A stretch of DNA of 35,705 nucleotides from Lachnospiraceae bacterium (GTDB lineage: Bacteria > Bacillota > Clostridia > Lachnospirales > Lachnospiraceae): assembly GCA_024690205.1 (NCBI GenBank), contig JAILCX010000070.1:1-35705 (forward strand). Reading direction: 5' to 3'. Positions 1 through 35,705 of the stretch are shown here, one piece after another. The notes below the pieces were generated by a model. The model was not told the DNA's origin and did not search any database. It saw nothing but the letters and a program-made list of their open reading frames with translations. Within the stretch, counting starts at the first letter, position 1. Every line of letters begins with the position of its first letter. The position numbers were made by a program, and so were the translations under genes.

Positions 1-279
1 ATTTTTCATTATAAAATCCCAACGTGCAGATTCCGGGATATAGAAAACATTGTCTTTCGTGTAGAAAGGCATCATTTCAAGGAATCCCTCTTGTCCATTT
101 GCTTTCATATGTTCTCGATGCTCATTAAATCTGTCATTTGCATATTTCAAAAAAATCATAGAAAGCACAACGTGTTTGTACTCGGAAGGCTCAACTTTCC
201 CTCTTAACTTATTTGCAGCATCCCATAGTGTCTGTTCGATAGGTTTCTGTTCTTTTTCCTGCTTACTGGTTTTGGCCAT
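1..279 (-). CDS. hsdM: Type I restriction-modification methyltransferase subunit HsdM, N-terminal part. The 5' end of the gene is in the window and the gene continues past the left edge.
   Basis: The reverse complement of 1-279 translates from an ATG at 277-279 as MAKTSKQEKEQKPIEQTLWDAANKLRGKVEPSEYKHVVLSMIFLKYANDRFNEHREHMKANGQEGFLEMMPFYTKDNVFYIPESARWDFIMKN. The LWDAANKLRG...EYKHVVLSMIFLKY block is the characteristic HsdM N-terminal domain. An AAGGGA-type RBS lies upstream. Not in the ORF track because it is truncated. Confidence 0.7.
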   Translation of the reverse strand, partial: MAKTSKQEKEQKPIEQTLWDAANKLRGKVEPSEYKHVVLSMIFLKYANDRFNEHREHMKANGQEGFLEMMPFYTKDNVFYIPESARWDFIMKN

Positions 280-545
280 TTTCTTATCCCTTTCATAGTG
301 GAATTATGTATAATTAAGCAAAAGTCGGTACAAGACAACGATATATGCCTGACCGACTCACTCTGAATACCCTCATAATCCAGACTTATCTCGCTATAAT
401 CTTGCAGTTTAAGTCACAATTAACACTTTATTATACTATAACAGTGGCTATTTTATCAATGTGAGAGAGGCTATATCACTGTATTTTCTGCCTTTTCTCA
501 ATAATACATCCTGTATAGTCCAATATACTGTACTCAAAGGACGGT

Positions 546-1400
546 TTATTCTATAACAGCACTCACAACTGCCTTCAGATCCTCTTCGCCGGAGTTCACT
601 TCCGGGACGAACAACCTTGCTCGTCCGTCAGAGCATACCTTTCGGATGCCCTCAATGAAGATATCTCTGTCTACCTTATTCGGAAAGTAGGTATCGAGCG
701 TACCGCAATGAGCAACCCACCTACCATTCTCCGCCTGTTTCTTACCCCATATGTGAATGCCTTTTACCACGTTCTGATATGGGACAATTGTGTCGATGGC
801 GGCCAAATACTTATCCGCATCGAAACAGTCTGTCTTCAGATGCTCTGCCGTTACCAACTGTGGGAAATCCAATACAACACCAAGGTCTGCCCCTGTCTCC
901 TGTATCCGGCTGCAAAGCAAAGCTATCTCTTTACCCTTGCCTACAATAAACCGACCACCTCTATACACGGCTCCTGCCCTGTTTTCGACCACGATTTCCG
1001 TGTCAGGGTATGTTTTATGGATAATCTGTTCAAAAACCCTATATCGGTCAAGGAACTGGTCTATATCACAATAATCGTTAAACGGAGGATGAATCTCGAC
1101 AACCGAAGGTGCAGCATGGCTCTCGGTCAGTTTGATAACGAATCCAGCAAACTGCTCTGCCCACTCTGTAGTCTTCCATAACTGCGGAACTCCATCCTTA
1201 TTTGCATCACAGAGCGCAGGGAACTGTCTCACCAAGTCTGATGACAGATTTCTCTTGCCATAACTGTATTCAGTATGGAGTGAGTACTTCGGCACATCCT
1301 CTATTCGATCCTTATCGAGATGTCCGGCAAGTTCTATTAATTCCGGGGTTATCTCTTTCGGATACTCTGTATTTCCGTATTGAACGAATCTGAAAACCAT
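546..1400 (-). CDS. Hypothetical TIM-barrel protein that resembles AP-endonuclease family 2 / xylose-isomerase-like fold (Nfo/UvdE-like). Probably co-transcribed downstream of GmrSD.
   Basis: The 360-aa ORF-track entry overlaps the GmrSD 3' end. The realistic start is the ATG at 1398-1400 (MVFRFVQYG...), which has a GGAG RBS 7 nt upstream and lies 10 nt after the GmrSD stop. Motifs VEIHPPF, VVENRAG (cf. Nfo ...LENTAG), VLDFPQL..EH and GIHIWGKK resemble the metal-ligand blocks of Nfo/UvdE TIM-barrel nucleases. The assignment is by eye only. Confidence 0.4.
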   Translation of the reverse strand: MVFRFVQYGNTEYPKEITPELIELAGHLDKDRIEDVPKYSLHTEYSYGKRNLSSDLVRQFPALCDANKDGVPQLWKTTEWAEQFAGFVIKLTESHAAPSVVEIHPPFNDYCDIDQFLDRYRVFEQIIHKTYPDTEIVVENRAGAVYRGGRFIVGKGKEIALLCSRIQETGADLGVVLDFPQLVTAEHLKTDCFDADKYLAAIDTIVPYQNVVKGIHIWGKKQAENGRWVAHCGTLDTYFPNKVDRDIFIEGIRKVCSDGRARLFVPEVNSGEEDLKAVVSAVIE

Positions 1401-1410
1401 AATCACTCCA

Positions 1411-4248
1411 TCAATCATCGCCCTTTCGGACAACGGTAAATCCACGTCTTTCAAAGAAACGGACTGCTGTATCTCCGCTAACATATTCTGACTTGTCAAT
1501 TTCCGTTCCGTAAGCCTCTTTCCATGCCATGCCCTTGATATGCTTTGCTGGAAGTTCCTCCCCATTATAAACAAGCCATATACTTGAAGGCTCTGGGTAC
1601 TCTGGTCTTTCTTCCAAAAAGCGATCAATAGCTGCCTGAACGTCCTCTGCTGTCACACCCTTCCATGTAGGTTTGGGATTGCATCCAGCCTCTTCACCTA
1701 CAGAATTCAATGCCTCAACCAGGGCATCATACTTGGCAACCATCCACTCATATATTTCTTTCTGTTTTTCGGGATTAAAGATATCCGCCTCTTTTTTGTA
1801 CAATATGCGTTTTGCTACGCTGTTTTCACGGCTCGAATACCAATCAAGCTTATCTCCGAATTTGCTTTCTATGTCTATTTTCTTATCCTCAAGTCTTGCA
1901 AAAGCCTCCGGGGTATATACATACAGAAGTATCGTGATAAACTTACTTCGTGTAATGGTGAACGATATATGGAAGTCTTCAGCTATCGTGCTGATATCAT
2001 ACCAATTCGTGCCTCTTGGATTCCTATATGCGATGTCAGATCCTCGACCATTTTCTCGACAATACTCAACAAAGTCTGTCCAAAACTTTCTCCTTTTATC
2101 ACGAAGGGTTACATCATCATTTGAAGGGTCAAAAATATTTGAAGGATCATCCACCGTTTCACTTTCGGAAGGAGCCGGGAGTTCTGGTGGGATTTCTCGT
2201 CCGTCCACCGCAAACTGAACATAAACTAATCTGTCCATCTGTTCCTGACTAAAGCTAATCTCCCACCTCTGTTCCATGAAACGAAGGAGCTTTTTACTGC
2301 GATCATATATCTTCTTTGCATCCCAATCCTGCTCCTTGGCCACTTCTATCTCGGAATGGGATCCGTTCTCATATCCTCGTCTTCCCTTGTCATTAGAGGT
2401 TTTCTTGTCATAAAAACTTACATTCTGCAAGCTCGAATTAATGCTTTGTGATAACGGGAGGAGATTTCCTAATGCTCCGGCAAGCATCTCTTTCTCATCA
2501 TCATCAAACTGCCTAAACTGATTGCGCCAATAGTAATTAGTATGAGTTTGCGGAAATATGTGTTCAATAGAGACTTTATCCTTCTCATTCTTTGAAAACA
2601 TCTCCCAGCTAATCTTATCAATGTTATTCTTCTTGGCTAACGTATACTCGTACTCATAAAGGAAATACTTAAGATTATATCCCCAGCCATAAAAACCACT
2701 ATGATTGGAAAAGTTCTTCTCTATCTTTGTAACGAAGTTCGGAACGGCATATTCAATGTTCGCATCTGCTTTTTCGCTCAAATCCTTTATCAAATCATCT
2801 ATGCTGATTTCATCAAAATAAAGGCTCCTTGTACAACGATAGTATTCACTGCTCTGATATGATGCGTTGAATCCGCCAAGCCTGAAACAGATGAATATGA
2901 ACCTCTCGATTGCCTTAAACAGTTCTGATCTCTTTTCCGGGGATATCTTCCTTTTGCTGATAGCCACCATGACAAGCGGTCTGAAGTATCCTATTCCCAC
3001 TCTTTGAAGTCGATCCACCCAAATTCTCTCATCGGGCGTAAGGTGTTCACTTGTCATAGGGAAAAAGGTATCATACCAGTATTGTGCCATATCCATGAGG
3101 CTCAATACATAATCAGATATCTCCGTAGGCTGCAGTTTGCTTAAAACCAGCGGTTCTACTTCAACTTCATCATCATCTTGATCATCATCGTCAACATCGG
3201 ACAAAACTTGTGAATCATCTTCTGTTGTAACGGACACCTTTTCAAAGATATTCTTGGCCGAAAACTTACTTAACAAGAATTTGATGTAGTCATCGCCTTT
3301 TCTTCTCGAATATGAATAATACGAGATCCAATGCGCACGAAGGAAATCATCATCTGAAAGCGGCCATTCCTCATTTTTGCCAAGATGATAGTACACCTCT
3401 TTCCAGGCATCATTGATTTTCTTCCTCAAATTGGCCTTTTCAAGTTCATCAAAAGCATCATTCGAATAAAGCGTTGTCAAATAGATAAGGCGGTTCTTCA
3501 ACAATTCGAGATTAGTCAGCTTTTTACCACGATTGTTCATGGTTTCAAATGCCACAAACACATCATAATCATCCGATATTTCATGGATGTTAAACATCAT
3601 CTGCTGGGTCAGTTTTTTATATAAGACAGAAATACCCGCCATCTTCTCCTGCTCATAAAATGACTCGAGATTACTTCTGAAGAAGTTTTTTGCATTTTTC
3701 AGATTTTTTGTGTAGTAAGTTTCATCAACGCTACCAGAATAAGGCTCATTAAAAACACGATAGCGAAGATAATCTGCGCTGGGATTATCAACCTCGTAGC
3801 CAAACAGGTATGTAGTAATAAGATTGTTTGGAGGTCTGTGCCTGCAGATGTATTTTTCGACAACTGAACTCAAAGTATCAAAACCGAGCAAAATCTTATC
3901 ATCTGATAAATCCTTGTTCTCCGGCAGTTCACGGACAAAGCATACCAGTTCGTTTATCAGAATCACAAAAGTGGTCAGCCTCTGCTGCCCATCAACAATG
4001 TGAAATGCCTCATAATCACCACTATCGATTAGCCAAGTATCCGTACCCCATCCGCTTGTATCCTTTTTGGATAATGCCTTTAAGGATAGCATCCCTGTAT
4101 AGTGATACTTATCTTCTTGTAGATTCACAAGGTCATCCCAAAAATCTATCAATTGAGACTGCTGCCATGCATATCCTCTCTGATAGTCCGGGATACGAAA
4201 TACCCTGTGTGAAAACACTTTTGATAGTTGCTGTAGCTCGTTTGCCAT
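1411..4248 (-). CDS. GmrSD-family type IV (modification-dependent) restriction endonuclease: DUF262 (DGQQR) plus DUF1524 (His-Me finger), with a C-terminal DUF4268-like extension.
   Basis: The N-terminal region has IPDYQRGYAW and HIVDGQQRLTTF (the DUF262 DGQQR motif). The middle region has SIEHIFPQ ... LGNLLPLSQSINSS (DUF1524 HNH-like motifs). The tail has RRKFWTDFVEYCRENG (DUF4268-like). Start is re-set to ATG 4246-4248 (MANELQQLSKVF), which has a GGAGG RBS 5 nt upstream. The ORF-track 5' extension to 4305 overlaps the upstream gene. Confidence 0.85.
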   Translation of the reverse strand: MANELQQLSKVFSHRVFRIPDYQRGYAWQQSQLIDFWDDLVNLQEDKYHYTGMLSLKALSKKDTSGWGTDTWLIDSGDYEAFHIVDGQQRLTTFVILINELVCFVRELPENKDLSDDKILLGFDTLSSVVEKYICRHRPPNNLITTYLFGYEVDNPSADYLRYRVFNEPYSGSVDETYYTKNLKNAKNFFRSNLESFYEQEKMAGISVLYKKLTQQMMFNIHEISDDYDVFVAFETMNNRGKKLTNLELLKNRLIYLTTLYSNDAFDELEKANLRKKINDAWKEVYYHLGKNEEWPLSDDDFLRAHWISYYSYSRRKGDDYIKFLLSKFSAKNIFEKVSVTTEDDSQVLSDVDDDDQDDDEVEVEPLVLSKLQPTEISDYVLSLMDMAQYWYDTFFPMTSEHLTPDERIWVDRLQRVGIGYFRPLVMVAISKRKISPEKRSELFKAIERFIFICFRLGGFNASYQSSEYYRCTRSLYFDEISIDDLIKDLSEKADANIEYAVPNFVTKIEKNFSNHSGFYGWGYNLKYFLYEYEYTLAKKNNIDKISWEMFSKNEKDKVSIEHIFPQTHTNYYWRNQFRQFDDDEKEMLAGALGNLLPLSQSINSSLQNVSFYDKKTSNDKGRRGYENGSHSEIEVAKEQDWDAKKIYDRSKKLLRFMEQRWEISFSQEQMDRLVYVQFAVDGREIPPELPAPSESETVDDPSNIFDPSNDDVTLRDKRRKFWTDFVEYCRENGRGSDIAYRNPRGTNWYDISTIAEDFHISFTITRSKFITILLYVYTPEAFARLEDKKIDIESKFGDKLDWYSSRENSVAKRILYKKEADIFNPEKQKEIYEWMVAKYDALVEALNSVGEEAGCNPKPTWKGVTAEDVQAAIDRFLEERPEYPEPSSIWLVYNGEELPAKHIKGMAWKEAYGTEIDKSEYVSGDTAVRFFERRGFTVVRKGDD

Positions 4249-4259
4249 AATGCCTCCGT

Positions 4260-4619
4260 CTAATTCATCAACTCTTGCATCCGTTTGATGATCATATTGA
4301 ACCATCGCATTGACTCTTCATCCCGGATGCTCTCACCCATAGCCCAATGATTGTAATACCGCCACTGCGAGAATATGGCGGATCCCAATAGCTGAATATC
4401 GTCAATGGAATCGATGACCTTCTCCAGGGCATCTGGATTCCTAAAAGCGTCATGACCGTACTTCTCCTCGAAGGCATGACCGCAGTCCATGTCAAAGCCG
4501 AGGTCTCTGAAACCATCTCCGATGGCGGGATCATCGACTATCTGAATATCCGGCACGTTGCTATCATTCAGCATATCCGCAAATTTGCTTATGTACTCGC
4601 TTATCTTTTTATTAACCAT
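4260..4619 (-). CDS. Hypothetical 119-aa protein, first gene of the GmrSD operon.
   Basis: ORF MVNKKISEYISKFADMLND... with its stop 11 nt before the GmrSD start. No recognisable motif and a weak RBS. Confidence 0.5.
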   Translation of the reverse strand: MVNKKISEYISKFADMLNDSNVPDIQIVDDPAIGDGFRDLGFDMDCGHAFEEKYGHDAFRNPDALEKVIDSIDDIQLLGSAIFSQWRYYNHWAMGESIRDEESMRWFNMIIKRMQELMN

Positions 4620-4705
4620 TCTGTATTCCCAACCCCGATTTTTTAACTATCCTATATTCTCAACGAGGTTTTTTAACCATCTTGTATTCCCGACCTTTTT
4701 TACAC
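4611..4705. repeat. Imperfect direct repeat with two ~33-bp copies about 61 bp apart. It overlaps the start codon of the 119-aa gene at the islet/backbone junction.
   Basis: Copy 1 (4611-4648) is TTAACCATTCTGTATTCCCAACCCCGATTTTTTAAC. Copy 2 (4670-4704) is TTAACCATCTTGTATTCCCGACCTTTTTTAC. TTTTTTAACYATC also recurs at 4640 and 4669. Confidence 0.45.
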
Positions 4706-4818
4706 TCTTTTTAGTGGACTAATTCTGTAATACTCTTAATGCCCCATAATGCCATTTCATGCCTTTAACCCAAAGTGCCGAAACCCTTTGATTTCAAGCC
4801 TTTTCGAGCCACTTCGCC

Positions 4819-6192
4819 TTAAACCCGTGAAAGCAATACCACCGTCTCAACATGATACGCGCCGGGAAATTGGTCGATACAGCATACTTTTTTAACTTCG
4901 TATCCTGCAAGAAGGAAGCTATTAAGGTCACGTGCAAGGCTTGTCGGTTTGCACGAAACATAGACCATGCTTTCGATCCCGTATGAAAGGATCTTTGAAA
5001 GAGCCTTCGGGTGTATCCCGTCACGCGGAGGATCAAGTACGATAAAATCGGGCTTTTCCTTTACTTCATCAAGAACTTTAAGGACATCGCCCGCAATAAA
5101 CACGCAGTTATGTAAACCATTCAACCTGGCGTTTTCACCTGCTGCCTTTACCGCTTCTTCAACTATCTCAACTCCTATGACCTTCTTTGCTACGGGTGCA
5201 AGCAGCTGGGCTATAGTCCCGGTTCCGCTGTAAAGATCATATATAACTGAGTCTTTTCCCTTTTCCCCGACATAATCCCTAACGGTTGAATAAAGGACTT
5301 CCGCACTCAGTGTGTTGGTCTGGAAGAAGCTGAACGTGGATATCTTAAAATCAAGACCCAAAACCTTTTCCTCAATATAGTCCGTTCCAAACAGAATCTT
5401 TATTTCATCAGCCTTAACCACATCGGATACCGAATCGTTCACTATGTGAAGGATGCTTTTGAATTCACCATCCGTATCAAGTCCAAGTAAGACATCACGA
5501 TATTTTGACATATCAAAATCGTTCTGTGATGTTGTTACTATCGCGACCATTATCTGTCCGGTGTACTTTGCTTTCCTTACAAGAAGATGCCTGAGATATC
5601 CTTCGTGAGTCTGACGGTGAAAGAAATCAAGCCCCTTATCTTCAAAGAATTCTTTGGTTATTCTTAGTATCTTTCTGTAATCCTCATCAACAATCCTGCA
5701 ATCAGACACCGTTTCGATATCATAAAAGCTTCCCTGTCTGTGAAGACCAAGCGTCAAGGGTCCGTCCTTATACTCATTTCCGAACGAAAACTCCATCTTA
5801 TTCCTGTAACCTTCACTTACGGGAGATCCCTTTATGCCTTCAAAAGTCCATCCGGCAGATTGATTTGCAAGTACAGGATCAAGAAGCCTTTTTACCTGAC
5901 CGGCTTTAAGTTCAAGCTGTTTGTCATAAGGAAGATTAAGGTAGGTGCATCCTCCGCATCTTCCAAAATGCGGGCACGGCGCACAAACTTCATCCTGAGA
6001 TTTTCTAACCACATTAACCAGTCTTCCTTCGGCACGCGAATTTCTCTTTTTGGTGACCGAAAACCTAACCTTCTGTCCCGGGATCACGTTTTTAACAATA
6101 CAAAGATCGCCCTGCTCTTCTTCCCTTACAATTCCTTTATTGGGGAAATCCGTTCTTATTACTTCCCCTTCGTACACTTCACCTTTTTTCAT
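4819..6192 (-). CDS. rlmD: 23S rRNA (uracil-5-)-methyltransferase RlmD/RumA (TRAM domain, 4Fe-4S Cys cluster, SAM-dependent methyltransferase).
   Basis: N-terminal TRAM region (MKKGEVYEGEVIRTDFPNKGI). Cys cluster CAPCPHFGRCGGC. SAM-binding motif DLYSGTGTIA. Catalytic region DPPRDG ... VYVSCKPTS. Confidence 0.9.
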   Translation of the reverse strand: MKKGEVYEGEVIRTDFPNKGIVREEEQGDLCIVKNVIPGQKVRFSVTKKRNSRAEGRLVNVVRKSQDEVCAPCPHFGRCGGCTYLNLPYDKQLELKAGQVKRLLDPVLANQSAGWTFEGIKGSPVSEGYRNKMEFSFGNEYKDGPLTLGLHRQGSFYDIETVSDCRIVDEDYRKILRITKEFFEDKGLDFFHRQTHEGYLRHLLVRKAKYTGQIMVAIVTTSQNDFDMSKYRDVLLGLDTDGEFKSILHIVNDSVSDVVKADEIKILFGTDYIEEKVLGLDFKISTFSFFQTNTLSAEVLYSTVRDYVGEKGKDSVIYDLYSGTGTIAQLLAPVAKKVIGVEIVEEAVKAAGENARLNGLHNCVFIAGDVLKVLDEVKEKPDFIVLDPPRDGIHPKALSKILSYGIESMVYVSCKPTSLARDLNSFLLAGYEVKKVCCIDQFPGAYHVETVVLLSRV

Positions 6193-6213
6193 ATTTTTCC
6201 CTATAATCTAAAA

Positions 6214-6240
6214 GTACGCGTGCAAAAAATACACGCGTAC
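6214..6240 (-). terminator. Perfect 9-bp-stem palindrome between the acidic-membrane-protein gene and rlmD. Possible terminator or attenuator.
   Basis: GTACGCGTG-caaaaaata-CACGCGTAC. On the minus strand it is followed by a TTTTAG stretch. Confidence 0.35.
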
Positions 6241-6267
6241 CTGCTTTTATCATTTATATCCGATCAA

Positions 6268-6678
6268 TTAAGCTTCTTTGGGTTCATCTTCCTTTTTTGC
6301 TTCAGAATCGGTATCTATCTTATCAACATCTTCCCAGTTGGTAAGATCATCGTCATCTTCAAAGAAATCATCATCGAAATCCTCGAAATCATCAAACGAA
6401 TCTTCGATATATCCCGGAACAAGGAATCTGTAGATCGCATATCCGATACCTGCGCAAACAACGATGGTACCGATTATGGCAAGCACCCAAACCCATGTAT
6501 TGGTTTTCTTTTCTTCTTCAATTACCTCTTCTTTCTTAAGGAGATTCTTGATCTTTGCAAATTCCTTCAGCTCCTTAAGTTCCTTAAGATCGATATTCTT
6601 AAGATTATCCTTAAAATCATAATCTTTGACCATATCGACAAGATCACCGAGTTTTGATTTTGCATCCGTAAAAGTCAT
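6268..6678 (-). CDS. Hypothetical single-pass membrane protein with a highly acidic (D/E/F-rich) C-terminal tail.
   Basis: ATG 6676-6678 (MTFTDAKSKLGDLV...) has a GGAGGTG RBS 7 nt upstream. One TM helix (WVWVLAIIGTIVVCAGIGYAIY). Tail is DSFDDFEDFDDDFFEDDDDLTNWEDVD. Confidence 0.6.
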   Translation of the reverse strand: MTFTDAKSKLGDLVDMVKDYDFKDNLKNIDLKELKELKEFAKIKNLLKKEEVIEEEKKTNTWVWVLAIIGTIVVCAGIGYAIYRFLVPGYIEDSFDDFEDFDDDFFEDDDDLTNWEDVDKIDTDSEAKKEDEPKEA

Positions 6679-6760
6679 TCGAAGCACCTCCAATAACAGA
6701 TAATTACAGTCTGCTAACAAAGATTATAGCATACAACACCCAAAAAACAAATAAAAGCGG

Positions 6761-9010
6761 TTAATTTATTTTCTCCAATCTGGCGAATGCGGCATACATT
6801 ATCTTGGTGCCGTGATCGTCAAAATCCACGGTGACTTTATAATCTCTCGGACCCGATTCCATATCCGTGACTGTTCCCTCACCGAATTTAACATGACGGA
6901 CGCGGTCTTCCACATCATAATCGGGTTTGGATCCGGGTACTGCCTTTTGTGAAGAAGGAACACCTTTGCTAATCCCTGCTGCCTTAAGAGAATCAAGTCC
7001 TCCTCCGAAAGGAACCGGTGGCTTAACAGATCTTTCTTTTCGACCCGTGGATGAACGGTCCTCAAAAGAAGTCCTTTGATGAACCCTGTTATCCATAAGC
7101 GCCTTTGGTATTTCCTCTATGAAGCGGCTTACCGCATTAAACTGAAGTTCTCCTCTTACCAGGCGTGTCTTTGCGCAGGTTAAGGTCAGATCCTCTTTTG
7201 CCCTTGTAATACCGACATAAGCAAGCCTTCTTTCTTCTTCAACAAGCGTAGGATCGTCTTCCGAAAGAGACATGATACTCGGGAAAAGACCGTCTTCCAT
7301 TCCCGCAAGATACACGTTCTTAAACTCAAGACCCTTTGCAGAATGCAGTGTCATAAGCATTGCCCGGGGTACAGATGAGTCAACTTCATCTATATCCGCC
7401 ACTAACGCAACTTCCTCAAGGAGGCTCCTCAGTGATGCATTCTCATTGTTTTTCTCAAAATCTACCACCTTGTTCAGGAACTCTTCAACGTTCTCTATAC
7501 GGCTCTGATTCTCGTCGCTTGAGTCCGCTTCAAGCTCCGACATATATCCGGTAACATCGAGCACTTCCCTGATAAAATCGACAAGCCCCATGTTCCCGGC
7601 ATCTTTCCTTAAGGCATTTATCATATCGGCAAAGTCTTTAAGCTTTGACGATGCTTTGGCTATTGTGGGTATCTCATCGGCAATACATAGGGTATCAAAG
7701 AAGCTTGATCCATGCGACTGGGCATACTCAGTCACCTTTGATATCGTCGTGTTACCTATTCCCCTTTTGGGCACGTTTATTATCCTGCGTACCTGCAGAT
7801 CATCCCTTCCGTTATCGATGGTCTTAAGGTAAGCAAGTACGTCCTTTATCTCTTTTCTTGAATAGAAGTTAACACCACCCACCACGTTATACGGGATGCC
7901 TTCGTAAATGAACTTTTCTTCTATCAGTCTGGACTGTGCGTTCGTTCTGTATAAAACAGCCGTATCCGAAATATCCAGATTTTCCTTGCGCTGCTTTCTT
8001 GCGATGTCATCCGCTATGAATTCAGCCTCTTCATAAGCATTTTCAAACTGTCTGAAGTGGATGAGCGGTCCGCCGTCTTTTTCAGTCCAAAGACTCTTTG
8101 CTTTTCTTCCCTTGTTGTTGGAGATCACGGCATTTGCGGCATCAAGTATGTTTTGAGTCGAGCGGTAGTTCTGCTCGAGCCTTATAACCTTTGTATCAGG
8201 ATAATACTGCTCAAAATCAAGTATATTCCTGACATTTGCACCGCGGAATTTATATATGGACTGATCGTCATCTCCGACTACGCACAGATTTCCGTCATGT
8301 CCGGTAAGGAGCCTTATCAGTTTAAACTGCGAAGTATTGGTATCCTGGTACTCATCGACCATGATGTACTTAAACTTCTTTTGGTAGTTATCCAAAACAT
8401 CAGCTTCGTTTTCAAGCAACAGAACTGTGTTCATGATAAGGTCGTCAAAGTCCATGGCATTGTTCTTTTTGAGGATCTTCTGGTATTCGGTATATGCCTG
8501 TGCGATCCTCTTTAATCTGTAATCCTCGCCATATCTCATCATGTATTCGTCAGGTGCAAGCAGCTCGTCTTTAGCCGAAGATATCTCATTAAGGATGGTC
8601 TTTTCCTTAAGCATCTTAGTGTCTATATCAAGGTTTTTGCACACATTCTTCATTACGCTCTTTGAATCATCGGCATCATAGATCGTAAATCCGTTATCGT
8701 ATCCCAGTCTGTCGGCAAATCTCCTTAATATCTTTACGCAGCTGCTGTGGAACGTTGCTATCCACACACTCTCCGAGCCATAGCCCACAAGCTTGTCAAC
8801 TCGTTCTCTCATCTCGCCGGCGGCTTTGTTTGTAAAGGTTATCGCCATGATGTTGTATGGCTCGACATTCATTTTGTCGATAAGATAAGCCACCCTGTGG
8901 GTAAGGACTCTTGTCTTTCCGGAGCCCGCACCCGCAAGTACCAGTACTTTTCCTTCTGTTGTAAACACAGCCTCTTTTTGCTGCGGATTTAGCGTATCGT
9001 ATATCGACAT
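6761..9010 (-). CDS. pcrA: ATP-dependent DNA helicase PcrA (UvrD/Rep superfamily 1).
   Basis: LNPQQKEAV, Walker A AGAGSGKT, and helicase motifs (TFHSSC, VDEYQDT, VGDDDQSIY, YRSTQNIL, GIPY, MTLHSAKGLEF, VGITRAKE). C-terminal Tudor-like tail. Confidence 0.9.
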   Translation of the reverse strand: MSIYDTLNPQQKEAVFTTEGKVLVLAGAGSGKTRVLTHRVAYLIDKMNVEPYNIMAITFTNKAAGEMRERVDKLVGYGSESVWIATFHSSCVKILRRFADRLGYDNGFTIYDADDSKSVMKNVCKNLDIDTKMLKEKTILNEISSAKDELLAPDEYMMRYGEDYRLKRIAQAYTEYQKILKKNNAMDFDDLIMNTVLLLENEADVLDNYQKKFKYIMVDEYQDTNTSQFKLIRLLTGHDGNLCVVGDDDQSIYKFRGANVRNILDFEQYYPDTKVIRLEQNYRSTQNILDAANAVISNNKGRKAKSLWTEKDGGPLIHFRQFENAYEEAEFIADDIARKQRKENLDISDTAVLYRTNAQSRLIEEKFIYEGIPYNVVGGVNFYSRKEIKDVLAYLKTIDNGRDDLQVRRIINVPKRGIGNTTISKVTEYAQSHGSSFFDTLCIADEIPTIAKASSKLKDFADMINALRKDAGNMGLVDFIREVLDVTGYMSELEADSSDENQSRIENVEEFLNKVVDFEKNNENASLRSLLEEVALVADIDEVDSSVPRAMLMTLHSAKGLEFKNVYLAGMEDGLFPSIMSLSEDDPTLVEEERRLAYVGITRAKEDLTLTCAKTRLVRGELQFNAVSRFIEEIPKALMDNRVHQRTSFEDRSSTGRKERSVKPPVPFGGGLDSLKAAGISKGVPSSQKAVPGSKPDYDVEDRVRHVKFGEGTVTDMESGPRDYKVTVDFDDHGTKIMYAAFARLEKIN

Positions 9011-9031
9011 ATCTATTCGGCAGTTCCTTTA

Positions 9032-10156
9032 TCAGCCCATGAAGTAGTAGATAAGGGCAAACAGTGCTATCACGATTATGATCGTAAGTATTACCTTTAT
9101 TGCAGATATCGGAGTCTTTCCGTATACCTTACCGGTCTGTCCGTTAACAGCAAACTGGTATATCTTGTCCTTATACTTGTAGCTTGAGATCCATACCGGC
9201 AAAAGAAGATATTTAAACGTCACGGCTGAAAAAGAGCTGTTAACGTTTAAGCCCCTTACATGATCGGCATGATTTTCATTAAGTATCTTCGATGTTATGG
9301 AAGAATTGATCTTTCCCTTGATCGATGCCTTGGCTTTTTCCCAGGCATCCTTGACACCTACGGAATACTTCTCGGCACCGAAACCTGCTACGTATTCAGG
9401 CTTATATATCTTATTATCCGCAGTATCATAAGGTTCTATACCGCGAAGCAGATTTTTGTCATGCTGCTCGGTCCCGCATACAAGTTCATCGTCAAAGAAC
9501 TCGTCATAGTTTCCTCTTGTATTGTACCAATCGGTAACAGTGACCTCACTATCTCCCTTCTTGACCTTGCGGTCCTTACCGTACTGTGCGGTGTAGGAAG
9601 ATGCGGTTTGTGTATCGAATGTCCAATAGGGAAGATACATACCCTTGAAATTCTTGGGCTTAGCGCTTTCCTTGGCAGCCTTCGGGCAGTAGAATTTATG
9701 CTTTATCCAGTTAATGAATCTGTTTCCGGCTTCTTTCTGGTCTATTTTGAAAGGTATAACGCCTCCCGGAGCCATCGAGTCATTTCCACCGGCTTCGGTA
9801 ACCTGATTAGATCCGCAATAAGGGCAAACTGATGAGATAACCTGTGCATCATAGATGGATTCAGCTCCACAGCTTTTACAGATTATGGTCTTTGTTGCGG
9901 TTCCCCAATCATGATTGGCTGTTGATTCAGCATCTTCTAAAGTTATCTCGGCTGCAGATGTGCTTCCCCCGTTTTGGGAAGAAGGCTTATCTTCTTTATT
10001 GCTGACAGCATTTTTTATCTCTTCGGTATGTCCACAATAAGGACACTTTAGACCCCCGGTCACAGGATCAAAATCCATAGTTCCGTCACATGCGGGACAC
10101 TTTCTGTCAGTTTCTTTTAGCGTATTTACGATATTTGAATCGAATTCGTCGGGCAT
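9032..10156 (-). CDS. Membrane-anchored double zinc-ribbon protein (C-terminal TM helix). Partner of the upstream SPFH protein. Possibly YdjG-like.
   Basis: Start re-set to ATG 10154-10156 (MPDEFDSNIV), with an AAGGAG RBS 8 nt upstream. The ORF-track M is an alternative codon. Two CxxC...CxxC ribbons (CPACDG..CPYCGH and CKSCGA..CPYCGS). C-terminal TM is AIKVILTIIIVIALFALIYYF. Confidence 0.6.
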   Translation of the reverse strand: MPDEFDSNIVNTLKETDRKCPACDGTMDFDPVTGGLKCPYCGHTEEIKNAVSNKEDKPSSQNGGSTSAAEITLEDAESTANHDWGTATKTIICKSCGAESIYDAQVISSVCPYCGSNQVTEAGGNDSMAPGGVIPFKIDQKEAGNRFINWIKHKFYCPKAAKESAKPKNFKGMYLPYWTFDTQTASSYTAQYGKDRKVKKGDSEVTVTDWYNTRGNYDEFFDDELVCGTEQHDKNLLRGIEPYDTADNKIYKPEYVAGFGAEKYSVGVKDAWEKAKASIKGKINSSITSKILNENHADHVRGLNVNSSFSAVTFKYLLLPVWISSYKYKDKIYQFAVNGQTGKVYGKTPISAIKVILTIIIVIALFALIYYFMG

Positions 10157-10230
10157 ATCAAAACTCCTTTTAAAACCGCGAGAGGATGTCTCCACCCTCT
10201 CGCTTTGTTACCGTTATTCGGAATTATTTC

Positions 10231-11541
10231 TTATTGAGCATCAGAGTCGTCAAAAACATCTCCGCACTCAGGGCAGAACTTCGGAGGATGTGTAGGATCC
10301 TCGGGAGTCCATCCGCACTTGTCACACTTGTATAAAGGTGCACCGGCGGGTTTCTTTGCTCCGCACTCAGAGCAGAACTTGCCGAGATTTCCGGTCTTTC
10401 CGCATGAGCATGTCCATCCCTCCTCGGGTACCGGTTGAGGCTTTCCGCACTCGGCACAGAACTTACCGGTGTTTCCGGTCTTTCCGCACGAACATGTCCA
10501 TCCCTCTTCCTTGGGTGCTCCTACTACGGGAGCAGGAATAGGTGTTCCCTGCGCCTGCTGGTATACGGGTGCGTTTGCACCTGCCATGTTAGCCATGTTC
10601 ATTCCGGCAAAAGCCATAACAGGGCCGGCAGCGGTATTTGAAGCAGCTGCCTGCATAGCAGAAGCTGTAGCTCCGGTCATCATACCCTGTCCGAGAGTCG
10701 GATTTGAAAGGGCAGCTGCTCTCTGGAGCTCTTTTATCATGTTCTCGTCTTCTTCGGATGCCTTTAATGTGTTGACACCGAATGAAACGATCTCTATTCC
10801 TCTTAAGTCTCTCCACTGATCTGAGAGCTCTTCGTTAAGTGCGTTTGCAAGTTCCTTTGTATGTCCGGGAACGGCTGAATATCTGATACCCATCTCTGAA
10901 ATTCTTGCAAATGCAGGCTGAAGAGCTGTAAGAAGCTCTGTCTTTAACTGAGAATCGATCTTGTCTCTTGTATATTCATCAGTTACATTGGCACATACAT
11001 TTGTATAGAAAAGGATGGGATTGGTGATCCTGTATGAGTACTCACCGTTACATCTTATTGAAATGTCAACGTCAAGTCCTATACGGGCATCAACGACTCT
11101 GAAAGGAACGGGATTAGCCGTACCGTATTTGTTTCCGATGATCTCCTTGGTGTTGAAGAAATAGATCCTCTGATCCTTTCCCGTATCTCCGCCAAAGGTA
11201 ATCCTCTTACCCATTGTCTTGAATGACTCGAGGATGCTTGTTCCGAGATTTCCTGAAAAGATGGAAGGCTCGGTAGACGTATCATAAGTAAATTCACCGG
11301 GCTCAGCACAAAGCTCAACGACCTTACCCTGATCTACTATGATCATGCACTGTCCGTCGTTAACTGCGATCACCGAACCGTTAGTAATGATATTATCCTG
11401 TCCTTTGTTGTTCCCCTTTGTTCTCTTTTGGCCTTTGGTAACAAGAACGTTCGCATCCATTGAATCACAGTAGAAATACTCTTTCCACTGATCTGAAAGC
11501 TGCGAGCTGACTCCGCCAACCACTGCACTAATAAGTCCCAT
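10231..11541 (-). CDS. SPFH/band-7 (stomatin-prohibitin-flotillin) family protein with a C-terminal array of zinc ribbons (COG4260 / YdjI-like).
   Basis: 436 aa with a GGAGGTG RBS. The globular N-terminal 300 aa has the architecture typical of PF13421-type SPFH proteins. The C-terminus has three tandem GWTCSCGKTGNxGKFCxECG ribbons plus CDKCG..CPECG. Confidence 0.65.
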   Translation of the reverse strand: MGLISAVVGGVSSQLSDQWKEYFYCDSMDANVLVTKGQKRTKGNNKGQDNIITNGSVIAVNDGQCMIIVDQGKVVELCAEPGEFTYDTSTEPSIFSGNLGTSILESFKTMGKRITFGGDTGKDQRIYFFNTKEIIGNKYGTANPVPFRVVDARIGLDVDISIRCNGEYSYRITNPILFYTNVCANVTDEYTRDKIDSQLKTELLTALQPAFARISEMGIRYSAVPGHTKELANALNEELSDQWRDLRGIEIVSFGVNTLKASEEDENMIKELQRAAALSNPTLGQGMMTGATASAMQAAASNTAAGPVMAFAGMNMANMAGANAPVYQQAQGTPIPAPVVGAPKEEGWTCSCGKTGNTGKFCAECGKPQPVPEEGWTCSCGKTGNLGKFCSECGAKKPAGAPLYKCDKCGWTPEDPTHPPKFCPECGDVFDDSDAQ

Positions 11542-11731
11542 TTAACACCTCCATAGTGATTATTCGGCATTCCTAACATTCCGAAACACCGCGAATTATA
11601 TTATAACATATAAAAGGTTCAGATTACACATATCTTTTTTAATCGTTTTTGTCGCAAACGGAATGAATTTCTGATACAATAAAAGTGGTATGTGTTCTTT
11701 GACGCATGCCGCCTATATAGGGGGTAACTTT

Positions 11732-13375
11732 ATGGCTATATACGTAAATCAGCTCGGATATATCACCGATACCAAAAAGATCGCTGTGTCCACAAAACCC
11801 TGCAATTTCCAGGTTATACGTTTAAGTGACCAGCACAGCGTTTTAGATGGTACGACTGGTCCCAAGTTCAGGGATACGGCATCCGGCGATGATGTTTATG
11901 ATATAGATTTTTCTGATCTTACCGAAGAGGGTGAATACTATATTCTCGCAGGTAACAGCAGCAAATCTCATAACTTTAAGATTTCTAACGATGTATACAA
12001 AAACCTTATGGTCGATGTTTCAAGGTGCCTTTATTACCAAAGATGCGGTATAGCTCTTGACGAAGGCCATGCAGGTATTTACACGCACGAAGCATGTCAT
12101 ACCGAGCCCGCGATAATGCTCGATGATTTTGTAAAGAATAATCCCGAACCCAAATATTTTGACATGACAGGCGGATGGCATGATGCCGGGGATTTCGGCA
12201 GGTATTCTACCGCCGGTGCCGTTGCTTTGGGCCATATCCTTTATGCGTTCGATCTTTTCCCGGAAAGCTTCGGATATTCAATGAACATTCCCGAAAGCGG
12301 AAACGGCATACCCGATATCTTAAACGAGTGTGCTTATGAACTCCGTTGGCTTTTAAAGATGCAGTCAAAAGACGGCGGTGTCTACCACAAATTAACGGCC
12401 TGGCGCCATGCAGAGTTCGTTATGCCCGAAGATGACCATGACAGGTTCATCATCTATCCTGTTTCAAGCCTTGCAACAGCAGACTTTGTAGCGATCATGG
12501 CTCTGGCCTCAAGGGTATACCGTCCTTTCATGCCAGAGTTTGCCGATACGATGCTTAACGCTGCAATAAAGAGCAGCCTGTGGCTTGATACTCATTCATA
12601 TGTTGGATTTACCAACCCCGAGGGAAGCAATACCGGAGAATACGGAGACGAAGAAGACGTTGACGAAAGACTCTGGGCTGCTGCCGAAATGTTAAGAGCA
12701 GACAAAGCAAACAGCGCGAAATACTTAAAGATCCTGACAGCTTTATCGAAAGATGTTGTTTCAAAATCCGATTTCGGATGGATAGATGTTTCGGGATTTG
12801 CCACGATATCGATCCTTTCGGATCCCGATCATTCAAGCGGCATGCTTGAGTCAAGCTACAAAAACGAATTGCAAAAGAATGCTACCCGATTTGTGGAAAT
12901 GTCAAAGAATTCAGGTTATCACCTTGCAATGGAAAGCGAAGATTTTGTCTGGGGATCGAATATGGTCGTTGCGAACAGATCGATACTTTTTGCAATGGCT
13001 TACCTGCTTATCGAGGGGCCTTCCCAGGAGAAATTCAAAAACGCCGCCCTTTCGCAGCTTCACTACCTGCTCGGCCGTAATGCTCTTGATATTTCTTATA
13101 TTACAGGCGAAGGAGAAAATGCGTATTCACACCCTCATAACAGGGTAACCGCTTCAGACAATATAGAAAAGCCGATGCCCGGATGGGTTGCCGGAGGCCC
13201 CTTCAGGACTCCTTCGGATGCAGCAGCGATGTCTGCGATCCCCAAGGGAACACCTCCTATGAAATGCTATCTTGATGAGGTCGGAAGCTACTCAACAAAC
13301 GAGATCACGATCTACTGGAACTCGCCCGTTATCTTCCTTTTGGCATTCATCAATTCAAAGATAGCCAAAAACTGA
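11732..13375 (+). CDS. Glycoside hydrolase family 9 endoglucanase/cellodextrinase with an N-terminal Ig-like (CelD_N) domain. No signal peptide, so probably cytoplasmic.
   Basis: Start re-set to ATG 11732 (MAIYVNQLGY), with a GGGGGT RBS. GH9 signatures are GGWHDAGD, HPHNR, and the catalytic acid block STNEITIYWNSP near the C-terminus. No hydrophobic leader. Confidence 0.85.
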   Translation: MAIYVNQLGYITDTKKIAVSTKPCNFQVIRLSDQHSVLDGTTGPKFRDTASGDDVYDIDFSDLTEEGEYYILAGNSSKSHNFKISNDVYKNLMVDVSRCLYYQRCGIALDEGHAGIYTHEACHTEPAIMLDDFVKNNPEPKYFDMTGGWHDAGDFGRYSTAGAVALGHILYAFDLFPESFGYSMNIPESGNGIPDILNECAYELRWLLKMQSKDGGVYHKLTAWRHAEFVMPEDDHDRFIIYPVSSLATADFVAIMALASRVYRPFMPEFADTMLNAAIKSSLWLDTHSYVGFTNPEGSNTGEYGDEEDVDERLWAAAEMLRADKANSAKYLKILTALSKDVVSKSDFGWIDVSGFATISILSDPDHSSGMLESSYKNELQKNATRFVEMSKNSGYHLAMESEDFVWGSNMVVANRSILFAMAYLLIEGPSQEKFKNAALSQLHYLLGRNALDISYITGEGENAYSHPHNRVTASDNIEKPMPGWVAGGPFRTPSDAAAMSAIPKGTPPMKCYLDEVGSYSTNEITIYWNSPVIFLLAFINSKIAKN

Positions 13376-13383
13376 CATTCGTG

Positions 13384-14136
13384 TCATTCAAAAGTAAGTT
13401 CGACGGGACAATGATCAGAGCCCGTTATATCAGTATAAATGTGAGCCCCCTTCAAGCGGGGCTCCATTTCGTTTGAGACGATAAAATAATCTATGCGCCA
13501 TCCCGCATTTCTGCTTCGCGCATTAAAACGGTATGACCACCACGAATAAACTTCTTCGGTATCGGGATAAAAATACCTGAAAGTATCCGTATATCCCGAA
13601 TCAAGGAGTTTTGTCATACAGTTTCTTTCCTCATCGGTAAATCCCGCATTATGATGGTTTGCCGAAGGGTTCTTAAGATCTATCTCCTTGTGTGCGACAT
13701 TAAGATCGCCGCAAAGCACGACGCTCTTTTTCTTTTTAAGTCCGTTAAGGTACTCCAAAAAAGCCTCTTCCCATGTCATGCGGTAATCAAGTCTTGCAAG
13801 CTCATTTTGAGAATTGGGTGTGTAGCAGCAGACAAGAAAGTGATCCTCAAATTCAAGGGTTATAACTCTTCCTTCATGGTCATGCTCTTCTTTATTGATC
13901 CCGTATGATACCGAAAGCGGAGTCTTTTTTGTAAATACGGCAGTCCCTGAATATCCCTTCTTTTCGGCATAGTTCCAATACTGCTCATATCCTTTAAGGT
14001 CAAGCTCTATCTGGCCCTCCTGAAGCTTGGTTTCCTGGAGGCAGAAAGCATCGGCATCCAGCTTTTCAAACTCCTCCATGAAGTTCTTGCCGACAACTGC
14101 CCTTAAGCCGTTAACGTTCCAAGATATGTATCTCAT
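13384..14136 (-). CDS. xth: Exodeoxyribonuclease III (Xth/ExoA family AP endonuclease).
   Basis: MRYISWNVNGLRA...CLQETK...GDLNVAH...WSYR...SDHCPV. Full EEP-family motif set. Confidence 0.9.
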   Translation of the reverse strand: MRYISWNVNGLRAVVGKNFMEEFEKLDADAFCLQETKLQEGQIELDLKGYEQYWNYAEKKGYSGTAVFTKKTPLSVSYGINKEEHDHEGRVITLEFEDHFLVCCYTPNSQNELARLDYRMTWEEAFLEYLNGLKKKKSVVLCGDLNVAHKEIDLKNPSANHHNAGFTDEERNCMTKLLDSGYTDTFRYFYPDTEEVYSWWSYRFNARSRNAGWRIDYFIVSNEMEPRLKGAHIYTDITGSDHCPVELTFE

Positions 14137-14780
14137 GATCGGTCTCTTCCTTTTTTGCTTTTTTCCTCTTTCTTTTCATCTTTTGATGACGCATCCCCGT
14201 ATATATCAAGGAGCTTTTCTATAAGGAGCTTTTTGGTATAAACATCAAATCCCAGCATAAATATGAAAGAAAAGAGCTGTAAGATCTCCTTATCCTCTCC
14301 TTCGCACTCGGTGAAGGTGAGCTTTGATCTTTCATATTTGGCAGTGATATCCTGCTTGATCTCCCTTGTCTTTTCCTCTTCCATACTGAATACTTCATCA
14401 TATATGGTGCAAAGATCGATATTTCCTTTTGAATCAAAATATCTGTCGGTCAAAGGCCCGAGCATCGTCCTTATGTCACTGATACTTAAAAGCCCCTTAC
14501 TGTAATATATAAATATGAGCATGACCATATGCTCCCTGGTGTATTTCTTCTTTACGGGCGGAGGCAAAAGATCATCCTTTGCATAGTTATTGATCATCGT
14601 CTTTGTAAGAATCTTGTCCTCTTCGGGGTTCCTCGATGAGTTCTTTAACTTGTTCTGCATGAATGTCGTTACCTGATCCATATAAAGATCGATGTTCGGC
14701 AGGTCAGATGATTTGATATTGTTTATCCTGTCGAGACTGGCCATTATACTCTCGAGCAGATTATCCTTATCAAGTGTCAT
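14133..14780 (-). CDS. DUF1836-like protein.
   Basis: Start re-set to ATG 14778-14780 (MTLDKDNLLES), with a GGAGGA RBS. Contains IDLYMDQV and MINNYAKDDLLPPPVKKKY, blocks I recognise as DUF1836-like. It overlaps the xth start by 4 nt (ATGA) and overlaps the upstream gene's stop by 4 nt. Confidence 0.55.
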   Translation of the reverse strand: MTLDKDNLLESIMASLDRINNIKSSDLPNIDLYMDQVTTFMQNKLKNSSRNPEEDKILTKTMINNYAKDDLLPPPVKKKYTREHMVMLIFIYYSKGLLSISDIRTMLGPLTDRYFDSKGNIDLCTIYDEVFSMEEEKTREIKQDITAKYERSKLTFTECEGEDKEILQLFSFIFMLGFDVYTKKLLIEKLLDIYGDASSKDEKKEEKSKKGRDRS

Positions 14781-16015
14781 AAAAATATATCCTCCAATTC
14801 TCCGCAGCTTCCGGCTATTGCTCCGGTCGACCAGCAAAGCTGCAGATTATATCCTCCGCAGTCGCCGTGAGCATCTATTATCTCTCCGCAAAAATAAAGT
14901 GACGGAACGATCCTGCTTTGCATGTTTTCATCAAGTTCAACAGGGTCTATACCGCCCATGCAGATCTGTGAATGGTCAAACCCCATTGTTCCCTCGATCT
15001 TTATCTTAAACTCTTTTATGTGACTGGCAAGAGTCTTTATCTCTTCATCACTTATCAGGAAAACTTCCCTGTTCATATCTATGCCTGATTCTTTTAGTAG
15101 CATTTCAAAGAGCTTTTTGTTAATCACTCCGGTCATAAGGTCTTTTACGCTTCTATTTCTAAAGCGTTCCCTGCGCTCCATCAGCATCGAACAAAGCTCG
15201 TCCTTTGAATCATTCTCCATATGATCTATGAAAACAAAAGCATTCTTTTTGCATAGGTGAAGTCTGTTTGAGATGTTCATGGTGACTATCCCCGATATCC
15301 CATACTGGGTATATTGAAGTTCTCCGCTTTCATTGTAGATCACTTTATCACCGTCAGATAGTGAAAGCTTAACCGGACACCTTACTCCCGAAACACTTTT
15401 AAAGAAATCCCCCTTACATTTTAAAGGAACAAGCGCAGGCATGGGCCTTTCTATCCTGTGTCCAAAGCTTTCGGCGATAGCATATCCGCTTCCGTCAGAC
15501 CCCGTTTGGGGAGCGGCTTTTGAACCCGCTGCGATAATAAGCCTGTCACATGAAAAAGTTCCGTCATCCGTCTTAATTATAAAACCCTTGTCTTTTTCCT
15601 TTTTTACGGATCTTACTTCTATCCCGGTCTTCACACTTACTTTTAATTCTTCAAGGGCAAAGCGTAAAGCATCAAGTACCGAAGAAGCCTGATCTGATTT
15701 CGGATAGACAAGATCTCCTCTTTGACGGAATTCAAGGCCGAGTGACTTGAAAAATCTAAGGGTTTCTTTATATCCGAACCTTTTTATGACATCATCGCAA
15801 AATCTGATGCCCGAAGGACTTAAGGAAGAAAAATTCCCGTGAACCGGGCCTTCAAGCGTTGAATTTGTCAGATTACATCGCCCGTTCCCAGTCTGGAGGA
15901 TCTTTTTCCCTATTCTGTCGTTATGTTCAAGTACCGTGACTTCGTCTCCGCGCTTTGATGCAAAAACCGCCGCAGCCATTCCGGATGCTCCGCCACCGAT
16001 TATCGTTGTTTTCAT
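14777..16015 (-). CDS. NAD(P)/FAD-dependent oxidoreductase of the HI0933/YhiN (aminoacetone-oxidase-like) family.
   Basis: Start re-set to ATG 16013-16015 (MKTTIIGGGASGMAAA). The ORF-track start is a TTG. Rossmann GxGxxG motif. C-terminal GEIIDAHGDCGGYNLQLCWSTG is typical of the HI0933 family. Confidence 0.8.
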   Translation of the reverse strand: MKTTIIGGGASGMAAAVFASKRGDEVTVLEHNDRIGKKILQTGNGRCNLTNSTLEGPVHGNFSSLSPSGIRFCDDVIKRFGYKETLRFFKSLGLEFRQRGDLVYPKSDQASSVLDALRFALEELKVSVKTGIEVRSVKKEKDKGFIIKTDDGTFSCDRLIIAAGSKAAPQTGSDGSGYAIAESFGHRIERPMPALVPLKCKGDFFKSVSGVRCPVKLSLSDGDKVIYNESGELQYTQYGISGIVTMNISNRLHLCKKNAFVFIDHMENDSKDELCSMLMERRERFRNRSVKDLMTGVINKKLFEMLLKESGIDMNREVFLISDEEIKTLASHIKEFKIKIEGTMGFDHSQICMGGIDPVELDENMQSRIVPSLYFCGEIIDAHGDCGGYNLQLCWSTGAIAGSCGELEDIFL

Positions 16016-16108
16016 GATAATAAGTTTACTATCCGAATGACCATGTAGCAAGAGGATTCGCTTTACTTTAAAACTTTAACGTGGTAAAATATCGTTGGAG
16101 GTGGGATT

Positions 16109-16390
16109 ATGAGTAAATCAATCAAATCGCCCGCAGTGGATCGTCTGTTTGACGCTATACTTACACTGGAAAACAAAAAAGAGTGCTATAACTTCTTTGA
16201 GGATCTTTGCACCATAAACGAACTTCAAAGCCTTTCACAGCGTTTTGAGGTTGCACAGATGCTGTCAGAAAAGAGAACCTATCTTGAGATAGCCGAAAAG
16301 ACCGGCGCTTCTACCGCAACGATAAGCAGGGTCAACAGAGCCCTCAATTACGGTAACGACGGTTACACACTTGCCCTTAAAAGGCTATAG
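16109..16390 (+). CDS. yerC: YerC/YecD-family TrpR-like DNA-binding protein.
   Basis: 93 aa with a GGAGGTG RBS. LFDAILTLENKKECYNFFEDLCTINELQSLSQRFEVAQML...TGASTATISRV is the conserved YerC signature. Confidence 0.85.
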   Translation: MSKSIKSPAVDRLFDAILTLENKKECYNFFEDLCTINELQSLSQRFEVAQMLSEKRTYLEIAEKTGASTATISRVNRALNYGNDGYTLALKRL

Positions 16391-16393
16391 ATT

Positions 16394-16422
16394 TGCCAAT
16401 TATATCCGCATGTGCTAAAATG
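16394..16422 (+). promoter_or_regulatory. Candidate sigma-A promoter for the degenerate-M23 gene.
   Basis: TTGCCA (16394-16399), a 17-nt spacer, then TAAAAT (16417-16422). Lies ~27 nt upstream of the GGAGGA RBS / ATG at 16449. Confidence 0.45.
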
Positions 16423-16448
16423 TTACAAGTTTGTTACGCGGAGGATAT

Positions 16449-17267
16449 ATGGAACAGAACCTTGAGGCCACAAGTCCGATAGAAGAAGCAGAAAAGAACA
16501 CCGATGTAAAGACCGATGTTCCTTCTTCGGATACTCCGGTTGATCCGGCTCCGGCCCCCGAAAAGAAAAGACATCGTAAATATGCGGTGATGCTTGCCAA
16601 GGAACATGAAGACGGCCACATCACTACACATCACATAGGACCCGCACTTGTGGAATTCATTTCCTTTGTTCTGGGTGCTGTTTTTTTGATATTTGTCTGC
16701 ATGCTCATCTATGATTCCATCGTTTTAAAGGATCTGCGTACACAGCTTATCGAACAGATAGGTGTAAATAATGAACTCACCGACAGAAACGAATCTTTAA
16801 GCGTTGAAAACGATAATCTTTCATCAAAAGTAGCGATCCTTAGTGAAACCGTCTCAAAGAAAGCCGCTACCGAAAGTGCGATAACGACCGAAGAGACTGA
16901 AAATGCCATTCCCAAGGGATTCCCTTTAAGCGGCGGTACATCAACAATGACCTCCGAAATGGATGGCGATAATCCGATCATCAAATTCAGTGCCGCTACA
17001 GGCATCAACATAGTTTCATCGGGTACGGGTACCGTGATAGCAGTCGAAGACGATATCGACTACGGCAACCGTATCATCATCGATCACAATAACGGATACA
17101 AGTCTGTATACCGTAATTCCGGAAAAGTACTTGTTAAACCCGGCGATTCAATAGGAAAGGGCTATATACTGTTCGCGATAGAGGATGCCAACACCGATAT
17201 CGGGTACCAGATCATGCTGAATGACGAGTATATAGATCCCATGGATGTAATTGAGATCAACGGATAA
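16449..17267 (+). CDS. Membrane-anchored coiled-coil protein with a degenerate (probably non-catalytic) M23/LytM peptidase domain.
   Basis: Start re-set to ATG 16449 (MEQNLEATSP), with a GGAGGA RBS. TM helix is LVEFISFVLGAVFLIFVCMLIY. The M23 core GNRIIIDHNNGYKSVYRNSG is present. The catalytic HxH position reads YQI, and the HxxxD and second-His positions also appear substituted. Confidence 0.6.
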   Translation: MEQNLEATSPIEEAEKNTDVKTDVPSSDTPVDPAPAPEKKRHRKYAVMLAKEHEDGHITTHHIGPALVEFISFVLGAVFLIFVCMLIYDSIVLKDLRTQLIEQIGVNNELTDRNESLSVENDNLSSKVAILSETVSKKAATESAITTEETENAIPKGFPLSGGTSTMTSEMDGDNPIIKFSAATGINIVSSGTGTVIAVEDDIDYGNRIIIDHNNGYKSVYRNSGKVLVKPGDSIGKGYILFAIEDANTDIGYQIMLNDEYIDPMDVIEING

Positions 17268-17359
17268 ATAATTGTTTACTTTTGACAATCCCTATGATAT
17301 TCTGAATTTGTCGTAATGGTGCGACAAAGGGAATTTATTTTTTGGAGGTAAACTTTACA

Positions 17360-17560
17360 ATGAACAAGGGTACTGTAAAGTGGTTTAACAACCAGAAGGG
17401 CTATGGATTTATCTGTGACGAATCCGGCAAGGACGTTTTCGTACACTATTCAGGTCTTAACATGGAAGGTTTCAAGTCTCTCGAAGAGGGCGCTTCTGTT
17501 GAGTTCGAGATAGTTGACGGCGAAAAGGGACCTCAGGCTGTAAACGTTACAAAGCTTTAA
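17360..17560 (+). CDS. cspA: Cold-shock protein (CspA family).
   Basis: [18 protein letters not shown]...VFVHYS. RNP1/RNP2 motifs. GGAGGT RBS. Confidence 0.9.
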
Positions 17561-17642
17561 TCCAAAAGCTCAAGGATCTGATAAGAAAGTGCCTATAGAA
17601 TATACTTATATATGTTTTTTGGAACTGGTTTTACAGATTATC

Positions 17643-17678
17643 AAAGGCTCTGTCATATGACAGAGCCTTTTCTTGTTT
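17643..17678 (+). terminator. Rho-independent terminator with a perfect 13-bp-stem palindrome and a T-rich tail.
   Basis: AAAGGCTCTGTCA-TA-TGACAGAGCCTTT followed by TCTTGTTT. Sits between the convergent csp and hisA-like genes. Confidence 0.7.
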
Positions 17679-17697
17679 CCATATATATTGGTTGATA

Positions 17698-18471
17698 TCA
17701 GGCCTTGCAGAAGTTTGCTGCTTCCAAAAGATCCAGATTGCCTCCGAATATCTTTAAAGCGCTTCCGATCGTTACATCGATCCTTCCTTCGCCGGAACGC
17801 TTAATTAGATCAATATCGCCAAGATCATGGACGCCACCGGCATATGTTACGGGAATCGGACTTTCCTTAAGTATCGGTAAAAGATCTTTTTCTATGCCTG
17901 CCCTTTTCCCTTCAACATCGGCTGCATGAACAAGGAATTCATCGCAGTGTTTTGAAAGCTCTGACAAAAGATTACCTTCTATCTTTACATCACTTACCTT
18001 CTGCCATCTGTCGGTTGCCACATAATAACCGTCATCACGTCTTTTGCAACTAAGATCAAGGATAAGATGATCTTTCCCGACAGAATCAACCATTCTCATA
18101 AGTGCATTATCATCGATTTTTCCATCCTTGAAGACATAGGATGTTACTATCACATGAGAAGCTCCTGCTTTGATAAACTCAATAGCATTTTGAGGATCGA
18201 TCCCTCCCCCGAGACCCATTCCTCCCGGAAAAGCCTGAAGTGCTCTTAGTGACTCATCCTTTGAATCCGCATACCCCGGGGAGTCTTTTGAATTAAGGAT
18301 TATTATATGTCCGTCGCTAAGGCCTTCTTCTTTATAAAGGAGTGCATAATACGCTGCATCGTTTCCTGAAACAAAGTTCTCTTTTACGTTCTTATCGGTA
18401 TCATTGAGCGATGAGCCCACGATCTGCTTTACCGATCCGTTATGAATATCGATGCAAGGTCTTAATCTCAT
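17698..18471 (-). CDS. hisA: HisA/His6-type (beta/alpha)8 isomerase (eukaryotic-type phosphoribosylformimino-AICAR-P isomerase homolog).
   Basis: MRLRPCIDIHNGSVKQIVG resembles the His6 N-terminal signature. Length 257 aa. The start codon overlaps the fbp stop by 1 nt. No other his genes are nearby. Confidence 0.6.
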   Translation of the reverse strand: MRLRPCIDIHNGSVKQIVGSSLNDTDKNVKENFVSGNDAAYYALLYKEEGLSDGHIIILNSKDSPGYADSKDESLRALQAFPGGMGLGGGIDPQNAIEFIKAGASHVIVTSYVFKDGKIDDNALMRMVDSVGKDHLILDLSCKRRDDGYYVATDRWQKVSDVKIEGNLLSELSKHCDEFLVHAADVEGKRAGIEKDLLPILKESPIPVTYAGGVHDLGDIDLIKRSGEGRIDVTIGSALKIFGGNLDLLEAANFCKA

Positions 18472-20435
18472 CAGTTCTTCTCCACGAGGATACCGTCTCT
18501 GTATGCATCCAGGAGTCTTTCAAGCTGTTTAATGCTGTCCTTTATCTCACAACCGACATCGGTCTGTGAAACCCTTATCCTGCTTGAAGCAACCTCGATC
18601 TGAGTCGTATCCGAGATTATGTCCGTTTCGTTTTTTATCGCTGCTTCCGTTGATTCAAACGGCTCATGCGCAACAAGTCTCATTCCGTGCGAACTGGCTA
18701 CAAGGGTATATCCTGCTATACCGGTCTTTCCCTGATAGGCCTTTGAAAATCCGCCGTCTATTATAAGGAGTTTTCCGTCACATTTAATCGGGCTTTCCCC
18801 CTTCTTAAGCTCAACCGGAACATGGCCATTGACTATATGAGAATTCTTGACATCAAGTCCGAATTCCTTAAGGATCTTGTTTATTATCTCTTCGTTATCG
18901 AGCATGGAATAATAGGGATTCTTAGTCTCCTTGTGAGCTTCGGGATCGTCGATAAAATACCGCTCGAACGTTGTCATCTTATCTTTACCGAACACGGGAG
19001 AATTGGGTCCTGCCCACAGATACCAAAGGTAGTCCTGGGCCTTTCTCATTCCCTTTGTATCATTCTTTTCGTAATAGCCTTTTCTGGCATAATTATCCAG
19101 AGCATCATACAAAGCCTTGCCTTTATACACTTCTCCGCCCACCGTAACAGCCTTGAAGTTTCCGTCCTTATCAAGAGGAACGCATCCGTGATACAAAAGG
19201 TTTGAATTGTGTATCTTATAAAGGCCTCCGTTTGTATAAAGGAACCTTATATGGCGCTGAAGCTTCTCACATTTAAGGAACGCCTGTCGTATCCTCATCA
19301 TCATGTTAAGCTCATCATCAGAAAGCCAGTAAGGATCCTCAGGATCGACAGTCGGAAAATCCGTGTCCTTAAGCTCATATTCCTTACCGTATATCGTTAT
19401 CGTCTTTTTGTCATAGTCTATCTTATCAAGCAACAGGCGGTCATCCATCTCAAACTCAGGATGCCTTTTTATGACCTGGGCTTCGAGCTTGAACTGAAGT
19501 ATTGCTATCGCTTTGTGTATCTTCATATCAAGGCTCAGATCCTTGGTATCGTAATCCGTGTTGTACTTTATCGCAAAGGCGCTGCAATCGGTGTCCTTGT
19601 ATGTCTCCATCGCAAATGTGGCAAGCGGGAGCATGTTAATGCCGTAGCCGTCCTCAAGCGTTGAAAGGTTTCCGTACCTGGTCGCTATACGTATTACCGT
19701 TGCTATGCAGGCAAGATGTCCGCAGGCAGCACCCATCCATACGATATCGTGGTTACCCCACTGGATATCCACCGAATGGTAATTCCTTAACGCTTCCATG
19801 ATAACGTGCGGACCGGGACCTCTGTCATAGATATCTCCGACAATATGAAGATGATCGACAACAAGCCTCTGTATAAGGTTACAGATGGCCACGATAAAGT
19901 CCCTTGCAGAGCCTATCCTTATGATAGTATGTATTATCTCGTTATAATACATTTCCTTATCGGATATATCGCTTCGCTCGGTTATAAGTTCTTCGATAAC
20001 GTAAGCAAACTCTTTGGGAAGTGCTTTTCTTACCTTTGATCTTGTGTATTTCGAAGCTACATGCTTTGTTATCTGGACAAGACGGTGAAGAGTTATCTTG
20101 TACCAGTCTTCAATGTTTTCTTCCGTATTCTCGATGATATCTATCTTTTCTTCGGGATAATAGATAAGTGTTGCAAGCGATCTTCTGTCCCTGTCAGATA
20201 ATGAGTTTCCAAGCTCTTCATCGACCGCTCTTCTTACTGAACCCGAACCGTTCTTTAACACATGGACAAACTGCTCGTATTCACCGTGTATGTCTGTCAG
20301 AAAGTGTTCGGTTCCTTTGGGCAGATTAAGAATGGCCTGCAGATTGATAATCTCAGTGCAGGCCGAAGCAACAGTCGGATATTGTTTTGAAAGACTTTTT
20401 AAATATTTTAGTTCCGTTTCGCTAAAATCTTGCAT
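18471..20435 (-). CDS. fbp: Fructose-1,6-bisphosphatase class 3 (Firmicutes YydE type).
   Basis: 654 aa. Metallophosphoesterase motifs VGDIYDRGP, GNHD and VNGHVP. Length and architecture are characteristic of FBPase class III. Confidence 0.9.
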   Translation of the reverse strand: MQDFSETELKYLKSLSKQYPTVASACTEIINLQAILNLPKGTEHFLTDIHGEYEQFVHVLKNGSGSVRRAVDEELGNSLSDRDRRSLATLIYYPEEKIDIIENTEENIEDWYKITLHRLVQITKHVASKYTRSKVRKALPKEFAYVIEELITERSDISDKEMYYNEIIHTIIRIGSARDFIVAICNLIQRLVVDHLHIVGDIYDRGPGPHVIMEALRNYHSVDIQWGNHDIVWMGAACGHLACIATVIRIATRYGNLSTLEDGYGINMLPLATFAMETYKDTDCSAFAIKYNTDYDTKDLSLDMKIHKAIAILQFKLEAQVIKRHPEFEMDDRLLLDKIDYDKKTITIYGKEYELKDTDFPTVDPEDPYWLSDDELNMMMRIRQAFLKCEKLQRHIRFLYTNGGLYKIHNSNLLYHGCVPLDKDGNFKAVTVGGEVYKGKALYDALDNYARKGYYEKNDTKGMRKAQDYLWYLWAGPNSPVFGKDKMTTFERYFIDDPEAHKETKNPYYSMLDNEEIINKILKEFGLDVKNSHIVNGHVPVELKKGESPIKCDGKLLIIDGGFSKAYQGKTGIAGYTLVASSHGMRLVAHEPFESTEAAIKNETDIISDTTQIEVASSRIRVSQTDVGCEIKDSIKQLERLLDAYRDGILVEKN

Positions 20436-20442
20436 TTGACTC

Positions 20443-21198
20443 CTATCCTATGACATCGGACATATCATACATACCCGGTGCCTTTCCTTTAAGAAAAACT
20501 GCGGCAGCAACGGCGCCCTTTGCAAATACCGCCCTTGAGTATGCGGTATGCGAAAAGGTAACGACTTCATCCGTTCCGGCAAAAATGACATCGTGATCTC
20601 CGACGATAGATCCGCCTCTTACGGCGCTTATTCCTATTTCATTATGAGGACGCTTCTGTCTCCTTTGGCTTCTGTCATAAACATAATCAAACTCCTCATC
20701 AAGCGATGAATTGATGGCATCGGCAAGAGCAAGCGCCGTTCCTGAAGGAGCATCAAGCTTCTGGTTATGATGCTTTTCAACTATCTCTATGTCAAAGCCT
20801 TCGTTTGCAAGCTTGTTGGCTTCCTGCTTCAATACTTTCAAAAGAAGATTTATACCAAGTGACATGTTGGCGCTTCTTAACACCGCGATCTTTTTGGAAG
20901 TCTCTTTGACTTCGTTTAACTGCTCATCGGAAAGTCCCGTCGTGCAAAGCGCTACCGGGAGATTTTTATCTACGCAGTATTTAAGCATACCGTCGACGGC
21001 AGATGCGTTGCTGAAATCAATGACCACATCCGCATCTACATTACAGTCTGTTATTGTCTTAAATACGGGGAAAGGGTTCTTTCCTTCGTCATAAACATCA
21101 ACGCCTGCAACGATCTTTACATCATCCATGCCGTCGATTATCGAAGCTATCATCTTTCCCATACGGCCGTTACAACCGTGCATGATCACATTGGTCAT
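20443..21198 (-). CDS. dapB: 4-hydroxy-tetrahydrodipicolinate reductase.
   Basis: MHGCNGRMGKMI N-terminal NAD(P)-binding motif. EIVEKHHNQKLDAPSGTA conserved DapB motif. Confidence 0.9.
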   Translation of the reverse strand: MTNVIMHGCNGRMGKMIASIIDGMDDVKIVAGVDVYDEGKNPFPVFKTITDCNVDADVVIDFSNASAVDGMLKYCVDKNLPVALCTTGLSDEQLNEVKETSKKIAVLRSANMSLGINLLLKVLKQEANKLANEGFDIEIVEKHHNQKLDAPSGTALALADAINSSLDEEFDYVYDRSQRRQKRPHNEIGISAVRGGSIVGDHDVIFAGTDEVVTFSHTAYSRAVFAKGAVAAAVFLKGKAPGMYDMSDVIG

Positions 21199-21199
21199 A

Positions 21200-22084
21200 T
21201 TAAAGTACCCCGAATTTCTTCATCTCAGCTTCAAGACGCTTTGCGTGATCGTCTTCCATCTGAGTCAAAGGACGTCTCAAAACGCCTGTATCTCTCTTCT
21301 GAAGTTTGATTCCCATCTTTACGGGAATCGGGTTTACTTCGCAGAAAAGTGCATCTATCAAAGGAAGTGCCTTGAGCTGAAGGTCGCACGATTCCTTTGT
21401 CTTTCCTTCGAAATACAAAGAGCAGATGTCGTGTGTCTGCTCGGGAGCTACGATCGAAAGAACTGAAATAACACCCTTTCCTCCAAGTGAAAGGATCGGA
21501 ACTATCTGATCGTCGTTTCCTGAGTAAAGGTCTATCTTTCCATCCGTAAGCTGCATGATCTTTGCAACCTGTGAAATGTTTCCGGATGCTTCCTTAACAC
21601 CTACGATATTGCTGACATTCTTAAAGAGTGTTGCGATCGTATCGGGATTGATGTTTACTCCCGTTCTGCCCTGGATATTGTAAAGGATCATGGGAAGCTT
21701 AACAGAGTCTGCAACCATCGTGAAGTGCTCTATAAGTCCCTTCTGAGTTGCCTTGTTGTAGTAAGGTGAAACAACAAGTATTCCGTCAGCACCTGCCTTT
21801 TCAGCTTCCTGTGAAAGGTAGATAGCTGTCTCTGTGCAGTTTGAACCTGTTCCTGCAACGACCGGAATACGCTTATTTACAACATCGCAACAATGCTTGA
21901 TAACGGCTATATGCTCCTCATGAGACATCGTTGATGCTTCGCCTGTTGTTCCGCATACTATGATCGCATCGGTCTTATGTGCGATCTGATATTCTATCTG
22001 TTCCGTAAAAAGGTCAAAATCTATTGAACCATCCTCTTTGAACGGGGTTGTTATGGCTACGCCTGCGCCTTTAAAGATTGCCAT
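21200..22084 (-). CDS. dapA: 4-hydroxy-tetrahydrodipicolinate synthase.
   Basis: GVAITTPF ... CGTTGE ... YNIQGRTGVNI ... GVKEASG (active-site Lys). AAGGAGGAG RBS. Confidence 0.9.
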   Translation of the reverse strand: MAIFKGAGVAITTPFKEDGSIDFDLFTEQIEYQIAHKTDAIIVCGTTGEASTMSHEEHIAVIKHCCDVVNKRIPVVAGTGSNCTETAIYLSQEAEKAGADGILVVSPYYNKATQKGLIEHFTMVADSVKLPMILYNIQGRTGVNINPDTIATLFKNVSNIVGVKEASGNISQVAKIMQLTDGKIDLYSGNDDQIVPILSLGGKGVISVLSIVAPEQTHDICSLYFEGKTKESCDLQLKALPLIDALFCEVNPIPVKMGIKLQKRDTGVLRRPLTQMEDDHAKRLEAEMKKFGVL

Positions 22085-22135
22085 CTTTCTCCTCCTTAAA
22101 CACTTAAAGGATAAATCATTTTCATGAATAATTTA

Positions 22136-24823
22136 TCACAGTTCACCTAATTGTTCCAGCCTTTTGGAAACCTGTTCCATCATGACCGTATATTTCTGAA
22201 GCTTTTCTTTTTCTTCGTTGATCTTTTCTGCGGGAGCCTTTGAAATGAATTTCTCGTTACCGAGCATTCCGTTAACTCTCTTTAATTCTCCCTCGATCCT
22301 TTCTTTTTCCTTGTTGAGTCTTTCGATCTCTTTTGCGATATCAACAAGCTCAGCAAAAGGAATGTAAAGATCTGCGTTCGGTATGACTACCGAAACGGCA
22401 TCAGAGGCGATCCCGCTCTTATCCTGCTGGATAGTTACATCCGATGCATAAGACAGTGATTCAAAGAACAGCTTTCCTTCGGTAAATGTCTCTATAACAT
22501 CCTGATCCTTTGAAACAACGTAAACGCTTGCTTTTCTTGAAGGAGCAACGTTCATCTCTGTACGAACGTTTCTTATGCCTCTTACAGCTTCCTTTAATAT
22601 CTCTATCCTGCGCTCTTCATTTTCAAATGCCCTATCTTTTGTATACTCGGGCCACTTTGAGATCATTATCGACTCTTCATCGTCCTGTATGGTACAGAAT
22701 ATCTCTTCAGTAACGAAAGGCATATAAGGATGAAGAAGCTTTAAGGCATCCGTAAGTACCGTCTTTGCTGTCCACAGGGCTGCCTTTTTTGACTCCTTAT
22801 CATCGGAATTATAAAGCCTCGGCTTTACCATCTCGATGTACCAGTCACAGAACTCATCCCAGATAAAGTCATAAACCTTTTGAACTGCTATACCAAGCTC
22901 AAATGAATCCATATTTTCCGTAGCTTCTTTTACTACCGTGTTGAGCTTTGAAAGGATCCACTTATCAACAGGCTCCAGTTTTATTTCATTTTGCGACGCC
23001 TTCTTTACCTCTTCGGATAAAGCCTCATCGTTATCAAGGTTCATCATAAGGAATCTTGAAGCATTCCATACCTTGTTAGCGAAGTTTCTTGAAGCTTCCA
23101 CCCTCGACATATAGAATCTCATGTCGTTTCCGGGTGCATTTCCCGTAATGAGCGTAAGTCTTAATGCATCCGCACCGTACTTATCGATGATCTCCAAAGG
23201 ATCGATACCGTTTCCCAAAGACTTTGACATCTTCCGTCCCTGGTCATCCCTTACAAGTCCGTGGAATAAAACCGTATTGAACGGCTTTTGTCCCATATGC
23301 TCAAATCCAGAGAATATCATTCTGATAACCCAAAAGAAGATGATGTCGTATCCCGTTACAAGCACATCAGTCGGATAGAAGTACTCAAGTTCCTTGGTCT
23401 TTTCGGGCCATCCAAGTGTTGAAAAAGGCCACAGCGCCGAACTGAACCATGTATCGAGCGTATCGGGATCCTGTGTGAATGAAGTGCCGCCGCACTTTGG
23501 ACACTTGCCGGGTGCTTCCTTTGAAACAACCGTCTCATGACAGTCGTCACAATAATATGCCGGAATCCTGTGTCCCCACCAAAGCTGTCTTGATATACAC
23601 CAGTCCCTGATGTTATCAGTCCAGTTAAAGTAGGTCTTTTCCATACGCTTGGGTATGAGCTTTATATCACCTTCCTTAACGGCTTTAACTGCAGGCTTTA
23701 TAAGCTCATCCATCTTAACGAACCACTGCTGCTTTATCATGGGTTCGATCGTAGTGCCGCATCTGTCATGTGTTCCTACGTTATGCGTATGATCTTCTAT
23801 CTTTACAAGAAGACCCATTTCATCAAGTTCCTTAACAATGGCCCGTCTTGCTTCATAACGGTCCATGCCCTTGAACTTTCCGCCGTTTTCGTTGATGGTC
23901 GCATCATCGTTTAATACGTTGATCTCGGGCAGGTTATGTCTCTTTCCTACCTCAAAGTCATTGGGATCATGTGCAGGTGTGATCTTAACAACACCCGTAC
24001 CGAATTCCATATCAACATATGAATCCGCAACTATGGGAAGCTCTCTGTTCATAAGAGGAAGCATGAGTTTTTTACCAATGAGATCCTTATACCTGTCATC
24101 ATCGGGATTTACGGCAACAGCAGTATCTCCGAGCATTGTCTCGGGTCTTGTCGTTGCAAACTCGATAAAACGTGTCGTACTTACACTTTCGTCCTCTTCG
24201 ATGAAAGGATATTTGATATGCCAGAAATGTCCGGCCTGTTCTTCATATTCAACTTCGGCATCCGAAATGGATGTATTACATACCGGGCACCAGTTTATAA
24301 TGCGTGAACCTTTGTAGATCCAACCCTTTTCATGCATCTTGCAAAAGACCTCGGTAACGGCCTTGTTGCAGCCCTCATCCATTGTGAAACGCTCTCTGTC
24401 CCAGTCACATGAAGATCCGAGTTTCTTAAGCTGATTGATGATCCTTCCGCCGTACTCTTCTTTCCATGCCCATGCTCTTTCAAGAAACTTGTCCCTGCCA
24501 AGGTCATTCTTATCAATGCCTTCACTCTTTAATGTCTCGATGATCTTTACTTCGGTAGCTATTGAAGCATGGTCCGTTCCGGGCTGCCAAAGGGCATTGT
24601 ATCCCTGCATCCTCTTGTAACGGATAAGGATATCCTGCATCGTATTATCAAGTGCATGACCCATGTGAAGCTGTCCCGTGATGTTCGGGGGCGGGATCAC
24701 GATCGTAAAAGGCTTTTTGCTCTCATCTACTTCCGCATGGAAGTATTTTTTGTCCATCCATTTTTGATAAAGTCGATCCTCTATGTCTTTGGGATCATAA
24801 GTTTTTCCAAGTTCTTTTTTCAT
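22136..24823 (-). CDS. valS: Valine--tRNA ligase.
   Basis: PPPNITGQLHMGHAL (HIGH motif), KMSKSLGN (KMSKS motif), C-terminal coiled-coil tail. 895 aa. Confidence 0.95.
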   Translation of the reverse strand: MKKELGKTYDPKDIEDRLYQKWMDKKYFHAEVDESKKPFTIVIPPPNITGQLHMGHALDNTMQDILIRYKRMQGYNALWQPGTDHASIATEVKIIETLKSEGIDKNDLGRDKFLERAWAWKEEYGGRIINQLKKLGSSCDWDRERFTMDEGCNKAVTEVFCKMHEKGWIYKGSRIINWCPVCNTSISDAEVEYEEQAGHFWHIKYPFIEEDESVSTTRFIEFATTRPETMLGDTAVAVNPDDDRYKDLIGKKLMLPLMNRELPIVADSYVDMEFGTGVVKITPAHDPNDFEVGKRHNLPEINVLNDDATINENGGKFKGMDRYEARRAIVKELDEMGLLVKIEDHTHNVGTHDRCGTTIEPMIKQQWFVKMDELIKPAVKAVKEGDIKLIPKRMEKTYFNWTDNIRDWCISRQLWWGHRIPAYYCDDCHETVVSKEAPGKCPKCGGTSFTQDPDTLDTWFSSALWPFSTLGWPEKTKELEYFYPTDVLVTGYDIIFFWVIRMIFSGFEHMGQKPFNTVLFHGLVRDDQGRKMSKSLGNGIDPLEIIDKYGADALRLTLITGNAPGNDMRFYMSRVEASRNFANKVWNASRFLMMNLDNDEALSEEVKKASQNEIKLEPVDKWILSKLNTVVKEATENMDSFELGIAVQKVYDFIWDEFCDWYIEMVKPRLYNSDDKESKKAALWTAKTVLTDALKLLHPYMPFVTEEIFCTIQDDEESIMISKWPEYTKDRAFENEERRIEILKEAVRGIRNVRTEMNVAPSRKASVYVVSKDQDVIETFTEGKLFFESLSYASDVTIQQDKSGIASDAVSVVIPNADLYIPFAELVDIAKEIERLNKEKERIEGELKRVNGMLGNEKFISKAPAEKINEEKEKLQKYTVMMEQVSKRLEQLGEL

Positions 24824-24879
24824 ACATAACTCCTATATCGTATCCGGCACGCGTCCGGAATAGTTGCTTAATTATTTAC

Positions 24880-24918
24880 CTCAAAACATGAAAAGAGCAG
24901 TTCATCTAAGAACTGCCC
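24880..24918 (-). terminator. Rho-independent terminator of the 91-aa gene, immediately upstream of the valS promoter region.
   Basis: Minus strand reads GCAGTTC-TTAGAT-GAACTGC followed by TCTTTTCATGTTTTG. Confidence 0.5.
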
Positions 24919-24925
24919 GCATTTA

Positions 24926-25201
24926 TTATTCGAAAATCTTGCTTGCATCATCAGGCGGCACCATGATTCTTGCAGCATTCTGTCTGCTCTGGGCCATCTG
25001 ACTTTCAAGTATATCAACGAAGTTCGCCGTTTCACCTTTCTTTAAGGGATTCACGTTAAGGCTCTCATCGGTCAATGCGTTATAGTCCGTAGATGGTTTG
25101 GTAACATCGATCTCCACGGGCTTGACTCGATTGAGACTTGCTTCGCTCAGATAATTGGTATTGTAAATGTAAGGATTACTTCCTATAGCACCAATTCCCA
25201 T
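24926..25201 (-). CDS. Hypothetical 91-aa protein.
   Basis: MGIGAIGSNPYIYNTNYLSEASL... An AAGGAGAAG RBS lies 5 nt upstream and the gene has its own terminator. No recognisable family. Confidence 0.5.
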   Translation of the reverse strand: MGIGAIGSNPYIYNTNYLSEASLNRVKPVEIDVTKPSTDYNALTDESLNVNPLKKGETANFVDILESQMAQSRQNAARIMVPPDDASKIFE

Positions 25202-25249
25202 AGTCTTCTCCTTCTATAGATATGCAGATTATACACCTTTGCAGAATTC

Positions 25250-25289
25250 AAGTCAATGGCAAGTCAATGGGGACGGTTCTCTTTGACTT
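25250..25289 (+). repeat. GGGGACGGTTCTC-core repeat, locus 1. Single arm with a partial duplication.
   Basis: AAGTCAATGGC + AAGTCAATGGGGACGGTTCTCTTTGACTT. The full copy is itself a 7-15-7 inverted repeat (AAGTCAA ... TTGACTT). Confidence 0.7.
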
Positions 25290-25300
25290 ACAGCTGCTTC

Positions 25301-25329
25301 TTGCAAAAATCAGATGCTGTTAGTATGAT
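25301..25329 (+). promoter_or_regulatory. Candidate sigma-A promoter of the O-acylation cluster.
   Basis: TTGCAA (25301-25306), a 17-nt spacer, then TATGAT (25324-25329). Lies ~60 nt upstream of ATG 25389, whose RBS is AGGAGAAAC. Confidence 0.45.
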
Positions 25330-25388
25330 TTAATGTGTAATGTAACCCGACAGGGTACATATATTATTGGAATTAGGAGAAACAAAAC

Positions 25389-26354
25389 ATGATCGCGAAA
25401 ATCTGTAAAAGACGTGTAAAAGAACTCGCTACTCTTATAGCCGTTACGGTTTCGGTTACAGCTTTGAACATTACTTCTTTAGCTGCCCCTGTTGTTATGC
25501 CGGACGGCTCATTTTTTGATGCGGAATACTATGCAGCGAACAACCCTGACGTCGTTGCTGCTTATGGCAGTGATAATGCGGATTTCATGTATGAGCACTA
25601 TATAACATACGGTAAGAAAGAAGGCCGTCTTCCTTATGCCGGTGCGGATAAAACAGTTGCACCGGTTCAGCCTCCCCAATCTTCAACGGTTACCATCCCC
25701 GGGCTTGGCGTTCCCAAGATCCCCAACGGAAGCCGTACCACATCAACTGACGCTTCGGCATATTTTGCAAGAAGCGTGTTCGTAGGCGATTCGGTCCTTG
25801 CCGGATACAGAAACTATCTTGCCAAGCAGAAAAGTTCTCCCGTATCATCGGGAATTTTCCTTGCAGCTGCAAGTTACTCTGCTGCACATGCCCTTAACGA
25901 AAAAGATTCTCTTCACCCCATATACAAAGGAAAGAAACAGCCTGTCTGGACAGCTATATCACAGATGGATGTAGACCGCATATTTATCATGTTCGGAACA
26001 AATGATCTTGTTGTAAAGGATGCCGCCCCTGCTTCCGATGATGTTCTTGCTTTAGTCGACAAGATAAGGCAGTATAACCCCGGCAAGGAGATCCATATAA
26101 TCAGCATGTCACCGGTGTACGCAGGTACAAGCAAGGGGGCTATGAACAACCCGACGATAAAGATATATAATCAGCTCCTTTTGCAGGGTGCAATGGAAAG
26201 AGGTGTATATTACCTGGACCTTAACTCGCACCTTCTTAATTCAAACGGAGATCTGATCCCCAAATACTGTTCGGACCGCTATGTTCACCAGACATATGCT
26301 TCTTATTCGGAAGTCTGGGATCCTTTGTTTACTTCATACGCGTTAGGAGAATAA
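25389..26354 (+). CDS. Secreted SGNH/GDSL-family hydrolase (putative polysaccharide or teichoic-acid O-acetyl esterase/transferase partner).
   Basis: Signal peptide (LATLIAVTVSVTALNITSLAA). SGNH block I is FVGDSVLAG. Block III is MFGTNDL. DxxH candidate is DRYVHQ. Confidence 0.7.
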   Translation: MIAKICKRRVKELATLIAVTVSVTALNITSLAAPVVMPDGSFFDAEYYAANNPDVVAAYGSDNADFMYEHYITYGKKEGRLPYAGADKTVAPVQPPQSSTVTIPGLGVPKIPNGSRTTSTDASAYFARSVFVGDSVLAGYRNYLAKQKSSPVSSGIFLAAASYSAAHALNEKDSLHPIYKGKKQPVWTAISQMDVDRIFIMFGTNDLVVKDAAPASDDVLALVDKIRQYNPGKEIHIISMSPVYAGTSKGAMNNPTIKIYNQLLLQGAMERGVYYLDLNSHLLNSNGDLIPKYCSDRYVHQTYASYSEVWDPLFTSYALGE

Positions 26355-26357
26355 ATC

Positions 26358-27092
26358 ATGAAGAAGTCATTGAGAACCGTCCCCTTTGTCACGTTGGTTA
26401 TGTTGGTGTTGTTGTTAAGCGGATGCCGAAAGGCTGAGGCACCTGCTCAGGAGCCTGTGGCCGCAGTTGAAGAAAAAAAGGCTGATACAGCAGCTGAGAC
26501 ACCCGTACCGACTAAGGCTCCGGTTGTTGAAAAAGAAACCAAGGAAGAAACCGAGGTTAATAAATCCGAAGAAGAAAAAACCGACACTTCCGAACCCGCC
26601 AAAGAAGAGACCGCTGATCAGGCAGAAACAGATAAGGATTCCGCAAAAACAGGATCCGATGATGCAGCAAAGGCTGAAGAAAACAAAGCAGAAGAAAGCC
26701 AAACTAATGCGGTTGCTTTAAAAGATGTATACAACAAGATTGCAGGAAGCGTTGCTCTTCCCGAAATGTATTTTGCGGATGCAGGCTTTTTGATGAACTA
26801 TTACGGTATTGATGCTTCCAAACTTGAAGATTATGTTTTTGCTTCATGCCTTGATTCAACCTCAGCAGACTCCATCATCCTCATGAGATTAAAAGATGAA
26901 TCTTCTGCAGACGAAGTCATCGGTGGCCTTAACATGCTCCTTGAGCAGATGAGCATAGAGCTTGAAAGCTACAATCCCGAAGCCAATGAACTTGTAAAAG
27001 CCGCTAAGGTAAGACGTAACGGCAAAAACATTGACCTCATCATACATAAGGACAGAAACACAATATTGTCTGTCATAGACAGCTCATTATAG
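26358..27092 (+). CDS. Lipoprotein with a long E/K/T-rich low-complexity linker and a DUF4358-like C-terminal domain.
   Basis: Lipobox LLLSGC. The acidic linker spans ~26450-26700. The C-terminal domain (ALKDVYNKI...MYFADAGFLMNYYGID...SIILMRLKD) resembles DUF4358, which is commonly encoded beside MBOAT/DltD-like genes in Clostridia. Confidence 0.55.
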   Translation: MKKSLRTVPFVTLVMLVLLLSGCRKAEAPAQEPVAAVEEKKADTAAETPVPTKAPVVEKETKEETEVNKSEEEKTDTSEPAKEETADQAETDKDSAKTGSDDAAKAEENKAEESQTNAVALKDVYNKIAGSVALPEMYFADAGFLMNYYGIDASKLEDYVFASCLDSTSADSIILMRLKDESSADEVIGGLNMLLEQMSIELESYNPEANELVKAAKVRRNGKNIDLIIHKDRNTILSVIDSSL

Positions 27093-27104
27093 AAAGAAGA
27101 ACCC

Positions 27105-28547
27105 ATGGTTTTTTCAGGTCTTCCTTTTTTGATCTTTTTTCTGACAACTCTCATTCTTTGTTATTTTCCACTGGGAGCTGTCTTTAGGCGCATAAATATT
27201 CGATCCGGCATTGAAGTCAGAAACGGTATACTTCTGATTTTCAGCTTGTTTTTTTATGCATGGGGTGAGCCTAAGTGTATCTTTTTGCTCATCCTGTCTT
27301 CTTTTGTCGATTATATGGATGGTCTTCTTTTGGAAAGATTTGACGACCGTCCTGCACTGAGAAAACTTTTCCTCTCTGTTTCTTTGATCATCAATTTTTC
27401 GCTCCTTGGAGTAATGAAATACTCCGACTTTGTTGTAGGTACTTTAAATTCTCTTACCGGAGCGGGCCTTACTCTTCCCGGGATCGCCCTTCCCATCGGC
27501 ATAAGCTTTTATACATTCCAGACTACCAGCTATTCTATAGATGTATACAGACGCGAAGTAAAGGCAGAGCGGAATTTCTTCCGTTACCTTACATACATTT
27601 CGATGTTCCCCCAGCTTATCGCAGGTCCCATCGTACGTTACTCACTTATCAAAGAACAACTTGTATCAAGAAAGACAACTTTAGACAGTTTTTCCAGCGG
27701 TCTTCGCCGTTTTCTCATGGGACTTTTCAGAAAAGTCCTTATAGCCAACGAGCTTGGTGCGTTATGGGATCATCTAAGAGGTGTACAGAACCTTTCCGTT
27801 ACCGGAGCATGGCTTGGATTTCTGGTTTTCACCTTACAGCTTTATTATGATTTCAGCGCATATTCGGATATGGCCATCGGCCTAGGTCTTATGCTCGGCT
27901 TTCACTTTAACGAAAACTTCATCTATCCGCTTTCGGCTGTATCACTGACTGACTTTTGGAGACGCTGGCACATCTCTTTGTCTAGCTGGTTCCGTGACTA
28001 CGTTTATATCCCTCTTGGCGGAAACAAAAAAGGAAAGCTACGGCAGCTTCTTAATCTTGCGATAGTATGGTTCCTCACGGGACTTTGGCACGGCGCATTC
28101 TGGAATTATGTTCTTTGGGGAATCTATCACGGAACGATACTTGTCCTTGAAAAATTCATCTGGGGAAAGCATCTTGAAAAAGCGCCCCGGCTCGTAAGAC
28201 ACCTTTATACTTTGCTTATCGTGATCTTCGGATTTGGAATATTCTATTTTGAAGACATGAACGCATTAACACAGTATCTTACCTTTTCATTCGGAACAGC
28301 CGGCAATGCTCTTTTGGGAAATGAATTATTATGGGCGTTTGGCAATTACCTTCCGGTCCTTATATTTGCGATCCTTTTCATGTTCCCGGTCTTTCCGAAG
28401 ATCAGGGATTACATCCATACACTCGGAGAGAAAAAAGAAAGCATCGCACGTTTTGCGGCCGGATCACTCTCCGTTTTACTGCTGATACTTTGCATAGCAA
28501 ACCTTGTAAGAGATTCCTTTAACCCTTTTTTGTATTTCAGGTTTTGA
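27105..28547 (+). CDS. MBOAT-family membrane-bound O-acyltransferase (AlgI/DltB-like).
   Basis: Multi-TM protein. The invariant MBOAT His block is FWRRWHISLSSWFRDYVYIPLGGN. Confidence 0.85.
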   Translation: MVFSGLPFLIFFLTTLILCYFPLGAVFRRINIRSGIEVRNGILLIFSLFFYAWGEPKCIFLLILSSFVDYMDGLLLERFDDRPALRKLFLSVSLIINFSLLGVMKYSDFVVGTLNSLTGAGLTLPGIALPIGISFYTFQTTSYSIDVYRREVKAERNFFRYLTYISMFPQLIAGPIVRYSLIKEQLVSRKTTLDSFSSGLRRFLMGLFRKVLIANELGALWDHLRGVQNLSVTGAWLGFLVFTLQLYYDFSAYSDMAIGLGLMLGFHFNENFIYPLSAVSLTDFWRRWHISLSSWFRDYVYIPLGGNKKGKLRQLLNLAIVWFLTGLWHGAFWNYVLWGIYHGTILVLEKFIWGKHLEKAPRLVRHLYTLLIVIFGFGIFYFEDMNALTQYLTFSFGTAGNALLGNELLWAFGNYLPVLIFAILFMFPVFPKIRDYIHTLGEKKESIARFAAGSLSVLLLILCIANLVRDSFNPFLYFRF

Positions 28548-29764
28548 TGATAATGAAAAAACACTCTGTTAAAGATCTGATAAAATACATACCCGAATTT
28601 GCTGCGATCACGGTTTTGTTTGCGTTTGCAGTCATGTTCATGCTCTCATACCAAAAGGAGTTTTCCGAAAACGAAAACCGCGTCTTAGCCTCATGTCCCG
28701 CTCCTTCTTTGGATGGCATTTTCGATCACTCATTCATGGATTCCTTTGAGGATTATATATCGGATCAGTTTCCTTTAAGAGATGACCTTTTATCTTTTTC
28801 TGTCATCGCATCAAGAGCAGAAGGCAAAAAAGAAGTAAACGGAGTGATCTATGCCAAAGAAGGTCCTGATAACATCCGTCTCATCGACCGATACAACAAG
28901 CCTCAAAACGCTGACAAGTTCATAGATGCCGTAGCCAGATTAAAAGATGGAGTAACCTCAGCCGATATCACGGTAATGGTCGTTCCGACTTCATACTGGT
29001 TATATGAAGATGAAATGCCCAAAACGACCCTTAATACAGAACGTCCGCTTCAAAAGGACACTTTAAAATACATTAATGACGGGATAGACAACCTGGGCGC
29101 ATCAACTAAGGTTAATATGGTTGATAACATATTTGACCGCCTTACGGACGGCCGAAAGGCAGGTCTCAACATCTTTTACCGGACCGATCATCACTGGACA
29201 ACAAGCGGTGCCTATATGGGGTATCTTGCGCTTTCGCCATACCTTATGCTTCCCGAAAGAAAAGATCTCCTTTCAAATCTTACATGCATCAGCGATTCCT
29301 TTTACGGCACGACATGGTCAAAAGTCGTTGACCGCTCTGTTAAACCTGACACGATGGATATATATGATTCACCCGAATGGAAAGACCATCTTACGGTAAC
29401 ATATGAAAATACCGGCGAGTCTTTTAATTCTCCGTATAACCGCGATTATCTTAATGTCAAAGATAAGTATTCCGTTTTCCTTAATAACCAGCATTCCCTT
29501 ATTACCATAAAGAACGAAAATGCCGACCTTACAAGAACTGATGGGGAGGAGCATCGTGCGCTTGTTGTGATAAAGGACAGCTATGCTAACTCCCTTATCC
29601 CGTTCCTTATCGATCATTATGAGACCATATGGGTATTCGACCCAAGATATTACAGAGGCAGCATAACCGAATGGATAAATGATCATCCCGAAGTTAAAGA
29701 TGTCCTTGTGCTTTATAACCTTTCCACCATGGATAACGACAGAGGCCTTGGTGCGATATACTGA
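28547..29764 (+). CDS. DltD/AlgJ/AlgX-like O-acyltransferase accessory protein (DHHW family).
   Basis: ATG 28547 overlaps the MBOAT stop in a TGATGA arrangement. N-terminal TM anchor. Signature YRTDHHWTTSGAYMGY (the DHHW motif of the AlgJ/DltD family). Confidence 0.7.
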   Translation: MIMKKHSVKDLIKYIPEFAAITVLFAFAVMFMLSYQKEFSENENRVLASCPAPSLDGIFDHSFMDSFEDYISDQFPLRDDLLSFSVIASRAEGKKEVNGVIYAKEGPDNIRLIDRYNKPQNADKFIDAVARLKDGVTSADITVMVVPTSYWLYEDEMPKTTLNTERPLQKDTLKYINDGIDNLGASTKVNMVDNIFDRLTDGRKAGLNIFYRTDHHWTTSGAYMGYLALSPYLMLPERKDLLSNLTCISDSFYGTTWSKVVDRSVKPDTMDIYDSPEWKDHLTVTYENTGESFNSPYNRDYLNVKDKYSVFLNNQHSLITIKNENADLTRTDGEEHRALVVIKDSYANSLIPFLIDHYETIWVFDPRYYRGSITEWINDHPEVKDVLVLYNLSTMDNDRGLGAIY

Positions 29765-29768
29765 TAAC

Positions 29769-29850
29769 AAGTCAACGGGGACGGTTCTCTTTGAACCTGT
29801 TCTCATTGGGTTCAATGGGTAAGTCAAAGAGAACCGTTCCCGTTGAGCCT
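29769..29850 (+). repeat. GGGGACGGTTCTC-core repeat, locus 2. Convergent inverted pair able to form a ~23-bp-stem hairpin with a 29-nt loop.
   Basis: Arm 1 (29772-29794) is TCAACGGGGACGGTTCTCTTTGA. Arm 2 (29824-29846) is TCAAAGAGAACCGTTCCCGTTGA, which is the reverse complement with 1 mismatch. The loop contains a small nested hairpin GAACC-N11-GGTTC. Confidence 0.75.
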
Positions 29851-29887
29851 GAACCCACCATTGTGTTTTAGTAGAAAGAGGTGCCGA

Positions 29888-31534
29888 ATGACCAAAAGAC
29901 TCACAGCCGTTTTACTAACGATCAGCCTGGCATTTAGCAGCACGGCATGTTCTGCCGAAGAAGTTAAAGGCAAGGCGGACTCCGCTAAAAATTCCATAGA
30001 AAAAGCTGCCGACGAAGCGGCCGATACGATCGGAAAAACAGCATCTGACGTATCCGAGGTTGTTAGTTCCAAAGCAGCCGAGGCTGTCGGATATGCTTCG
30101 GAATGGTACTCAAATATCGATACGGCAAAGTTTAAGCAGGGCTGGAATTACTCGGTTGAGTTCCTGGGCGAAAAGTATTCGGAAGCGGTAGACAGTGAAT
30201 ATATCAGATCCGTTGCGGAAAATATGGCAAAGATACGCTCCAACATGGAAAGCGCATCTTCCGCTCTCATAGATTCTGCAATCGACAAAGAACAGCTTGC
30301 AATGAAGTGGGCAACGGAAACCTATTCCGACGTTAAAGATGCAAGCCTTGAGATGATCGAAGAGAACTCTTATCTTAAGTACTTTTCGTCTGCTGATAAG
30401 GAAGCATCAAAGGAGGCCATGAACCTTCTTGTATCCTATTATGATTACGCCCGGCAGATGTCATCGCCCGTTGAACTTAAGGATTATATTGATGATTTCT
30501 GTGCCAAAGAAAGCGCTGATCTTAATGCCTTATATAAATCAGTTCTTAATGATCAGGAGCTTATAATTCCTGATGAGCAAATGCCCGGCACCATCGCCTA
30601 TATCACCGGCATATCGGACAAAATGCCCGGGGAAACTCAATCAAAATTCCTTTCCAAGGATTCCCTTTACGAACGCACGGTAAAATCCCTTAAGAAAAGA
30701 TATGAAGATAACAGTTTAAGTGAAAGCAAGGCTCCCACAGCGGCAGAGATAATCGCACTTGCTCAGTTGGCCGAGGAAGGAACCTTACAGCCTTCTGATT
30801 TTAACGTATCGGTATCAACACTCCTTTGCCCCAAATACGTTCTTAAACAGGCCTGCTATTCCGTTTCCGGAATGTCAGATTTTGATGATGTTGTTAATAT
30901 AGGTTCAAGTGTCTATTCCATACTGAAGGAAGCGGCATCCGATGGGCATATAGATACCGACGCTCTCAAAAAGGGGGATATGAAAACTGTTCTGGCTTCA
31001 TCCGACGGTTTTGTTGAAGGTTCGGTAAGTCAGTTTGTTATATCGGGATGCAGAGAAGGAAACTGGGGAGAATATATAAAAGATGATCCTTCCCTTTGTG
31101 CCGTGATCTCGGTTCTCGTCATTGATGGAGCAGTAATTGGATATGATCTTTGCCGCGGCGATATCACACTTGACGAATACGGAAACATGATGGCGGACAT
31201 GCTCTTTACGTCACTGCTTTCCCTTCCTACAAACGCGGTCGTTATCGCGCTTTTACCTTCTTTGTATATGACGGCTCTTGCAGGCTCCATGGCCGGCGTG
31301 ACTATGGTTGCTCTCGGATATGAAGATTCGGAAGCTGCAAAGAGCGCGATGCTTGATGTTGTAAACGGCGGAGGATTTGAGGCATTTGTTCCCGCAGGAA
31401 CTACCGAAGCCATAAGCGTAGCCAAAAGCAAGATAGAATCTCTAAGCATGAAAAACAAGATCTCATCATTTAAAGATACGATGATATCAACCACCAAAGA
31501 GGGATACATCAACATAGAAACGATCCCCGATTAA
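29888..31534 (+). CDS. Hypothetical 548-aa lipoprotein of unknown function.
   Basis: Start re-set to ATG 29888 (MTKRLTAVLLTISLAFSSTAC lipobox), with an AGAGGTG RBS. The ORF-track start is upstream. The C-terminal third contains hydrophobic/Gly-rich segments. No family recognised. Confidence 0.6.
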   Translation: MTKRLTAVLLTISLAFSSTACSAEEVKGKADSAKNSIEKAADEAADTIGKTASDVSEVVSSKAAEAVGYASEWYSNIDTAKFKQGWNYSVEFLGEKYSEAVDSEYIRSVAENMAKIRSNMESASSALIDSAIDKEQLAMKWATETYSDVKDASLEMIEENSYLKYFSSADKEASKEAMNLLVSYYDYARQMSSPVELKDYIDDFCAKESADLNALYKSVLNDQELIIPDEQMPGTIAYITGISDKMPGETQSKFLSKDSLYERTVKSLKKRYEDNSLSESKAPTAAEIIALAQLAEEGTLQPSDFNVSVSTLLCPKYVLKQACYSVSGMSDFDDVVNIGSSVYSILKEAASDGHIDTDALKKGDMKTVLASSDGFVEGSVSQFVISGCREGNWGEYIKDDPSLCAVISVLVIDGAVIGYDLCRGDITLDEYGNMMADMLFTSLLSLPTNAVVIALLPSLYMTALAGSMAGVTMVALGYEDSEAAKSAMLDVVNGGGFEAFVPAGTTEAISVAKSKIESLSMKNKISSFKDTMISTTKEGYINIETIPD

Positions 31535-31554
31535 GATCATCGACATGCACGAAT

Positions 31555-31591
31555 ATAAAAAAAGAGGTTGCCCAAAGGCACCCTCTTTTTT
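31555..31591. terminator. Bidirectional rho-independent terminator between convergent genes.
   Basis: A-run, then hairpin AAGAGG-TTGCC-CAAA-GGCAC-CCTCTT, then a TTTTTT run. Confidence 0.65.
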
Positions 31592-31609
31592 AATGATCAT
31601 TTCTTAATC

Positions 31610-32251
31610 TTATACAGTTATAGGAGCATCACAATAATCACATGTGCAGGATGTTCCTCTTCTCATTGTCATCTTAGCTCCGCAACCGGGGCAGGCAACC
31701 GTAACAAGTTCTCCGCCGACGGGAGCTTCACCTGCAAAGGAACCTGTAGCCTGAGTCTGCTGTGAGATGGCAGGTCTTACGAATGTAACGATGTGTGAGT
31801 TGGTATCAAGTGTTGTATTCTTTAAAACGCCGATTGCAATAAGCTGAGATATCTCTTTTTCAGCAGTTGCTACGGTAACGCCGCACGCTGCAGCTATAGC
31901 GTTAACATCGTCTATATCCTGGTTGATGATCATGTCAATATAATCTCTGTTTCTTGCTGCGGTTTTTGCTATCTTCGTTGAATAGTAGATCAAAACACCG
32001 CCACCGATTATCATGAACAGTCCCCATATCCACTTGTTGTCTCCGCTAAACAGATTAGCGATACCAAGGATTATAAGGATAGCTCCTCCGAGAATATAAA
32101 TCTTCTGGTTTGATGCTCCCTTGAACACGGCCTGTTTGTCCATGCTGCTTCCCTTAGCTCTTAACAGGATAAGAACTATTCCTGCCGGCCAGAAAATAAG
32201 GAACGCCAAAATGATGACTATTGTTGATAAATACCAAGGACGCTGTTGCAT
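31610..32251 (-). CDS. Membrane protein with N-terminal TM helices and a C-terminal zinc ribbon. Third gene of SPFH cluster II.
   Basis: TM helices LSTIVIILAFLIFWPAGIVLILL, ILGGAILIILGIANLF and GLFMIIGGGVLIYY. C-terminal ribbon is CPGCGAKM...CTCDYC. Confidence 0.55.
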   Translation of the reverse strand: MQQRPWYLSTIVIILAFLIFWPAGIVLILLRAKGSSMDKQAVFKGASNQKIYILGGAILIILGIANLFSGDNKWIWGLFMIIGGGVLIYYSTKIAKTAARNRDYIDMIINQDIDDVNAIAAACGVTVATAEKEISQLIAIGVLKNTTLDTNSHIVTFVRPAISQQTQATGSFAGEAPVGGELVTVACPGCGAKMTMRRGTSCTCDYCDAPITV

Positions 32252-32270
32252 ATTAGTTTACCCCCGTTTC

Positions 32271-32972
32271 TTAAAACATAGCTCGTGATGAGCTTATAAG
32301 TCTGTTTCTTTCTTCAGCAAGTCTTTCTATTGCCTTGCTGGCTGATATTATGGATGCTTCATTGTTTTCATCCACTGCACGCGACAGATTTCCAACTTCT
32401 GTAAGCATCTTGCTTTCAATCTCGGCAACTACAGGTGTGCTCCTTACCTGGCCTGATGCAAGTGCATCAACTGCCTTTAGAACATCTTTTCTGTACGGAG
32501 CAGAATAATCGATCTTACCTGCTGCGAGTTTTGCATTTTCAAGTATTGATTTAAAGATCGCTATATCCTGGCCTCTTAATGCCTGCTGCTGTTTTACATC
32601 GGCATTTGCCTTTCTCATGCAAAGGTAAACAACAAGGAAAACAACAAGTATAACTATCTGCCAAAGGAACGAAAAGAAGACGGCATTCTTAAGCAGGAAA
32701 GAACATGTTGCGGCAACAACTATCTGCGCTATAAGATATAAAGTCACTACCGGATATAGAACATAAGCATAGATCTGCTTTTTCTCTCCAATACCGACAT
32801 CAAAGATCATAAAGATAAGAGCCAGTGCAAATGCGATAATTGAAAAAGCAAAACTAATCCAAAAAACGGTTGTATAGGTTTCAAGAACCGCAAAAAGAAC
32901 GATGTTGACCGCAATAAGTGCTGCAGCCATTATGAATGCAGTTGTAGCATTTAAAAACTTTATCGCCTTCAT
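32271..32972 (-). CDS. Polytopic membrane protein (about 4 TM) with a cytoplasmic alpha-helical C-terminal domain. Second gene of SPFH cluster II.
   Basis: GGAGGA RBS. Start lies 2 nt after the stop of the upstream SPFH gene. Confidence 0.55.
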   Translation of the reverse strand: MKAIKFLNATTAFIMAAALIAVNIVLFAVLETYTTVFWISFAFSIIAFALALIFMIFDVGIGEKKQIYAYVLYPVVTLYLIAQIVVAATCSFLLKNAVFFSFLWQIVILVVFLVVYLCMRKANADVKQQQALRGQDIAIFKSILENAKLAAGKIDYSAPYRKDVLKAVDALASGQVRSTPVVAEIESKMLTEVGNLSRAVDENNEASIISASKAIERLAEERNRLISSSRAMF

Positions 32973-32973
32973 A

Positions 32974-34326
32974 TTATTCCTCCTTGTTTCCGCAATTACC
33001 GCAGAACTTCATTCCTTCAGCAAGTTCTGCTCCGCACTTGGAACATACTCTCTTTGTCGGTCCCACCGGAGTTCCGCAATTACCGCAGAATTTCATTCCG
33101 GCAGGTACCTCTTGTCCGCAGTTTGCACAGATAACCTTGGGAGGTTCTACATTGGCTCCGCATGAACCGCAGAACTTCATTCCGGCAGGTACCGTAGCTC
33201 CGCATACGGGACATGCAATGTTTCCGCCTGCTGCTCCCTGGGTAAAGAGATTGTTCATCATTGCTCCGGCAGACTGGCCTACTGAATTACCCATACCGAG
33301 CCCCAATCCTGCCTGCATGAACATAGCTCCATCTCCTTCGTTGGAAACGGCAGCCTTCATGATCTCTGCAGCTTCCTGTCTCGCCCAGCCGTTGTTTCCG
33401 TCTTGATCCCTTATCTTCATACGTTCGTAGTCAGCGTAAGCGCCCTGACCTGAAACATAACGGTCCTTTTCTGCGCCTTCACGCTCAAGGCCGTACTGTA
33501 CTCTGGTATCGAGTATCTCCTGTTCACGGTCAAATTCTCTTTCCTGACGAGACATCTTCATTTCGAGCATACGCTTCATGTAAGGATCATTATCAGGAAT
33601 CTGAATATTCTCTATATAGAAATTGATAAGCTCAAGGCCATACTCTGCAAGAACTTCGTTAAGAGGCGCTTTCAAAGAATCGGCAAGCGCCTTCTTTCTG
33701 TTAATAACAACGATAACCTCTTCATCACCGCCTGCAAGATAAGCTGCAAGTTCATCCGTTATGTTTTGCTTGAAAGCAGTCTTAAAGCTGTTTTTAACAG
33801 ACTCTTCGGTGATGTTTTCGGCTCTTCCTGGAGCAGTCTGAAGCGAGCCGCCATGTCCTCCGACGAGTTTTAAGAAGAACTGCTTAGAGTTGCTGACAGC
33901 AACGGTATATGCACCTCTTGCAGAAACAGTAAGGACAATACCTGATCTGGGATCTACAACCTTGATGGGATCGCTGGTTCCCCACTTCATCTCAAGGTGA
34001 TGGCCCTTGTTGATAAAATATACTTTACAGTTAAACGGACTCTCGCCTCCTGAAAGCATCTTTGAAAGGAACTTTGTAAGGAAAGGATAGTTCTCCGTTG
34101 TAAGAGTATACTTTCCCGAAGTAAAGACTTCTTCAATGATACCGTCCTTCATGAAGAGCGCTTCTTCATACTCGGCAACTATAAGCTGAGCACCGTTATT
34201 AAAATCTTCATTCGGAACCTTGTAACAGATCTCGCCGTTACGGGCGTTGTTCTTAATGACGCTTAAGATAGGATTTGAGGGTTTTTCGGAAGAATCCCCC
34301 AGAATTTTGTCTAAGCCAAAAGCCAT
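32974..34326 (-). CDS. SPFH/band-7 family protein with C-terminal tandem zinc ribbons (COG4260 / YdjI-like). Paralog of the gene at 10231-11541.
   Basis: AAGGGG RBS. Four C-terminal repeats of the type CPVCGATVPAGMKFCGSCG. Same overall architecture as the 10231-11541 protein. Confidence 0.65.
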   Translation of the reverse strand: MAFGLDKILGDSSEKPSNPILSVIKNNARNGEICYKVPNEDFNNGAQLIVAEYEEALFMKDGIIEEVFTSGKYTLTTENYPFLTKFLSKMLSGGESPFNCKVYFINKGHHLEMKWGTSDPIKVVDPRSGIVLTVSARGAYTVAVSNSKQFFLKLVGGHGGSLQTAPGRAENITEESVKNSFKTAFKQNITDELAAYLAGGDEEVIVVINRKKALADSLKAPLNEVLAEYGLELINFYIENIQIPDNDPYMKRMLEMKMSRQEREFDREQEILDTRVQYGLEREGAEKDRYVSGQGAYADYERMKIRDQDGNNGWARQEAAEIMKAAVSNEGDGAMFMQAGLGLGMGNSVGQSAGAMMNNLFTQGAAGGNIACPVCGATVPAGMKFCGSCGANVEPPKVICANCGQEVPAGMKFCGNCGTPVGPTKRVCSKCGAELAEGMKFCGNCGNKEE

Positions 34327-34479
34327 AATATTACCCCTTCATAATCATAGTTTTGAAGTTTTTATTATTTAAACACCTCATATTAAATGATACCTTAATG
34401 AAGCTTTAAAAACAACAATTATTTATGCACTTGTCCGAGCCTGTTTCCTTTGATAAAATCAATGAACATGAAGTCTTTG

Positions 34480-34562
34480 AAGTCAATGGGGACGGTTCTC
34501 ATTGAACCCATTCTCATGAGAGGTCAAAGAGTAAGTCAAAGAGAGCCGTCCCCATTGAACCC
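34480..34562 (+). repeat. GGGGACGGTTCTC-core repeat, locus 3. Convergent inverted pair forming a hairpin.
   Basis: Arm 1 (34483-34505) is TCAATGGGGACGGTTCTCATTGA. Arm 2 (34536-34558) is TCAAAGAGAGCCGTCCCCATTGA, which matches the reverse complement at 21/23. A partial extra copy GAAGTCTTTGA immediately precedes it. The loop contains the palindrome TCTCATGAGA. Confidence 0.75.
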
Positions 34563-34593
34563 GCCATTATGTTTTAGGGGAAAGAGGTGACAA

Positions 34594-35475
34594 ATGATCA
34601 AACGACTCGCAACCGTTTTACTCACGATATGCCTGGCATTTAGCATCGTGGCATGTTCAGACGAGGAAGTTAAGGACATTTATGCTCCGCCAGTTAGGAT
34701 TGAAGAAATCGATTCCGTTTCGAAAGAATCCCCTTTGCCAAAACAAGCATCACAAGAAGAAGCCAAAAGCGAGCCCCTGATCTCCACCCCGGAAAAGCAA
34801 GGGGAACCGGTTGGACAAATAGCCGAAAACAATAAAGAGAAGCAACCCGGCGAAAAGGAAGACACCAAGGTCGAAGAAATATCCGACGACCGTTCTCAGG
34901 AAAAAGCAGAAAAGCAAACTGAAGCGACACCGACACCCGAAACAACACCTGAACGGTCGCCCGAAAAACAGCGAATCCTCTTTGTCGGGGATTCAAGGAC
35001 TATCGATATGTTTGCGGATTCAGACGAGACCTTATCAGGCGCCGTACATGACGGCATAACCGTCTATGCAAAGCATGGCTACGGCTTTGACTTTATGAAG
35101 GAGTCGGTAAACAGTTTCGGCACCGATAATTTTGACATCCTTATAAGCTGGATGGGAGCCAACGATCACGGAAACTTTGACTCCTACAGAAGCTACTATT
35201 CATCTTTGATAGAAAGCGGAAAGACCGTAATACTTTGCACGGTCGGACCGACCGATGATGAGCATCTTGTTTCATACGACCATCCGAACTATGAGAACGT
35301 GATGATGCTAAAATATAACGAATCTCTTCTTTCCTTTGCAAAAGAAAAAGGTATAAAAGTCATCGACCTTTATACCTATATTTCAAATAACATTTCTATC
35401 GATCCTGCCGACGGGATCCATTATACTCCCCGTCCGACAACTTCCATCTGGAACTATATCCGTTCCATGATCTGA
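34594..35475 (+). CDS. Lipoprotein with a C-terminal SGNH/GDSL hydrolase domain and a long acidic/proline-rich linker.
   Basis: Lipobox LAFSIVAC. SGNH block I is ILFVGDSRT. Block III is GANDH. Block V is DGIHYT. Confidence 0.75.
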   Translation: MIKRLATVLLTICLAFSIVACSDEEVKDIYAPPVRIEEIDSVSKESPLPKQASQEEAKSEPLISTPEKQGEPVGQIAENNKEKQPGEKEDTKVEEISDDRSQEKAEKQTEATPTPETTPERSPEKQRILFVGDSRTIDMFADSDETLSGAVHDGITVYAKHGYGFDFMKESVNSFGTDNFDILISWMGANDHGNFDSYRSYYSSLIESGKTVILCTVGPTDDEHLVSYDHPNYENVMMLKYNESLLSFAKEKGIKVIDLYTYISNNISIDPADGIHYTPRPTTSIWNYIRSMI

Positions 35476-35514
35476 TCACCAATTCATTCCTGGGCAAATA
35501 CTCTCATTTTGGGG

Positions 35515-35543
35515 AAGTCAAAGAGAACCGTCCCCTTTGAACC
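35515..35543 (-). repeat. GGGGACGGTTCTC-core repeat, locus 4. Single arm on the opposite strand.
   Basis: Reverse complement reads GGTTCAAAGGGGACGGTTCTCTTTGACTT. This is identical to the locus-1 core over 21 nt. Confidence 0.7.
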
Positions 35544-35563
35544 TAATGAGTGCAATGAAGCAT

Positions 35564-35705
35564 TAATGTCTGAAAGTTATTTCGCCTGTCACATCATCCA
35601 TGGCATCAACGATCGCCAAAGACTCTACTCTTATGCCCTTTTCTCTAAGGCGCTTGCCTCCGTCCTGGAATCCTTTTTCAATGATGATCCCGACGCCCTC
35701 AAGGG
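35564..35705 (-). CDS. 3' end of an unidentified gene running in from the right edge (partial).
   Basis: The reverse complement translates as ...[46 protein letters not shown], with the stop codon at 35564-35566. Too short to assign a family. Confidence 0.35.

Follow-up and report, generated by a model that had tools for sequence, protein, structure and literature searches.

An Endonuclease IV-like TIM-barrel family beside a GmrSD-DUF4268 enzyme in a Lachnospiraceae defence islet that is probably assembled from separate cassettes

Members of the GmrSD family, such as Eco94GmrSD, BrxU, and the SspE-type proteins, combine a DUF262 domain bearing a DGQQR motif with a DUF1524 His-Me nuclease; the activity expected of the family is NTP-dependent cleavage confined to modified (hmC or glucosyl-hmC) DNA, and by homology, the NTPase and nuclease domains of the enzyme described here would together cut modified-base DNA. 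The fusion of GmrSD with DUF4268 and the placement of GmrSD beside type I restriction-modification (R-M) genes have both been published (PMC4619093), and DUF4268 has been proposed to be a substrate-recognition motif (bioRxiv 10.1101/2025.02.28.640651).

Endonuclease IV (Endo IV), represented by Nfo, APN1, and ASFV pE296R and by the family AP_endonuc_2, is a universal housekeeping enzyme. The trinuclear metal site of the Escherichia coli enzyme is held by H69, H109, E145, D179, H182, H216, D229, H231, and E261. DUF692/MbnB metalloenzymes and sugar epimerases act on peptides or sugars and are encoded in biosynthetic operons. Nhi and PDC-S41 are nuclease-helicases of the DUF2075/SLFN-group-3 type, and DUF2075 is mentioned in a bioRxiv paper (10.1101/776245) about single-enzyme nucleic-acid immunity, which appears to be the study of Nhi. 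In base-excision restriction, as carried out by R.PabI-family enzymes and the Brig glycosylases, abasic sites are converted to breaks by AP endonucleases, which provides a precedent for the enhancement of restriction by such an enzyme: mutations in E. coli nfo and xth suppress R.PabI restriction (PMC10273834).

The locus described here lies on contig JAILCX010000070.1 of a Lachnospiraceae bacterium, and the window (the whole stretch of DNA analysed) is 35,705 nt long. Positions 1–4705 are a defence islet in which an intact GmrSD-DUF4268 gene sits beside type I R-M, with four genes on the minus strand in the order orf119, GmrSD-DUF4268, TIM284, and the start of hsdM (Table 1). All four genes and both spacers were found as the original prediction had them: the TAG of orf119 is followed by an 11-nt spacer (ACGGAGGCATT) and the GmrSD ATG, and the GmrSD TGA by a 10-nt spacer (TGGAGTGATT) and the TIM ATG, with a GGAG(G) ribosome-binding site inside each spacer. 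The TIM protein is 284 aa long rather than 285 aa; its start (M-x-F-x-F) agrees with that of 29 homologues.

The hsdM fragment matches HsdM_N in Pfam (69.2 bits, cut-off 24.5, E 7e-19) as well as methyltransferase models of types I and II in PADLOC (best E 1.2e-17); the remainder of hsdM and of its operon lies beyond the window. A type I R-M neighbour had been correctly recognised. As a correction, 266 nt lie between the TIM stop and the start of hsdM, which appears to form a transcription unit of its own. The promoter-like site in this gap agrees with the consensus at 11 of 12 positions, although this is a consensus match only, of a class that is not enriched relative to shuffled sequence. 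The flanking backbone is of a housekeeping nature (RNA methyltransferase, PcrA, ValRS, and FBPase), and no tRNA was found flanking the islet. Comparison of base composition, which had been proposed as a means of setting the islet apart, gave no clear separation in either GC or GC3 (GC3 of 0.38–0.59 for the four genes versus 0.41–0.48 for the backbone).

Table 1. Features of the islet, in window coordinates
Feature	Position	Strand	Description
orf119	4619..4260	-	119 aa
GmrSD-DUF4268	4248..1411	-	945 aa; type IV (modification-dependent) restriction enzyme, single polypeptide
GmrSD_N (DUF262, ParB-like NTPase; PF03235)	4221..3487	-	aa 10-254; Pfam
GmrSD_C (DUF1524, His-Me/HNH nuclease; PF07510)	2724..2281	-	aa 509-656; Pfam
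DUF4268 (PF14088)	2094..1705	-	aa 719-848; Pfam
GmrSD C-terminal tail, ~95 aa	1701..1414	-	aa 850-945; no domain match
TIM284	1400..546	-	284 aa; predicted Endonuclease-IV-fold TIM barrel, unannotated family
hsdM (5' part)	279..1	-	codons 1-93 only; remainder beyond window
Promoter-like site	459..430	-	TTGATA-18-TATAAT, between TIM stop and hsdM start
Tandem repeat in orf119 leader	4695..4608	-	three copies, ~30-nt unit

The central gene is what it was taken to be, with GmrSD_N (105.6 bits, cut-off 33.2, E 5e-30), GmrSD_C (63 bits, cut-off 23, E 3.5e-17), and DUF4268 (83.4 bits, cut-off 27, E 2e-23) all above their Pfam cut-offs. In the translation, the DGQQR motif reads IVDGQQRLTT and the His-Me finger residues read SIEHIFPQ ... 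NLLPLSQSINSSLQN; the start, MANELQQ, agrees with the starts of two relatives (L033 and L037). PADLOC models HEC-06, Orf5, and SspE match the GmrSD part and PDC-S11 the DUF4268 part. Compared with the rest of the GmrSD family, the window protein adds a C-terminal tail and is packed between two unrelated small genes. The tail (aa 850–945) has no Pfam match beyond DUF4268 and no PDB sequence match; it is kept in relatives of 82% and 99% identity (L034 and L038) and is unmatched in the 56% relatives, where the alignment ends at aa 850. The protein shares with the published architecture both its DUF4268 domain and its place beside type I R-M; hence, the original suggestion of an undescribed arrangement does not extend to these features, and what is new at the locus is the TIM family.

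The protein encoded downstream of GmrSD is predicted to have the AP-endonuclease (Endo IV) fold. Its AF2 model (pLDDT 93.9) is a TIM barrel of the xylose-isomerase-like type, the top three Foldseek matches of which are Endo IV enzymes, and AP endonucleases come first in both fold-search methods that were run on the model. An AP-endonuclease-like TIM barrel had been read from the sequence blocks VVENRAG and VEIHPPF; the modelled fold supports this, and the two blocks are the most conserved stretches of the family.

In sequence, TIM284 stands apart from Endo IV: the two are only 9%–15% identical, none of the sequence or profile comparisons reached significance, and TIM284 carries an extra N-terminal β-rich segment of ~95 aa that contains an invariant HTEY block. 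It matches no model in Pfam, NCBIfam, PADLOC, or PHROGs, and for PF01261 and UvdE this is the case even at E <= 1. A homologue, P0103, reaches 24.1 bits on PF01261 (E 3.3e-5), below the gathering cut-off of 31.1. Alignment of the family with E. coli Nfo in hhalign was not significant (E 0.11–0.13 with 30- and 61-sequence profiles), the global alignment of TIM284 with Nfo gave a z of 1.5, and PDB sequence searches with TIM284 and with the family profile found no relative; PDB searches with the C terminus of homologue P0194 and with 958-aa and 563-aa neighbour proteins returned nothing. The exact window protein is not on record. TIM284 is therefore neither Nfo nor UvdE and belongs to a rare, unannotated family of Endo-IV-like TIM barrels.

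The candidate metal ligands H42, H104, E139, D178, H216, H231, and E267 are nearly invariant in the family, each being invariant or at least 90% conserved among 61 sequences with identity down to 27%. The hhalign alignment, which is not significant (E 0.13), places H104, E139, D178, and H216 in register with H109, E145, D179, and H216 of Nfo, and H42, H231, and E267 are assigned as ligands from conservation and strand position. In the model, the candidates appear to lie at the strand ends where Endo IV carries its metal cluster, and the protein may thus bind metal. A trinuclear centre is doubtful, however, because two of the Endo IV ligands appear to lack a counterpart: Q181 stands at the position of H182 in the hhalign alignment, and D229 appears to be replaced by V229, as judged by reading outside that alignment.

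The TIM family is rare and patchily distributed. When 1.84 billion proteins are grouped at 50% identity, it accounts for 354 clusters; at 90% identity it forms ~1,000, every one of them annotated as hypothetical. A survey of 185,579 species genomes turned up only 18 loci, scattered over Clostridia, archaea, and one MAG each from Alphaproteobacteria and Leptospirales. Some TIM genes, among them the closest full-length relatives of TIM284, lie in prophage tail modules; others belong to defence islands, and an archaeal one is carried by a plasmid. No homologue was found in 50,697 records of isolated phage genomes.

In the sampled loci (~25–30, biased towards rumen and gut Firmicutes metagenomes), TIM genes repeatedly lie beside an NTP-driven defence nuclease, to which they are often coupled in translation, and the nuclease varies by locus. 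The commonest neighbours, often within the same operon, are SLFN-g3/DUF2075 helicases, which occur no more than three genes away in 9 of 24 distinct sampled loci; the genes around the helicase-TIM pair are arranged in at least five ways. Of four helicases that were scanned, L010, L021, and L041 match the PDC-S41 model of PADLOC (E 1e-244 to 1e-282), and the fourth (L024) weakly matches AbiO, PDC-S41, and Nhi (E ~1e-12 to 1e-14). TIM genes beside the PDC-S41-type helicases are separated from them by 3–17 nt or overlap them. PADLOC lists PDC-S41 as a single-gene candidate, and thus, TIM would be dispensable at least for PDC-S41. The window, by comparison, encodes no DUF2075 protein detectable by Pfam or PADLOC, and GmrSD holds that position instead. 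Other neighbours include GajA/OLD-like (Gabija-like), NERD-UvrD, AbiH, and DpnII-MboI domain proteins; on Thermococcus plasmid pTBMP1, TIM follows a McrBC-like pair, of which one product is a DUF2357 protein and the other has McrB-like motifs, and a further sampled TIM gene also lies upstream of type I R-M. More than half of the TIM loci have no nuclease-NTPase partner, and TIM is truncated or frameshifted in L038, L047–L049, L006, and L013; these broken copies fit a non-essential passenger.

Taken with its neighbours, TIM284 is most likely a metal-dependent DNA endonuclease, which would act either as a movable accessory or as a second effector. The data show the genes and domains, the modelled fold, the want of conservation of the trio, and the neighbourhoods of the family; that TIM284 binds metal and acts on DNA, and any joint action with GmrSD, are inferred. 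Such a phosphodiesterase would nick or process non-standard sites (abasic sites, modified sites, or blocked ends) and may complement the nuclease found beside it, either with a second lesion or by cleaning up in its wake. The R.PabI and Brig systems offer a partial parallel, as one TIM locus (L006) carries an HhH-GPD glycosylase-like gene 6 nt upstream; in those systems, however, the AP endonuclease is a housekeeping enzyme of the host, whereas TIM is an island gene and GmrSD is a phosphodiesterase and not a glycosylase. A more ambitious version, which we put forward tentatively and consider rather doubtful, would make the family a new class of dedicated anti-phage endonucleases, a plug-in second effector shared by unrelated NTP-driven machines (Nhi-like/PDC-S41 helicases, McrBC-like systems, and GmrSD), and the window would contain the first GmrSD-coupled example. 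On this view, a base-flipping fold of the repair type would have been turned to cutting DNA at modified or abasic sites that are specific to phages. Literature searches brought up neither a paper connecting anti-phage systems with a fold of the Endo IV or xylose-isomerase-like type nor any mention of PDC-S41; the literature on DUF2797 was uninformative.

In an unlikely alternative, TIM284 would be no nuclease but a member of the xylose-isomerase-like superfamily that works as an isomerase, lyase, or oxidase with the help of metal, acting on a sugar, a nucleotide, or a hypermodified phage-DNA sugar decoration. Sugar epimerases/isomerases, C-glycoside deglycosidases (DgpB/C), and MbnB/DUF692 all come to no more than about one Z unit from Endo IV in the fold searches, and the two ligand positions that appear lost (Q181 and, by reading, V229) belong to the third metal of Endo IV. 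Nucleotide hydrolases also occur as neighbours or fusions (NUDIX in L011, HIT in L045, and a weak MazG-like N terminus in P0100), and an ADP-ribosylglycohydrolase lies nearby in two unrelated loci. Against this, AP endonucleases rank first by both methods, and the family retains residues where Endo IV has its two additional histidines (H104 from the hhalign register, H42 from position alone), which simple epimerases, to our knowledge, lack. The partners of TIM are, moreover, overwhelmingly DNA-targeting enzymes, with further neighbours of DNA-repair type (the HhH-GPD protein of L006 and HRDC in L010 and L012), and no biosynthetic operon of the DUF692/MbnB or epimerase kind was found at the sampled TIM loci.

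The first gene, orf119, encodes an acidic (pI 4.5), all-helical product with 13 homologues at identities down to 36%; its conservation had been in question, and by these homologues it is a real, conserved protein. Scans of Pfam, NCBIfam, PADLOC, and PHROGs yielded nothing usable, and no function can be assigned because the fold search gave generic helix bundles only. Distant relatives are placed after LlaJI-type restriction genes, and no remote relatives beyond the known ones were found by HMM in all six-frame ORFs of 45 loci; orf119 is rare and has no specific link to GmrSD. Its start codon lies inside the last copy of the leader repeat (period 30, 2.9 copies, score 99 in TRF; three copies 78%–85% identical to the reference in a second repeat search), and the leader-repeat segment is kept at 96.6% nucleotide identity in L047–L049.

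The original prediction had raised the possibility that orf119, GmrSD, and TIM form one three-gene module, and it is here that it fails. Among six GmrSD loci, ~30 TIM loci, and eight orf119 loci, the full trio is found in the window alone, and pairs occur only where nucleotide identity is at least 92%. GmrSD relatives at 94%, 85%, 82%, and 56% identity have neither orf119 nor TIM where the flank is visible: upstream lie Peptidase_M78 and DUF4411 genes in L033 (85%) and IS3 and IS4 transposases in L037 (94%), a betaine ABC transporter and a metallo-beta-lactamase-fold gene flank the 56% relatives (L035/L036), and L034 (82%) has nothing TIM-like within 146 nt past the stop. DNA homology of L033, L037, and L034 to the window is bounded at window positions 4257/4256 and 1414, which places the boundaries 8–9 nt before the ATG and at the stop codon. 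Conversely, no orf119 relative was found in the other sampled TIM and GmrSD loci, even by HMM, and no GmrSD of the window type was found beside TIM in the other sampled loci except in the near-identical relative L038. The latter shares the GmrSD-TIM junction with the window (95% nucleotide identity) and has a 99% identical GmrSD C terminus; its TIM is cut after ~48 aa and followed by a tRNA_edit gene and IS66.

In L047–L049, a single nucleotide separates the end of an orf119 of 97% identity from the TIM start, and GmrSD is absent: window positions 4273–4854 (96.6% nucleotide identity) are joined to 1401–1225 (92%) at the junction TAG-T-ATGGTTTTC. A shared chromosomal site for orf119 in L047 was considered and rejected, as homology to the window reaches only 36 nt into the gene for the methyltransferase, past which L047 is different; thus, only the orf119-TIM segment is common to the two. 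Since orf119 and TIM abut in these related contigs, GmrSD was either inserted in the window or precisely lost elsewhere.

GmrSD, a lone gene in its relatives, therefore appears from these boundaries to behave as a self-contained cassette of ORF plus ribosome-binding site. We favour, with a probability of about 0.6, an islet of independently mobile cassettes, in which a stand-alone GmrSD, an Endo-IV-like TIM protein, and a bystander, orf119, that happens to sit upstream do not form a three-component system. The trio would have arisen by insertion of GmrSD here or by its precise loss in contigs of the L047–L049 type, and the shared operon would reflect local history. The shared strand and tight 10–11-nt spacing still allow for co-expression and a lineage-specific functional link.

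That GmrSD and TIM, with or without orf119, are a true lineage-specific multi-component system is improbable, and more so than an isomerase-like role for TIM284. Under such a scheme, GmrSD would cut modified phage DNA, and TIM would convert or extend the damage or protect the host chromosome. The compact layout, with a GGAG site for each of the two downstream genes, suggests co-translation; the GmrSD-TIM junction recurs in L038; and the family holds the same position by other NTP-driven nucleases (the PDC-S41-type helicases and the McrBC-like pair). Moreover, M78 and DUF4411 genes precede GmrSD in L033 and PDC-S41 plus TIM in L054, as though GmrSD and PDC-S41 took turns in a single slot. It counts against a joint system, however, that the 56%–94% GmrSD relatives lack TIM wherever the flank is visible, that L038 retains GmrSD beside a destroyed TIM, that, apart from the window and this near-identical relative, TIM loci show no detectable GmrSD, and that orf119 is missing from the other sampled TIM and GmrSD loci.

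The alternative offered at the outset, a housekeeping repair gene analogous in function to nfo/uvdE that simply lies near a defence gene, could draw on Endo IV as the closest fold, on the ordinary backbone, and on a TIM GC3 of 0.48 that falls inside the backbone range, but it is close to refuted by the want of any match of the window protein to PF01261, UvdE, or NCBIfam, by the rarity and scatter of the family, by neighbours that are never conserved housekeeping genes, by closest full-length relatives in prophage tail modules, and by truncation in close relatives.

As the claim of a three-gene architecture fails, cloning the trio as a unit can be spared. The locus is a clear example of cassette exchange at the level of single ORFs, with GmrSD boundaries a few nucleotides from the ribosome-binding site and the stop codon. 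The new element is the TIM family itself, with its predicted AP-endonuclease fold and its strong and recurrent association with anti-phage nucleases and prophages: mobile and defence-linked, it differs in this from Endo IV. If TIM proteins act on DNA in defence, they would link repair-type lesion recognition to immunity and could explain a partner that is often carried by single-gene candidates such as PDC-S41.

Four minus-strand genes occupy the islet at positions 1-4705, an arrangement read correctly in the original prediction: the small gene orf119, a fusion of GmrSD with DUF4268, the TIM-barrel gene TIM, and an hsdM-type gene. The first two are separated by an 11-nt spacer (ACGGAGGCATT), and GmrSD and TIM by one of 10 nt (TGGAGTGATT). 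Homologues back the start codons: the orf119 homologue P0121 also begins with MVNKK, the GmrSD of contig L037 with MANELQQ, and 29 relatives of TIM with M-x-F-x-F. A 199-nt spacer lies 5′ of orf119 and is followed by housekeeping genes, the backbone encoding a U5-type RNA methyltransferase, PcrA, a GH9 cellulase, a Firmicute-type FBPase, and ValRS. Such a backbone marks the host as a Firmicute, and the sources of the homologues make a Clostridia member from rumen or gut probable. Also present in the backbone are two paralogous SPFH/Band_7_1 proteins, together with an adjacent ORF of 387 aa and another of 563 aa, both without a Pfam match. The region, which holds an intact GmrSD-DUF4268 and an hsdM-type gene, is upheld as a defence islet.

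Coordinates of the islet genes, their associated sites, and selected backbone ORFs in the window
Feature	Position	Strand	Description
orf119 leader tandem repeat	4608-4695	minus	three copies of a roughly 30-nt unit
orf119	4619-4260	minus	119 aa
Upstream GmrSD-flanking junction	4243-4275		GATGAATTAGACGGAGGCATTATGG
GmrSD ORF	4248-1411	minus	945 aa
GmrSD acidic low-complexity linker	3150-3215		aa about 345-365; DVDDDDQDDDEVEVE
GmrSD C-terminal tail	1414-1701		aa 850-945; 95 residues
Downstream GmrSD-flanking junction	1393-1425		GATGATTGATGGAGTGATTATGG
TIM ORF	1400-546	minus	284 aa
Promoter-like site	459..430	minus	TTGATA-18-TATAAT; near-consensus, in the spacer preceding hsdM
hsdM-type gene	from 279, leaving the window	minus	266-nt spacer after TIM
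387-aa ORF	9032-10195
SPFH/Band_7_1 paralogue	10231-11541
563-aa ORF	29843-31534
Second SPFH/Band_7_1 paralogue	32974-34326		C-terminal double zinc ribbons

The large protein is, to judge from its sequence, an ordinary, intact GmrSD. GmrSD_N, GmrSD_C, and DUF4268 all score well over the Pfam cut-offs, and the translation shows the DGQQR motif together with the His-Me residues. The DUF262/DUF1524-type models of PADLOC (HEC-06, Orf5, and SspE) match the protein, and its DUF4268 part matches PDC-S11. DUF4268 is the commonest extra domain fused to GmrSD, and components of type I restriction-modification (R-M) systems are its most enriched neighbours (Machnicka et al. 2015, PMC4619093); both the fusion and the type I R-M neighbourhood in the window are features already published for the family. 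An acidic low-complexity linker lies between GmrSD_N and GmrSD_C. The C-terminal tail that follows DUF4268, kept in relatives 82% and 99% identical and unmatched in those at 56%, has no match in Pfam or the PDB and might serve as an additional domain for reading DNA or its modifications.

The original prediction raised the possibility that orf119, GmrSD, and TIM form a single three-gene defence module. Relatives were gathered for each of the three genes on its own and their neighbourhoods checked locus by locus; the trio was found in the window only, with no second example among the relatives of any member, and the single module is not supported. The GmrSD relative at 94% amino acid identity (L037) has IS3 and IS4 transposases upstream and is broken after residue 252, that at 85% (L033) has a Peptidase_M78 and DUF4411 pair upstream, that at 82% (L034) is followed by no TIM-like sequence in the 146 nt past its stop, and those at 56% (L035/L036) are flanked by a betaine ABC transporter and, at the opposite end, by a metallo-beta-lactamase-fold gene. 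Aligned at the nucleotide level, these relatives share homology with the window from 4257/4256, 8-9 nt ahead of the ATG, as far as 1414, right behind the stop codon; GmrSD is therefore mobile as an ORF together with its ribosome-binding site (RBS). The window's GmrSD is complete, and in relatives the gene is self-sufficient.

Searches from the TIM side agree. Neither tblastn with GmrSD, orf119, and hsdM over 18 TIM genome loci nor an orf119 HMM over the TIM loci gave a match, and the same tblastn over later TIM loci matched only the near-identical contig L038, in which a GmrSD C-terminus (99% identical) is followed by a TIM gene truncated past about 48 residues and then by a tRNA_edit gene and an IS66 element. 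In contigs L047-L049, the TIM start codon lies 1 nt past P0121, a copy of orf119 that is 97% identical (junction ...GAGAAGTAG-T-ATGGTTTTCAGATTC): window positions 4854-4273 (96.6% nucleotide identity) are fused to 1401-1225 (92%) without an intervening GmrSD, and the TIM gene is shortened to 60 codons. Junctions of orf119 with TIM, and of GmrSD with TIM, were confined to sequences with nucleotide identity of 92% or more. GmrSD was either inserted between orf119 and TIM or precisely lost there in L047-L049; the sequences fit either direction, since orf119 also differs over its final four codons (QELMN versus QELLEK). Similar sequence flanks the GmrSD ORF at both junctions, with about 20 of 25 aligned positions shared (gapped, by eye), and in each a GGAG site lies between a stop codon and an ATG. 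The likeness may have been left by recombination when the cassette was inserted, or may reflect no more than RBS constraints.

Only 13 homologues of orf119, which encodes an acidic (pI 4.5) helical bundle, were found in 5.8 billion clusters. Two of these (P0128 and P0130, 46-47% identity) are located 11-15 nt past a LlaJI-type restriction operon comprising a DNA methylase, AAA_5, and RE_LlaJI (L028:2167-8363 and L029:139-3163), with a prophage-like module next to them (an M78/HTH repressor pair, DUF2800, and VapE or Enc34), and a 36% relative sits amid small unknown ORFs. orf119 and its relatives adjoin restriction genes in three contexts, too few for interpretation. The leader of orf119 carries a tandem repeat (coding-strand consensus GGTTGGGAATACAGGATGGTTAAAAAA), a segment 96.6% conserved in L047-L049, the first copy of which opens a 6-codon mini-ORF (MVKKPR) and the last of which provides the ATG of orf119. 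The repeats might represent an array of operators or iterons, or might have arisen by duplication within the leader.

TIM has no match in Pfam, NCBIfam, PADLOC, or PHROGs, and no relative among PDB sequences, even with a family profile. Its coherent family comprises 885-1068 clusters at 90% identity, nearly all of them 280-295 aa long and labelled hypothetical; at 50% identity, a set of 1.84 billion proteins contains 354 clusters. The confident AF2 model (pLDDT 93.9, pTM 0.91) is a TIM barrel, for which the best three Foldseek matches are Nfo of Thermotoga maritima (two entries) and of Escherichia coli (E 3.8e-7 to 6.9e-6, TM 0.50); one homologue reaches E 3.3e-5 on PF01261, under the gathering score. 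Compared with Endo IV, TIM carries an additional beta segment at its N-terminus (aa 1-95). Across 61 sequences, down to 27% identity, the polar residues T43, E102, R141, D178, and H216 are invariant, and H42, H104, E139, N140, Q181, H231, D258, and E267 are at least 90% conserved. The barrel of TIM is Endo-IV-like, and its acidic and histidine residues form a conserved cluster.

With the more diverse profile of these 61 sequences, the best hhalign alignment to Nfo of E. coli falls short of significance (E 0.13), and within it the motifs pair: VVEIHPPF with LLNFHPGS (H104/H109), IVVENRAG with AVIENTAG (E139/E145), VVLDFPQ with VCIDTCH (D178/D179 and Q181/H182), and GIHIW with GMHLN (H216/H216). 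Residues H42, H231, and E267 of TIM, at strand ends, presumably correspond to H69, H231, and E261 of Endo IV, and we take V229 to occupy the position of D229. With Q181 in place of the Endo IV ligand H182 and, on this reading, V229 in place of D229, TIM more plausibly has a site for two metals than the full three-metal site.

In a set of 24 distinct TIM loci, with three flanking genes taken per side, no other neighbour comes close in frequency to the SLFN-group-3/DUF2075 helicase domain (9 loci). PADLOC models were run on four of these helicases: those of L010, L021, and L041 match the defence candidate PDC-S41 (E 1e-244 to 1e-282), and that of L024 gives only weak matches, to AbiO, PDC-S41, and the nuclease-helicase Nhi (E about 1e-12 to 1e-14). 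By eye, the N-termini of these helicases resemble PD-(D/E)XK nucleases. DUF2075 is also mentioned in a bioRxiv paper (10.1101/776245) about nucleic-acid immunity conferred by single enzymes, presumably the Nhi study. The helicase precedes TIM with an overlap or a gap of 15-17 nt in L007, L016, L041, and L054, with an intervening HRDC protein in L010 and L012, and with a NUDIX protein in L011; TIM comes first in L021, and the two genes converge in L024. As the order varies, the association arose or persisted more than once.

Other neighbours of TIM are GajA/OLD-like ATPase-nucleases (L004, L005, and L054), NERD-UvrD and Cas3-like helicases (L042), AbiH (L009), a DpnII-MboI domain protein (L017), an HhH-GPD glycosylase-like gene 6 nt upstream (L006), and type I R-M two genes downstream (P0008); at P0001, the closest full-length relative (88%), a MazE/AbrB-like 65-aa gene overlaps by 4 nt. 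On the Thermococcus barophilus plasmid pTBMP1 (NC_015471.1; L058:2303-7909), a DUF2357 (McrC-like) gene and a 958-aa protein, McrB-like by reading (GLSGTGKT, LDEMNLA, and IIGTVNIDETT), precede a TIM homologue 36% identical. An ADP-ribosylglycohydrolase lies near TIM both on this plasmid and in L024. Across these loci, TIM recurs beside NTP-driven DNA nucleases. An HTH-Peptidase_M78 and DUF4411 pair stands directly upstream of GmrSD in L033 (104-1737) and of the PDC-S41-type helicase and TIM in L054 (2354-3990); GmrSD and this type of helicase seem to be alternative occupants of one island slot.

The closest full-length relatives after P0001, at 80% and 76% identity, sit in siphovirus-type prophage tail modules (L019:8001-8858 and L052:398-1252), just upstream of the tape-measure gene in a moron-like position. 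Seven matches occur in IMG/VR contigs, and none was found in isolated phage genomes. A housekeeping nfo/uvdE role, the alternative to a defence module, is all but ruled out by this distribution on a plasmid, in prophage modules, and beside varied defence genes.

The TIM domain is also found in fusions: with DUF2797 in P0167 and P0172 (about 600 aa), with a weak MazG-like N-terminus in P0100 (403 aa), and in P0194 (574 aa) with a C-terminal domain whose putative motifs, read by eye (WN, QEV, DANE, and SDHAP), would be typical of the ExoIII/APE1 fold. P0224 (575 aa), with a 286-aa N-terminal extension, is possibly inactive because putative ligands are substituted (H104C and E139A). Decay is frequent: in two independent settings TIM breaks off near codon 48-60 (L038:559-771 and L047:1333-1515), in L006 it is apparently frameshifted (4369-5224), and in L013 its N-terminus is missing (10001-10744), which suggests that the gene is dispensable or costly.

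In the likeliest mechanism, TIM would bind two or more metal ions and cut DNA at abasic, modified, or blocked sites, either nicking phage DNA already attacked by its neighbour or processing the resulting ends. R.PabI, whose restriction is suppressed by nfo and xth mutations in E. coli, offers a precedent for AP endonucleases strengthening restriction (PMC10273834). The main rival, a non-nuclease activity of the same superfamily, is compatible with the fold searches. The distribution of TIM is what would be expected of a mobile gene that is linked to defence and acts on nucleic acids. What is new here is the TIM family, along with its repeated pairing with nuclease-NTPases, and not the GmrSD locus.

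Follow-up and report, generated by a model that had tools for sequence, protein, structure and literature searches.

The gene pair at positions 9032–11541 of the window (the whole stretch of Lachnospiraceae DNA that was analysed, 35,705 nucleotides) is a variant of the known PspA–SamGHI membrane-stress system, and not a new system. This locus, here called cluster I, encodes two proteins which, as judged from their sequences, are a distant YdjI/SamI relative of the same architecture (an SPFH protein of 436 residues) and a full-length YdjG/SamG homolog (a partner of 374 residues). By analogy with Bacillus subtilis, the two probably make up a SamI/SamG-type module, in which the tail-anchored SamG-like protein would recruit or regulate a cytosolic SPFH oligomer at the inner face of the membrane. 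SPFH proteins are universal, yet little is understood of how they act; SamI offers a rare example of a soluble scaffold needing a dedicated membrane receptor. Hundreds of gut and rumen Lachnospiraceae species keep the SPFH–SamG part alone, with its gene order fixed and PspA and SamH absent, which points to this part as the most likely conserved core of the B. subtilis system. With only two proteins, the pair is also a simpler system in which to ask how an SPFH protein that lacks an anchor gets recruited and what its zinc-ribbon tail binds.

The initial annotation had flagged the locus as a candidate for an uncharacterised membrane system, naming YdjG and YdjH as the partners of YdjI. This goes too far, as the 374-residue protein is itself a YdjG/SamG homolog. 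Since the architecture of YdjG has been described (PMC11237479) and the role of YdjG and YdjH in recruiting YdjI/SamI has been tested in B. subtilis (PMC8581546), the locus is a variant of a known system, with fewer genes and in another order.

Organization of the locus

As described in the initial annotation, the pair sits between pcrA (6761–9010), whose start is 21 nt past the stop codon of the partner gene, and a divergent GH9 gene (11690–13375). The features of the locus are as follows.

10231..11541 (−): samI-like gene, 436-aa soluble SPFH (Band_7_1) protein (ORF)
10729..11397 (−): SPFH/Band_7_1 domain, residues 49–271 (Pfam envelope and AF2 model)
10504..10704 (−): low-complexity linker rich in Ala, Gly, Met and Pro, residues ~280–346 (composition and pLDDT)
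10264..10494 (−): three tandem Cys4 zinc ribbons, SPFH residues 350–426 (sequence reading and alignment)
9032..10156 (−): samG-like gene, 374-aa tail-anchored double zinc-ribbon protein (ORF, Shine–Dalgarno, homology and AF2)
10034..10099 (−): zinc ribbon 1 of the SamG-like protein, C20, C23, C38 and C41 (sub-threshold Pfam match and conservation)
9815..9880 (−): zinc ribbon 2 of the SamG-like protein, C93, C96, C111 and C114 (conservation and AF2 strands 88–119)
9119..9781 (−): conserved alpha+beta core, residues ~126–346, two units of a helix and a long beta-hairpin
9038..9103 (−): C-terminal transmembrane helix (tail anchor), residues 352–373 (Kyte–Doolittle and AF2)
10178..10203 (−): predicted intercistronic stem-loop with an 11-bp stem, followed by GGUUUU, just upstream of the partner Shine–Dalgarno (folding)
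11600..11608 (−): weak candidate for an extended −10 element, TGtTATAAT, ~55–60 nt upstream of the SPFH start (sequence reading)

The partner gene lies downstream of the SPFH gene, as had been proposed, with a spacer of 74 nt (10157–10230) in place of the 75 nt first given. A 91-nt segment with the stem-loop has a minimum free energy of −26.9 kcal/mol (z −3.4), and none of 200 shuffled sequences folds as well. Terminator-like hairpins with a T-run occur in the same spacer of 20 out of 57 related pairs; the tail of the window's own hairpin has only 4 T, with no proper U-tract, and fails a stricter terminator test. The hairpin has a parallel in the B. subtilis operon, in which a terminator lies between pspA and ydjG (PMC8581546). 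In both systems the genes are adjacent and co-directional, and an intra-operon hairpin could govern the proportions of the products; here it may cut read-through, so that more scaffold than anchor is made. A consensus promoter scan upstream of the operon made no call.

The surroundings of the pair bear on another idea, which we regard as most improbable: that it serves in anti-phage defence or is carried as cargo by a mobile element, and uses an SPFH protein by chance. A GmrSD-type restriction gene (1411–4305) does lie 5 kb from the pair, and relatives of the YdjG type have in the past been named phage replication proteins by some sources. However, no PADLOC model matches either protein (E ≤ 0.01), the flanks are housekeeping genes (pcrA, GH9, hpf and PALP enzymes), and vertical conservation of the pair extends across Lachnospiraceae. 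Moreover, the GC content of positions 10001–11000 (0.48, against 0.39–0.46 in most other 1-kb segments) is only a small rise with no clear boundary.

The partner is a SamG homolog

The mechanical ORF of the partner runs from a GTG start (9032–10195, 387 aa). However, the ATG at 10156 is preceded by an AAAGGAG Shine–Dalgarno and agrees with the N-termini of homologs, and the length of 374 aa given in the initial annotation is therefore right. The protein aligns with B. subtilis YdjG/SamG end to end (BLASTP E 1e-48, 31% identity over 341 aligned columns, residues 19–355 against YdjG residues 6–315; phmmer, 148 bits). Invariant motifs common to the two include both zinc ribbons, GMYxPxW, LLPVW and NGQTGKVxGKxPIS. 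It has the architecture reported for YdjG, that is, two N-terminal zinc ribbons, a YpeB-related alpha+beta domain and one C-terminal transmembrane helix (PMC11237479), and its AF2 model has a pLDDT of 84 and a pTM of 0.81. The Zn_Ribbon_TF model PF08271 matches residues 32–68 of the 387-aa ORF at 24.6 bits, under the cut-off of 29. Across 74 homologs, seven of the eight ribbon cysteines are invariant (all of ribbon 1, together with C93, C111 and C114) and C96 is conserved in at least 90%. The sole hydrophobic segment lies at the extreme C-terminus (residues 344–374, Kyte–Doolittle peak 2.87); apart from the helix, the polypeptide would lie wholly on one side of the membrane. The earlier description of a membrane-anchored double zinc-ribbon protein, operonic with the SPFH gene, is supported.

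Searches of the PDB with the partner sequence returned generic zinc ribbons only. HypA, Anti-TRAP, Lar and RpoP were rejected as identities, all being sub-threshold matches that cover the ribbons alone; the name under which the protein appears in GenBank, nickel chaperone HypA, is a misnomer. Foldseek found nothing at E ≤ 0.001, and its top matches, to beta-pore-forming toxins (TM-scores of ~0.1), are spurious, a consequence of the very long beta-hairpins of the model; a pore-former reading was discarded. NCBIfam has no family for the partner or for the SPFH protein.

The ribbons could be taken to mean that the partner is a membrane-tethered regulator or sensor, with TFIIB-like ribbons that bind nucleic acid or a component of transcription, and that the SPFH protein is mainly a brake on it, as has been proposed for SamI and SamGH; the pair would then serve in signalling and not as a scaffold. 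In B. subtilis, loss of samI results in constitutive SamGH-dependent signalling and global changes in transcription, which are suppressed by deletion of samH (bioRxiv 10.64898/2026.02.06.704340). A DNA-binding or regulatory role has been suggested for the zinc ribbon of YdjG (PMC9239133), and SamG-like genes are also found as single or tandem genes with no SPFH gene. Nevertheless, this reading is unlikely. The unrestrained signal in B. subtilis is ascribed to SamH, a protein that the locus lacks; the Pfam matches of the ribbons are sub-threshold and generic; the protein has no HTH or other DNA-binding domain; and its core resembles, weakly, protein-interaction domains of the PepSY/YpeB type.

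The scaffold is a soluble SPFH protein

The initial annotation had read the 436-residue protein as an SPFH protein like YdjI and COG4260 with a zinc-ribbon tail, and this is confirmed. PF13421 (Band_7_1, Pfam) matches with an E of 3.6e-17 and 63.2 bits (cut-off 24), and the SPFH alpha/beta fold is confirmed; the AF2 model has beta strands at residues 124–172 and 249–261 and helices at 193–247. After the core come only short helices (residues 263–321); pLDDT falls below 50 at residues 321–346, in a linker with 17 Ala, 8 Gly, 7 Pro and 7 Met in 67 residues. In the tail, no Pfam zinc-ribbon model scores above threshold (DZR, E 0.031). The cysteines of the three ribbons (C350/C352/C362/C365, C378/C380/C390/C393 and C406/C409/C423/C426) are invariant or nearly so in an alignment of related proteins. 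Exactly three ribbons are found in 51 of 56 full-length SPFH proteins of the same type (55 from related loci and the window's own), among which the last ribbon motif, CDKCGWxPEDPxxPPKFCPEC, is nearly invariant. The protein has no transmembrane-like segment by Kyte–Doolittle, and is of the soluble type, with no intrinsic anchor, a low-complexity linker and C-terminal zinc ribbons, as described for SamI. A PDB sequence search gave no match.

With YdjI/SamI the protein shares the order of domains (SPFH, low-complexity linker, C-terminal zinc ribbon) at 22% identity (E 4e-11). As the protein is no closer to YdjI than is the second SPFH paralog of the window, orthology of the scaffold to YdjI is not established. 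This paralog belongs to cluster II (SPFH gene, 32974–34326; membrane proteins, 32271–32972 and 31610–32251) and is 23% identical to the cluster I protein. It too combines a Band_7_1 domain with a low-complexity linker and several zinc ribbons at the C-terminus, and is followed by co-directional genes for membrane proteins, one of which bears a zinc ribbon. In contrast, the cluster II partners are unrelated to SamG, and neither has a Pfam match. One is polytopic, with 3–4 predicted transmembrane segments and a helical tail; the other (213 aa) has N-terminal transmembrane segments and a C-terminal ribbon, a topology opposite to that of the SamG-like protein and in line with the difference noted at the outset.

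Compared with HflK/C, the flotillins FloA and FloT, stomatin and QmcA–YbbJ, the SPFH protein of cluster I has no N-terminal transmembrane segment or hairpin anchor. It also lacks a long coiled-coil or flotillin domain, and neither an NfeD nor an FtsH partner is encoded next to it. Unlike in these anchored scaffolds, attachment to the membrane is presumably provided by a second protein that bears a tail anchor.

A model for the two-gene module

[quoted passage not shown] By analogy, the soluble part of the SamG-like protein would face the cytoplasm and, just as the anchorless SamI needs SamG and SamH, it would dock the SPFH protein at the inner leaflet. Once docked, the SPFH protein may oligomerise into a sub-membrane scaffold. 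Under envelope stress this scaffold could stabilise or organise the membrane, or hold back the signalling of its partner in the membrane. Its adaptor end is likely to be formed by the flexible linker together with the three ribbons at the C-terminus. The two-hybrid pairs reported for B. subtilis are YdjH–YdjI, YdjH–PspA and YdjG–YdjH, with no direct contact between YdjG and YdjI highlighted (PMC8581546). Because the link to YdjI thus ran through YdjH, which is absent here, the model of direct recruitment is weakened. [quoted passage not shown] The SPFH protein has three tail ribbons, against one in SamI, and an additional N-terminal segment with a basic loop, unlike SamI. The SamG-like protein, 31% identical to its Bacillus counterpart, has an N-terminal extension of 18 residues and ends right after the transmembrane helix, without the Gly-rich tail of SamG.

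Conservation of the pair and absence of PspA and SamH

An SPFH gene lies directly upstream of the SamG-like gene, on the same strand, at 56 of the 76 species loci with enough upstream sequence to judge, and nearby at three more; the two genes are thus kept as neighbours in related genomes. Every member of the window's own clade has the pair in the order SPFH then SamG, and the flanking genes vary between the loci that bear it. Among the cultured carriers are Suilimivivens aceti (L018), Anaerosacchariphilus polymeriproducens (L044) and Peptoniphilus mikwangii (L077). The SamG family as a whole comprises 7171 clusters at 50% identity. About a quarter of the sampled SamG-like genes have no adjacent SPFH gene, and SamG-like proteins evidently work in other contexts as well.

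No PspA (PF04012) or TPM/SamH (PF04536) gene was found by phmmer within 8 kb in 83 related loci, or in the window. HMMs built from three sequences each recovered the two B. subtilis controls but had no match at E ≤ 1 in the window or the related loci. The reported absence of an adjacent pspA thus extends to the whole 35.7-kb window, and no TPM-domain gene lies between the two genes, which are separated by the short spacer alone, or next to the partner gene, where pcrA follows. The canonical pspA–samG-samH–samI operon is present in other Clostridia, namely Sporanaerobacter (L088) and a record named Epulopiscium sp. (L086). That the pair acts as part of a split canonical system, with pspA and samH elsewhere in the genome and the SPFH protein bringing PspA to damaged membrane, is a possibility that we consider doubtful, though not slight. 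The lineage has access to the parts, given the four-gene operon in those two Clostridia; according to a proposal of Ravi et al., Band-7 operons that are abbreviated may draw on PspA homologs from other parts of the genome (PMC11237479); and our search covered one 35.7-kb contig of a metagenome-assembled genome. Against this, the absence of both genes recurs across all of the loci, even at so permissive a threshold. In addition, the proteins form a separate subfamily (31% and 22% identity to SamG and SamI) with conserved features of its own, including the N-terminal extension, the three ribbons and the missing Gly-rich tail, which suggests that they have adapted to other partners.

We retain the two-gene module, recruiting or regulating its own scaffold, as the preferred reading. 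A further proposal, which we make tentatively, is that the SPFH–SamG pair, and not the four-gene Bacillus operon, might be the autonomous, PspA-independent ancestral core. In this sub-membrane module, a tail-anchored receptor of the zinc-ribbon/PepSY-like kind would hold a soluble SPFH oligomer, whose exchangeable C-terminal tail (here the three zinc ribbons) would recruit lineage-specific clients. PspA and SamH would then be a dyad that was added in Bacilli and some Clostridia. Literature on Band_7_1, PF13421 and COG4260 yielded nothing specific to the two-gene variant. The order of Band_7_1 gene then SamG-like gene is also seen in two distant lineages, where PspA and TPM are likewise missing and the SamG relatives are 31–33% identical. 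In these distant versions of the pair, the tail of the SPFH protein is replaced by other small domains, either a GYF_2 domain, identified with Pfam, or a stretch that looks SHOCT-like in the translated sequence.

Cluster I encodes a SamI/SamG variant

In domain content, predicted topologies, homology to SamI and SamG, gene adjacency and order, and in having neither pspA nor samH nearby, cluster I represents a variant of SamI/SamG, reduced and reordered, whose zinc-ribbon tail is expanded; it is widespread in Lachnospiraceae. As called in the window, a 35.7-kb Lachnospiraceae MAG contig, its two genes are:

10231-11541, minus strand: SPFH gene, ORF of 436 aa
9032-10195, minus strand: partner (SamG-like) ORF of 387 aa

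The true partner start is most likely the ATG at 10156, which is preceded by an AAAGGAG Shine-Dalgarno sequence and coincides with the N-termini of homologs. This start gives a partner of 374 aa, as initially annotated, and a spacer of 74 nt rather than the 75 nt first reported. The flanking genes are also those first described: pcrA, which starts 21 nt past the partner stop, and a divergent GH9 gene upstream. Since the gap is so short and no terminator was called in it (9010-9034), pcrA may be co-transcribed with the SamG-like gene; PcrA is encoded downstream in 16 related loci, mostly about 0.8 kb away.

The initial assignment of the 436-aa protein to the SPFH proteins is borne out by its match to Pfam Band_7_1 (PF13421; 63.2 bits, cut-off 24). 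No hydrophobic segment was found in the protein, in which an SPFH core is followed by short helices, a disordered linker rich in Ala, Gly, Met and Pro, and three Cys4 ribbons. Pfam zinc-ribbon models all score under threshold on this tail; the triple-ribbon tail already proposed is read from cysteines that are invariant or near-invariant across homologs. Exactly three ribbons occur in 51 of 56 full-length SPFH proteins of this type (the window's own and 55 from related loci), and the motif CDKCGWxPEDPxxPPKFCPEC, in the last ribbon, is near-invariant. The protein is a distant relative of B. subtilis YdjI/SamI (22% identity, E 4e-11), with identical domain order.

The partner was compared with YdjG/SamG using a B. 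subtilis pspA-ydjGHI reference operon taken from a metagenome contig, found via a published ydjG primer sequence. The alignment (31% identity, E 1e-48) spans the first zinc ribbon into the C-terminal TM segment, and by sequence homology the partner is a SamG-family protein. Across 74 sequences from the two subfamilies, the two ribbons and a number of core motifs do not vary. A confident AF2 model (pLDDT 84, pTM 0.81) predicts two ribbons, two units each of a helix and a long beta-hairpin, and a terminal TM helix (352-373). The SamG family is large, with 7171 clusters at 50% identity (E<=0.001). Cluster I had been flagged as a candidate uncharacterised membrane system, a description that the SamG homology does not sustain: the system is known in kind. 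In GenBank, the partner (9032-10156, minus strand) is named 'hydrogenase maturation nickel metallochaperone HypA', a misannotation, as the HypA match reaches 25 bits against a threshold of 28.9 and covers the second zinc ribbon only.

The pair is conserved without PspA or TPM

A relative of the partner is present in at least 573 species (scan of one genome per species). We examined loci from 80 of these and three others.

Context of the SamG-like gene in 83 loci
Window-type SPFH gene immediately upstream on the same strand: 56
SPFH gene close by (in one case, from Peptoniphilus, immediately downstream): 3
SPFH gene absent, with upstream sequence of 1.5 kb or more: 20
Contig end too near to judge: 4

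The two genes are conserved as neighbours, and in this order. In a neighbour-joining tree, one clade holds 13 of the 20 unpaired genes and one of the four near a contig end, and all members of the window's own clade are paired. The flanking genes vary, with hpf and a PALP enzyme gene present in some loci and pcrA and GH9 confined to the closest relatives; hence, the conserved unit is the pair. No PspA or TPM homolog was detected within 8 kb at any of the 83 loci or in the window (phmmer; small HMMs, E<=1), in agreement with the earlier remark that no pspA adjoins cluster I. The canonical pspA/Zn_Ribbon_TF/TPM/Band_7_1 operon is found in other Clostridia, so that the two-gene form is a distinct arrangement and not the general state of Clostridia.

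In two of five more distant SamG relatives looked up (these two 31-33% identical), a Band_7_1 gene likewise directly precedes the SamG-like gene, and PspA and TPM are absent:

L093, 361-2487: SPFH tail SHOCT-like, read from the translation
L094, 3835-6266: SPFH tail with a GYF_2 domain (Pfam)

Both SPFH proteins keep the window-type low-complexity linker, and the zinc ribbons are replaced. At L094, an ECF sigma/RskA anti-sigma pair lies 2.7 kb downstream. Another of the five (L090, 3810-6119) has two SamG-like paralogs in tandem, of 368 and 372 aa, and after them a gene for a 695-aa protein that matches nothing in Pfam; no SPFH gene was found within 5 kb of the tandem.

In one SPFH-less clade, the SamG-like gene lies just upstream of secDF in nine loci (L020, L027, L028, L031, L040, L047, L050, L061 and L068, around 8000-13000). 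A radical-SAM/SPASM gene adjoins it in six of the nine, and a recJ-like DHH gene lies further downstream in six. Immediately upstream of the solo gene, L028, L040, L047, L061 and L068 encode a 515-555-aa protein without Pfam match which, in the two inspected (L040, L068), combines a zinc ribbon at the N-terminus (MKYCxKCG...CIRCG) with a single TM segment and a large C-terminal domain.

A possible mode of action

The SPFH protein YdjI/SamI of B. subtilis is soluble, and deletion of ydjG or ydjH causes loss of the YdjI/SamI and PspA membrane foci; two-hybrid interactions link YdjG-YdjH, YdjH-YdjI, YdjH-PspA and YdjI-PspA (PMC8581546). By analogy, the soluble SPFH protein of cluster I would be tethered or regulated by the SamG-like protein on the cytoplasmic side of the membrane, in a module that may act in membrane homeostasis or in envelope stress. 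The contact between the two is the chief uncertainty: the reported B. subtilis contact to the SPFH protein is via SamH, a TPM-domain protein, whereas SamH is missing near the window pair. Either the SamG-like and SPFH proteins are in direct contact in this subfamily, or genes for partners lie elsewhere. We also considered a signalling module, with the SPFH protein as brake on a zinc-ribbon regulator; a 2026 preprint, which introduced the names samGHI, proposes that signalling by a SamGH membrane complex is held back by SamI (bioRxiv 10.64898/2026.02.06.704340). A role in defence is without support, because PADLOC returned no match and the gene context is housekeeping.

The relative levels of the two proteins may be set in the spacer, which carries an 11-bp stem-loop followed by GGUUUU; a 91-nt segment folds at -26.9 kcal/mol (z -3.4). 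This hairpin is possibly a partial terminator that would favour scaffold over anchor; B. subtilis has a comparable terminator, between pspA and ydjG (PMC8581546). By a stricter search, 20 of 57 related pairs have a terminator-like hairpin and T-run in the equivalent spacer, and in the others the genes are tightly packed or overlapping; the window hairpin itself fails this test, having only four T in its tail.

Other features of the window

1411-4305, minus strand: GmrSD-type (type IV) restriction endonuclease, 964 aa, GmrSD_N and GmrSD_C, then DUF4268
25389-31534, plus strand: gene cluster of GDSL-like lipase, DUF4358, MBOAT O-acyltransferase and DHHW/AlgX-like genes
31610-34326, minus strand: cluster II, the second SPFH cluster

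Cluster II encodes a 450-aa SPFH protein (Band_7_1, 128 bits) with four zinc ribbons at its C-terminus, then a polytopic membrane protein of 233 aa and, last, a 213-aa protein whose TM segments are N-terminal and whose CxxC...CxxC ribbon is C-terminal; the latter two showed no Pfam match and no kinship to SamG or SamH. The plus-strand genes at 25389-31534 look like a polymer O-acylation cluster; after them, adjoining cluster II, comes a gene for a 563-aa protein without Pfam match, a putative lipoprotein.

Follow-up and report, generated by a model that had tools for sequence, protein, structure and literature searches.

The classical REP/BIME/REPIN-RAYT systems have been described in E. coli, Pseudomonas and Stenotrophomonas (Nunvar 2010, PMC2817692; Bertels & Rainey 2011, PMC3116915). 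TIRtrons, which carry TIR-associated tyrosine transposases (TIRYTs), were defined by Di Nocera et al. (2013, PMC3733652), and TIRYTs have been equated with TnpA_Y1 subclass 2.1 (Quentin et al. 2018, PMC6006769) and with Group 1 RAYTs (Bertels et al. 2017, PMC5581495). REP-like sequences were not found alongside subclass 2.1 genes (Quentin et al., PMC6006769). Group 1 RAYTs were reported in Clostridia, and the frequencies of their flanking 16-mers are low (12) (Bertels et al., PMC5581495). The published TIRtron examples come from Proteobacteria, Acidobacteria and similar groups, whereas the elements described here belong to Clostridia; the words Firmicutes and Clostridia are absent from the text of PMC3733652.

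The window analysed here is a stretch of 35,705 nucleotides from a Lachnospiraceae bacterium (contig JAILCX010000070.1). It contains seven copies of a short repeat, which very probably represent a REP-like, non-autonomous family made and spread by a RAYT/TIRYT-type Y1 (HUH) transposase of the IS200/IS605 superfamily encoded off the contig. The repeat family is REP/REPIN-like (TIRtron-like) and is not a regulon operator for secreted-protein genes. It is a known kind of mobile DNA, to which rumen Clostridia are added here as a host group; our literature searches found no description of such elements in rumen Clostridia.

Seven repeat units in the final 10 kb of the window

Searching the window for the core GGGGACGGTTCTC with up to 2 mismatches returned seven matches, where 0.49 were expected, and none of 100 shuffles reached this number. 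All seven cores fall in the final 10 kb, at positions 25269, 29777 and 34488 on the plus strand and 26372, 29829, 34541 and 35523 on the minus strand. Raising the tolerance to 3 mismatches added window hits at chance level only. The sequence-only reading had reported six copies at four intergenic loci, and each was found where it had been placed. The seventh, unit 2 (26363-26388, minus strand), had been missed; it is degenerate, has lost its stem and lies within coding sequence, where it supplies signal-peptide codons 3-12 (KSLRTVPFVT) of a DUF4358 lipoprotein gene (26358-27092).

The single units of the window are hairpins themselves, with an AAGTCAA/TTGACTT stem and the core as the loop, a point absent from the earlier description. 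Unit 1 (25261-25289, plus strand; core and loop 25269-25281) is intact, with 25261-25267 pairing with 25283-25289, and folds at -4.5 kcal/mol (z -2.8). It is located between divergent genes, directly 5' of a promoter-like site (TTGCAA-17-TATGAT) of the GDSL gene at 25389. A partial unit adjoins it (25250-25259, plus strand), comprising the left arm AAGTCAA, a spacer and GG of the core. Read on the minus strand, this partial unit contains the hexamer TTGACT, which is the -35 element of a promoter-like site (TTGACT-17-TATAAT, 25256-25228; 11/12 promoter match). Unit 7 (35515-35543, minus strand; core 35523-35535), a single copy after gene 34594-35475, has its stem reduced to 5 bp. A partial 11-nt duplication of the arm start had been described at the first and third loci. 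It is present at the first (AAGTCAATGG|CAAGTCAATGGGG, 25250-25272), but at the third only GAAGTC is repeated. Its interpretation as a local replication-slippage footprint finds no support in the family as a whole, in which partial 5' copies (left arm plus first core Gs) recur, 57 upstream versus 16 mirrored downstream.

The other two loci harbour doublets. In doublet 1, unit 3 (left half, 29769-29797, plus strand; core 29777-29789) has a weakened stem of its own (AAGTCAA/TTGAACC), and with unit 4 (right half, 29821-29849, minus strand; core 29829-29841, 1 mismatch) it forms a 23-bp hairpin (29772-29846) flanked by a DHHW gene that ends at 29764 and by gene 29888-31534. Doublet 2 comprises unit 5 (left half, 34480-34508, plus strand; core 34488-34500) and unit 6 (right half, 34533-34561, minus strand; core 34541-34553, 1 mismatch), which form the hairpin 34483-34558. 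Unit 5 is located 3' of a promoter-like site (TTGTCC-17-TAAAAT, 34431-34459), a position that probably places it in the 5' UTR of gene 34594-35475. The inverted pairs reported at these loci are confirmed, with 23-nt arms that are 96% complementary and 29 nt apart in doublet 1 (29772-29794/29824-29846), and 91% complementary and 30 nt apart in doublet 2 (34483-34505/34536-34558). Folded as single-stranded DNA, the doublets reach -28.6 kcal/mol (z -7.5) and -22.1 kcal/mol (z -6.6), respectively, and both contain the nested mini-hairpin that had been proposed.

The similarity between the two doublets extends into the adjacent genes. The segment 3' of doublet 1 (29850-29972, plus strand), which covers the RBS, the start codon and 27 signal-peptide codons of a lipoprotein gene, is 83-84% identical to a second copy 3' of doublet 2 (34556-34678, plus strand). 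Doublet and segment together make up a ~205-nt module of ~83% identity on two otherwise unrelated genes, which the earlier description did not include. This module favours the idea that the window copies are a local segmental duplication of one promoter/signal-peptide cassette, with no dispersed family. Such a duplication is true of the second versus the third locus only. At the remaining window copies, homology ends at the unit boundary; the part of the module 3' of the doublet has no further occurrence among the 200 loci searched, and the unit is present in more than 100 loci of other genomes. As a general explanation, segmental duplication is ruled out by this dispersal and by the transposase association described below, and we give it next to no credence.

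A covarying hairpin dispersed among rumen genomes

Across the family, the unit consists of a variable, covarying stem of 6-10 bp around an almost invariant 13-nt loop with the consensus (G/A)GGGACGGTTCT(C/T). In 182 units located through the protein only, stem positions are 85-94% paired by many types of pairs. For example, the pair -5/+17 is TA in 56 units, GC in 40, CG in 40 and AT in 14. The covariation score of 0.382 compares with 0.191 for shuffled data (none of 500 shuffles reached 0.382) and with 0.08-0.15 when the partners were slid, which establishes that the hairpin covaries. Adjacent inverted pairs are mostly of the '+-' type (86 versus 8 '-+' pairs), next to 119 tandem pairs, and the '+-' excess corresponds to the polarity seen around the transposase gene. 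A separate core-on-core palindrome followed by a T-run was observed in other MAGs only.

The core is dispersed well beyond the window, in at least 117 genome stretches, with 240 cores among the matches listed. The hosts among these matches are mostly rumen Lachnospiraceae, Butyrivibrio and Oscillospiraceae, amounting to dozens of genomes. They include the isolates AD3010, AC3007, NC2007 and B. proteoclasticus P6B7; AD3010 has at least eight core-bearing 8-kb tiles and NC2007 at least seven. Of the 247 copies among the matches listed, 183 lie between genes, and many others overlap ORF ends only. At more than 1 kb from transposase genes, the density is 0.21 per kb, compared with 0.20 per kb in the window. 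Comparisons among relatives gave no clean case of a filled versus an empty site for a singlet or a doublet. A 93%-identical relative retains the copy embedded in coding sequence (L205), and the comparison of loci L044 and L084 revealed just a 102-nt indel adjoining a unit.

Association with a Y1 transposase gene

Clustering the ORFs of element-bearing loci revealed a Y1_Tnp family with inverted units on both sides of the gene in 4 loci. We then considered 80 homologues of this transposase (43-94% identity) collected by protein pattern alone. A '+' core is present at most 400 nt upstream of the gene in 56 of 72 homologue loci, a '-' core at most 200 nt downstream in 61 of 77, and units flank the gene on both sides in 47 of 80, a tight and oriented association. 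The arms are the same at both ends of one transposase gene and differ between lineages. The core stays near-invariant across transposases down to 43% identity and across entirely different stems.

The transposase has 245-247 residues, a Y1 HUH motif (NHVH/NHVHLL), a conserved Tyr (RYI), the sequence GHLFQDRY and a conserved C-terminus (LTIRQIERLTGI.RN.VQKA); its Tyr motif reads RYIL(N/Q)NP, compared with the published Y[IV]HLNP. The top NCBIfam match is NF047646, REP-associated tyrosine transposase, whereas the IS200 model scores 25 bits for a cut-off of 55; the shared catalytic core corresponds to Pfam PF01797. The AlphaFold model (pLDDT 86) has a helical C-terminal domain, and no significant Pfam HTH was detected in the protein. 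The top PDB match of the model is 4ER8_A, the E. coli RAYT-REP hairpin complex (E 3e-6), with IS608 and ISDra2 TnpA ranking next, and the predicted fold is thus RAYT-like. Because the window contig has no transposase gene, the putative link for the window organism is drawn from the arms, which are identical to those of the AD3010-type clade.

Near-identical segments comprising the transposase gene and its hairpins were found twice in unrelated contexts. Three loci (L157, L158 and L160) have ~870 nt in common at 99% identity between unrelated flanks, and the edges of this segment are exactly the outer feet of the two hairpins, with no target duplication. Two others (L126 and L127) have 932 nt in common at 99.7% identity, also between unrelated flanks, with a boundary inside the core G-run. 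The boundaries of the mobile unit therefore differ, being the outer hairpin foot in the first set and the core G-run in the second. The near-identical transposase copies in three unrelated contexts argue for mobility or transfer, the contexts being drawn from metagenome contigs, in which intragenomic transposition and horizontal transfer look alike.

Might the units instead be host regulatory or structural elements, such as terminators, mRNA-stabilising or processing hairpins or operators of exported-protein genes, the transposase association being secondary? Five of the seven window copies are upstream of signal-peptide genes and a sixth lies in the early codons of the DUF4358 lipoprotein gene, the arms look like -35 hexamers, with one partial arm in the 11/12 promoter match, and the doublets would be very stable hairpins in intercistronic RNA or a 5' UTR. 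Throughout the family, the right arm is followed on its 3' side by a T-rich tract (T 0.49-0.55 at +22 to +26), with no 5' A-run counterpart, and classical REPs influence mRNA stability and termination (PMC3733652). However, the specific link to secreted-protein genes put forward in the sequence-only reading was not borne out. The copies are placed and oriented at random with respect to genes (upstream gene on the same strand for 82 and on the opposite strand for 85 of the 247 copies among the matches listed), and orthologous GDSL-DUF4358-MBOAT-DHHW operons in relatives (57-65% protein identity) are devoid of the element. The position frequency table revealed no -10-like signal at the correct spacing from the arms, and no Rfam covariance model matched the repeat loci, even when E values of up to 1 were admitted. 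The terminator role also proposed was not supported by a scan of the four window loci, in which no unit or doublet scored, the sole hit being a weak 5-bp stem within unit 3 (29783-29797). An intrinsic terminator has a GC-rich stem with a short loop and a T-run immediately 3' of the stem, whereas the loops here measure 13-17 nt. Inverted flanking of the transposase gene and co-travel with it would be unexpected for an operator. We therefore regard a primarily regulatory or structural role in the host as unlikely.

Still less probable, in our view, is that the 13-mer is a signal for conserved host machinery in rumen bacteria, such as one for DNA uptake, chromosome organisation or recombination. 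This would explain the invariance of the core across lineages in which transposases and stems diverge, and the core also occurs in MAGs labelled Actinobacteria, Deltaproteobacteria, Bacteroidota and Omnitrophota. In Neisseria, inverted pairs of the DUS form terminator-like hairpins, which the inverted pairs described here resemble. However, ~70 matches would arise by chance when 17 bases are fixed and 596 Gb are searched, so that most single odd-phylum hits, located inside ORFs and without arms, look like chance, and the others may reflect MAG mis-binning. The position and orientation of the core are tied to the ends of the Y1 transposase gene. In addition, the TIRs beside related TIRYT genes of Proteobacteria and Acidobacteria have the comparable motif GGGGWSAS in common (PMC3733652; PMC6006769), and an invariant core is therefore in keeping with a site that an enzyme recognises or cleaves.

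The REP/BIME-like mobile repeat that the sequence-only reading had also proposed is supported by the dispersal, the covarying hairpins, the doublets and clusters and the RAYT-like gene flanked by units in relatives. In such a REP-like family, singlets, REPIN-like convergent doublets and partial copies would be forms of the same element. The unit would act as a single-strand DNA hairpin, whose lineage-specific stem displays the near-invariant 13-nt loop. The autonomous form would have a '+' unit 60-200 nt upstream of the transposase gene and a '-' unit 13-30 nt past its stop codon, and the doublets would be both ends of this form without the gene. We infer that the transposase binds the hairpin, recognises the conserved loop and makes its cut at the hairpin or close to it, perhaps within the loop G-run, and that the window copies arose via such activity. 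The effects on adjacent genes would be by-products of insertion, namely -35-like TTGAC(T/A) arms, a long hairpin in intercistronic RNA or a 5' UTR and the recruitment of one copy as signal-peptide sequence.

A more specific proposal is tentative, and we rather doubt it as a whole. The unit might be the cognate repeat of the large and poorly understood Group 1/subclass 2.1 RAYT clade, with a loop that is recognised and perhaps nicked by a mechanism unlike those of IS608 and classical RAYTs, in a system that is still transposing and spreading horizontally. The nick would be around GG^GGACGG, in a rolling-circle Rep-like manner, with the stem drifting freely. Active transposition and horizontal movement would take place among rumen Clostridia and beyond, and the system would seed -35 boxes, 5'-UTR hairpins and signal-peptide codons.

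The family offers a tractable model for questions of Group 1/TIRYT recognition and cleavage sites, in a transposase clade for which associated repeats were reported to be lacking in published surveys, and cultured hosts exist (Lachnospiraceae bacterium AD3010, Butyrivibrio sp. NC2007 and B. proteoclasticus). It accounts for many of the peculiar short 'hypothetical' ORFs in rumen MAGs and for many contig breaks there, and it is a source of promoter pieces, RNA hairpins and coding insertions beside genes for surface or secreted proteins. In the annotation of the window, the repeats should be labelled as repeat/mobile-element features instead of regulatory sites.

Comparison with described repeat and transposase systems

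Like Correia (NEMIS) elements and other MITEs, the repeats are short and intergenic, with inverted ends and possible promoter pieces and RNA hairpins. However, MITEs are 70-300 bp long, with DDE-type TIRs and target-site duplications (TA for Correia), whereas the unit described here is ~29 nt long and both target-site duplication and DDE-type context are absent. The Correia-like option that had also been suggested is therefore not supported, and boundaries without duplication and the unit size argue against a DDE-mobilised element.

The family shares with IS200/IS605 elements (IS608, ISDra2) the HUH/Y1 core PF01797, hairpin-marked ends and the lack of target-site duplication, and presumably also the single-stranded DNA chemistry. 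In contrast, the ends of IS608 are not mutual inverted repeats and are cleaved outside the hairpins, whereas the ends here are inverted copies of one hairpin. IS608-type TnpA proteins have ~130-155 residues and no C-terminal domain, and abundant 30-nt derivative repeats, present here, are absent from IS200/IS605. The 245-residue protein with its extra domain, the inverted-copy ends and the low IS200 score set the family apart from plain IS200/IS605 insertion sequences.

Classical REPs are also short extragenic palindromes, with a high copy number that the units described here probably share, and they form inverted doublets and clusters, with a Y1 gene between inverted copies and co-variation of repeat and transposase, and 4ER8 is the top structural match. 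However, the GT(A/G)G head is missing here, GTAG and GT(A/G)G being absent at both feet in the position frequency table of 242 units. Classical REPs conserve a GC-rich stem and have a loop of 2-5 nt, whereas here the large 13-nt loop is conserved. The transposase is ~80 residues longer than a classical RAYT, and the host phylum is Bacillota. Its near-identical copies in differing contexts look like those of an IS rather than like a domesticated single-copy RAYT gene.

As in TIRtrons, a RAYT-like Y1 transposase gene is located between inverted repeats at fixed distances. The TIRtron motif GGGGWSAS matches GGGGACGG at the core start at 7 of 8 positions, position 7 being G rather than A. Some TIRs are self-complementary, and moderately abundant families occur as dimers or clusters. 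The protein resembles TIRYTs in its length (~240 residues, compared with the published ~238), its NHVH motif, the presence of FQ instead of W[EQ] and its C-terminal helical, HTH-like extension, and its probable membership of subclass 2.1/Group 1 is judged from motifs only. In contrast with TIRtrons, each end here forms a clear hairpin whose loop contains the motif, the repeats are dense (~0.2 per kb) and the 13-nt loop does not vary even over deep divergence. Work on REP/RAYT systems has been almost confined to Proteobacteria, and the same logic is now found in rumen Lachnospiraceae and Butyrivibrio, at about one copy per 5 kb.

Repeat units in the window and their hairpin structure

Searching the 35.7-kb window for the core GGGGACGGTTCTC with up to two mismatches returned seven matches against 0.49 expected, and none of 100 shuffled sequences reached seven. 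When three mismatches were allowed, further core matches occurred in the window only at chance level. The repeat is a real feature of this DNA, and all seven copies are confined to 25.2-35.6 kb. The six copies described in the sequence-only reading, at loci 25250-25289, 29769-29850, 34480-34562 and 35515-35543, have exact coordinates throughout. That reading overlooked a seventh, at 26363-26388 (- orientation), which lies within the first codons of the ORF at 26358-27092. Units are numbered 1 to 7 by position.

Two pairs of units are convergent, namely doublet 1 (units 3 and 4, 29769-29849) and doublet 2 (units 5 and 6, 34480-34561). Their 23-nt arms, already noted as inverted pairs, are 96% and 91% complementary and spaced by 29 and 30 nt, respectively. 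The hairpins expected of them were recovered by folding as single-stranded DNA (-28.6 and -22.1 kcal/mol; z-scores of -7.5 and -6.6).

Alignment of the copies showed that every single unit is itself a hairpin, with a variable stem around the 13-nt core as the loop. The stem is AAGTCAA/TTGACTT in the window, and elsewhere GAGTCAA/TTGACTC, GTGTCAA/TTGACAC, GTGACAA/TTGTCAC, CTGCCA/TGGCAG, GCACCAA/TTGGTGC and others. Among 182 units retrieved through the protein alone, and hence independent of the search pattern, each of the stem pairs -3 to -6 is formed in 85-94% of cases and occurs as several pair types. This pairing figure is less biased than the covariation score, which was computed on 68 same-register units hand-picked by eye and amounts to 0.382, versus 0.191 in shuffles (0/500 reach the observed value) and 0.08-0.15 for slid partners. 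The covariation of paired positions supports the stem. In the window, the full stem of 7 bp survives in unit 1 alone (-4.5 kcal/mol, z -2.8); stems are reduced to 4-5 bp in units 3-7 and absent from the copy within the coding sequence.

The partial duplication of the arm at window 25250 (AAGTCAATGG) had been read as a footprint of replication slippage. It belongs to a class of partial 5' copies, made up of the left arm and the first one to six core bases, that recurs throughout the family (57 upstream versus 16 mirrored downstream), and is therefore no local accident.

A probable cognate Y1 transposase and signs of mobility

The ORFs of the element-bearing loci were clustered, setting aside ABC and two-component families as ubiquitous. 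This yielded a Pfam Y1_Tnp (IS200-like) family in four loci, one of them in isolate AD3010, all with a + unit upstream of the gene and a - unit directly after its stop codon. The proteins, of ~245 residues, harbour the HUH motif NHVH, a conserved tyrosine in RYI, an FQ motif and, at the C-terminus, a conserved helical stretch. Their top NCBIfam match is 'REP-associated tyrosine transposase' (49.5-81.7 bits versus a cut-off of 80). Searching PDB sequences with the transposase profile gave no match, and the relationship was seen by fold search. With an AlphaFold model (mean pLDDT 86), the best PDB match was 4ER8_A, the Escherichia coli RAYT in complex with a REP hairpin (E 3e-6, TM 0.72 on the target); the transposases of IS608, ISDra2 and IS200 came next. 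The family comprises 1,991 database proteins at E <= 1e-20, annotated at source as 'transposase' and at JGI as 'REP element-mobilizing transposase RayT'. No transposase gene was found in the window, which makes up a whole contig of an NCBI MAG with the label 'Lachnospiraceae bacterium'.

We then examined 80 metagenomic loci retrieved by protein alignment alone (43-94% identity). Where the sequence extended far enough, a + core was present within 400 nt upstream of the transposase gene in 56/72 loci and a - core within 200 nt downstream in 61/77. Both were present in 47 loci, which bears out the earlier suggestion of a REP-like mobile repeat. The background more than 1 kb from the gene on the same contigs is 0.21 cores per kb. 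The arm sequence is identical at both ends of a given gene and differs between transposase lineages, the core (G/A)GGGACGGTTCT being constant across them; the window arms AAGTCAA/TTGACTT are those of the AD3010-type clade. Over all loci, adjacent inverted pairs are +- in 86 cases versus -+ in 8. As this +- polarity is the same as that around the transposase gene, a doublet looks like two element ends from which the gene has been removed.

Several loci point to mobility. Three metagenomic contigs (L157, L158 and L160) share ~870 nt at 99% identity between unrelated flanks; the outer feet of the left and right hairpins mark the exact limits of the segment, and there is no target duplication. Similarly, two other loci (L126 versus L127, 2834-3765) have in common a transposase-bearing segment of 932 nt, 99.7% identical, with unrelated flanks, but in this case homology breaks off within the G-run of both cores (GG|GGACGG...CCGTCC|CC), so that the two types of boundary disagree. 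Elements might break within the G-run of the loop, as hinted by the partial 5' copies and the boundaries of mobile segments. The family seems to be still mobile. No clean filled and empty sites of small units were found among the fetched loci; the search gave only an indel beside a unit and the retention of a copy in a 93%-identical relative. The indel separates two contigs that are 99.7% identical (L044 at 3056/3057, L084 at 3654-3755): 102 nt abutting the left arm of the unit, which in L084 contain an RBS as well as the beginning of a small ORF. It may be an element-adjacent deletion.

Genomic distribution, regulatory readings and local consequences

A scan of the genome collection with GGGGACGGTTCTCNTTGA identified at least 117 stretches carrying the core; together with the window they contain at least ~240 cores at no more than one mismatch. 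Among the matches listed, those with arms and multiple copies are overwhelmingly from rumen and gut Clostridia, namely Lachnospiraceae, Butyrivibrio, Oscillospiraceae and Tissierellia. Cultured isolates with the repeat include AD3010, AC3007, NC2007, FCS014 and B. proteoclasticus P6B7. By our own arithmetic, ~70 matches are expected by chance for 17 fixed bases in 596 Gb. Most single matches outside Bacillota, such as those in Nitrospira, Conexibacter, Marmoricola and similar taxa, fall within ORFs and are devoid of arms, compatible with this number. A few MAGs labelled Actinobacteria, Deltaproteobacteria, Prevotella or Omnitrophota have real-looking multi-copy families, which may stem from mis-binning. 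The viral contig scan gave just two matches, at chance level, and the element is therefore not phage-borne; the plasmid collection yielded one weak match. With permissive thresholds, Rfam searches over the whole window found nothing at the repeats.

Other sequences were met in these searches. Prevotella sp. tf2-5 (L009, NZ_FOWK01000015.1 48001-56000) has eight 13-nt cores in 8 kb, without hairpin arms. They are part of a different conserved repeat of greater length, ~100 nt (GGGGACGGTTCTGAATGATCCAyTTTyCTGTCyAAAyATTTTGTA...ATACCTTTGCA), which resembles a Bacteroidetes promoter region and lies upstream of several small minus-strand genes. In an armless variant, GGGGACGGTTCTC-nnn-GAGAACCGTCCCC, a 3-nt loop separates the core from its reverse complement, with which it pairs, and a T-run usually comes next. 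This variant was found in L006, L031, L061, L081 and L105 (Eubacteriales MAG binchicken_co266_180) and L093 (an Omnitrophota MAG). It resembles either a terminator or an armless +- doublet of minimal size. In the window, coding repeats with an 84-nt period (CTCCGCACTC.GGCAGAACTT...) occur on the minus strand in two genes, at 10260-10509 and 32988-33177; one of these genes (32974-34326) codes for a Band_7 protein with multiple zinc-ribbon domains. A sub-threshold Rfam match at 7170-7267 (minus strand) falls within a large minus-strand ORF; its model is n00280, an sRNA of C. difficile located within a helicase gene (38.6 bits versus a gathering threshold of 65.2, E 0.006).

Regulatory roles were also considered. 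The repeats had been linked to secreted-protein genes, and in the window they surround an operon of GDSL (25389), DUF4358 lipoprotein, MBOAT and DHHW (ending at 29764) genes. The orthologous operons of relatives at 57-65% protein identity (L120-L123) carry no copy, which rules the element out as a conserved operator of these genes for exported proteins. A transcription terminator had also been proposed. No unit or doublet of the window scores as an intrinsic terminator, the sole match of the scan at the window repeat loci being a weak 5-bp stem inside unit 3 (29783-29797). Among the matches listed, orientation relative to flanking genes is random (82 versus 85), and 183/247 copies are intergenic, many others overlapping ORF ends only; the TGA within the right arm TTGA frequently serves as the stop codon. 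The arms do contain a -35-like TTGAC(A/T), but across the family no -10 signal stands at an appropriate distance from it, and a promoter element was likewise rejected.

Individual copies appear in the local gene architecture. When reverse-complemented, the partial arm at 25251-25256 provides the -35 of a promoter-like site on the minus strand (25228-25256, TTGACT-17-TATAAT, 11/12 matches), which faces the divergent ORF 24926-25201 (91 residues, no Pfam match). The DHHW gene and gene 29888 flank doublet 1, and doublet 2 is probably in the 5' UTR of gene 34594, as a promoter-like site lies upstream of it. The second and third loci have in common a ~205-nt module (29769-29972 and 34480-34678, ~83% identical) made up of the doublet, an RBS and the opening 27 codons of a signal peptide of lipoprotein type, fused to two unrelated mature proteins, one of 548 residues and of unknown family, the other GDSL-like and of 293 residues. 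This module is absent from all other fetched loci. The degenerate copy in the DUF4358 lipoprotein gene (26358-26394) encodes codons 3-12 of its signal peptide, KSLRTVPFVT; a 93%-identical relative (L205) retains it with three substitutions, whereas homologues at no more than 65% identity have ordinary signal peptides of the same length and no copy.

Relationship to known REP and TIRtron systems

Literature searches for the core and its complement returned unrelated primers only, and those on REPIN/RAYT in Firmicutes and on TIRYT found no description of such a Clostridial family. Classical REPs, which were identified alongside RAYTs in gammaproteobacteria, are characterised by a GT(A/G)G head together with short loops (PMC2817692); this head is missing from the present family. 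Di Nocera et al. described TIRtrons, in which RAYT-like genes (TIRYTs) lie between inverted repeats that share GGGGWSAS, some of them self-complementary and moderately repeated, with no mention of Firmicutes (PMC3733652). In the classification of Quentin et al., TIRYTs correspond to subclass 2.1, whose defining features are NHVH, FQ, a C-terminal HTH and ~238 residues, and REP-like sequences were not found beside their genes (PMC6006769). Bertels et al. reported Group 1 RAYTs in Clostridia, with counts of flanking 16-mers only slightly elevated (PMC5581495).

Judged by motifs only, the present family fits this TIRYT/subclass 2.1/Group 1 clade. We consider it very probable that the window feature is a repeat family of the REP/REPIN-like, TIRtron type belonging to a Y1 transposase. 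Its main points of interest are the Bacillota host, the invariant loop with a drifting stem and its seemingly ongoing mobility. In contrast with the surveys of that clade, this family has a clear, dense and hairpin-shaped cognate repeat.

Follow-up and report, generated by a model that had tools for sequence, protein, structure and literature searches.

The window analysed here is the complete 35,705-bp contig JAILCX010000070.1, a singleton from a metagenome-assembled genome (MAG) of a member of the Lachnospiraceae. Exact look-ups of the two genes of interest, referred to as gene A and gene B, and of two of their neighbours returned no other contig. Both genes are envelope-related and sit beside an MBOAT/DHHW/SGNH operon, and gene A may be co-transcribed with the SGNH/DUF4358/MBOAT/DHHW genes that precede it. 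Each begins with the same kind of module, made up of a hairpin, a leader with a Shine–Dalgarno site and the first codons of a lipoprotein signal peptide. The copies of this module are in direct orientation, at a distance of 4.7 kb from each other (Table 1).

Table 1. Features of the window that bear on the shared 5′ module. L048 is a separate contig that carries P0021, the closest homologue of the gene B product.
Feature	Position	Strand	Description
Solo arm	25261..25289	-	~100 nt ahead of the MBOAT/DHHW operon's first SGNH gene
Arm	26363..26391	+	Inside codons 3-11 of a DUF4358 lipoprotein gene (MKKSLRTVPFV...); 20/23 to consensus
DHHW/AlgX-like gene	28544-29764		Stop codon 5 nt before hairpin A
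Hairpin A	29769..29849	+	REPIN-like doublet: left arm 29769-29797, loop 29798-29820, right arm 29821-29849
Leader A	29850..29887	+	Shine–Dalgarno GAAAGAGGTG at 29874-29883; unpaired in predicted fold
Gene A, codons 1-28	29888..29971	+	Lipoprotein signal peptide MTKRLTAVLLTISLAFSSTAC followed by SAEEVKG; donor copy
Gene A, MCR4991049.1	29888..31534	+	548-aa predicted lipoprotein, no Pfam family
Promoter-like site	34431..34459	+	TTGTCC-17-TAAAAT with upstream TG; identical in L048; consensus match only
Fossil of old gene B 5′ end	34450..34479	+	TTG ATA AAA TCA ATG AAC ATG AAG TCT TTG; homologous to P0021 codons 1-11
Hairpin B	34480..34561	+	REPIN-like doublet, copied: left arm 34480-34508, right arm 34533-34561
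Leader B	34562..34593	+	Shine–Dalgarno GAAAGAGGTG at 34580-34589
Gene B, codons 1-28	34594..34677	+	Signal peptide MIKRLATVLLTICLAFSIVAC followed by SDEEVKD
Gene B, MCR4991053.1	34594..35475	+	293 aa: acidic linker and SGNH/GDSL hydrolase domain
Solo arm	35515..35543	+	40 nt past the gene B stop; L048 has a 577-aa zinc-ribbon gene there instead

Alignment of 29769–29971 with 34480–34677 using MAFFT gives an identity of ~80 %, with both ends of the block being sharp and its start falling exactly at AAGTCAA (29769 and 34480, respectively). The 60 nt upstream agree at 47 %, which is the random level. From there, matches amount to 27 of 29 positions in the left hairpin arm, 16 of 24 in the loop, 25 of 29 in the right arm, 26 of 32 in the leader with its Shine–Dalgarno site (plus a 6-nt indel) and 69 of 84 in signal-peptide codons 1–28, before identity drops to 53 % over the next 84 nt. 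Within an ungapped core of 123 nt (29850–29972 against 34556–34678), 102 positions match, compared with a background of 31.1±4.9 and a maximum of 51 for all other positions of the contig on both strands. The first-pass annotation had proposed a duplication at the nucleotide level, as opposed to the generic likeness of two signal peptides, and had named about 55 % as the identity below which the latter should be preferred; the values obtained, with ~80 % over a block that includes the upstream hairpin, lie well above this and bear the proposal out.

With regard to the encoded proteins, the signal peptides read from the sequence are MTKR-LTAVLLTISLAF-SSTA-C for A and MIKR-LATVLLTICLAF-SIVA-C for B. 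Both display the basic n-region, the hydrophobic core and the lipobox cysteine within the first 15–35 residues of type II signal peptides, and both fit the PROSITE-type lipoprotein rule; judged by this reading of the lipobox, A and B are predicted lipoproteins. Beyond the signal peptides, the mature proteins are unrelated (BLASTP E-value 4.5), as had been suspected, with B belonging to the SGNH/GDSL family and A having no Pfam family.

The hairpins that open the module fold at −54.4 kcal/mol (z −5.6) for A and −46.8 kcal/mol (z −5.4) for B. Each is an inverted doublet of an arm that is itself a quasi-palindrome of 26–29 nt, with the consensus AAGTCAAnGRGRACSGTYCYCnTTGA. Seven such arms are present in the contig, all between 25264 and 35540, and none is found in shuffled sequences. 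The initial view that the hairpin is private to A and B, and serves them as a dedicated leader, does not hold, as three further arms occur in the contig (at 25264, 26367 and 35518) and the hairpin belongs to a separate, dispersed family of REPIN-like repeats. A scan of one genome per species places the arm motif in 41 loci, and every one of these comes from rumen Lachnospiraceae or Butyrivibrio, the sources including AD3010, AC3007, XPB1003 and several MAGs. The sequences examined hold 105 arms, and 58 of the 73 arm groups (solo arms, doublets and clusters) are intergenic, many arms being situated 2–60 nt past a stop codon. Their neighbours are unrelated genes (ABC-F, UDG, MGMT, MgtE, racemase), approached mostly at their 3′ ends. 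The main arrangement is the ‘−+’ doublet, with 24 examples at a spacing of 34–60 nt, and solo arms are found as well. When 23 doublets are aligned, including hairpins A and B, the consensus stem comprises 24 pairs, with columns 10/84 and 24/70 showing covariation; the spacers are each palindromic and differ in sequence. Hairpins A and B have in common two derived features, a long loop and arms that end in TTGAACC, both of which are absent from the other 21 aligned members.

A number of other identities were considered for the hairpins. As intrinsic terminators they were rejected, there being no U run in what follows them (TGAACCCACCATTG after hairpin A and CGCCATTATG after hairpin B), and a scan with a terminator consensus did not call the full hairpins. 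Rfam 15 yields no match anywhere in the contig at gathering scores, and a permissive scan returns only sub-threshold matches of the chance type. In viral contigs the arm matches twice, which is the chance level, and a full-text search of the literature with the arm core sequence retrieved no relevant description of the repeat family.

Inspection of open reading frames bracketed by arms led to a gene in AD3010, a related genome, whose 247-aa product (locus L009, 844–1587) is a Y1_Tnp protein scoring 57.4 bits with PF01797 (cutoff 23). Among NCBIfam models it agrees best with NF047646 (REP-associated tyrosine transposase); the score, 49.5 bits, is below the equivalog cutoff of 80. Arms flank the gene at 666–694 and 1589–1617, and the repeat family of rumen Lachnospiraceae appears on these grounds to have a RAYT-like Y1 transposase. 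A phmmer search with an approximate IS200 TnpA query gave no match. Within the 35.7-kb contig, which covers only part of the MAG, neither a RAYT nor any other recombinase, transposase or integrase is present. In XPB1003 (locus L035), a unit of ~330 nt bounded exactly by arms is duplicated.

Further copies of the leader and signal peptide were sought at several levels. A 30-column HMMER profile of the signal peptide, run exhaustively against 1.84 billion protein representatives, recovers only A and B, with E-values of 1e-15 to 1e-17. One additional protein, P0005 (E 5e-4), is a weak generic match; its leader is not homologous and its codons differ, so it was discarded as a third copy. No match came from a word-indexed protein search with a profile of 40 aa covering the signal peptide, and metagenome scans with the leader pattern and with a 22-mer from the conserved flank of B produced 0 matches each. 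BLAST of the leader and signal peptide against the 41 repeat loci likewise produced none, with matches to the module stopping at the right arm; among the ~100 arms or doublets of these loci, none is succeeded by this leader or signal peptide. Loci of the A family (L044–L047) are not syntenic and are without arm or leader, and those of the B family (L049 and L050) are not syntenic either. Among the data searched, the leader, the Shine–Dalgarno site and the 26–27 signal-peptide codons appear to be confined to A and B.

The two protein families differ in how their N-termini behave. Homologues of A have 32–40 % identity to it (32–37 % for the 11 full-length ones), are all lipoproteins, and align with A through the signal peptide and a ‘CS.E.(V/A)K..A’ segment with no break. 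Those of B possess heterogeneous N-termini with diverse anchors. The closest of these, P0021, is encoded on contig L048 (2,966 bp), the flanks of which are 96–100 % identical to our contig (149 of 150 positions on the left and 97 % on the right), and in which no arm of the repeat is found. P0021 starts at the position matching 34450 and encodes a hydrophobic anchor, MIKSLDMRSFKERKKQKTIRFAAGISAAVFLCLLASFFITRAISSG, ahead of the linker. The corresponding start is still legible in our contig as a fossil, which opens an ORF of 46 codons that passes through hairpin B and ends at a TGA (34588–34590) inside the Shine–Dalgarno site. Homology between B and P0021, at both the protein and the DNA level, resumes at KD, immediately after the module, and the junctions show microhomologies of 3–7 nt (left, AAG; right, G(T/G)TAA(G/A)G). 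The identity had originally been taken to run through ~28 codons and then to stop abruptly; the sharp stop stands, but the A-derived part of gene B reaches only codon 26–27, ending within GTT AAG G at about 34670–34675, because the last AAG GAC of B is common to the module-less allele of L048. From the native character of the signal peptide in the A family, the module-less allele in L048 and the fossil start, sequence comparison shows the direction of copying to be from A to B. In weighing this, the module-less state is known from one contig only, L048, and the donor locus is without an outgroup, since no genome besides this MAG carries gene A in the same context.

Divergence between A and B amounts to ~0.18, whether it is measured in the leader or at each of the three codon positions. 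This resembles neutral change, and the leader shows no greater conservation than the other parts of the module. On this basis, the copy of the 5′ end would be roughly 0.2 substitutions per site old. Comparison of B with P0021 shows 29 differences among 58 four-fold sites of the catalytic domain, whilst the flanks are nearly identical. Due to this deep divergence, B and P0021 are best regarded as old alleles between recombined flanks, and not as a simple before-and-after pair. The locus seemingly holds old, recombining alleles, with the copying having occurred within one of them.

We consider that these observations are best explained, with a probability of roughly 0.75, by a single segmental copying event, fairly old, in which a copy of the 5′ end of gene A replaced that of the neighbouring gene B. 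The copied segment would comprise the REPIN-like hairpin, the leader with its Shine–Dalgarno site and the first 26–27 codons, which specify the signal peptide, the lipobox cysteine and five or six mature residues. Some ~197 nt from A would have replaced ~102 nt of B, with the loss from B of ~34 codons for a basic-plus-hydrophobic signal anchor. The hairpin would have come along with the leader and signal peptide, as the derived characters common to hairpins A and B suggest. Gene B would now be translated from the copied Shine–Dalgarno site and ATG, and its product, exported via the lipoprotein pathway, is predicted to be lipid-anchored instead of helix-anchored, leaving its linker and catalytic domain, as before, outside the membrane. 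The absence of a third copy from the data searched, the A-to-B direction and the module-less allele of L048 together indicate that this is probably a single, local 5′-end replacement, and not a genome-wide cassette. The earlier suggestion of a module joined to unrelated cargo survives to the extent that L048 has a gene B without it, but a recurrent shuffling cassette does not, with only A and B carrying the module.

Several other explanations have to be set against this one. If hairpin, Shine–Dalgarno site, ATG and signal peptide formed a portable export cassette, moving as one unit and inserting in frame, then A and B would represent independent insertions; a shared block that begins on the left where the repeat has its outer end, the arms bounding a duplicated gene-sized unit in L035 and the arm within the signal-peptide codons of another lipoprotein would all suit such a unit. 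However, the arms and doublets of the 41 loci lead nowhere else into this leader or signal peptide, no other protein among the 1.84 billion representatives has it, and the signal peptide and first mature residues of A are native to the A family, so that a mobile cassette is very improbable. A similar verdict applies to old paralogy, in which A and B always had related signal peptides and gene conversion kept their 5′ ends alike. Although direct copies 4.7 kb apart are an arrangement that favours conversion, the closest relative of B at the same locus has neither the lipoprotein signal peptide nor the hairpin, the contig retains the fossil of an older B start, and the N-termini of the B family are heterogeneous; we give this account correspondingly little credence. 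An assembly artefact, with the contig joined through its repeated hairpins, might be feared for any metagenome-assembled sequence that contains repeats, yet the copies differ at 18 % of sites and are not collapsed repeats, the arms are 29 nt or shorter, gene B stays in frame across the junction with P0021-type sequence resuming at once, and the independent contig L048 confirms both flanks. Misassembly is, as a result, barely credible.

A shared cis-regulatory leader is unlikely too, if less remote than these: here the similarity would be kept by a common element of the 5′ UTR, such as a stabilising hairpin at the 5′ terminus or a site for a regulator that envelope genes share. The envelope-related nature of A and B beside the MBOAT/DHHW/SGNH operon, the restriction of all seven arms to 25.2–35.5 kb of the contig, and a Shine–Dalgarno site that is unpaired in the predicted fold are consistent with such a role. 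So is the promoter-like site at 34431–34459, from which transcription would start a few bases ahead of hairpin B; it is possible that this hairpin lies at the mRNA 5′ end and has a stabilising role. A second promoter candidate, TTGAGC..TTTTAG inside the leader, was dismissed because the 6-nt indel alters its spacing between A and B. Against regulation as the cause of the similarity, conservation of the leader (26/32) and of the signal-peptide codons does not exceed the neutral expectation within the block, the same hairpin family stands beside unrelated genes, mostly at their 3′ ends, and no Rfam family matches. Moreover, a regulatory element accounts for the retention of the block, but not for its origin.

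Returning to a segmental copy from A to B, the repeat may have set its left breakpoint, as the copied stretch begins where the outer end of this element lies, a place at which a random breakpoint would fall only a few per cent of the time. Recombination between the hairpins as homologous substrates, which had been put forward at first, is unsupported, because the module-less allele has no hairpin; the junctions offer only 3–7 nt of microhomology. Two routes are suggested by the breakpoint at the repeat end and by the arm-bounded duplication in XPB1003. Imprecise mobilisation of the RAYT type could have run on into the 3′ flanking DNA, or replication could have stalled at the palindrome and switched template.

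A broader proposal, that the REPIN-like doublets of these rumen Lachnospiraceae are not passive but serve as ends when a RAYT mobilises the DNA beside them, is put forward as a tentative idea that we hold to be rather doubtful. Arms bound the duplicated small-gene unit in L035 and flank the hypervariable B segment on either side, whilst one is located at the left end of the A-to-B copy and another is embedded in the signal-peptide codons of a third lipoprotein. These placements would fit mobilisation of this kind.

Comparison with described systems indicates a known kind of gene remodelling and a known class of repeat, and not a new system. REPINs consist of inverted doublets with conserved arms and a variable, compensated spacer (PMC3116915), and Group 1 RAYTs occur in Clostridia, where their association with repeats is weak (PMC5581495). 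The Lachnospiraceae family resembles the REP/REPIN–RAYT systems of Pseudomonas and Escherichia (PMC3116915, PMC3337134, PMC5581495) in being made of short imperfect palindromes, in its many extragenic copies and in its restriction to a lineage. Likewise, it has inverted doublets that form long hairpins alongside solo arms, often just past stop codons, and a Y1 (IS200-like) transposase gene flanked by repeats, albeit in L009 of AD3010 and not in this contig. It differs in its clostridial host and in a RAYT-like protein that remains below the NCBIfam equivalog cutoff. Whereas proteobacterial REPs have a GTAG-type head sequence, none is visible in the Lachnospiraceae repeat.

For the module as a whole, the nearest parallels are the vpma genes of Mycoplasma agalactiae and the vsp genes of M. 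bovis, in which a conserved 5′ UTR and signal peptide precede variable lipoproteins (PMC2268961). There, as here, the leader and signal-peptide codons are conserved at the nucleotide level, with mature lipoprotein parts that are otherwise unrelated. In contrast, the present case involves two copies only, at 82 % identity and in direct rather than inverted orientation; A and B each have their own expression signals, no site-specific recombinase is found nearby, and there is no sign of switching.

Other palindromic elements fit less well. The Correia/NEMIS elements of Neisseria are palindromes of ~100 nt that are co-transcribed with their neighbours and can alter expression. The Lachnospiraceae repeat is of about the same length and is likewise palindromic, but its associated enzyme is a Y1 and not a DDE transposase. 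A miniature inverted-repeat element of the DDE type was rejected, as no target-site duplication is visible on either side of the doublets, or of those units of L035 that are bounded by arms. Integron attC sites, including the Vibrio cholerae repeats, are imperfect palindromes with an invariant AAC...GTT that are served by an integron integrase. A likeness exists in that small accessory genes, such as those of L026 and L035, have imperfect palindromes of 57–90 nt between them. Identity as attC sites was nevertheless rejected, for the would-be AAC/GTT position is variable (C–G in 8 of 23, U–A in 6 and U–G in 4), and no integrase is found in the contig or in the repeat-locus ORFs examined.

Neither the A-to-B copy nor the repeat family opens a long-standing question. 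What the locus provides is a natural example of a secreted enzyme whose membrane anchor is predicted to have changed, with a lipoprotein signal taking the place of a hydrophobic N-terminal anchor; an allele of the ‘before’ type (L048) and the remains of the former start can both still be seen. A second outcome is the recognition of a REPIN-like family in rumen Lachnospiraceae that is accompanied by a RAYT-like transposase. Repeats of this type, if the one here did help to fix the breakpoint, would be more than genomic clutter and would contribute to the remodelling of 5′ ends. Should the mobilisation reading prove true, this Gram-positive gut lineage would possess a domesticated REPIN/RAYT system that reworks N-terminal export signals and reshuffles small accessory genes.

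Comparison of the gene B locus (the SGNH/GDSL hydrolase gene with a copied 5′ end) in the window (34312-35705) with the related contig L048 (1-2966), which carries an allele lacking the copied module, reveals that this locus is hypervariable between the two. Its flanks are 96-100 % identical and both contigs terminate at the same final base (window 35705, L048 2966); within the catalytic domain of gene B itself 29 of the 58 four-fold sites differ, and at the position of a solo repeat arm in the window L048 possesses an extra gene encoding a 577 aa zinc-ribbon protein. In the segment 34450-34593, the ORF that begins at the fossilized former start of gene B reads across the copied hairpin; its stop codon, a TGA, overlaps with the new Shine–Dalgarno site and lies 3 nt before the gene B ATG. 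Translational coupling can be envisaged.

The gene for the DUF4358 lipoprotein (MKKSLRTVPFV...) also contains a full-length arm of the repeat, located in its codons 3-11. A third lipoprotein signal peptide therefore owes its basic n-region to the repeat. This arm and the one at 25261 lie on either side of the first SGNH gene. At three sites in the window, approximately 10 nt from the arm start are partly repeated immediately before the arm, e.g. AAGTCAATGG-C-AAGTCAATGGGG.

Features of the window and of arm-bearing Lachnospiraceae loci
Feature	Location	Remarks
SPFH (Band_7_1) paralogues, two	window 10231-11541; 32974-34326	both − strand
GmrSD-type restriction endonuclease, DUF4268 domain	window 1411-4305	− strand
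Full-length arm	window 26363-26391	20/23 match to consensus
Partial repeat of arm start before arm	window 25250-25272; 29808-29830; 34520-34545	
RAYT-like Y1 transposase gene, 247 aa	L009 620-1680 (Lachnospiraceae bacterium AD3010, JHWU01000010.1)	flanked by same arms as in window
Arm-bounded unit, two copies	L035 2273-2613; 7501-7801 (Lachnospiraceae bacterium XPB1003)	86 % identical
REPIN-like doublets, two	L026 3755-5070	flank small DNA-repair gene pair (UDG-family + MGMT/YjbR)

Both SPFH genes carry 84 nt periodic direct repeats at their 3′ ends (direct-repeat families D4 and D5). Those of the gene at 32974-34326 encode Pfam zinc-ribbon domains; for the gene at 10231-11541, no zinc-ribbon family was reported at E ≤ 1e-5.

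The arm-flanked RAYT-like transposase gene of L009 is the only one of its kind amongst the 41 arm-bearing loci. Each L035 unit is ordered as arm, ribosome-binding site, membrane-protein ORF of approximately 85 aa and arm, with the likeness between the two copies ending at the arms. The arrangement of doublets around the DNA-repair gene pair in L026 resembles a cassette.

Follow-up and report, generated by a model that had tools for sequence, protein, structure and literature searches.

A candidate operon of a soluble SPFH protein and two uncharacterised membrane protein families in a Lachnospiraceae genome

We analysed a 35,705-nt stretch of DNA from a Lachnospiraceae bacterium (contig JAILCX010000070.1; the whole stretch is referred to here as the window), in which the gene for an SPFH protein lies next to genes for two integral membrane proteins. 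We refer to this triad of SPFH2, M233 and M213 as cluster II, and to the other SPFH module of the window as cluster I. Cluster II and its immediate surroundings contain the following features:

32974..34326, minus strand: SPFH2, a soluble SPFH protein of 450 aa
32271..32972, minus strand: M233, an integral membrane protein of 233 aa
31610..32251, minus strand: M213, an integral membrane protein of 213 aa
31555..31591, both strands: bidirectional intrinsic terminator, between the convergent M213 gene and a lipoprotein-like gene
29843-31534, plus strand: the lipoprotein-like gene, 563 aa
34327..34593, minus strand: divergent intergenic region upstream of the operon, holding the Shine-Dalgarno sequence of SPFH2

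An open reading frame check of the window returned exactly the coordinates at which an earlier, sequence-only reading of this DNA had placed three tightly coupled genes (31610-34326, minus strand). That reading gave the two spacings as 2 nt and 19 nt; the second is correct, but the first is 1 nt (TAA-T-ATG), with AAGGAGG located inside the upstream gene. The gap between M233 and M213 contains a GGGGG Shine-Dalgarno sequence, and SPFH2 has GAAGGGG 8 nt ahead of its ATG. Folding bore out the proposal of a clean bidirectional terminator downstream of M213, with free energies of -21.4 kcal/mol on the minus strand and -19.6 kcal/mol on the plus strand, and z-scores of -5.4 and -6.4, respectively; 0 of 200 shuffled sequences folded as well. 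The terminator stem is 14 bp long when the pairing A and T runs are included, and it has one internal mismatch, owing to which a pattern scan for terminators passes over this site. The short gaps, the presence of ribosome-binding sites and the single strong terminator suggest that SPFH2, M233 and M213 form one operon.

Upstream of the operon we found only weak candidates for sigma-70-like promoters, and no match to the sigmaW-type promoter TGAAAC-N16-CGTA. The divergent intergenic region contains an inverted repeat at 34483-34558, which had been described as a repeat hairpin in the promoter region of cluster II. The intergenic location is correct, but the tie to the operon is not: a block of ~190 nt, comprising the hairpin, a Shine-Dalgarno sequence and a lipoprotein signal peptide, occurs in two copies of 86% identity, each ahead of a plus-strand gene, with the palindrome recurring in the leader of another lipoprotein gene; this indicates that the hairpin belongs to the divergent lipoprotein gene. 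Neither the hairpin nor the intergenic regions matched any Rfam family.

SPFH2 matched the Pfam family PF13421 (Band_7_1) across residues 39-255, with a score of 128 bits against a cut-off of 24 (E 4.9e-37), and it also matched DZR (75 bits) and Zn_Ribbon_1. A regular-expression search located three C-terminal zinc ribbons of the form CxxC-x10-CxxC, at residues 372-389, 400-417 and 428-445, rather than the four counted previously. The region between the Band_7_1 domain and the ribbons is a coiled or low-complexity linker rich in Gly, Met and Ala. No transmembrane (TM) segment was predicted, the maximum 19-residue hydropathy being 1.09. SPFH2 therefore has both attributes of a PF13421/COG4260-type protein, namely an SPFH domain scoring above the gathering threshold and C-terminal ribbons without a TM segment, in agreement with its earlier description as a second YdjI-like SPFH protein. 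A single-sequence search of the PDB found no significant relative of SPFH2.

The middle gene had been described as encoding a 4-TM protein, and both hydropathy and a structure model place four hydrophobic helices in M233, at about residues 9-29, 35-58, 63-93 and 98-120. The model is alpha-helical throughout, with a helical bundle following TM4 to residue 232; this C-terminal tail is predicted to be cytoplasmic. The third gene likewise encodes a 3-TM protein with a terminal zinc ribbon, as had been proposed. M213 begins with a kinked TM helix bearing an invariant FWP motif, followed by two more TM helices; two of the three are strong, and one is weaker and Gly-rich. The remainder of M213 consists of a basic juxtamembrane helix, an acidic winged-helix (WH) domain (residues ~111-160), a disordered linker and a single C-terminal ribbon (CPGCGAK..CDYCD), in a structure prediction of modest confidence (pLDDT 67).

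M213 might be a membrane-tethered WH/zinc-ribbon transcription regulator that an SPFH ring holds inactive and that membrane perturbation releases, for example by proteolysis, to bind DNA. Several properties of the protein and the locus make this unlikely. Of 43 M213 family members, 30 have a net acidic WH domain, and 32 have a net negative charge in the equivalent of the recognition helix. The best structural matches of the modelled WH domain are protein-binding WH domains (DDRGK1, PCI and ScpB); the resemblance to membrane-anchored WH adaptors (eukaryotic DDRGK1, PCI-domain WH), at 9-17% identity, is at the level of the fold only, and implies neither homology nor a common pathway. Moreover, we identified no protease or cleavage motif, nor any conserved operator-like repeat associated with the operon, the sole upstream palindrome being part of the neighbouring gene's leader.

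Neither membrane protein belongs to a family in Pfam, for which we scanned family members as well. Specifically, a Pfam search at E<=0.1 gave no match to the TPM domain for M233, M213, or 19 and 24 family members, and there was no NfeD match for M233, M213 or members of their families. NCBIfam returned no meaningful match for either protein, and profile searches of the PDB with the partner alignments gave nothing significant, the best match being an Rpb12-type ribbon (E 0.007). Judged by these searches, M233 and M213 represent two new, uncharacterised protein families without a database model. The M213 family comprises 767 representative clusters at E<=1e-10. At present, annotation pipelines call both proteins "hypothetical", a gap that HMMs derived from our alignments would close.

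We next consider the linkage of the three genes in other genomes, using loci collected from the M213 side and, for metagenomes, an M213 scan made with a 15-sequence alignment. The order SPFH, 4-TM protein, 3-TM/WH/zinc-ribbon protein was found in 21 of 23 assessable genome loci, and the full triad in 44 of 53 assessable metagenome loci. Four more metagenome loci have SPFH and M213 genes, such that an SPFH gene lies upstream in 48 of the 53. The contig of one distant M213 representative, at 1.5 kb, was uninformative. Orthologues of SPFH2 that are 53-69% identical to it head the same triad in twenty loci (L001-L020), and the middle genes of distant loci are homologous to M233. The linkage spans Pseudobutyrivibrio, Butyrivibrio, Agathobacter, Ruminococcus, Clostridium, Tyzzerella and other Bacillota, and triad-bearing Clostridia come from the gut, the rumen, termites and bioreactors. 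One carrier of the triad is Pseudobutyrivibrio xylanivorans DSM 14809. The gene neighbourhoods of the triad loci are mutually unrelated. Because dozens of unrelated contigs share this gene order, the linkage is not due to chance, and the possibility that the partners are unrelated open reading frames without conserved linkage can be discarded.

The linkage is not absolute. M233 is missing at L033/L034, L044, L074, L075 and L105, and M213 stands alone at L024, L028, L095, L099 and L107, indicating that the complex is not obligatorily three-part. At L024, the solo M213 homologue lies directly behind an ECF sigma factor gene, which hints at a connection to envelope stress. In a neighbour-joining tree of SPFH proteins built without B. 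subtilis YdjI, the triad-linked proteins form one clade that is separate from the cluster I type, indicating that SPFH2, M233 and M213 diversified together.

The distribution of the triad also bears on whether it could be an accessory module for anti-phage defence, abortive infection or superinfection exclusion, with the TM proteins as membrane effectors under SPFH control. Consistent with such a role, the distribution is patchy and the neighbourhoods are variable; one triad (L026) is embedded in the tail module of a prophage, flanked by the genes for the tape-measure and distal-tail proteins, and another (L005) adjoins HEPN/nucleotidyltransferase and AAA_14 genes. A GmrSD-type restriction gene occurs in the same window as cluster II, though ~27 kb away. 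By contrast, most neighbourhoods are of a housekeeping nature (ribosomal proteins, Asp23/FakA, glycoside hydrolases, lgt), and the triad has no enzymatic effector domain. SPFH2 and M233 match no family in PADLOC-DB 2.0, in which M213 has only a non-significant 16-bit match to SoFic over its WH region, and the sole match in PHROGs is to a generic zinc ribbon. A scan of 2.9 million viral contigs yielded one partial match to M213, a result that led us to reject a mainly phage-borne origin for this family and that also argues against a role in conflict. Overall, we regard a defence or exclusion function as quite improbable.

The window contains a second SPFH gene, with a partner of its own:

10231-11541: SPFH1, the second Band_7_1 gene (cluster I), ~20 kb from cluster II
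9032-10195: SPFH1 partner, a zinc-ribbon protein of 387 aa with two ribbons and a C-terminal TM helix

The sequence-only reading had noted two divergent SPFH/zinc-ribbon modules within 25 kb and had taken them to be paralogous, suggesting either specialised membrane-stress functions or a duplicated accessory system. Both modules are present, and there is some basis for the view that cluster I is a ydjGHI-type module and that cluster II arose from it by duplication and then diverged in this genome: SPFH1 and SPFH2 are both PF13421 proteins with C-terminal zinc ribbons, their genes are close together, and their sequences align with an E-value of 1e-14. However, pairwise alignment shows just 22% identity between them, against 53-69% between SPFH2 and its orthologues from other genera and 70-92% between SPFH1 and the orthologues of SPFH1. 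Pairwise comparison of the partners of the two clusters, including M213 with the YdjG-like 387-aa protein, revealed no significant similarity. The SPFH1 and SPFH2 clades are deeply split in the neighbour-joining tree. Furthermore, the cluster I type is abundant and keeps its synteny with pcrA/DUF1836/M23 in other genomes, while cluster II occurs in variable contexts, and the 6-7 kb flanks of related cluster II loci contain no cluster I-type gene. A duplication within this genome is thus very hard to reconcile with the data. Given the lack of cluster I-type genes in these flanks, the proximity of SPFH1 and SPFH2 looks coincidental.

The claim that pspA is lacking was upheld, both in the window, where none of 29 open reading frames covering every candidate gene of at least 100 aa matched PF04012 (any other long frames overlap these 29, in another frame or on the opposite strand), and among the Pfam-annotated neighbours in about ten related loci (L001-L005, L031-L036). 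We favour the interpretation that cluster II is an operon for a PspA-independent SPFH membrane complex, to which we assign a probability of roughly 0.55, based on its domain content, operon structure, conserved linkage and co-diversification, together with the absence of a nearby pspA. SPFH2, having no anchor of its own, would probably rely on the co-translated M233 and M213 proteins for recruitment to the membrane, on its cytoplasmic side. There it may oligomerise, like SPFH proteins generally, and as a ring or scaffold surround both partners or hold them in check. M213, the most constant partner, could provide a docking surface through its basic juxtamembrane helix, its acidic WH domain of protein-binding type (PCI/DDRGK1/ScpB-like) and its ribbon, with M233 adding its four membrane-spanning helices and the helical bundle on the cytoplasmic side. 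By analogy with B. subtilis YdjG/YdjH/YdjI, cluster II may sense or organise the state of the membrane, possibly in connection with stress, but would do so with non-homologous membrane partners and without an ESCRT-III/PspA effector in the operon.

We also entertain a more far-reaching version of this interpretation, which as a whole we consider doubtful. Here, cluster II would be a PspA-independent membrane-surveillance device of Clostridia in which the SPFH ring gates M213, whose release or rearrangement would pass the state of the membrane to the cytoplasm, that is, to DNA/RNA or a protein target. In addition, the "CxxCGA...CxYCG[ST]" ribbon on M213, on the cluster I partners and possibly on YdjG would be a common docking element for all PF13421 SPFH proteins.

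SPFH proteins are universal membrane organisers, and to our knowledge clients have been identified for only a few of them: FtsH, NfeD proteins and YdjG/H-PspA. In the SPFH-NfeD operons, such as those for QmcA-YbbJ in E. coli, FloT/YuaG-YuaF in B. subtilis, and YqiK-YqiJ, an SPFH gene lies beside the gene for a small multi-TM partner, as in cluster II, and the pair is thought to form one membrane complex. However, the SPFH proteins of these operons are of the PF01145/flotillin types with their own membrane anchor, and the partner is of the NfeD or YqiJ/YuaF type, whereas SPFH2 is soluble. HflK/HflC-FtsH resembles the complex proposed for cluster II in that SPFH proteins assemble into a membrane-bound ring or cage around a client membrane protein, which they regulate. 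HflK/C differ in being TM-anchored and periplasmic-facing, with the FtsH protease as client; cluster II has no linked protease.

The closest parallel is YdjGHI/SamGHI of B. subtilis. [quoted passage not shown] YdjH is a membrane-associated TPM-domain protein, and YdjG combines two N-terminal zinc ribbons with an NTF2-like domain and a C-terminal TM helix (PMC11237479). Signalling by SamG/SamH is restrained by SamI (10.64898/2026.02.06.704340). [quoted passage not shown] In both systems the SPFH gene shares its operon with genes for two integral membrane proteins, each with a cytoplasmic part and one also bearing a zinc ribbon. The two systems are expected to follow a common logic, in which the partners either bring the SPFH scaffold to the membrane or are held in check by this scaffold (PMC8581546; 10.64898/2026.02.06.704340). 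The likeness of the partners to YdjG/YdjH, as far as it goes, is one of architecture and gene order. The SPFH gene comes first in cluster II, reversing the order of ydjGHI; M233, with four TM helices and a helical bundle, and M213 lack the TPM domain of YdjH; and M213, with three TM helices, a WH domain and one C-terminal ribbon, is unlike YdjG. Cluster II also lacks the sigmaW-type promoter and the pspA gene of pspA-ydjGHI. Hence, the earlier suggestion that the composition resembles ydjI-ydjH-ydjG is correct for the SPFH gene, which is of YdjI type, but does not extend to homology of the partners. Because the partners are distinct from YdjH/YdjG and the locus has no linked pspA, we view the resemblance as a functional analogy rather than membership; cluster I, with SPFH1 and the 387-aa protein, looks more YdjG/YdjI-like than cluster II does.

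We conclude that cluster II is a real, uncharacterised variant of the SPFH-plus-membrane-partner systems, and that it adds a third type of partner set to those of the soluble PF13421 subfamily. This set comprises two families for which databases have no model, one of which contains hundreds of clusters at 50% identity, and it is tightly linked to one SPFH clade. Compared with pspA-ydjGHI, cluster II suggests that a YdjI-type scaffold can operate without PspA in its operon. With its three genes, cluster II is also a compact system in which to study how a soluble SPFH protein reaches the membrane and what it controls there.

Cluster II comprises three minus-strand ORFs, followed by a hairpin that lies between convergent genes:

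32974-34326, minus strand, SPFH2 gene (450 aa)
32271-32972, minus strand, M233 gene (233 aa)
31610-32251, minus strand, M213 gene (213 aa)
31555-31591, bidirectional terminator

SPFH2 matched the Band_7_1 model PF13421 at 128 bits (cut-off 24) and a double zinc ribbon model at 75 bits, and we detected no hydrophobic segment in it. It ends in C-terminal Zn ribbons as the sequence-only reading had proposed, with exactly three CxxC-x10-CxxC motifs rather than four. A single nucleotide, not two, separates the SPFH stop codon from the ATG of M233, whose Shine-Dalgarno sequence (AAGGAGG) lies inside the SPFH gene; the 19-nt spacing between M233 and M213 was as described and carries a GGGGG Shine-Dalgarno sequence. 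The terminator is flanked by A/T runs and folds stably on either strand (-21.4 and -19.6 kcal/mol; z-scores of -5.4 and -6.4; 0 of 200 shuffles equally stable). Since the ORFs, domains, spacings and terminator all check out, the description of cluster II is confirmed with these small corrections. M233 is 100% identical to the NCBI entry "MAG: hypothetical protein K6A38_09330".

We next consider the two partners as protein families. Neither M213 nor M233 had an above-threshold match in Pfam, PADLOC, NCBIfam or PHROGs, and PDB sequence searches returned nothing significant. Marginal matches were PF10112 (16.6 bits, cut-off 29.8) and NF047874 (15 versus 560 bits) for M233, sub-threshold DUF2852 and PCI matches in 16 and 13, respectively, of 24 M213 family members, and a single 16-bit SoFic match from PADLOC over the M213 winged-helix region. 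When an M213 profile was run in full with HMMER against 1.84 billion representatives, it matched 767 clusters at E<=1e-10 (1738 at E<=1e-3), almost all of which are full-length proteins of 200-230 aa; M213 thus represents a sizeable, unnamed family. In its structure model (pLDDT 67), the N-terminal TM helix is kinked and carries an invariant FWP motif. Two further TM helices and a long juxtamembrane helix of basic character lead into a winged-helix domain, which a disordered linker joins to a small beta zinc ribbon. M213 could be imagined as a membrane-tethered transcription regulator gated by an SPFH ring; its winged-helix domain is acidic, however, and we consider this unlikely.

The three genes are linked well beyond the window. 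In Pfam-annotated contigs with close homologues, a Band_7_1/DZR gene was always followed by genes for proteins of ~225 aa and then ~212 aa, in surroundings that differed considerably:

Surroundings of the triad in related loci
L001: beside sortase and histidine kinase genes
L003: between rplA and rplJ
L005: near HEPN/nucleotidyltransferase genes
L031: with rpmB and Asp23/FakA around
L035: among glycoside hydrolases
L033: lgt and rhomboid around; dyad variant without M233

Searching one genome per GTDB species with an M213 alignment yielded 25 loci, and profile searches over the locus ORFs recovered the full triad, in order, at 21 of the 23 that were assessable. The middle genes of distant loci were missed by tblastn, and hhalign identified them as homologues of M233 (98.7% probability, E 1.6e-16). 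Starting from distant M213 relatives, a scan of metagenomes added 80 loci, 53 of them with enough upstream sequence: 44 had the full triad, another 4 SPFH and M213, 1 M233 and M213 without SPFH, and 4 M213 alone; in one of these last four (L064), the opposite strand carries a divergent SPFH gene. In a neighbour-joining tree of SPFH domains, all triad-linked proteins, close and distant, formed one clade, and the cluster I type fell in another. The three genes have thus moved and diversified as a group, and no stronger argument is available that they act together.

In variants of the triad, M213 is repeated in tandem, SPFH is preceded by an additional M233-like gene, or the locus also encodes a fourth small DZR protein or more small proteins with the same terminal ribbon. 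Six metagenome loci (L082, L087, L092-L094 and L108) share the expanded order M233-like, SPFH, M233 and two to three tandem M213 genes, then small soluble proteins ending in a CxxCGAxN...CEYCGSP ribbon; in L023, a SHOCT-domain Zn-ribbon protein lies between two M213 copies. The L003 triad (4648-7871; Lachnospiraceae MAG GCA_024698705.1), with a 158-aa double-zinc-ribbon gene, separates the L1 and L10 genes and so splits the rplKA-rplJL neighbourhood, which is usually contiguous in bacteria. In a Tyzzerella MAG (L026, 1825-8647), the triad occupies a moron-like position in a prophage tail module, between tape-measure and distal-tail/host-specificity genes identified by PHROG matches, and in L025 terminase and portal genes lie ~3 kb downstream of a solo M213 homologue. 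An anti-phage or exclusion function, to which one prophage-embedded and one TA-adjacent copy would point, is nonetheless quite improbable given that there was no significant defence-HMM match, that neighbours are mostly housekeeping genes and that the triad is nearly absent from viral contigs.

As one of two options, the sequence-only reading had suggested a duplicated system, with cluster II a paralogue of cluster I, which comprises SPFH1 (10231-11541) and a 387-aa partner (9032-10195) whose two Zn ribbons are combined with a C-terminal TM. Duplication has almost no chance of being right: SPFH1 and SPFH2 are only 22% identical and fall in separate clades, neither M233 nor M213 is related to the cluster I partner, and synteny differs. 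The SPFH1 type is very abundant (at least 8000 scored matches in a word-based search, all at E<=1e-5; 63-92% identity among the 120 matches listed) and keeps its synteny with pcrA, DUF1836 and M23 peptidase genes across Lachnospiraceae. Cluster II is the rarer type, with only 18 and 25 word-based matches for its partners and a variable context. Judging from these comparisons, the two clusters are not duplicates of one another, and their 20-kb proximity looks coincidental because the 6-7 kb flanks of related loci contained no gene of the cluster I type. In the related cluster I locus L038 (5001-7129), the partner differs (255 aa, N-terminal TM, one C-terminal ribbon).

A hairpin had been assigned to the cluster II promoter region. 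It does lie within the divergent intergenic region, but it is part of a duplicated block:

34483-34558, inverted repeat with 23-nt arms
29755-29960 and 34466-34680, duplicated block: palindrome, Shine-Dalgarno sequence and lipoprotein signal peptide

The ~190-nt block (86% identity) precedes plus-strand genes at 29843 and 34594, and comprises the palindrome AAGTCAAyGGGGACGGTTCTC ... GAGArCCGTyCCCrTTGA and the signal peptide M-x-KRL-x-x-VLLTI-x-LAFS-x-x-ACS. Because it is repeated before two lipoprotein genes, the hairpin belongs to those genes. Single arms at 25265, 26377 and 35528 flank other plus-strand genes. No Rfam family matched the element, a candidate REP-like element, operator or leader. 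Promoter scans for the SPFH operon itself gave weak sigma-70 candidates and no sigmaW-type match. The lipoprotein-like genes, one of 563 aa and one of 293 aa with a weak GDSL match, bracket the SPFH operon and follow a four-gene plus-strand cluster (25389-29764) of GDSL lipase-like, DUF4358, MBOAT and DHHW genes that resembles cell-surface polymer O-acylation systems. Elsewhere in the window, a 964-aa minus-strand protein (1411-4305; GmrSD_N, GmrSD_C and DUF4268), with a small overlapping 119-aa ORF upstream, resembles a type IV (modification-dependent) restriction enzyme. A plus-strand GH9 cellulase gene (11690-13375), whose product bears a CelD_N Ig-like domain, separates cluster I from an Exo_endo_phos gene and would fit a Lachnospiraceae member that degrades fibre in the rumen or gut.

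For cluster II, the analysis shows the domain content, the operon structure, the linkage and the co-diversification. The best-supported reading, with a probability of roughly 0.55, is that SPFH2, M213 and M233 form a complex that organises or monitors the membrane; we infer the interaction, the recruitment and a stress role. M213, and usually also M233, would tether the soluble SPFH2 to the membrane's inner face, where SPFH2 would oligomerise as SPFH proteins generally do, and the scaffold would restrain its partners on the pattern of B. subtilis, in which SamI restrains SamG/SamH (10.64898/2026.02.06.704340). Each PF13421 partner observed here bears a CxxCGA...CxYCG[ST]/D ribbon, namely M213, both cluster I partner versions and the extra small proteins of extended loci; it could be a common SPFH docking element, with motif similarity that alone is not statistically significant. 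An envelope-stress link is hinted at by the solo M213 homologue of L024 (4291-6621), directly 3' of a gene for an ECF-type sigma factor (Sigma70_r2 and r4_2) and of a 305-aa ORF that may encode its anti-sigma factor.

Full-text literature searches covering YdjI/YdjG/YdjH, PF13421/COG4260/Band_7_1, SPFH proteins that bear a zinc ribbon, and DUF2852 turned up no account of the triad or of either partner family. The triad is a real, conserved and uncharacterised module of an SPFH scaffold with dedicated membrane partners, unsurprising in principle to a specialist because SPFH proteins pair with diverse partners. In the B. subtilis ydjGHI operon, pspA is the first gene (PMC8581546, PMC11237479), YdjH is a TPM-domain protein, and YdjG combines two ZnR with an NTF2-like domain and a TM (PMC11237479); the cluster I partner in the window, with its two ribbons and C-terminal TM, has the YdjG layout. 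By contrast, cluster II has neither the TPM domain of YdjH nor the ZnR/NTF2-like/TM layout of YdjG, and it lacks a leading pspA, as the sequence-only reading had noted (no PF04012 match in 29 scanned window ORFs or ten annotated related loci). The proposed resemblance to ydjI-ydjH-ydjG therefore holds at the level of overall architecture only, and cluster II is ydjGHI-like without being a member: as in ydjGHI, a soluble YdjI-type SPFH protein is combined with two membrane proteins that have cytoplasmic domains.
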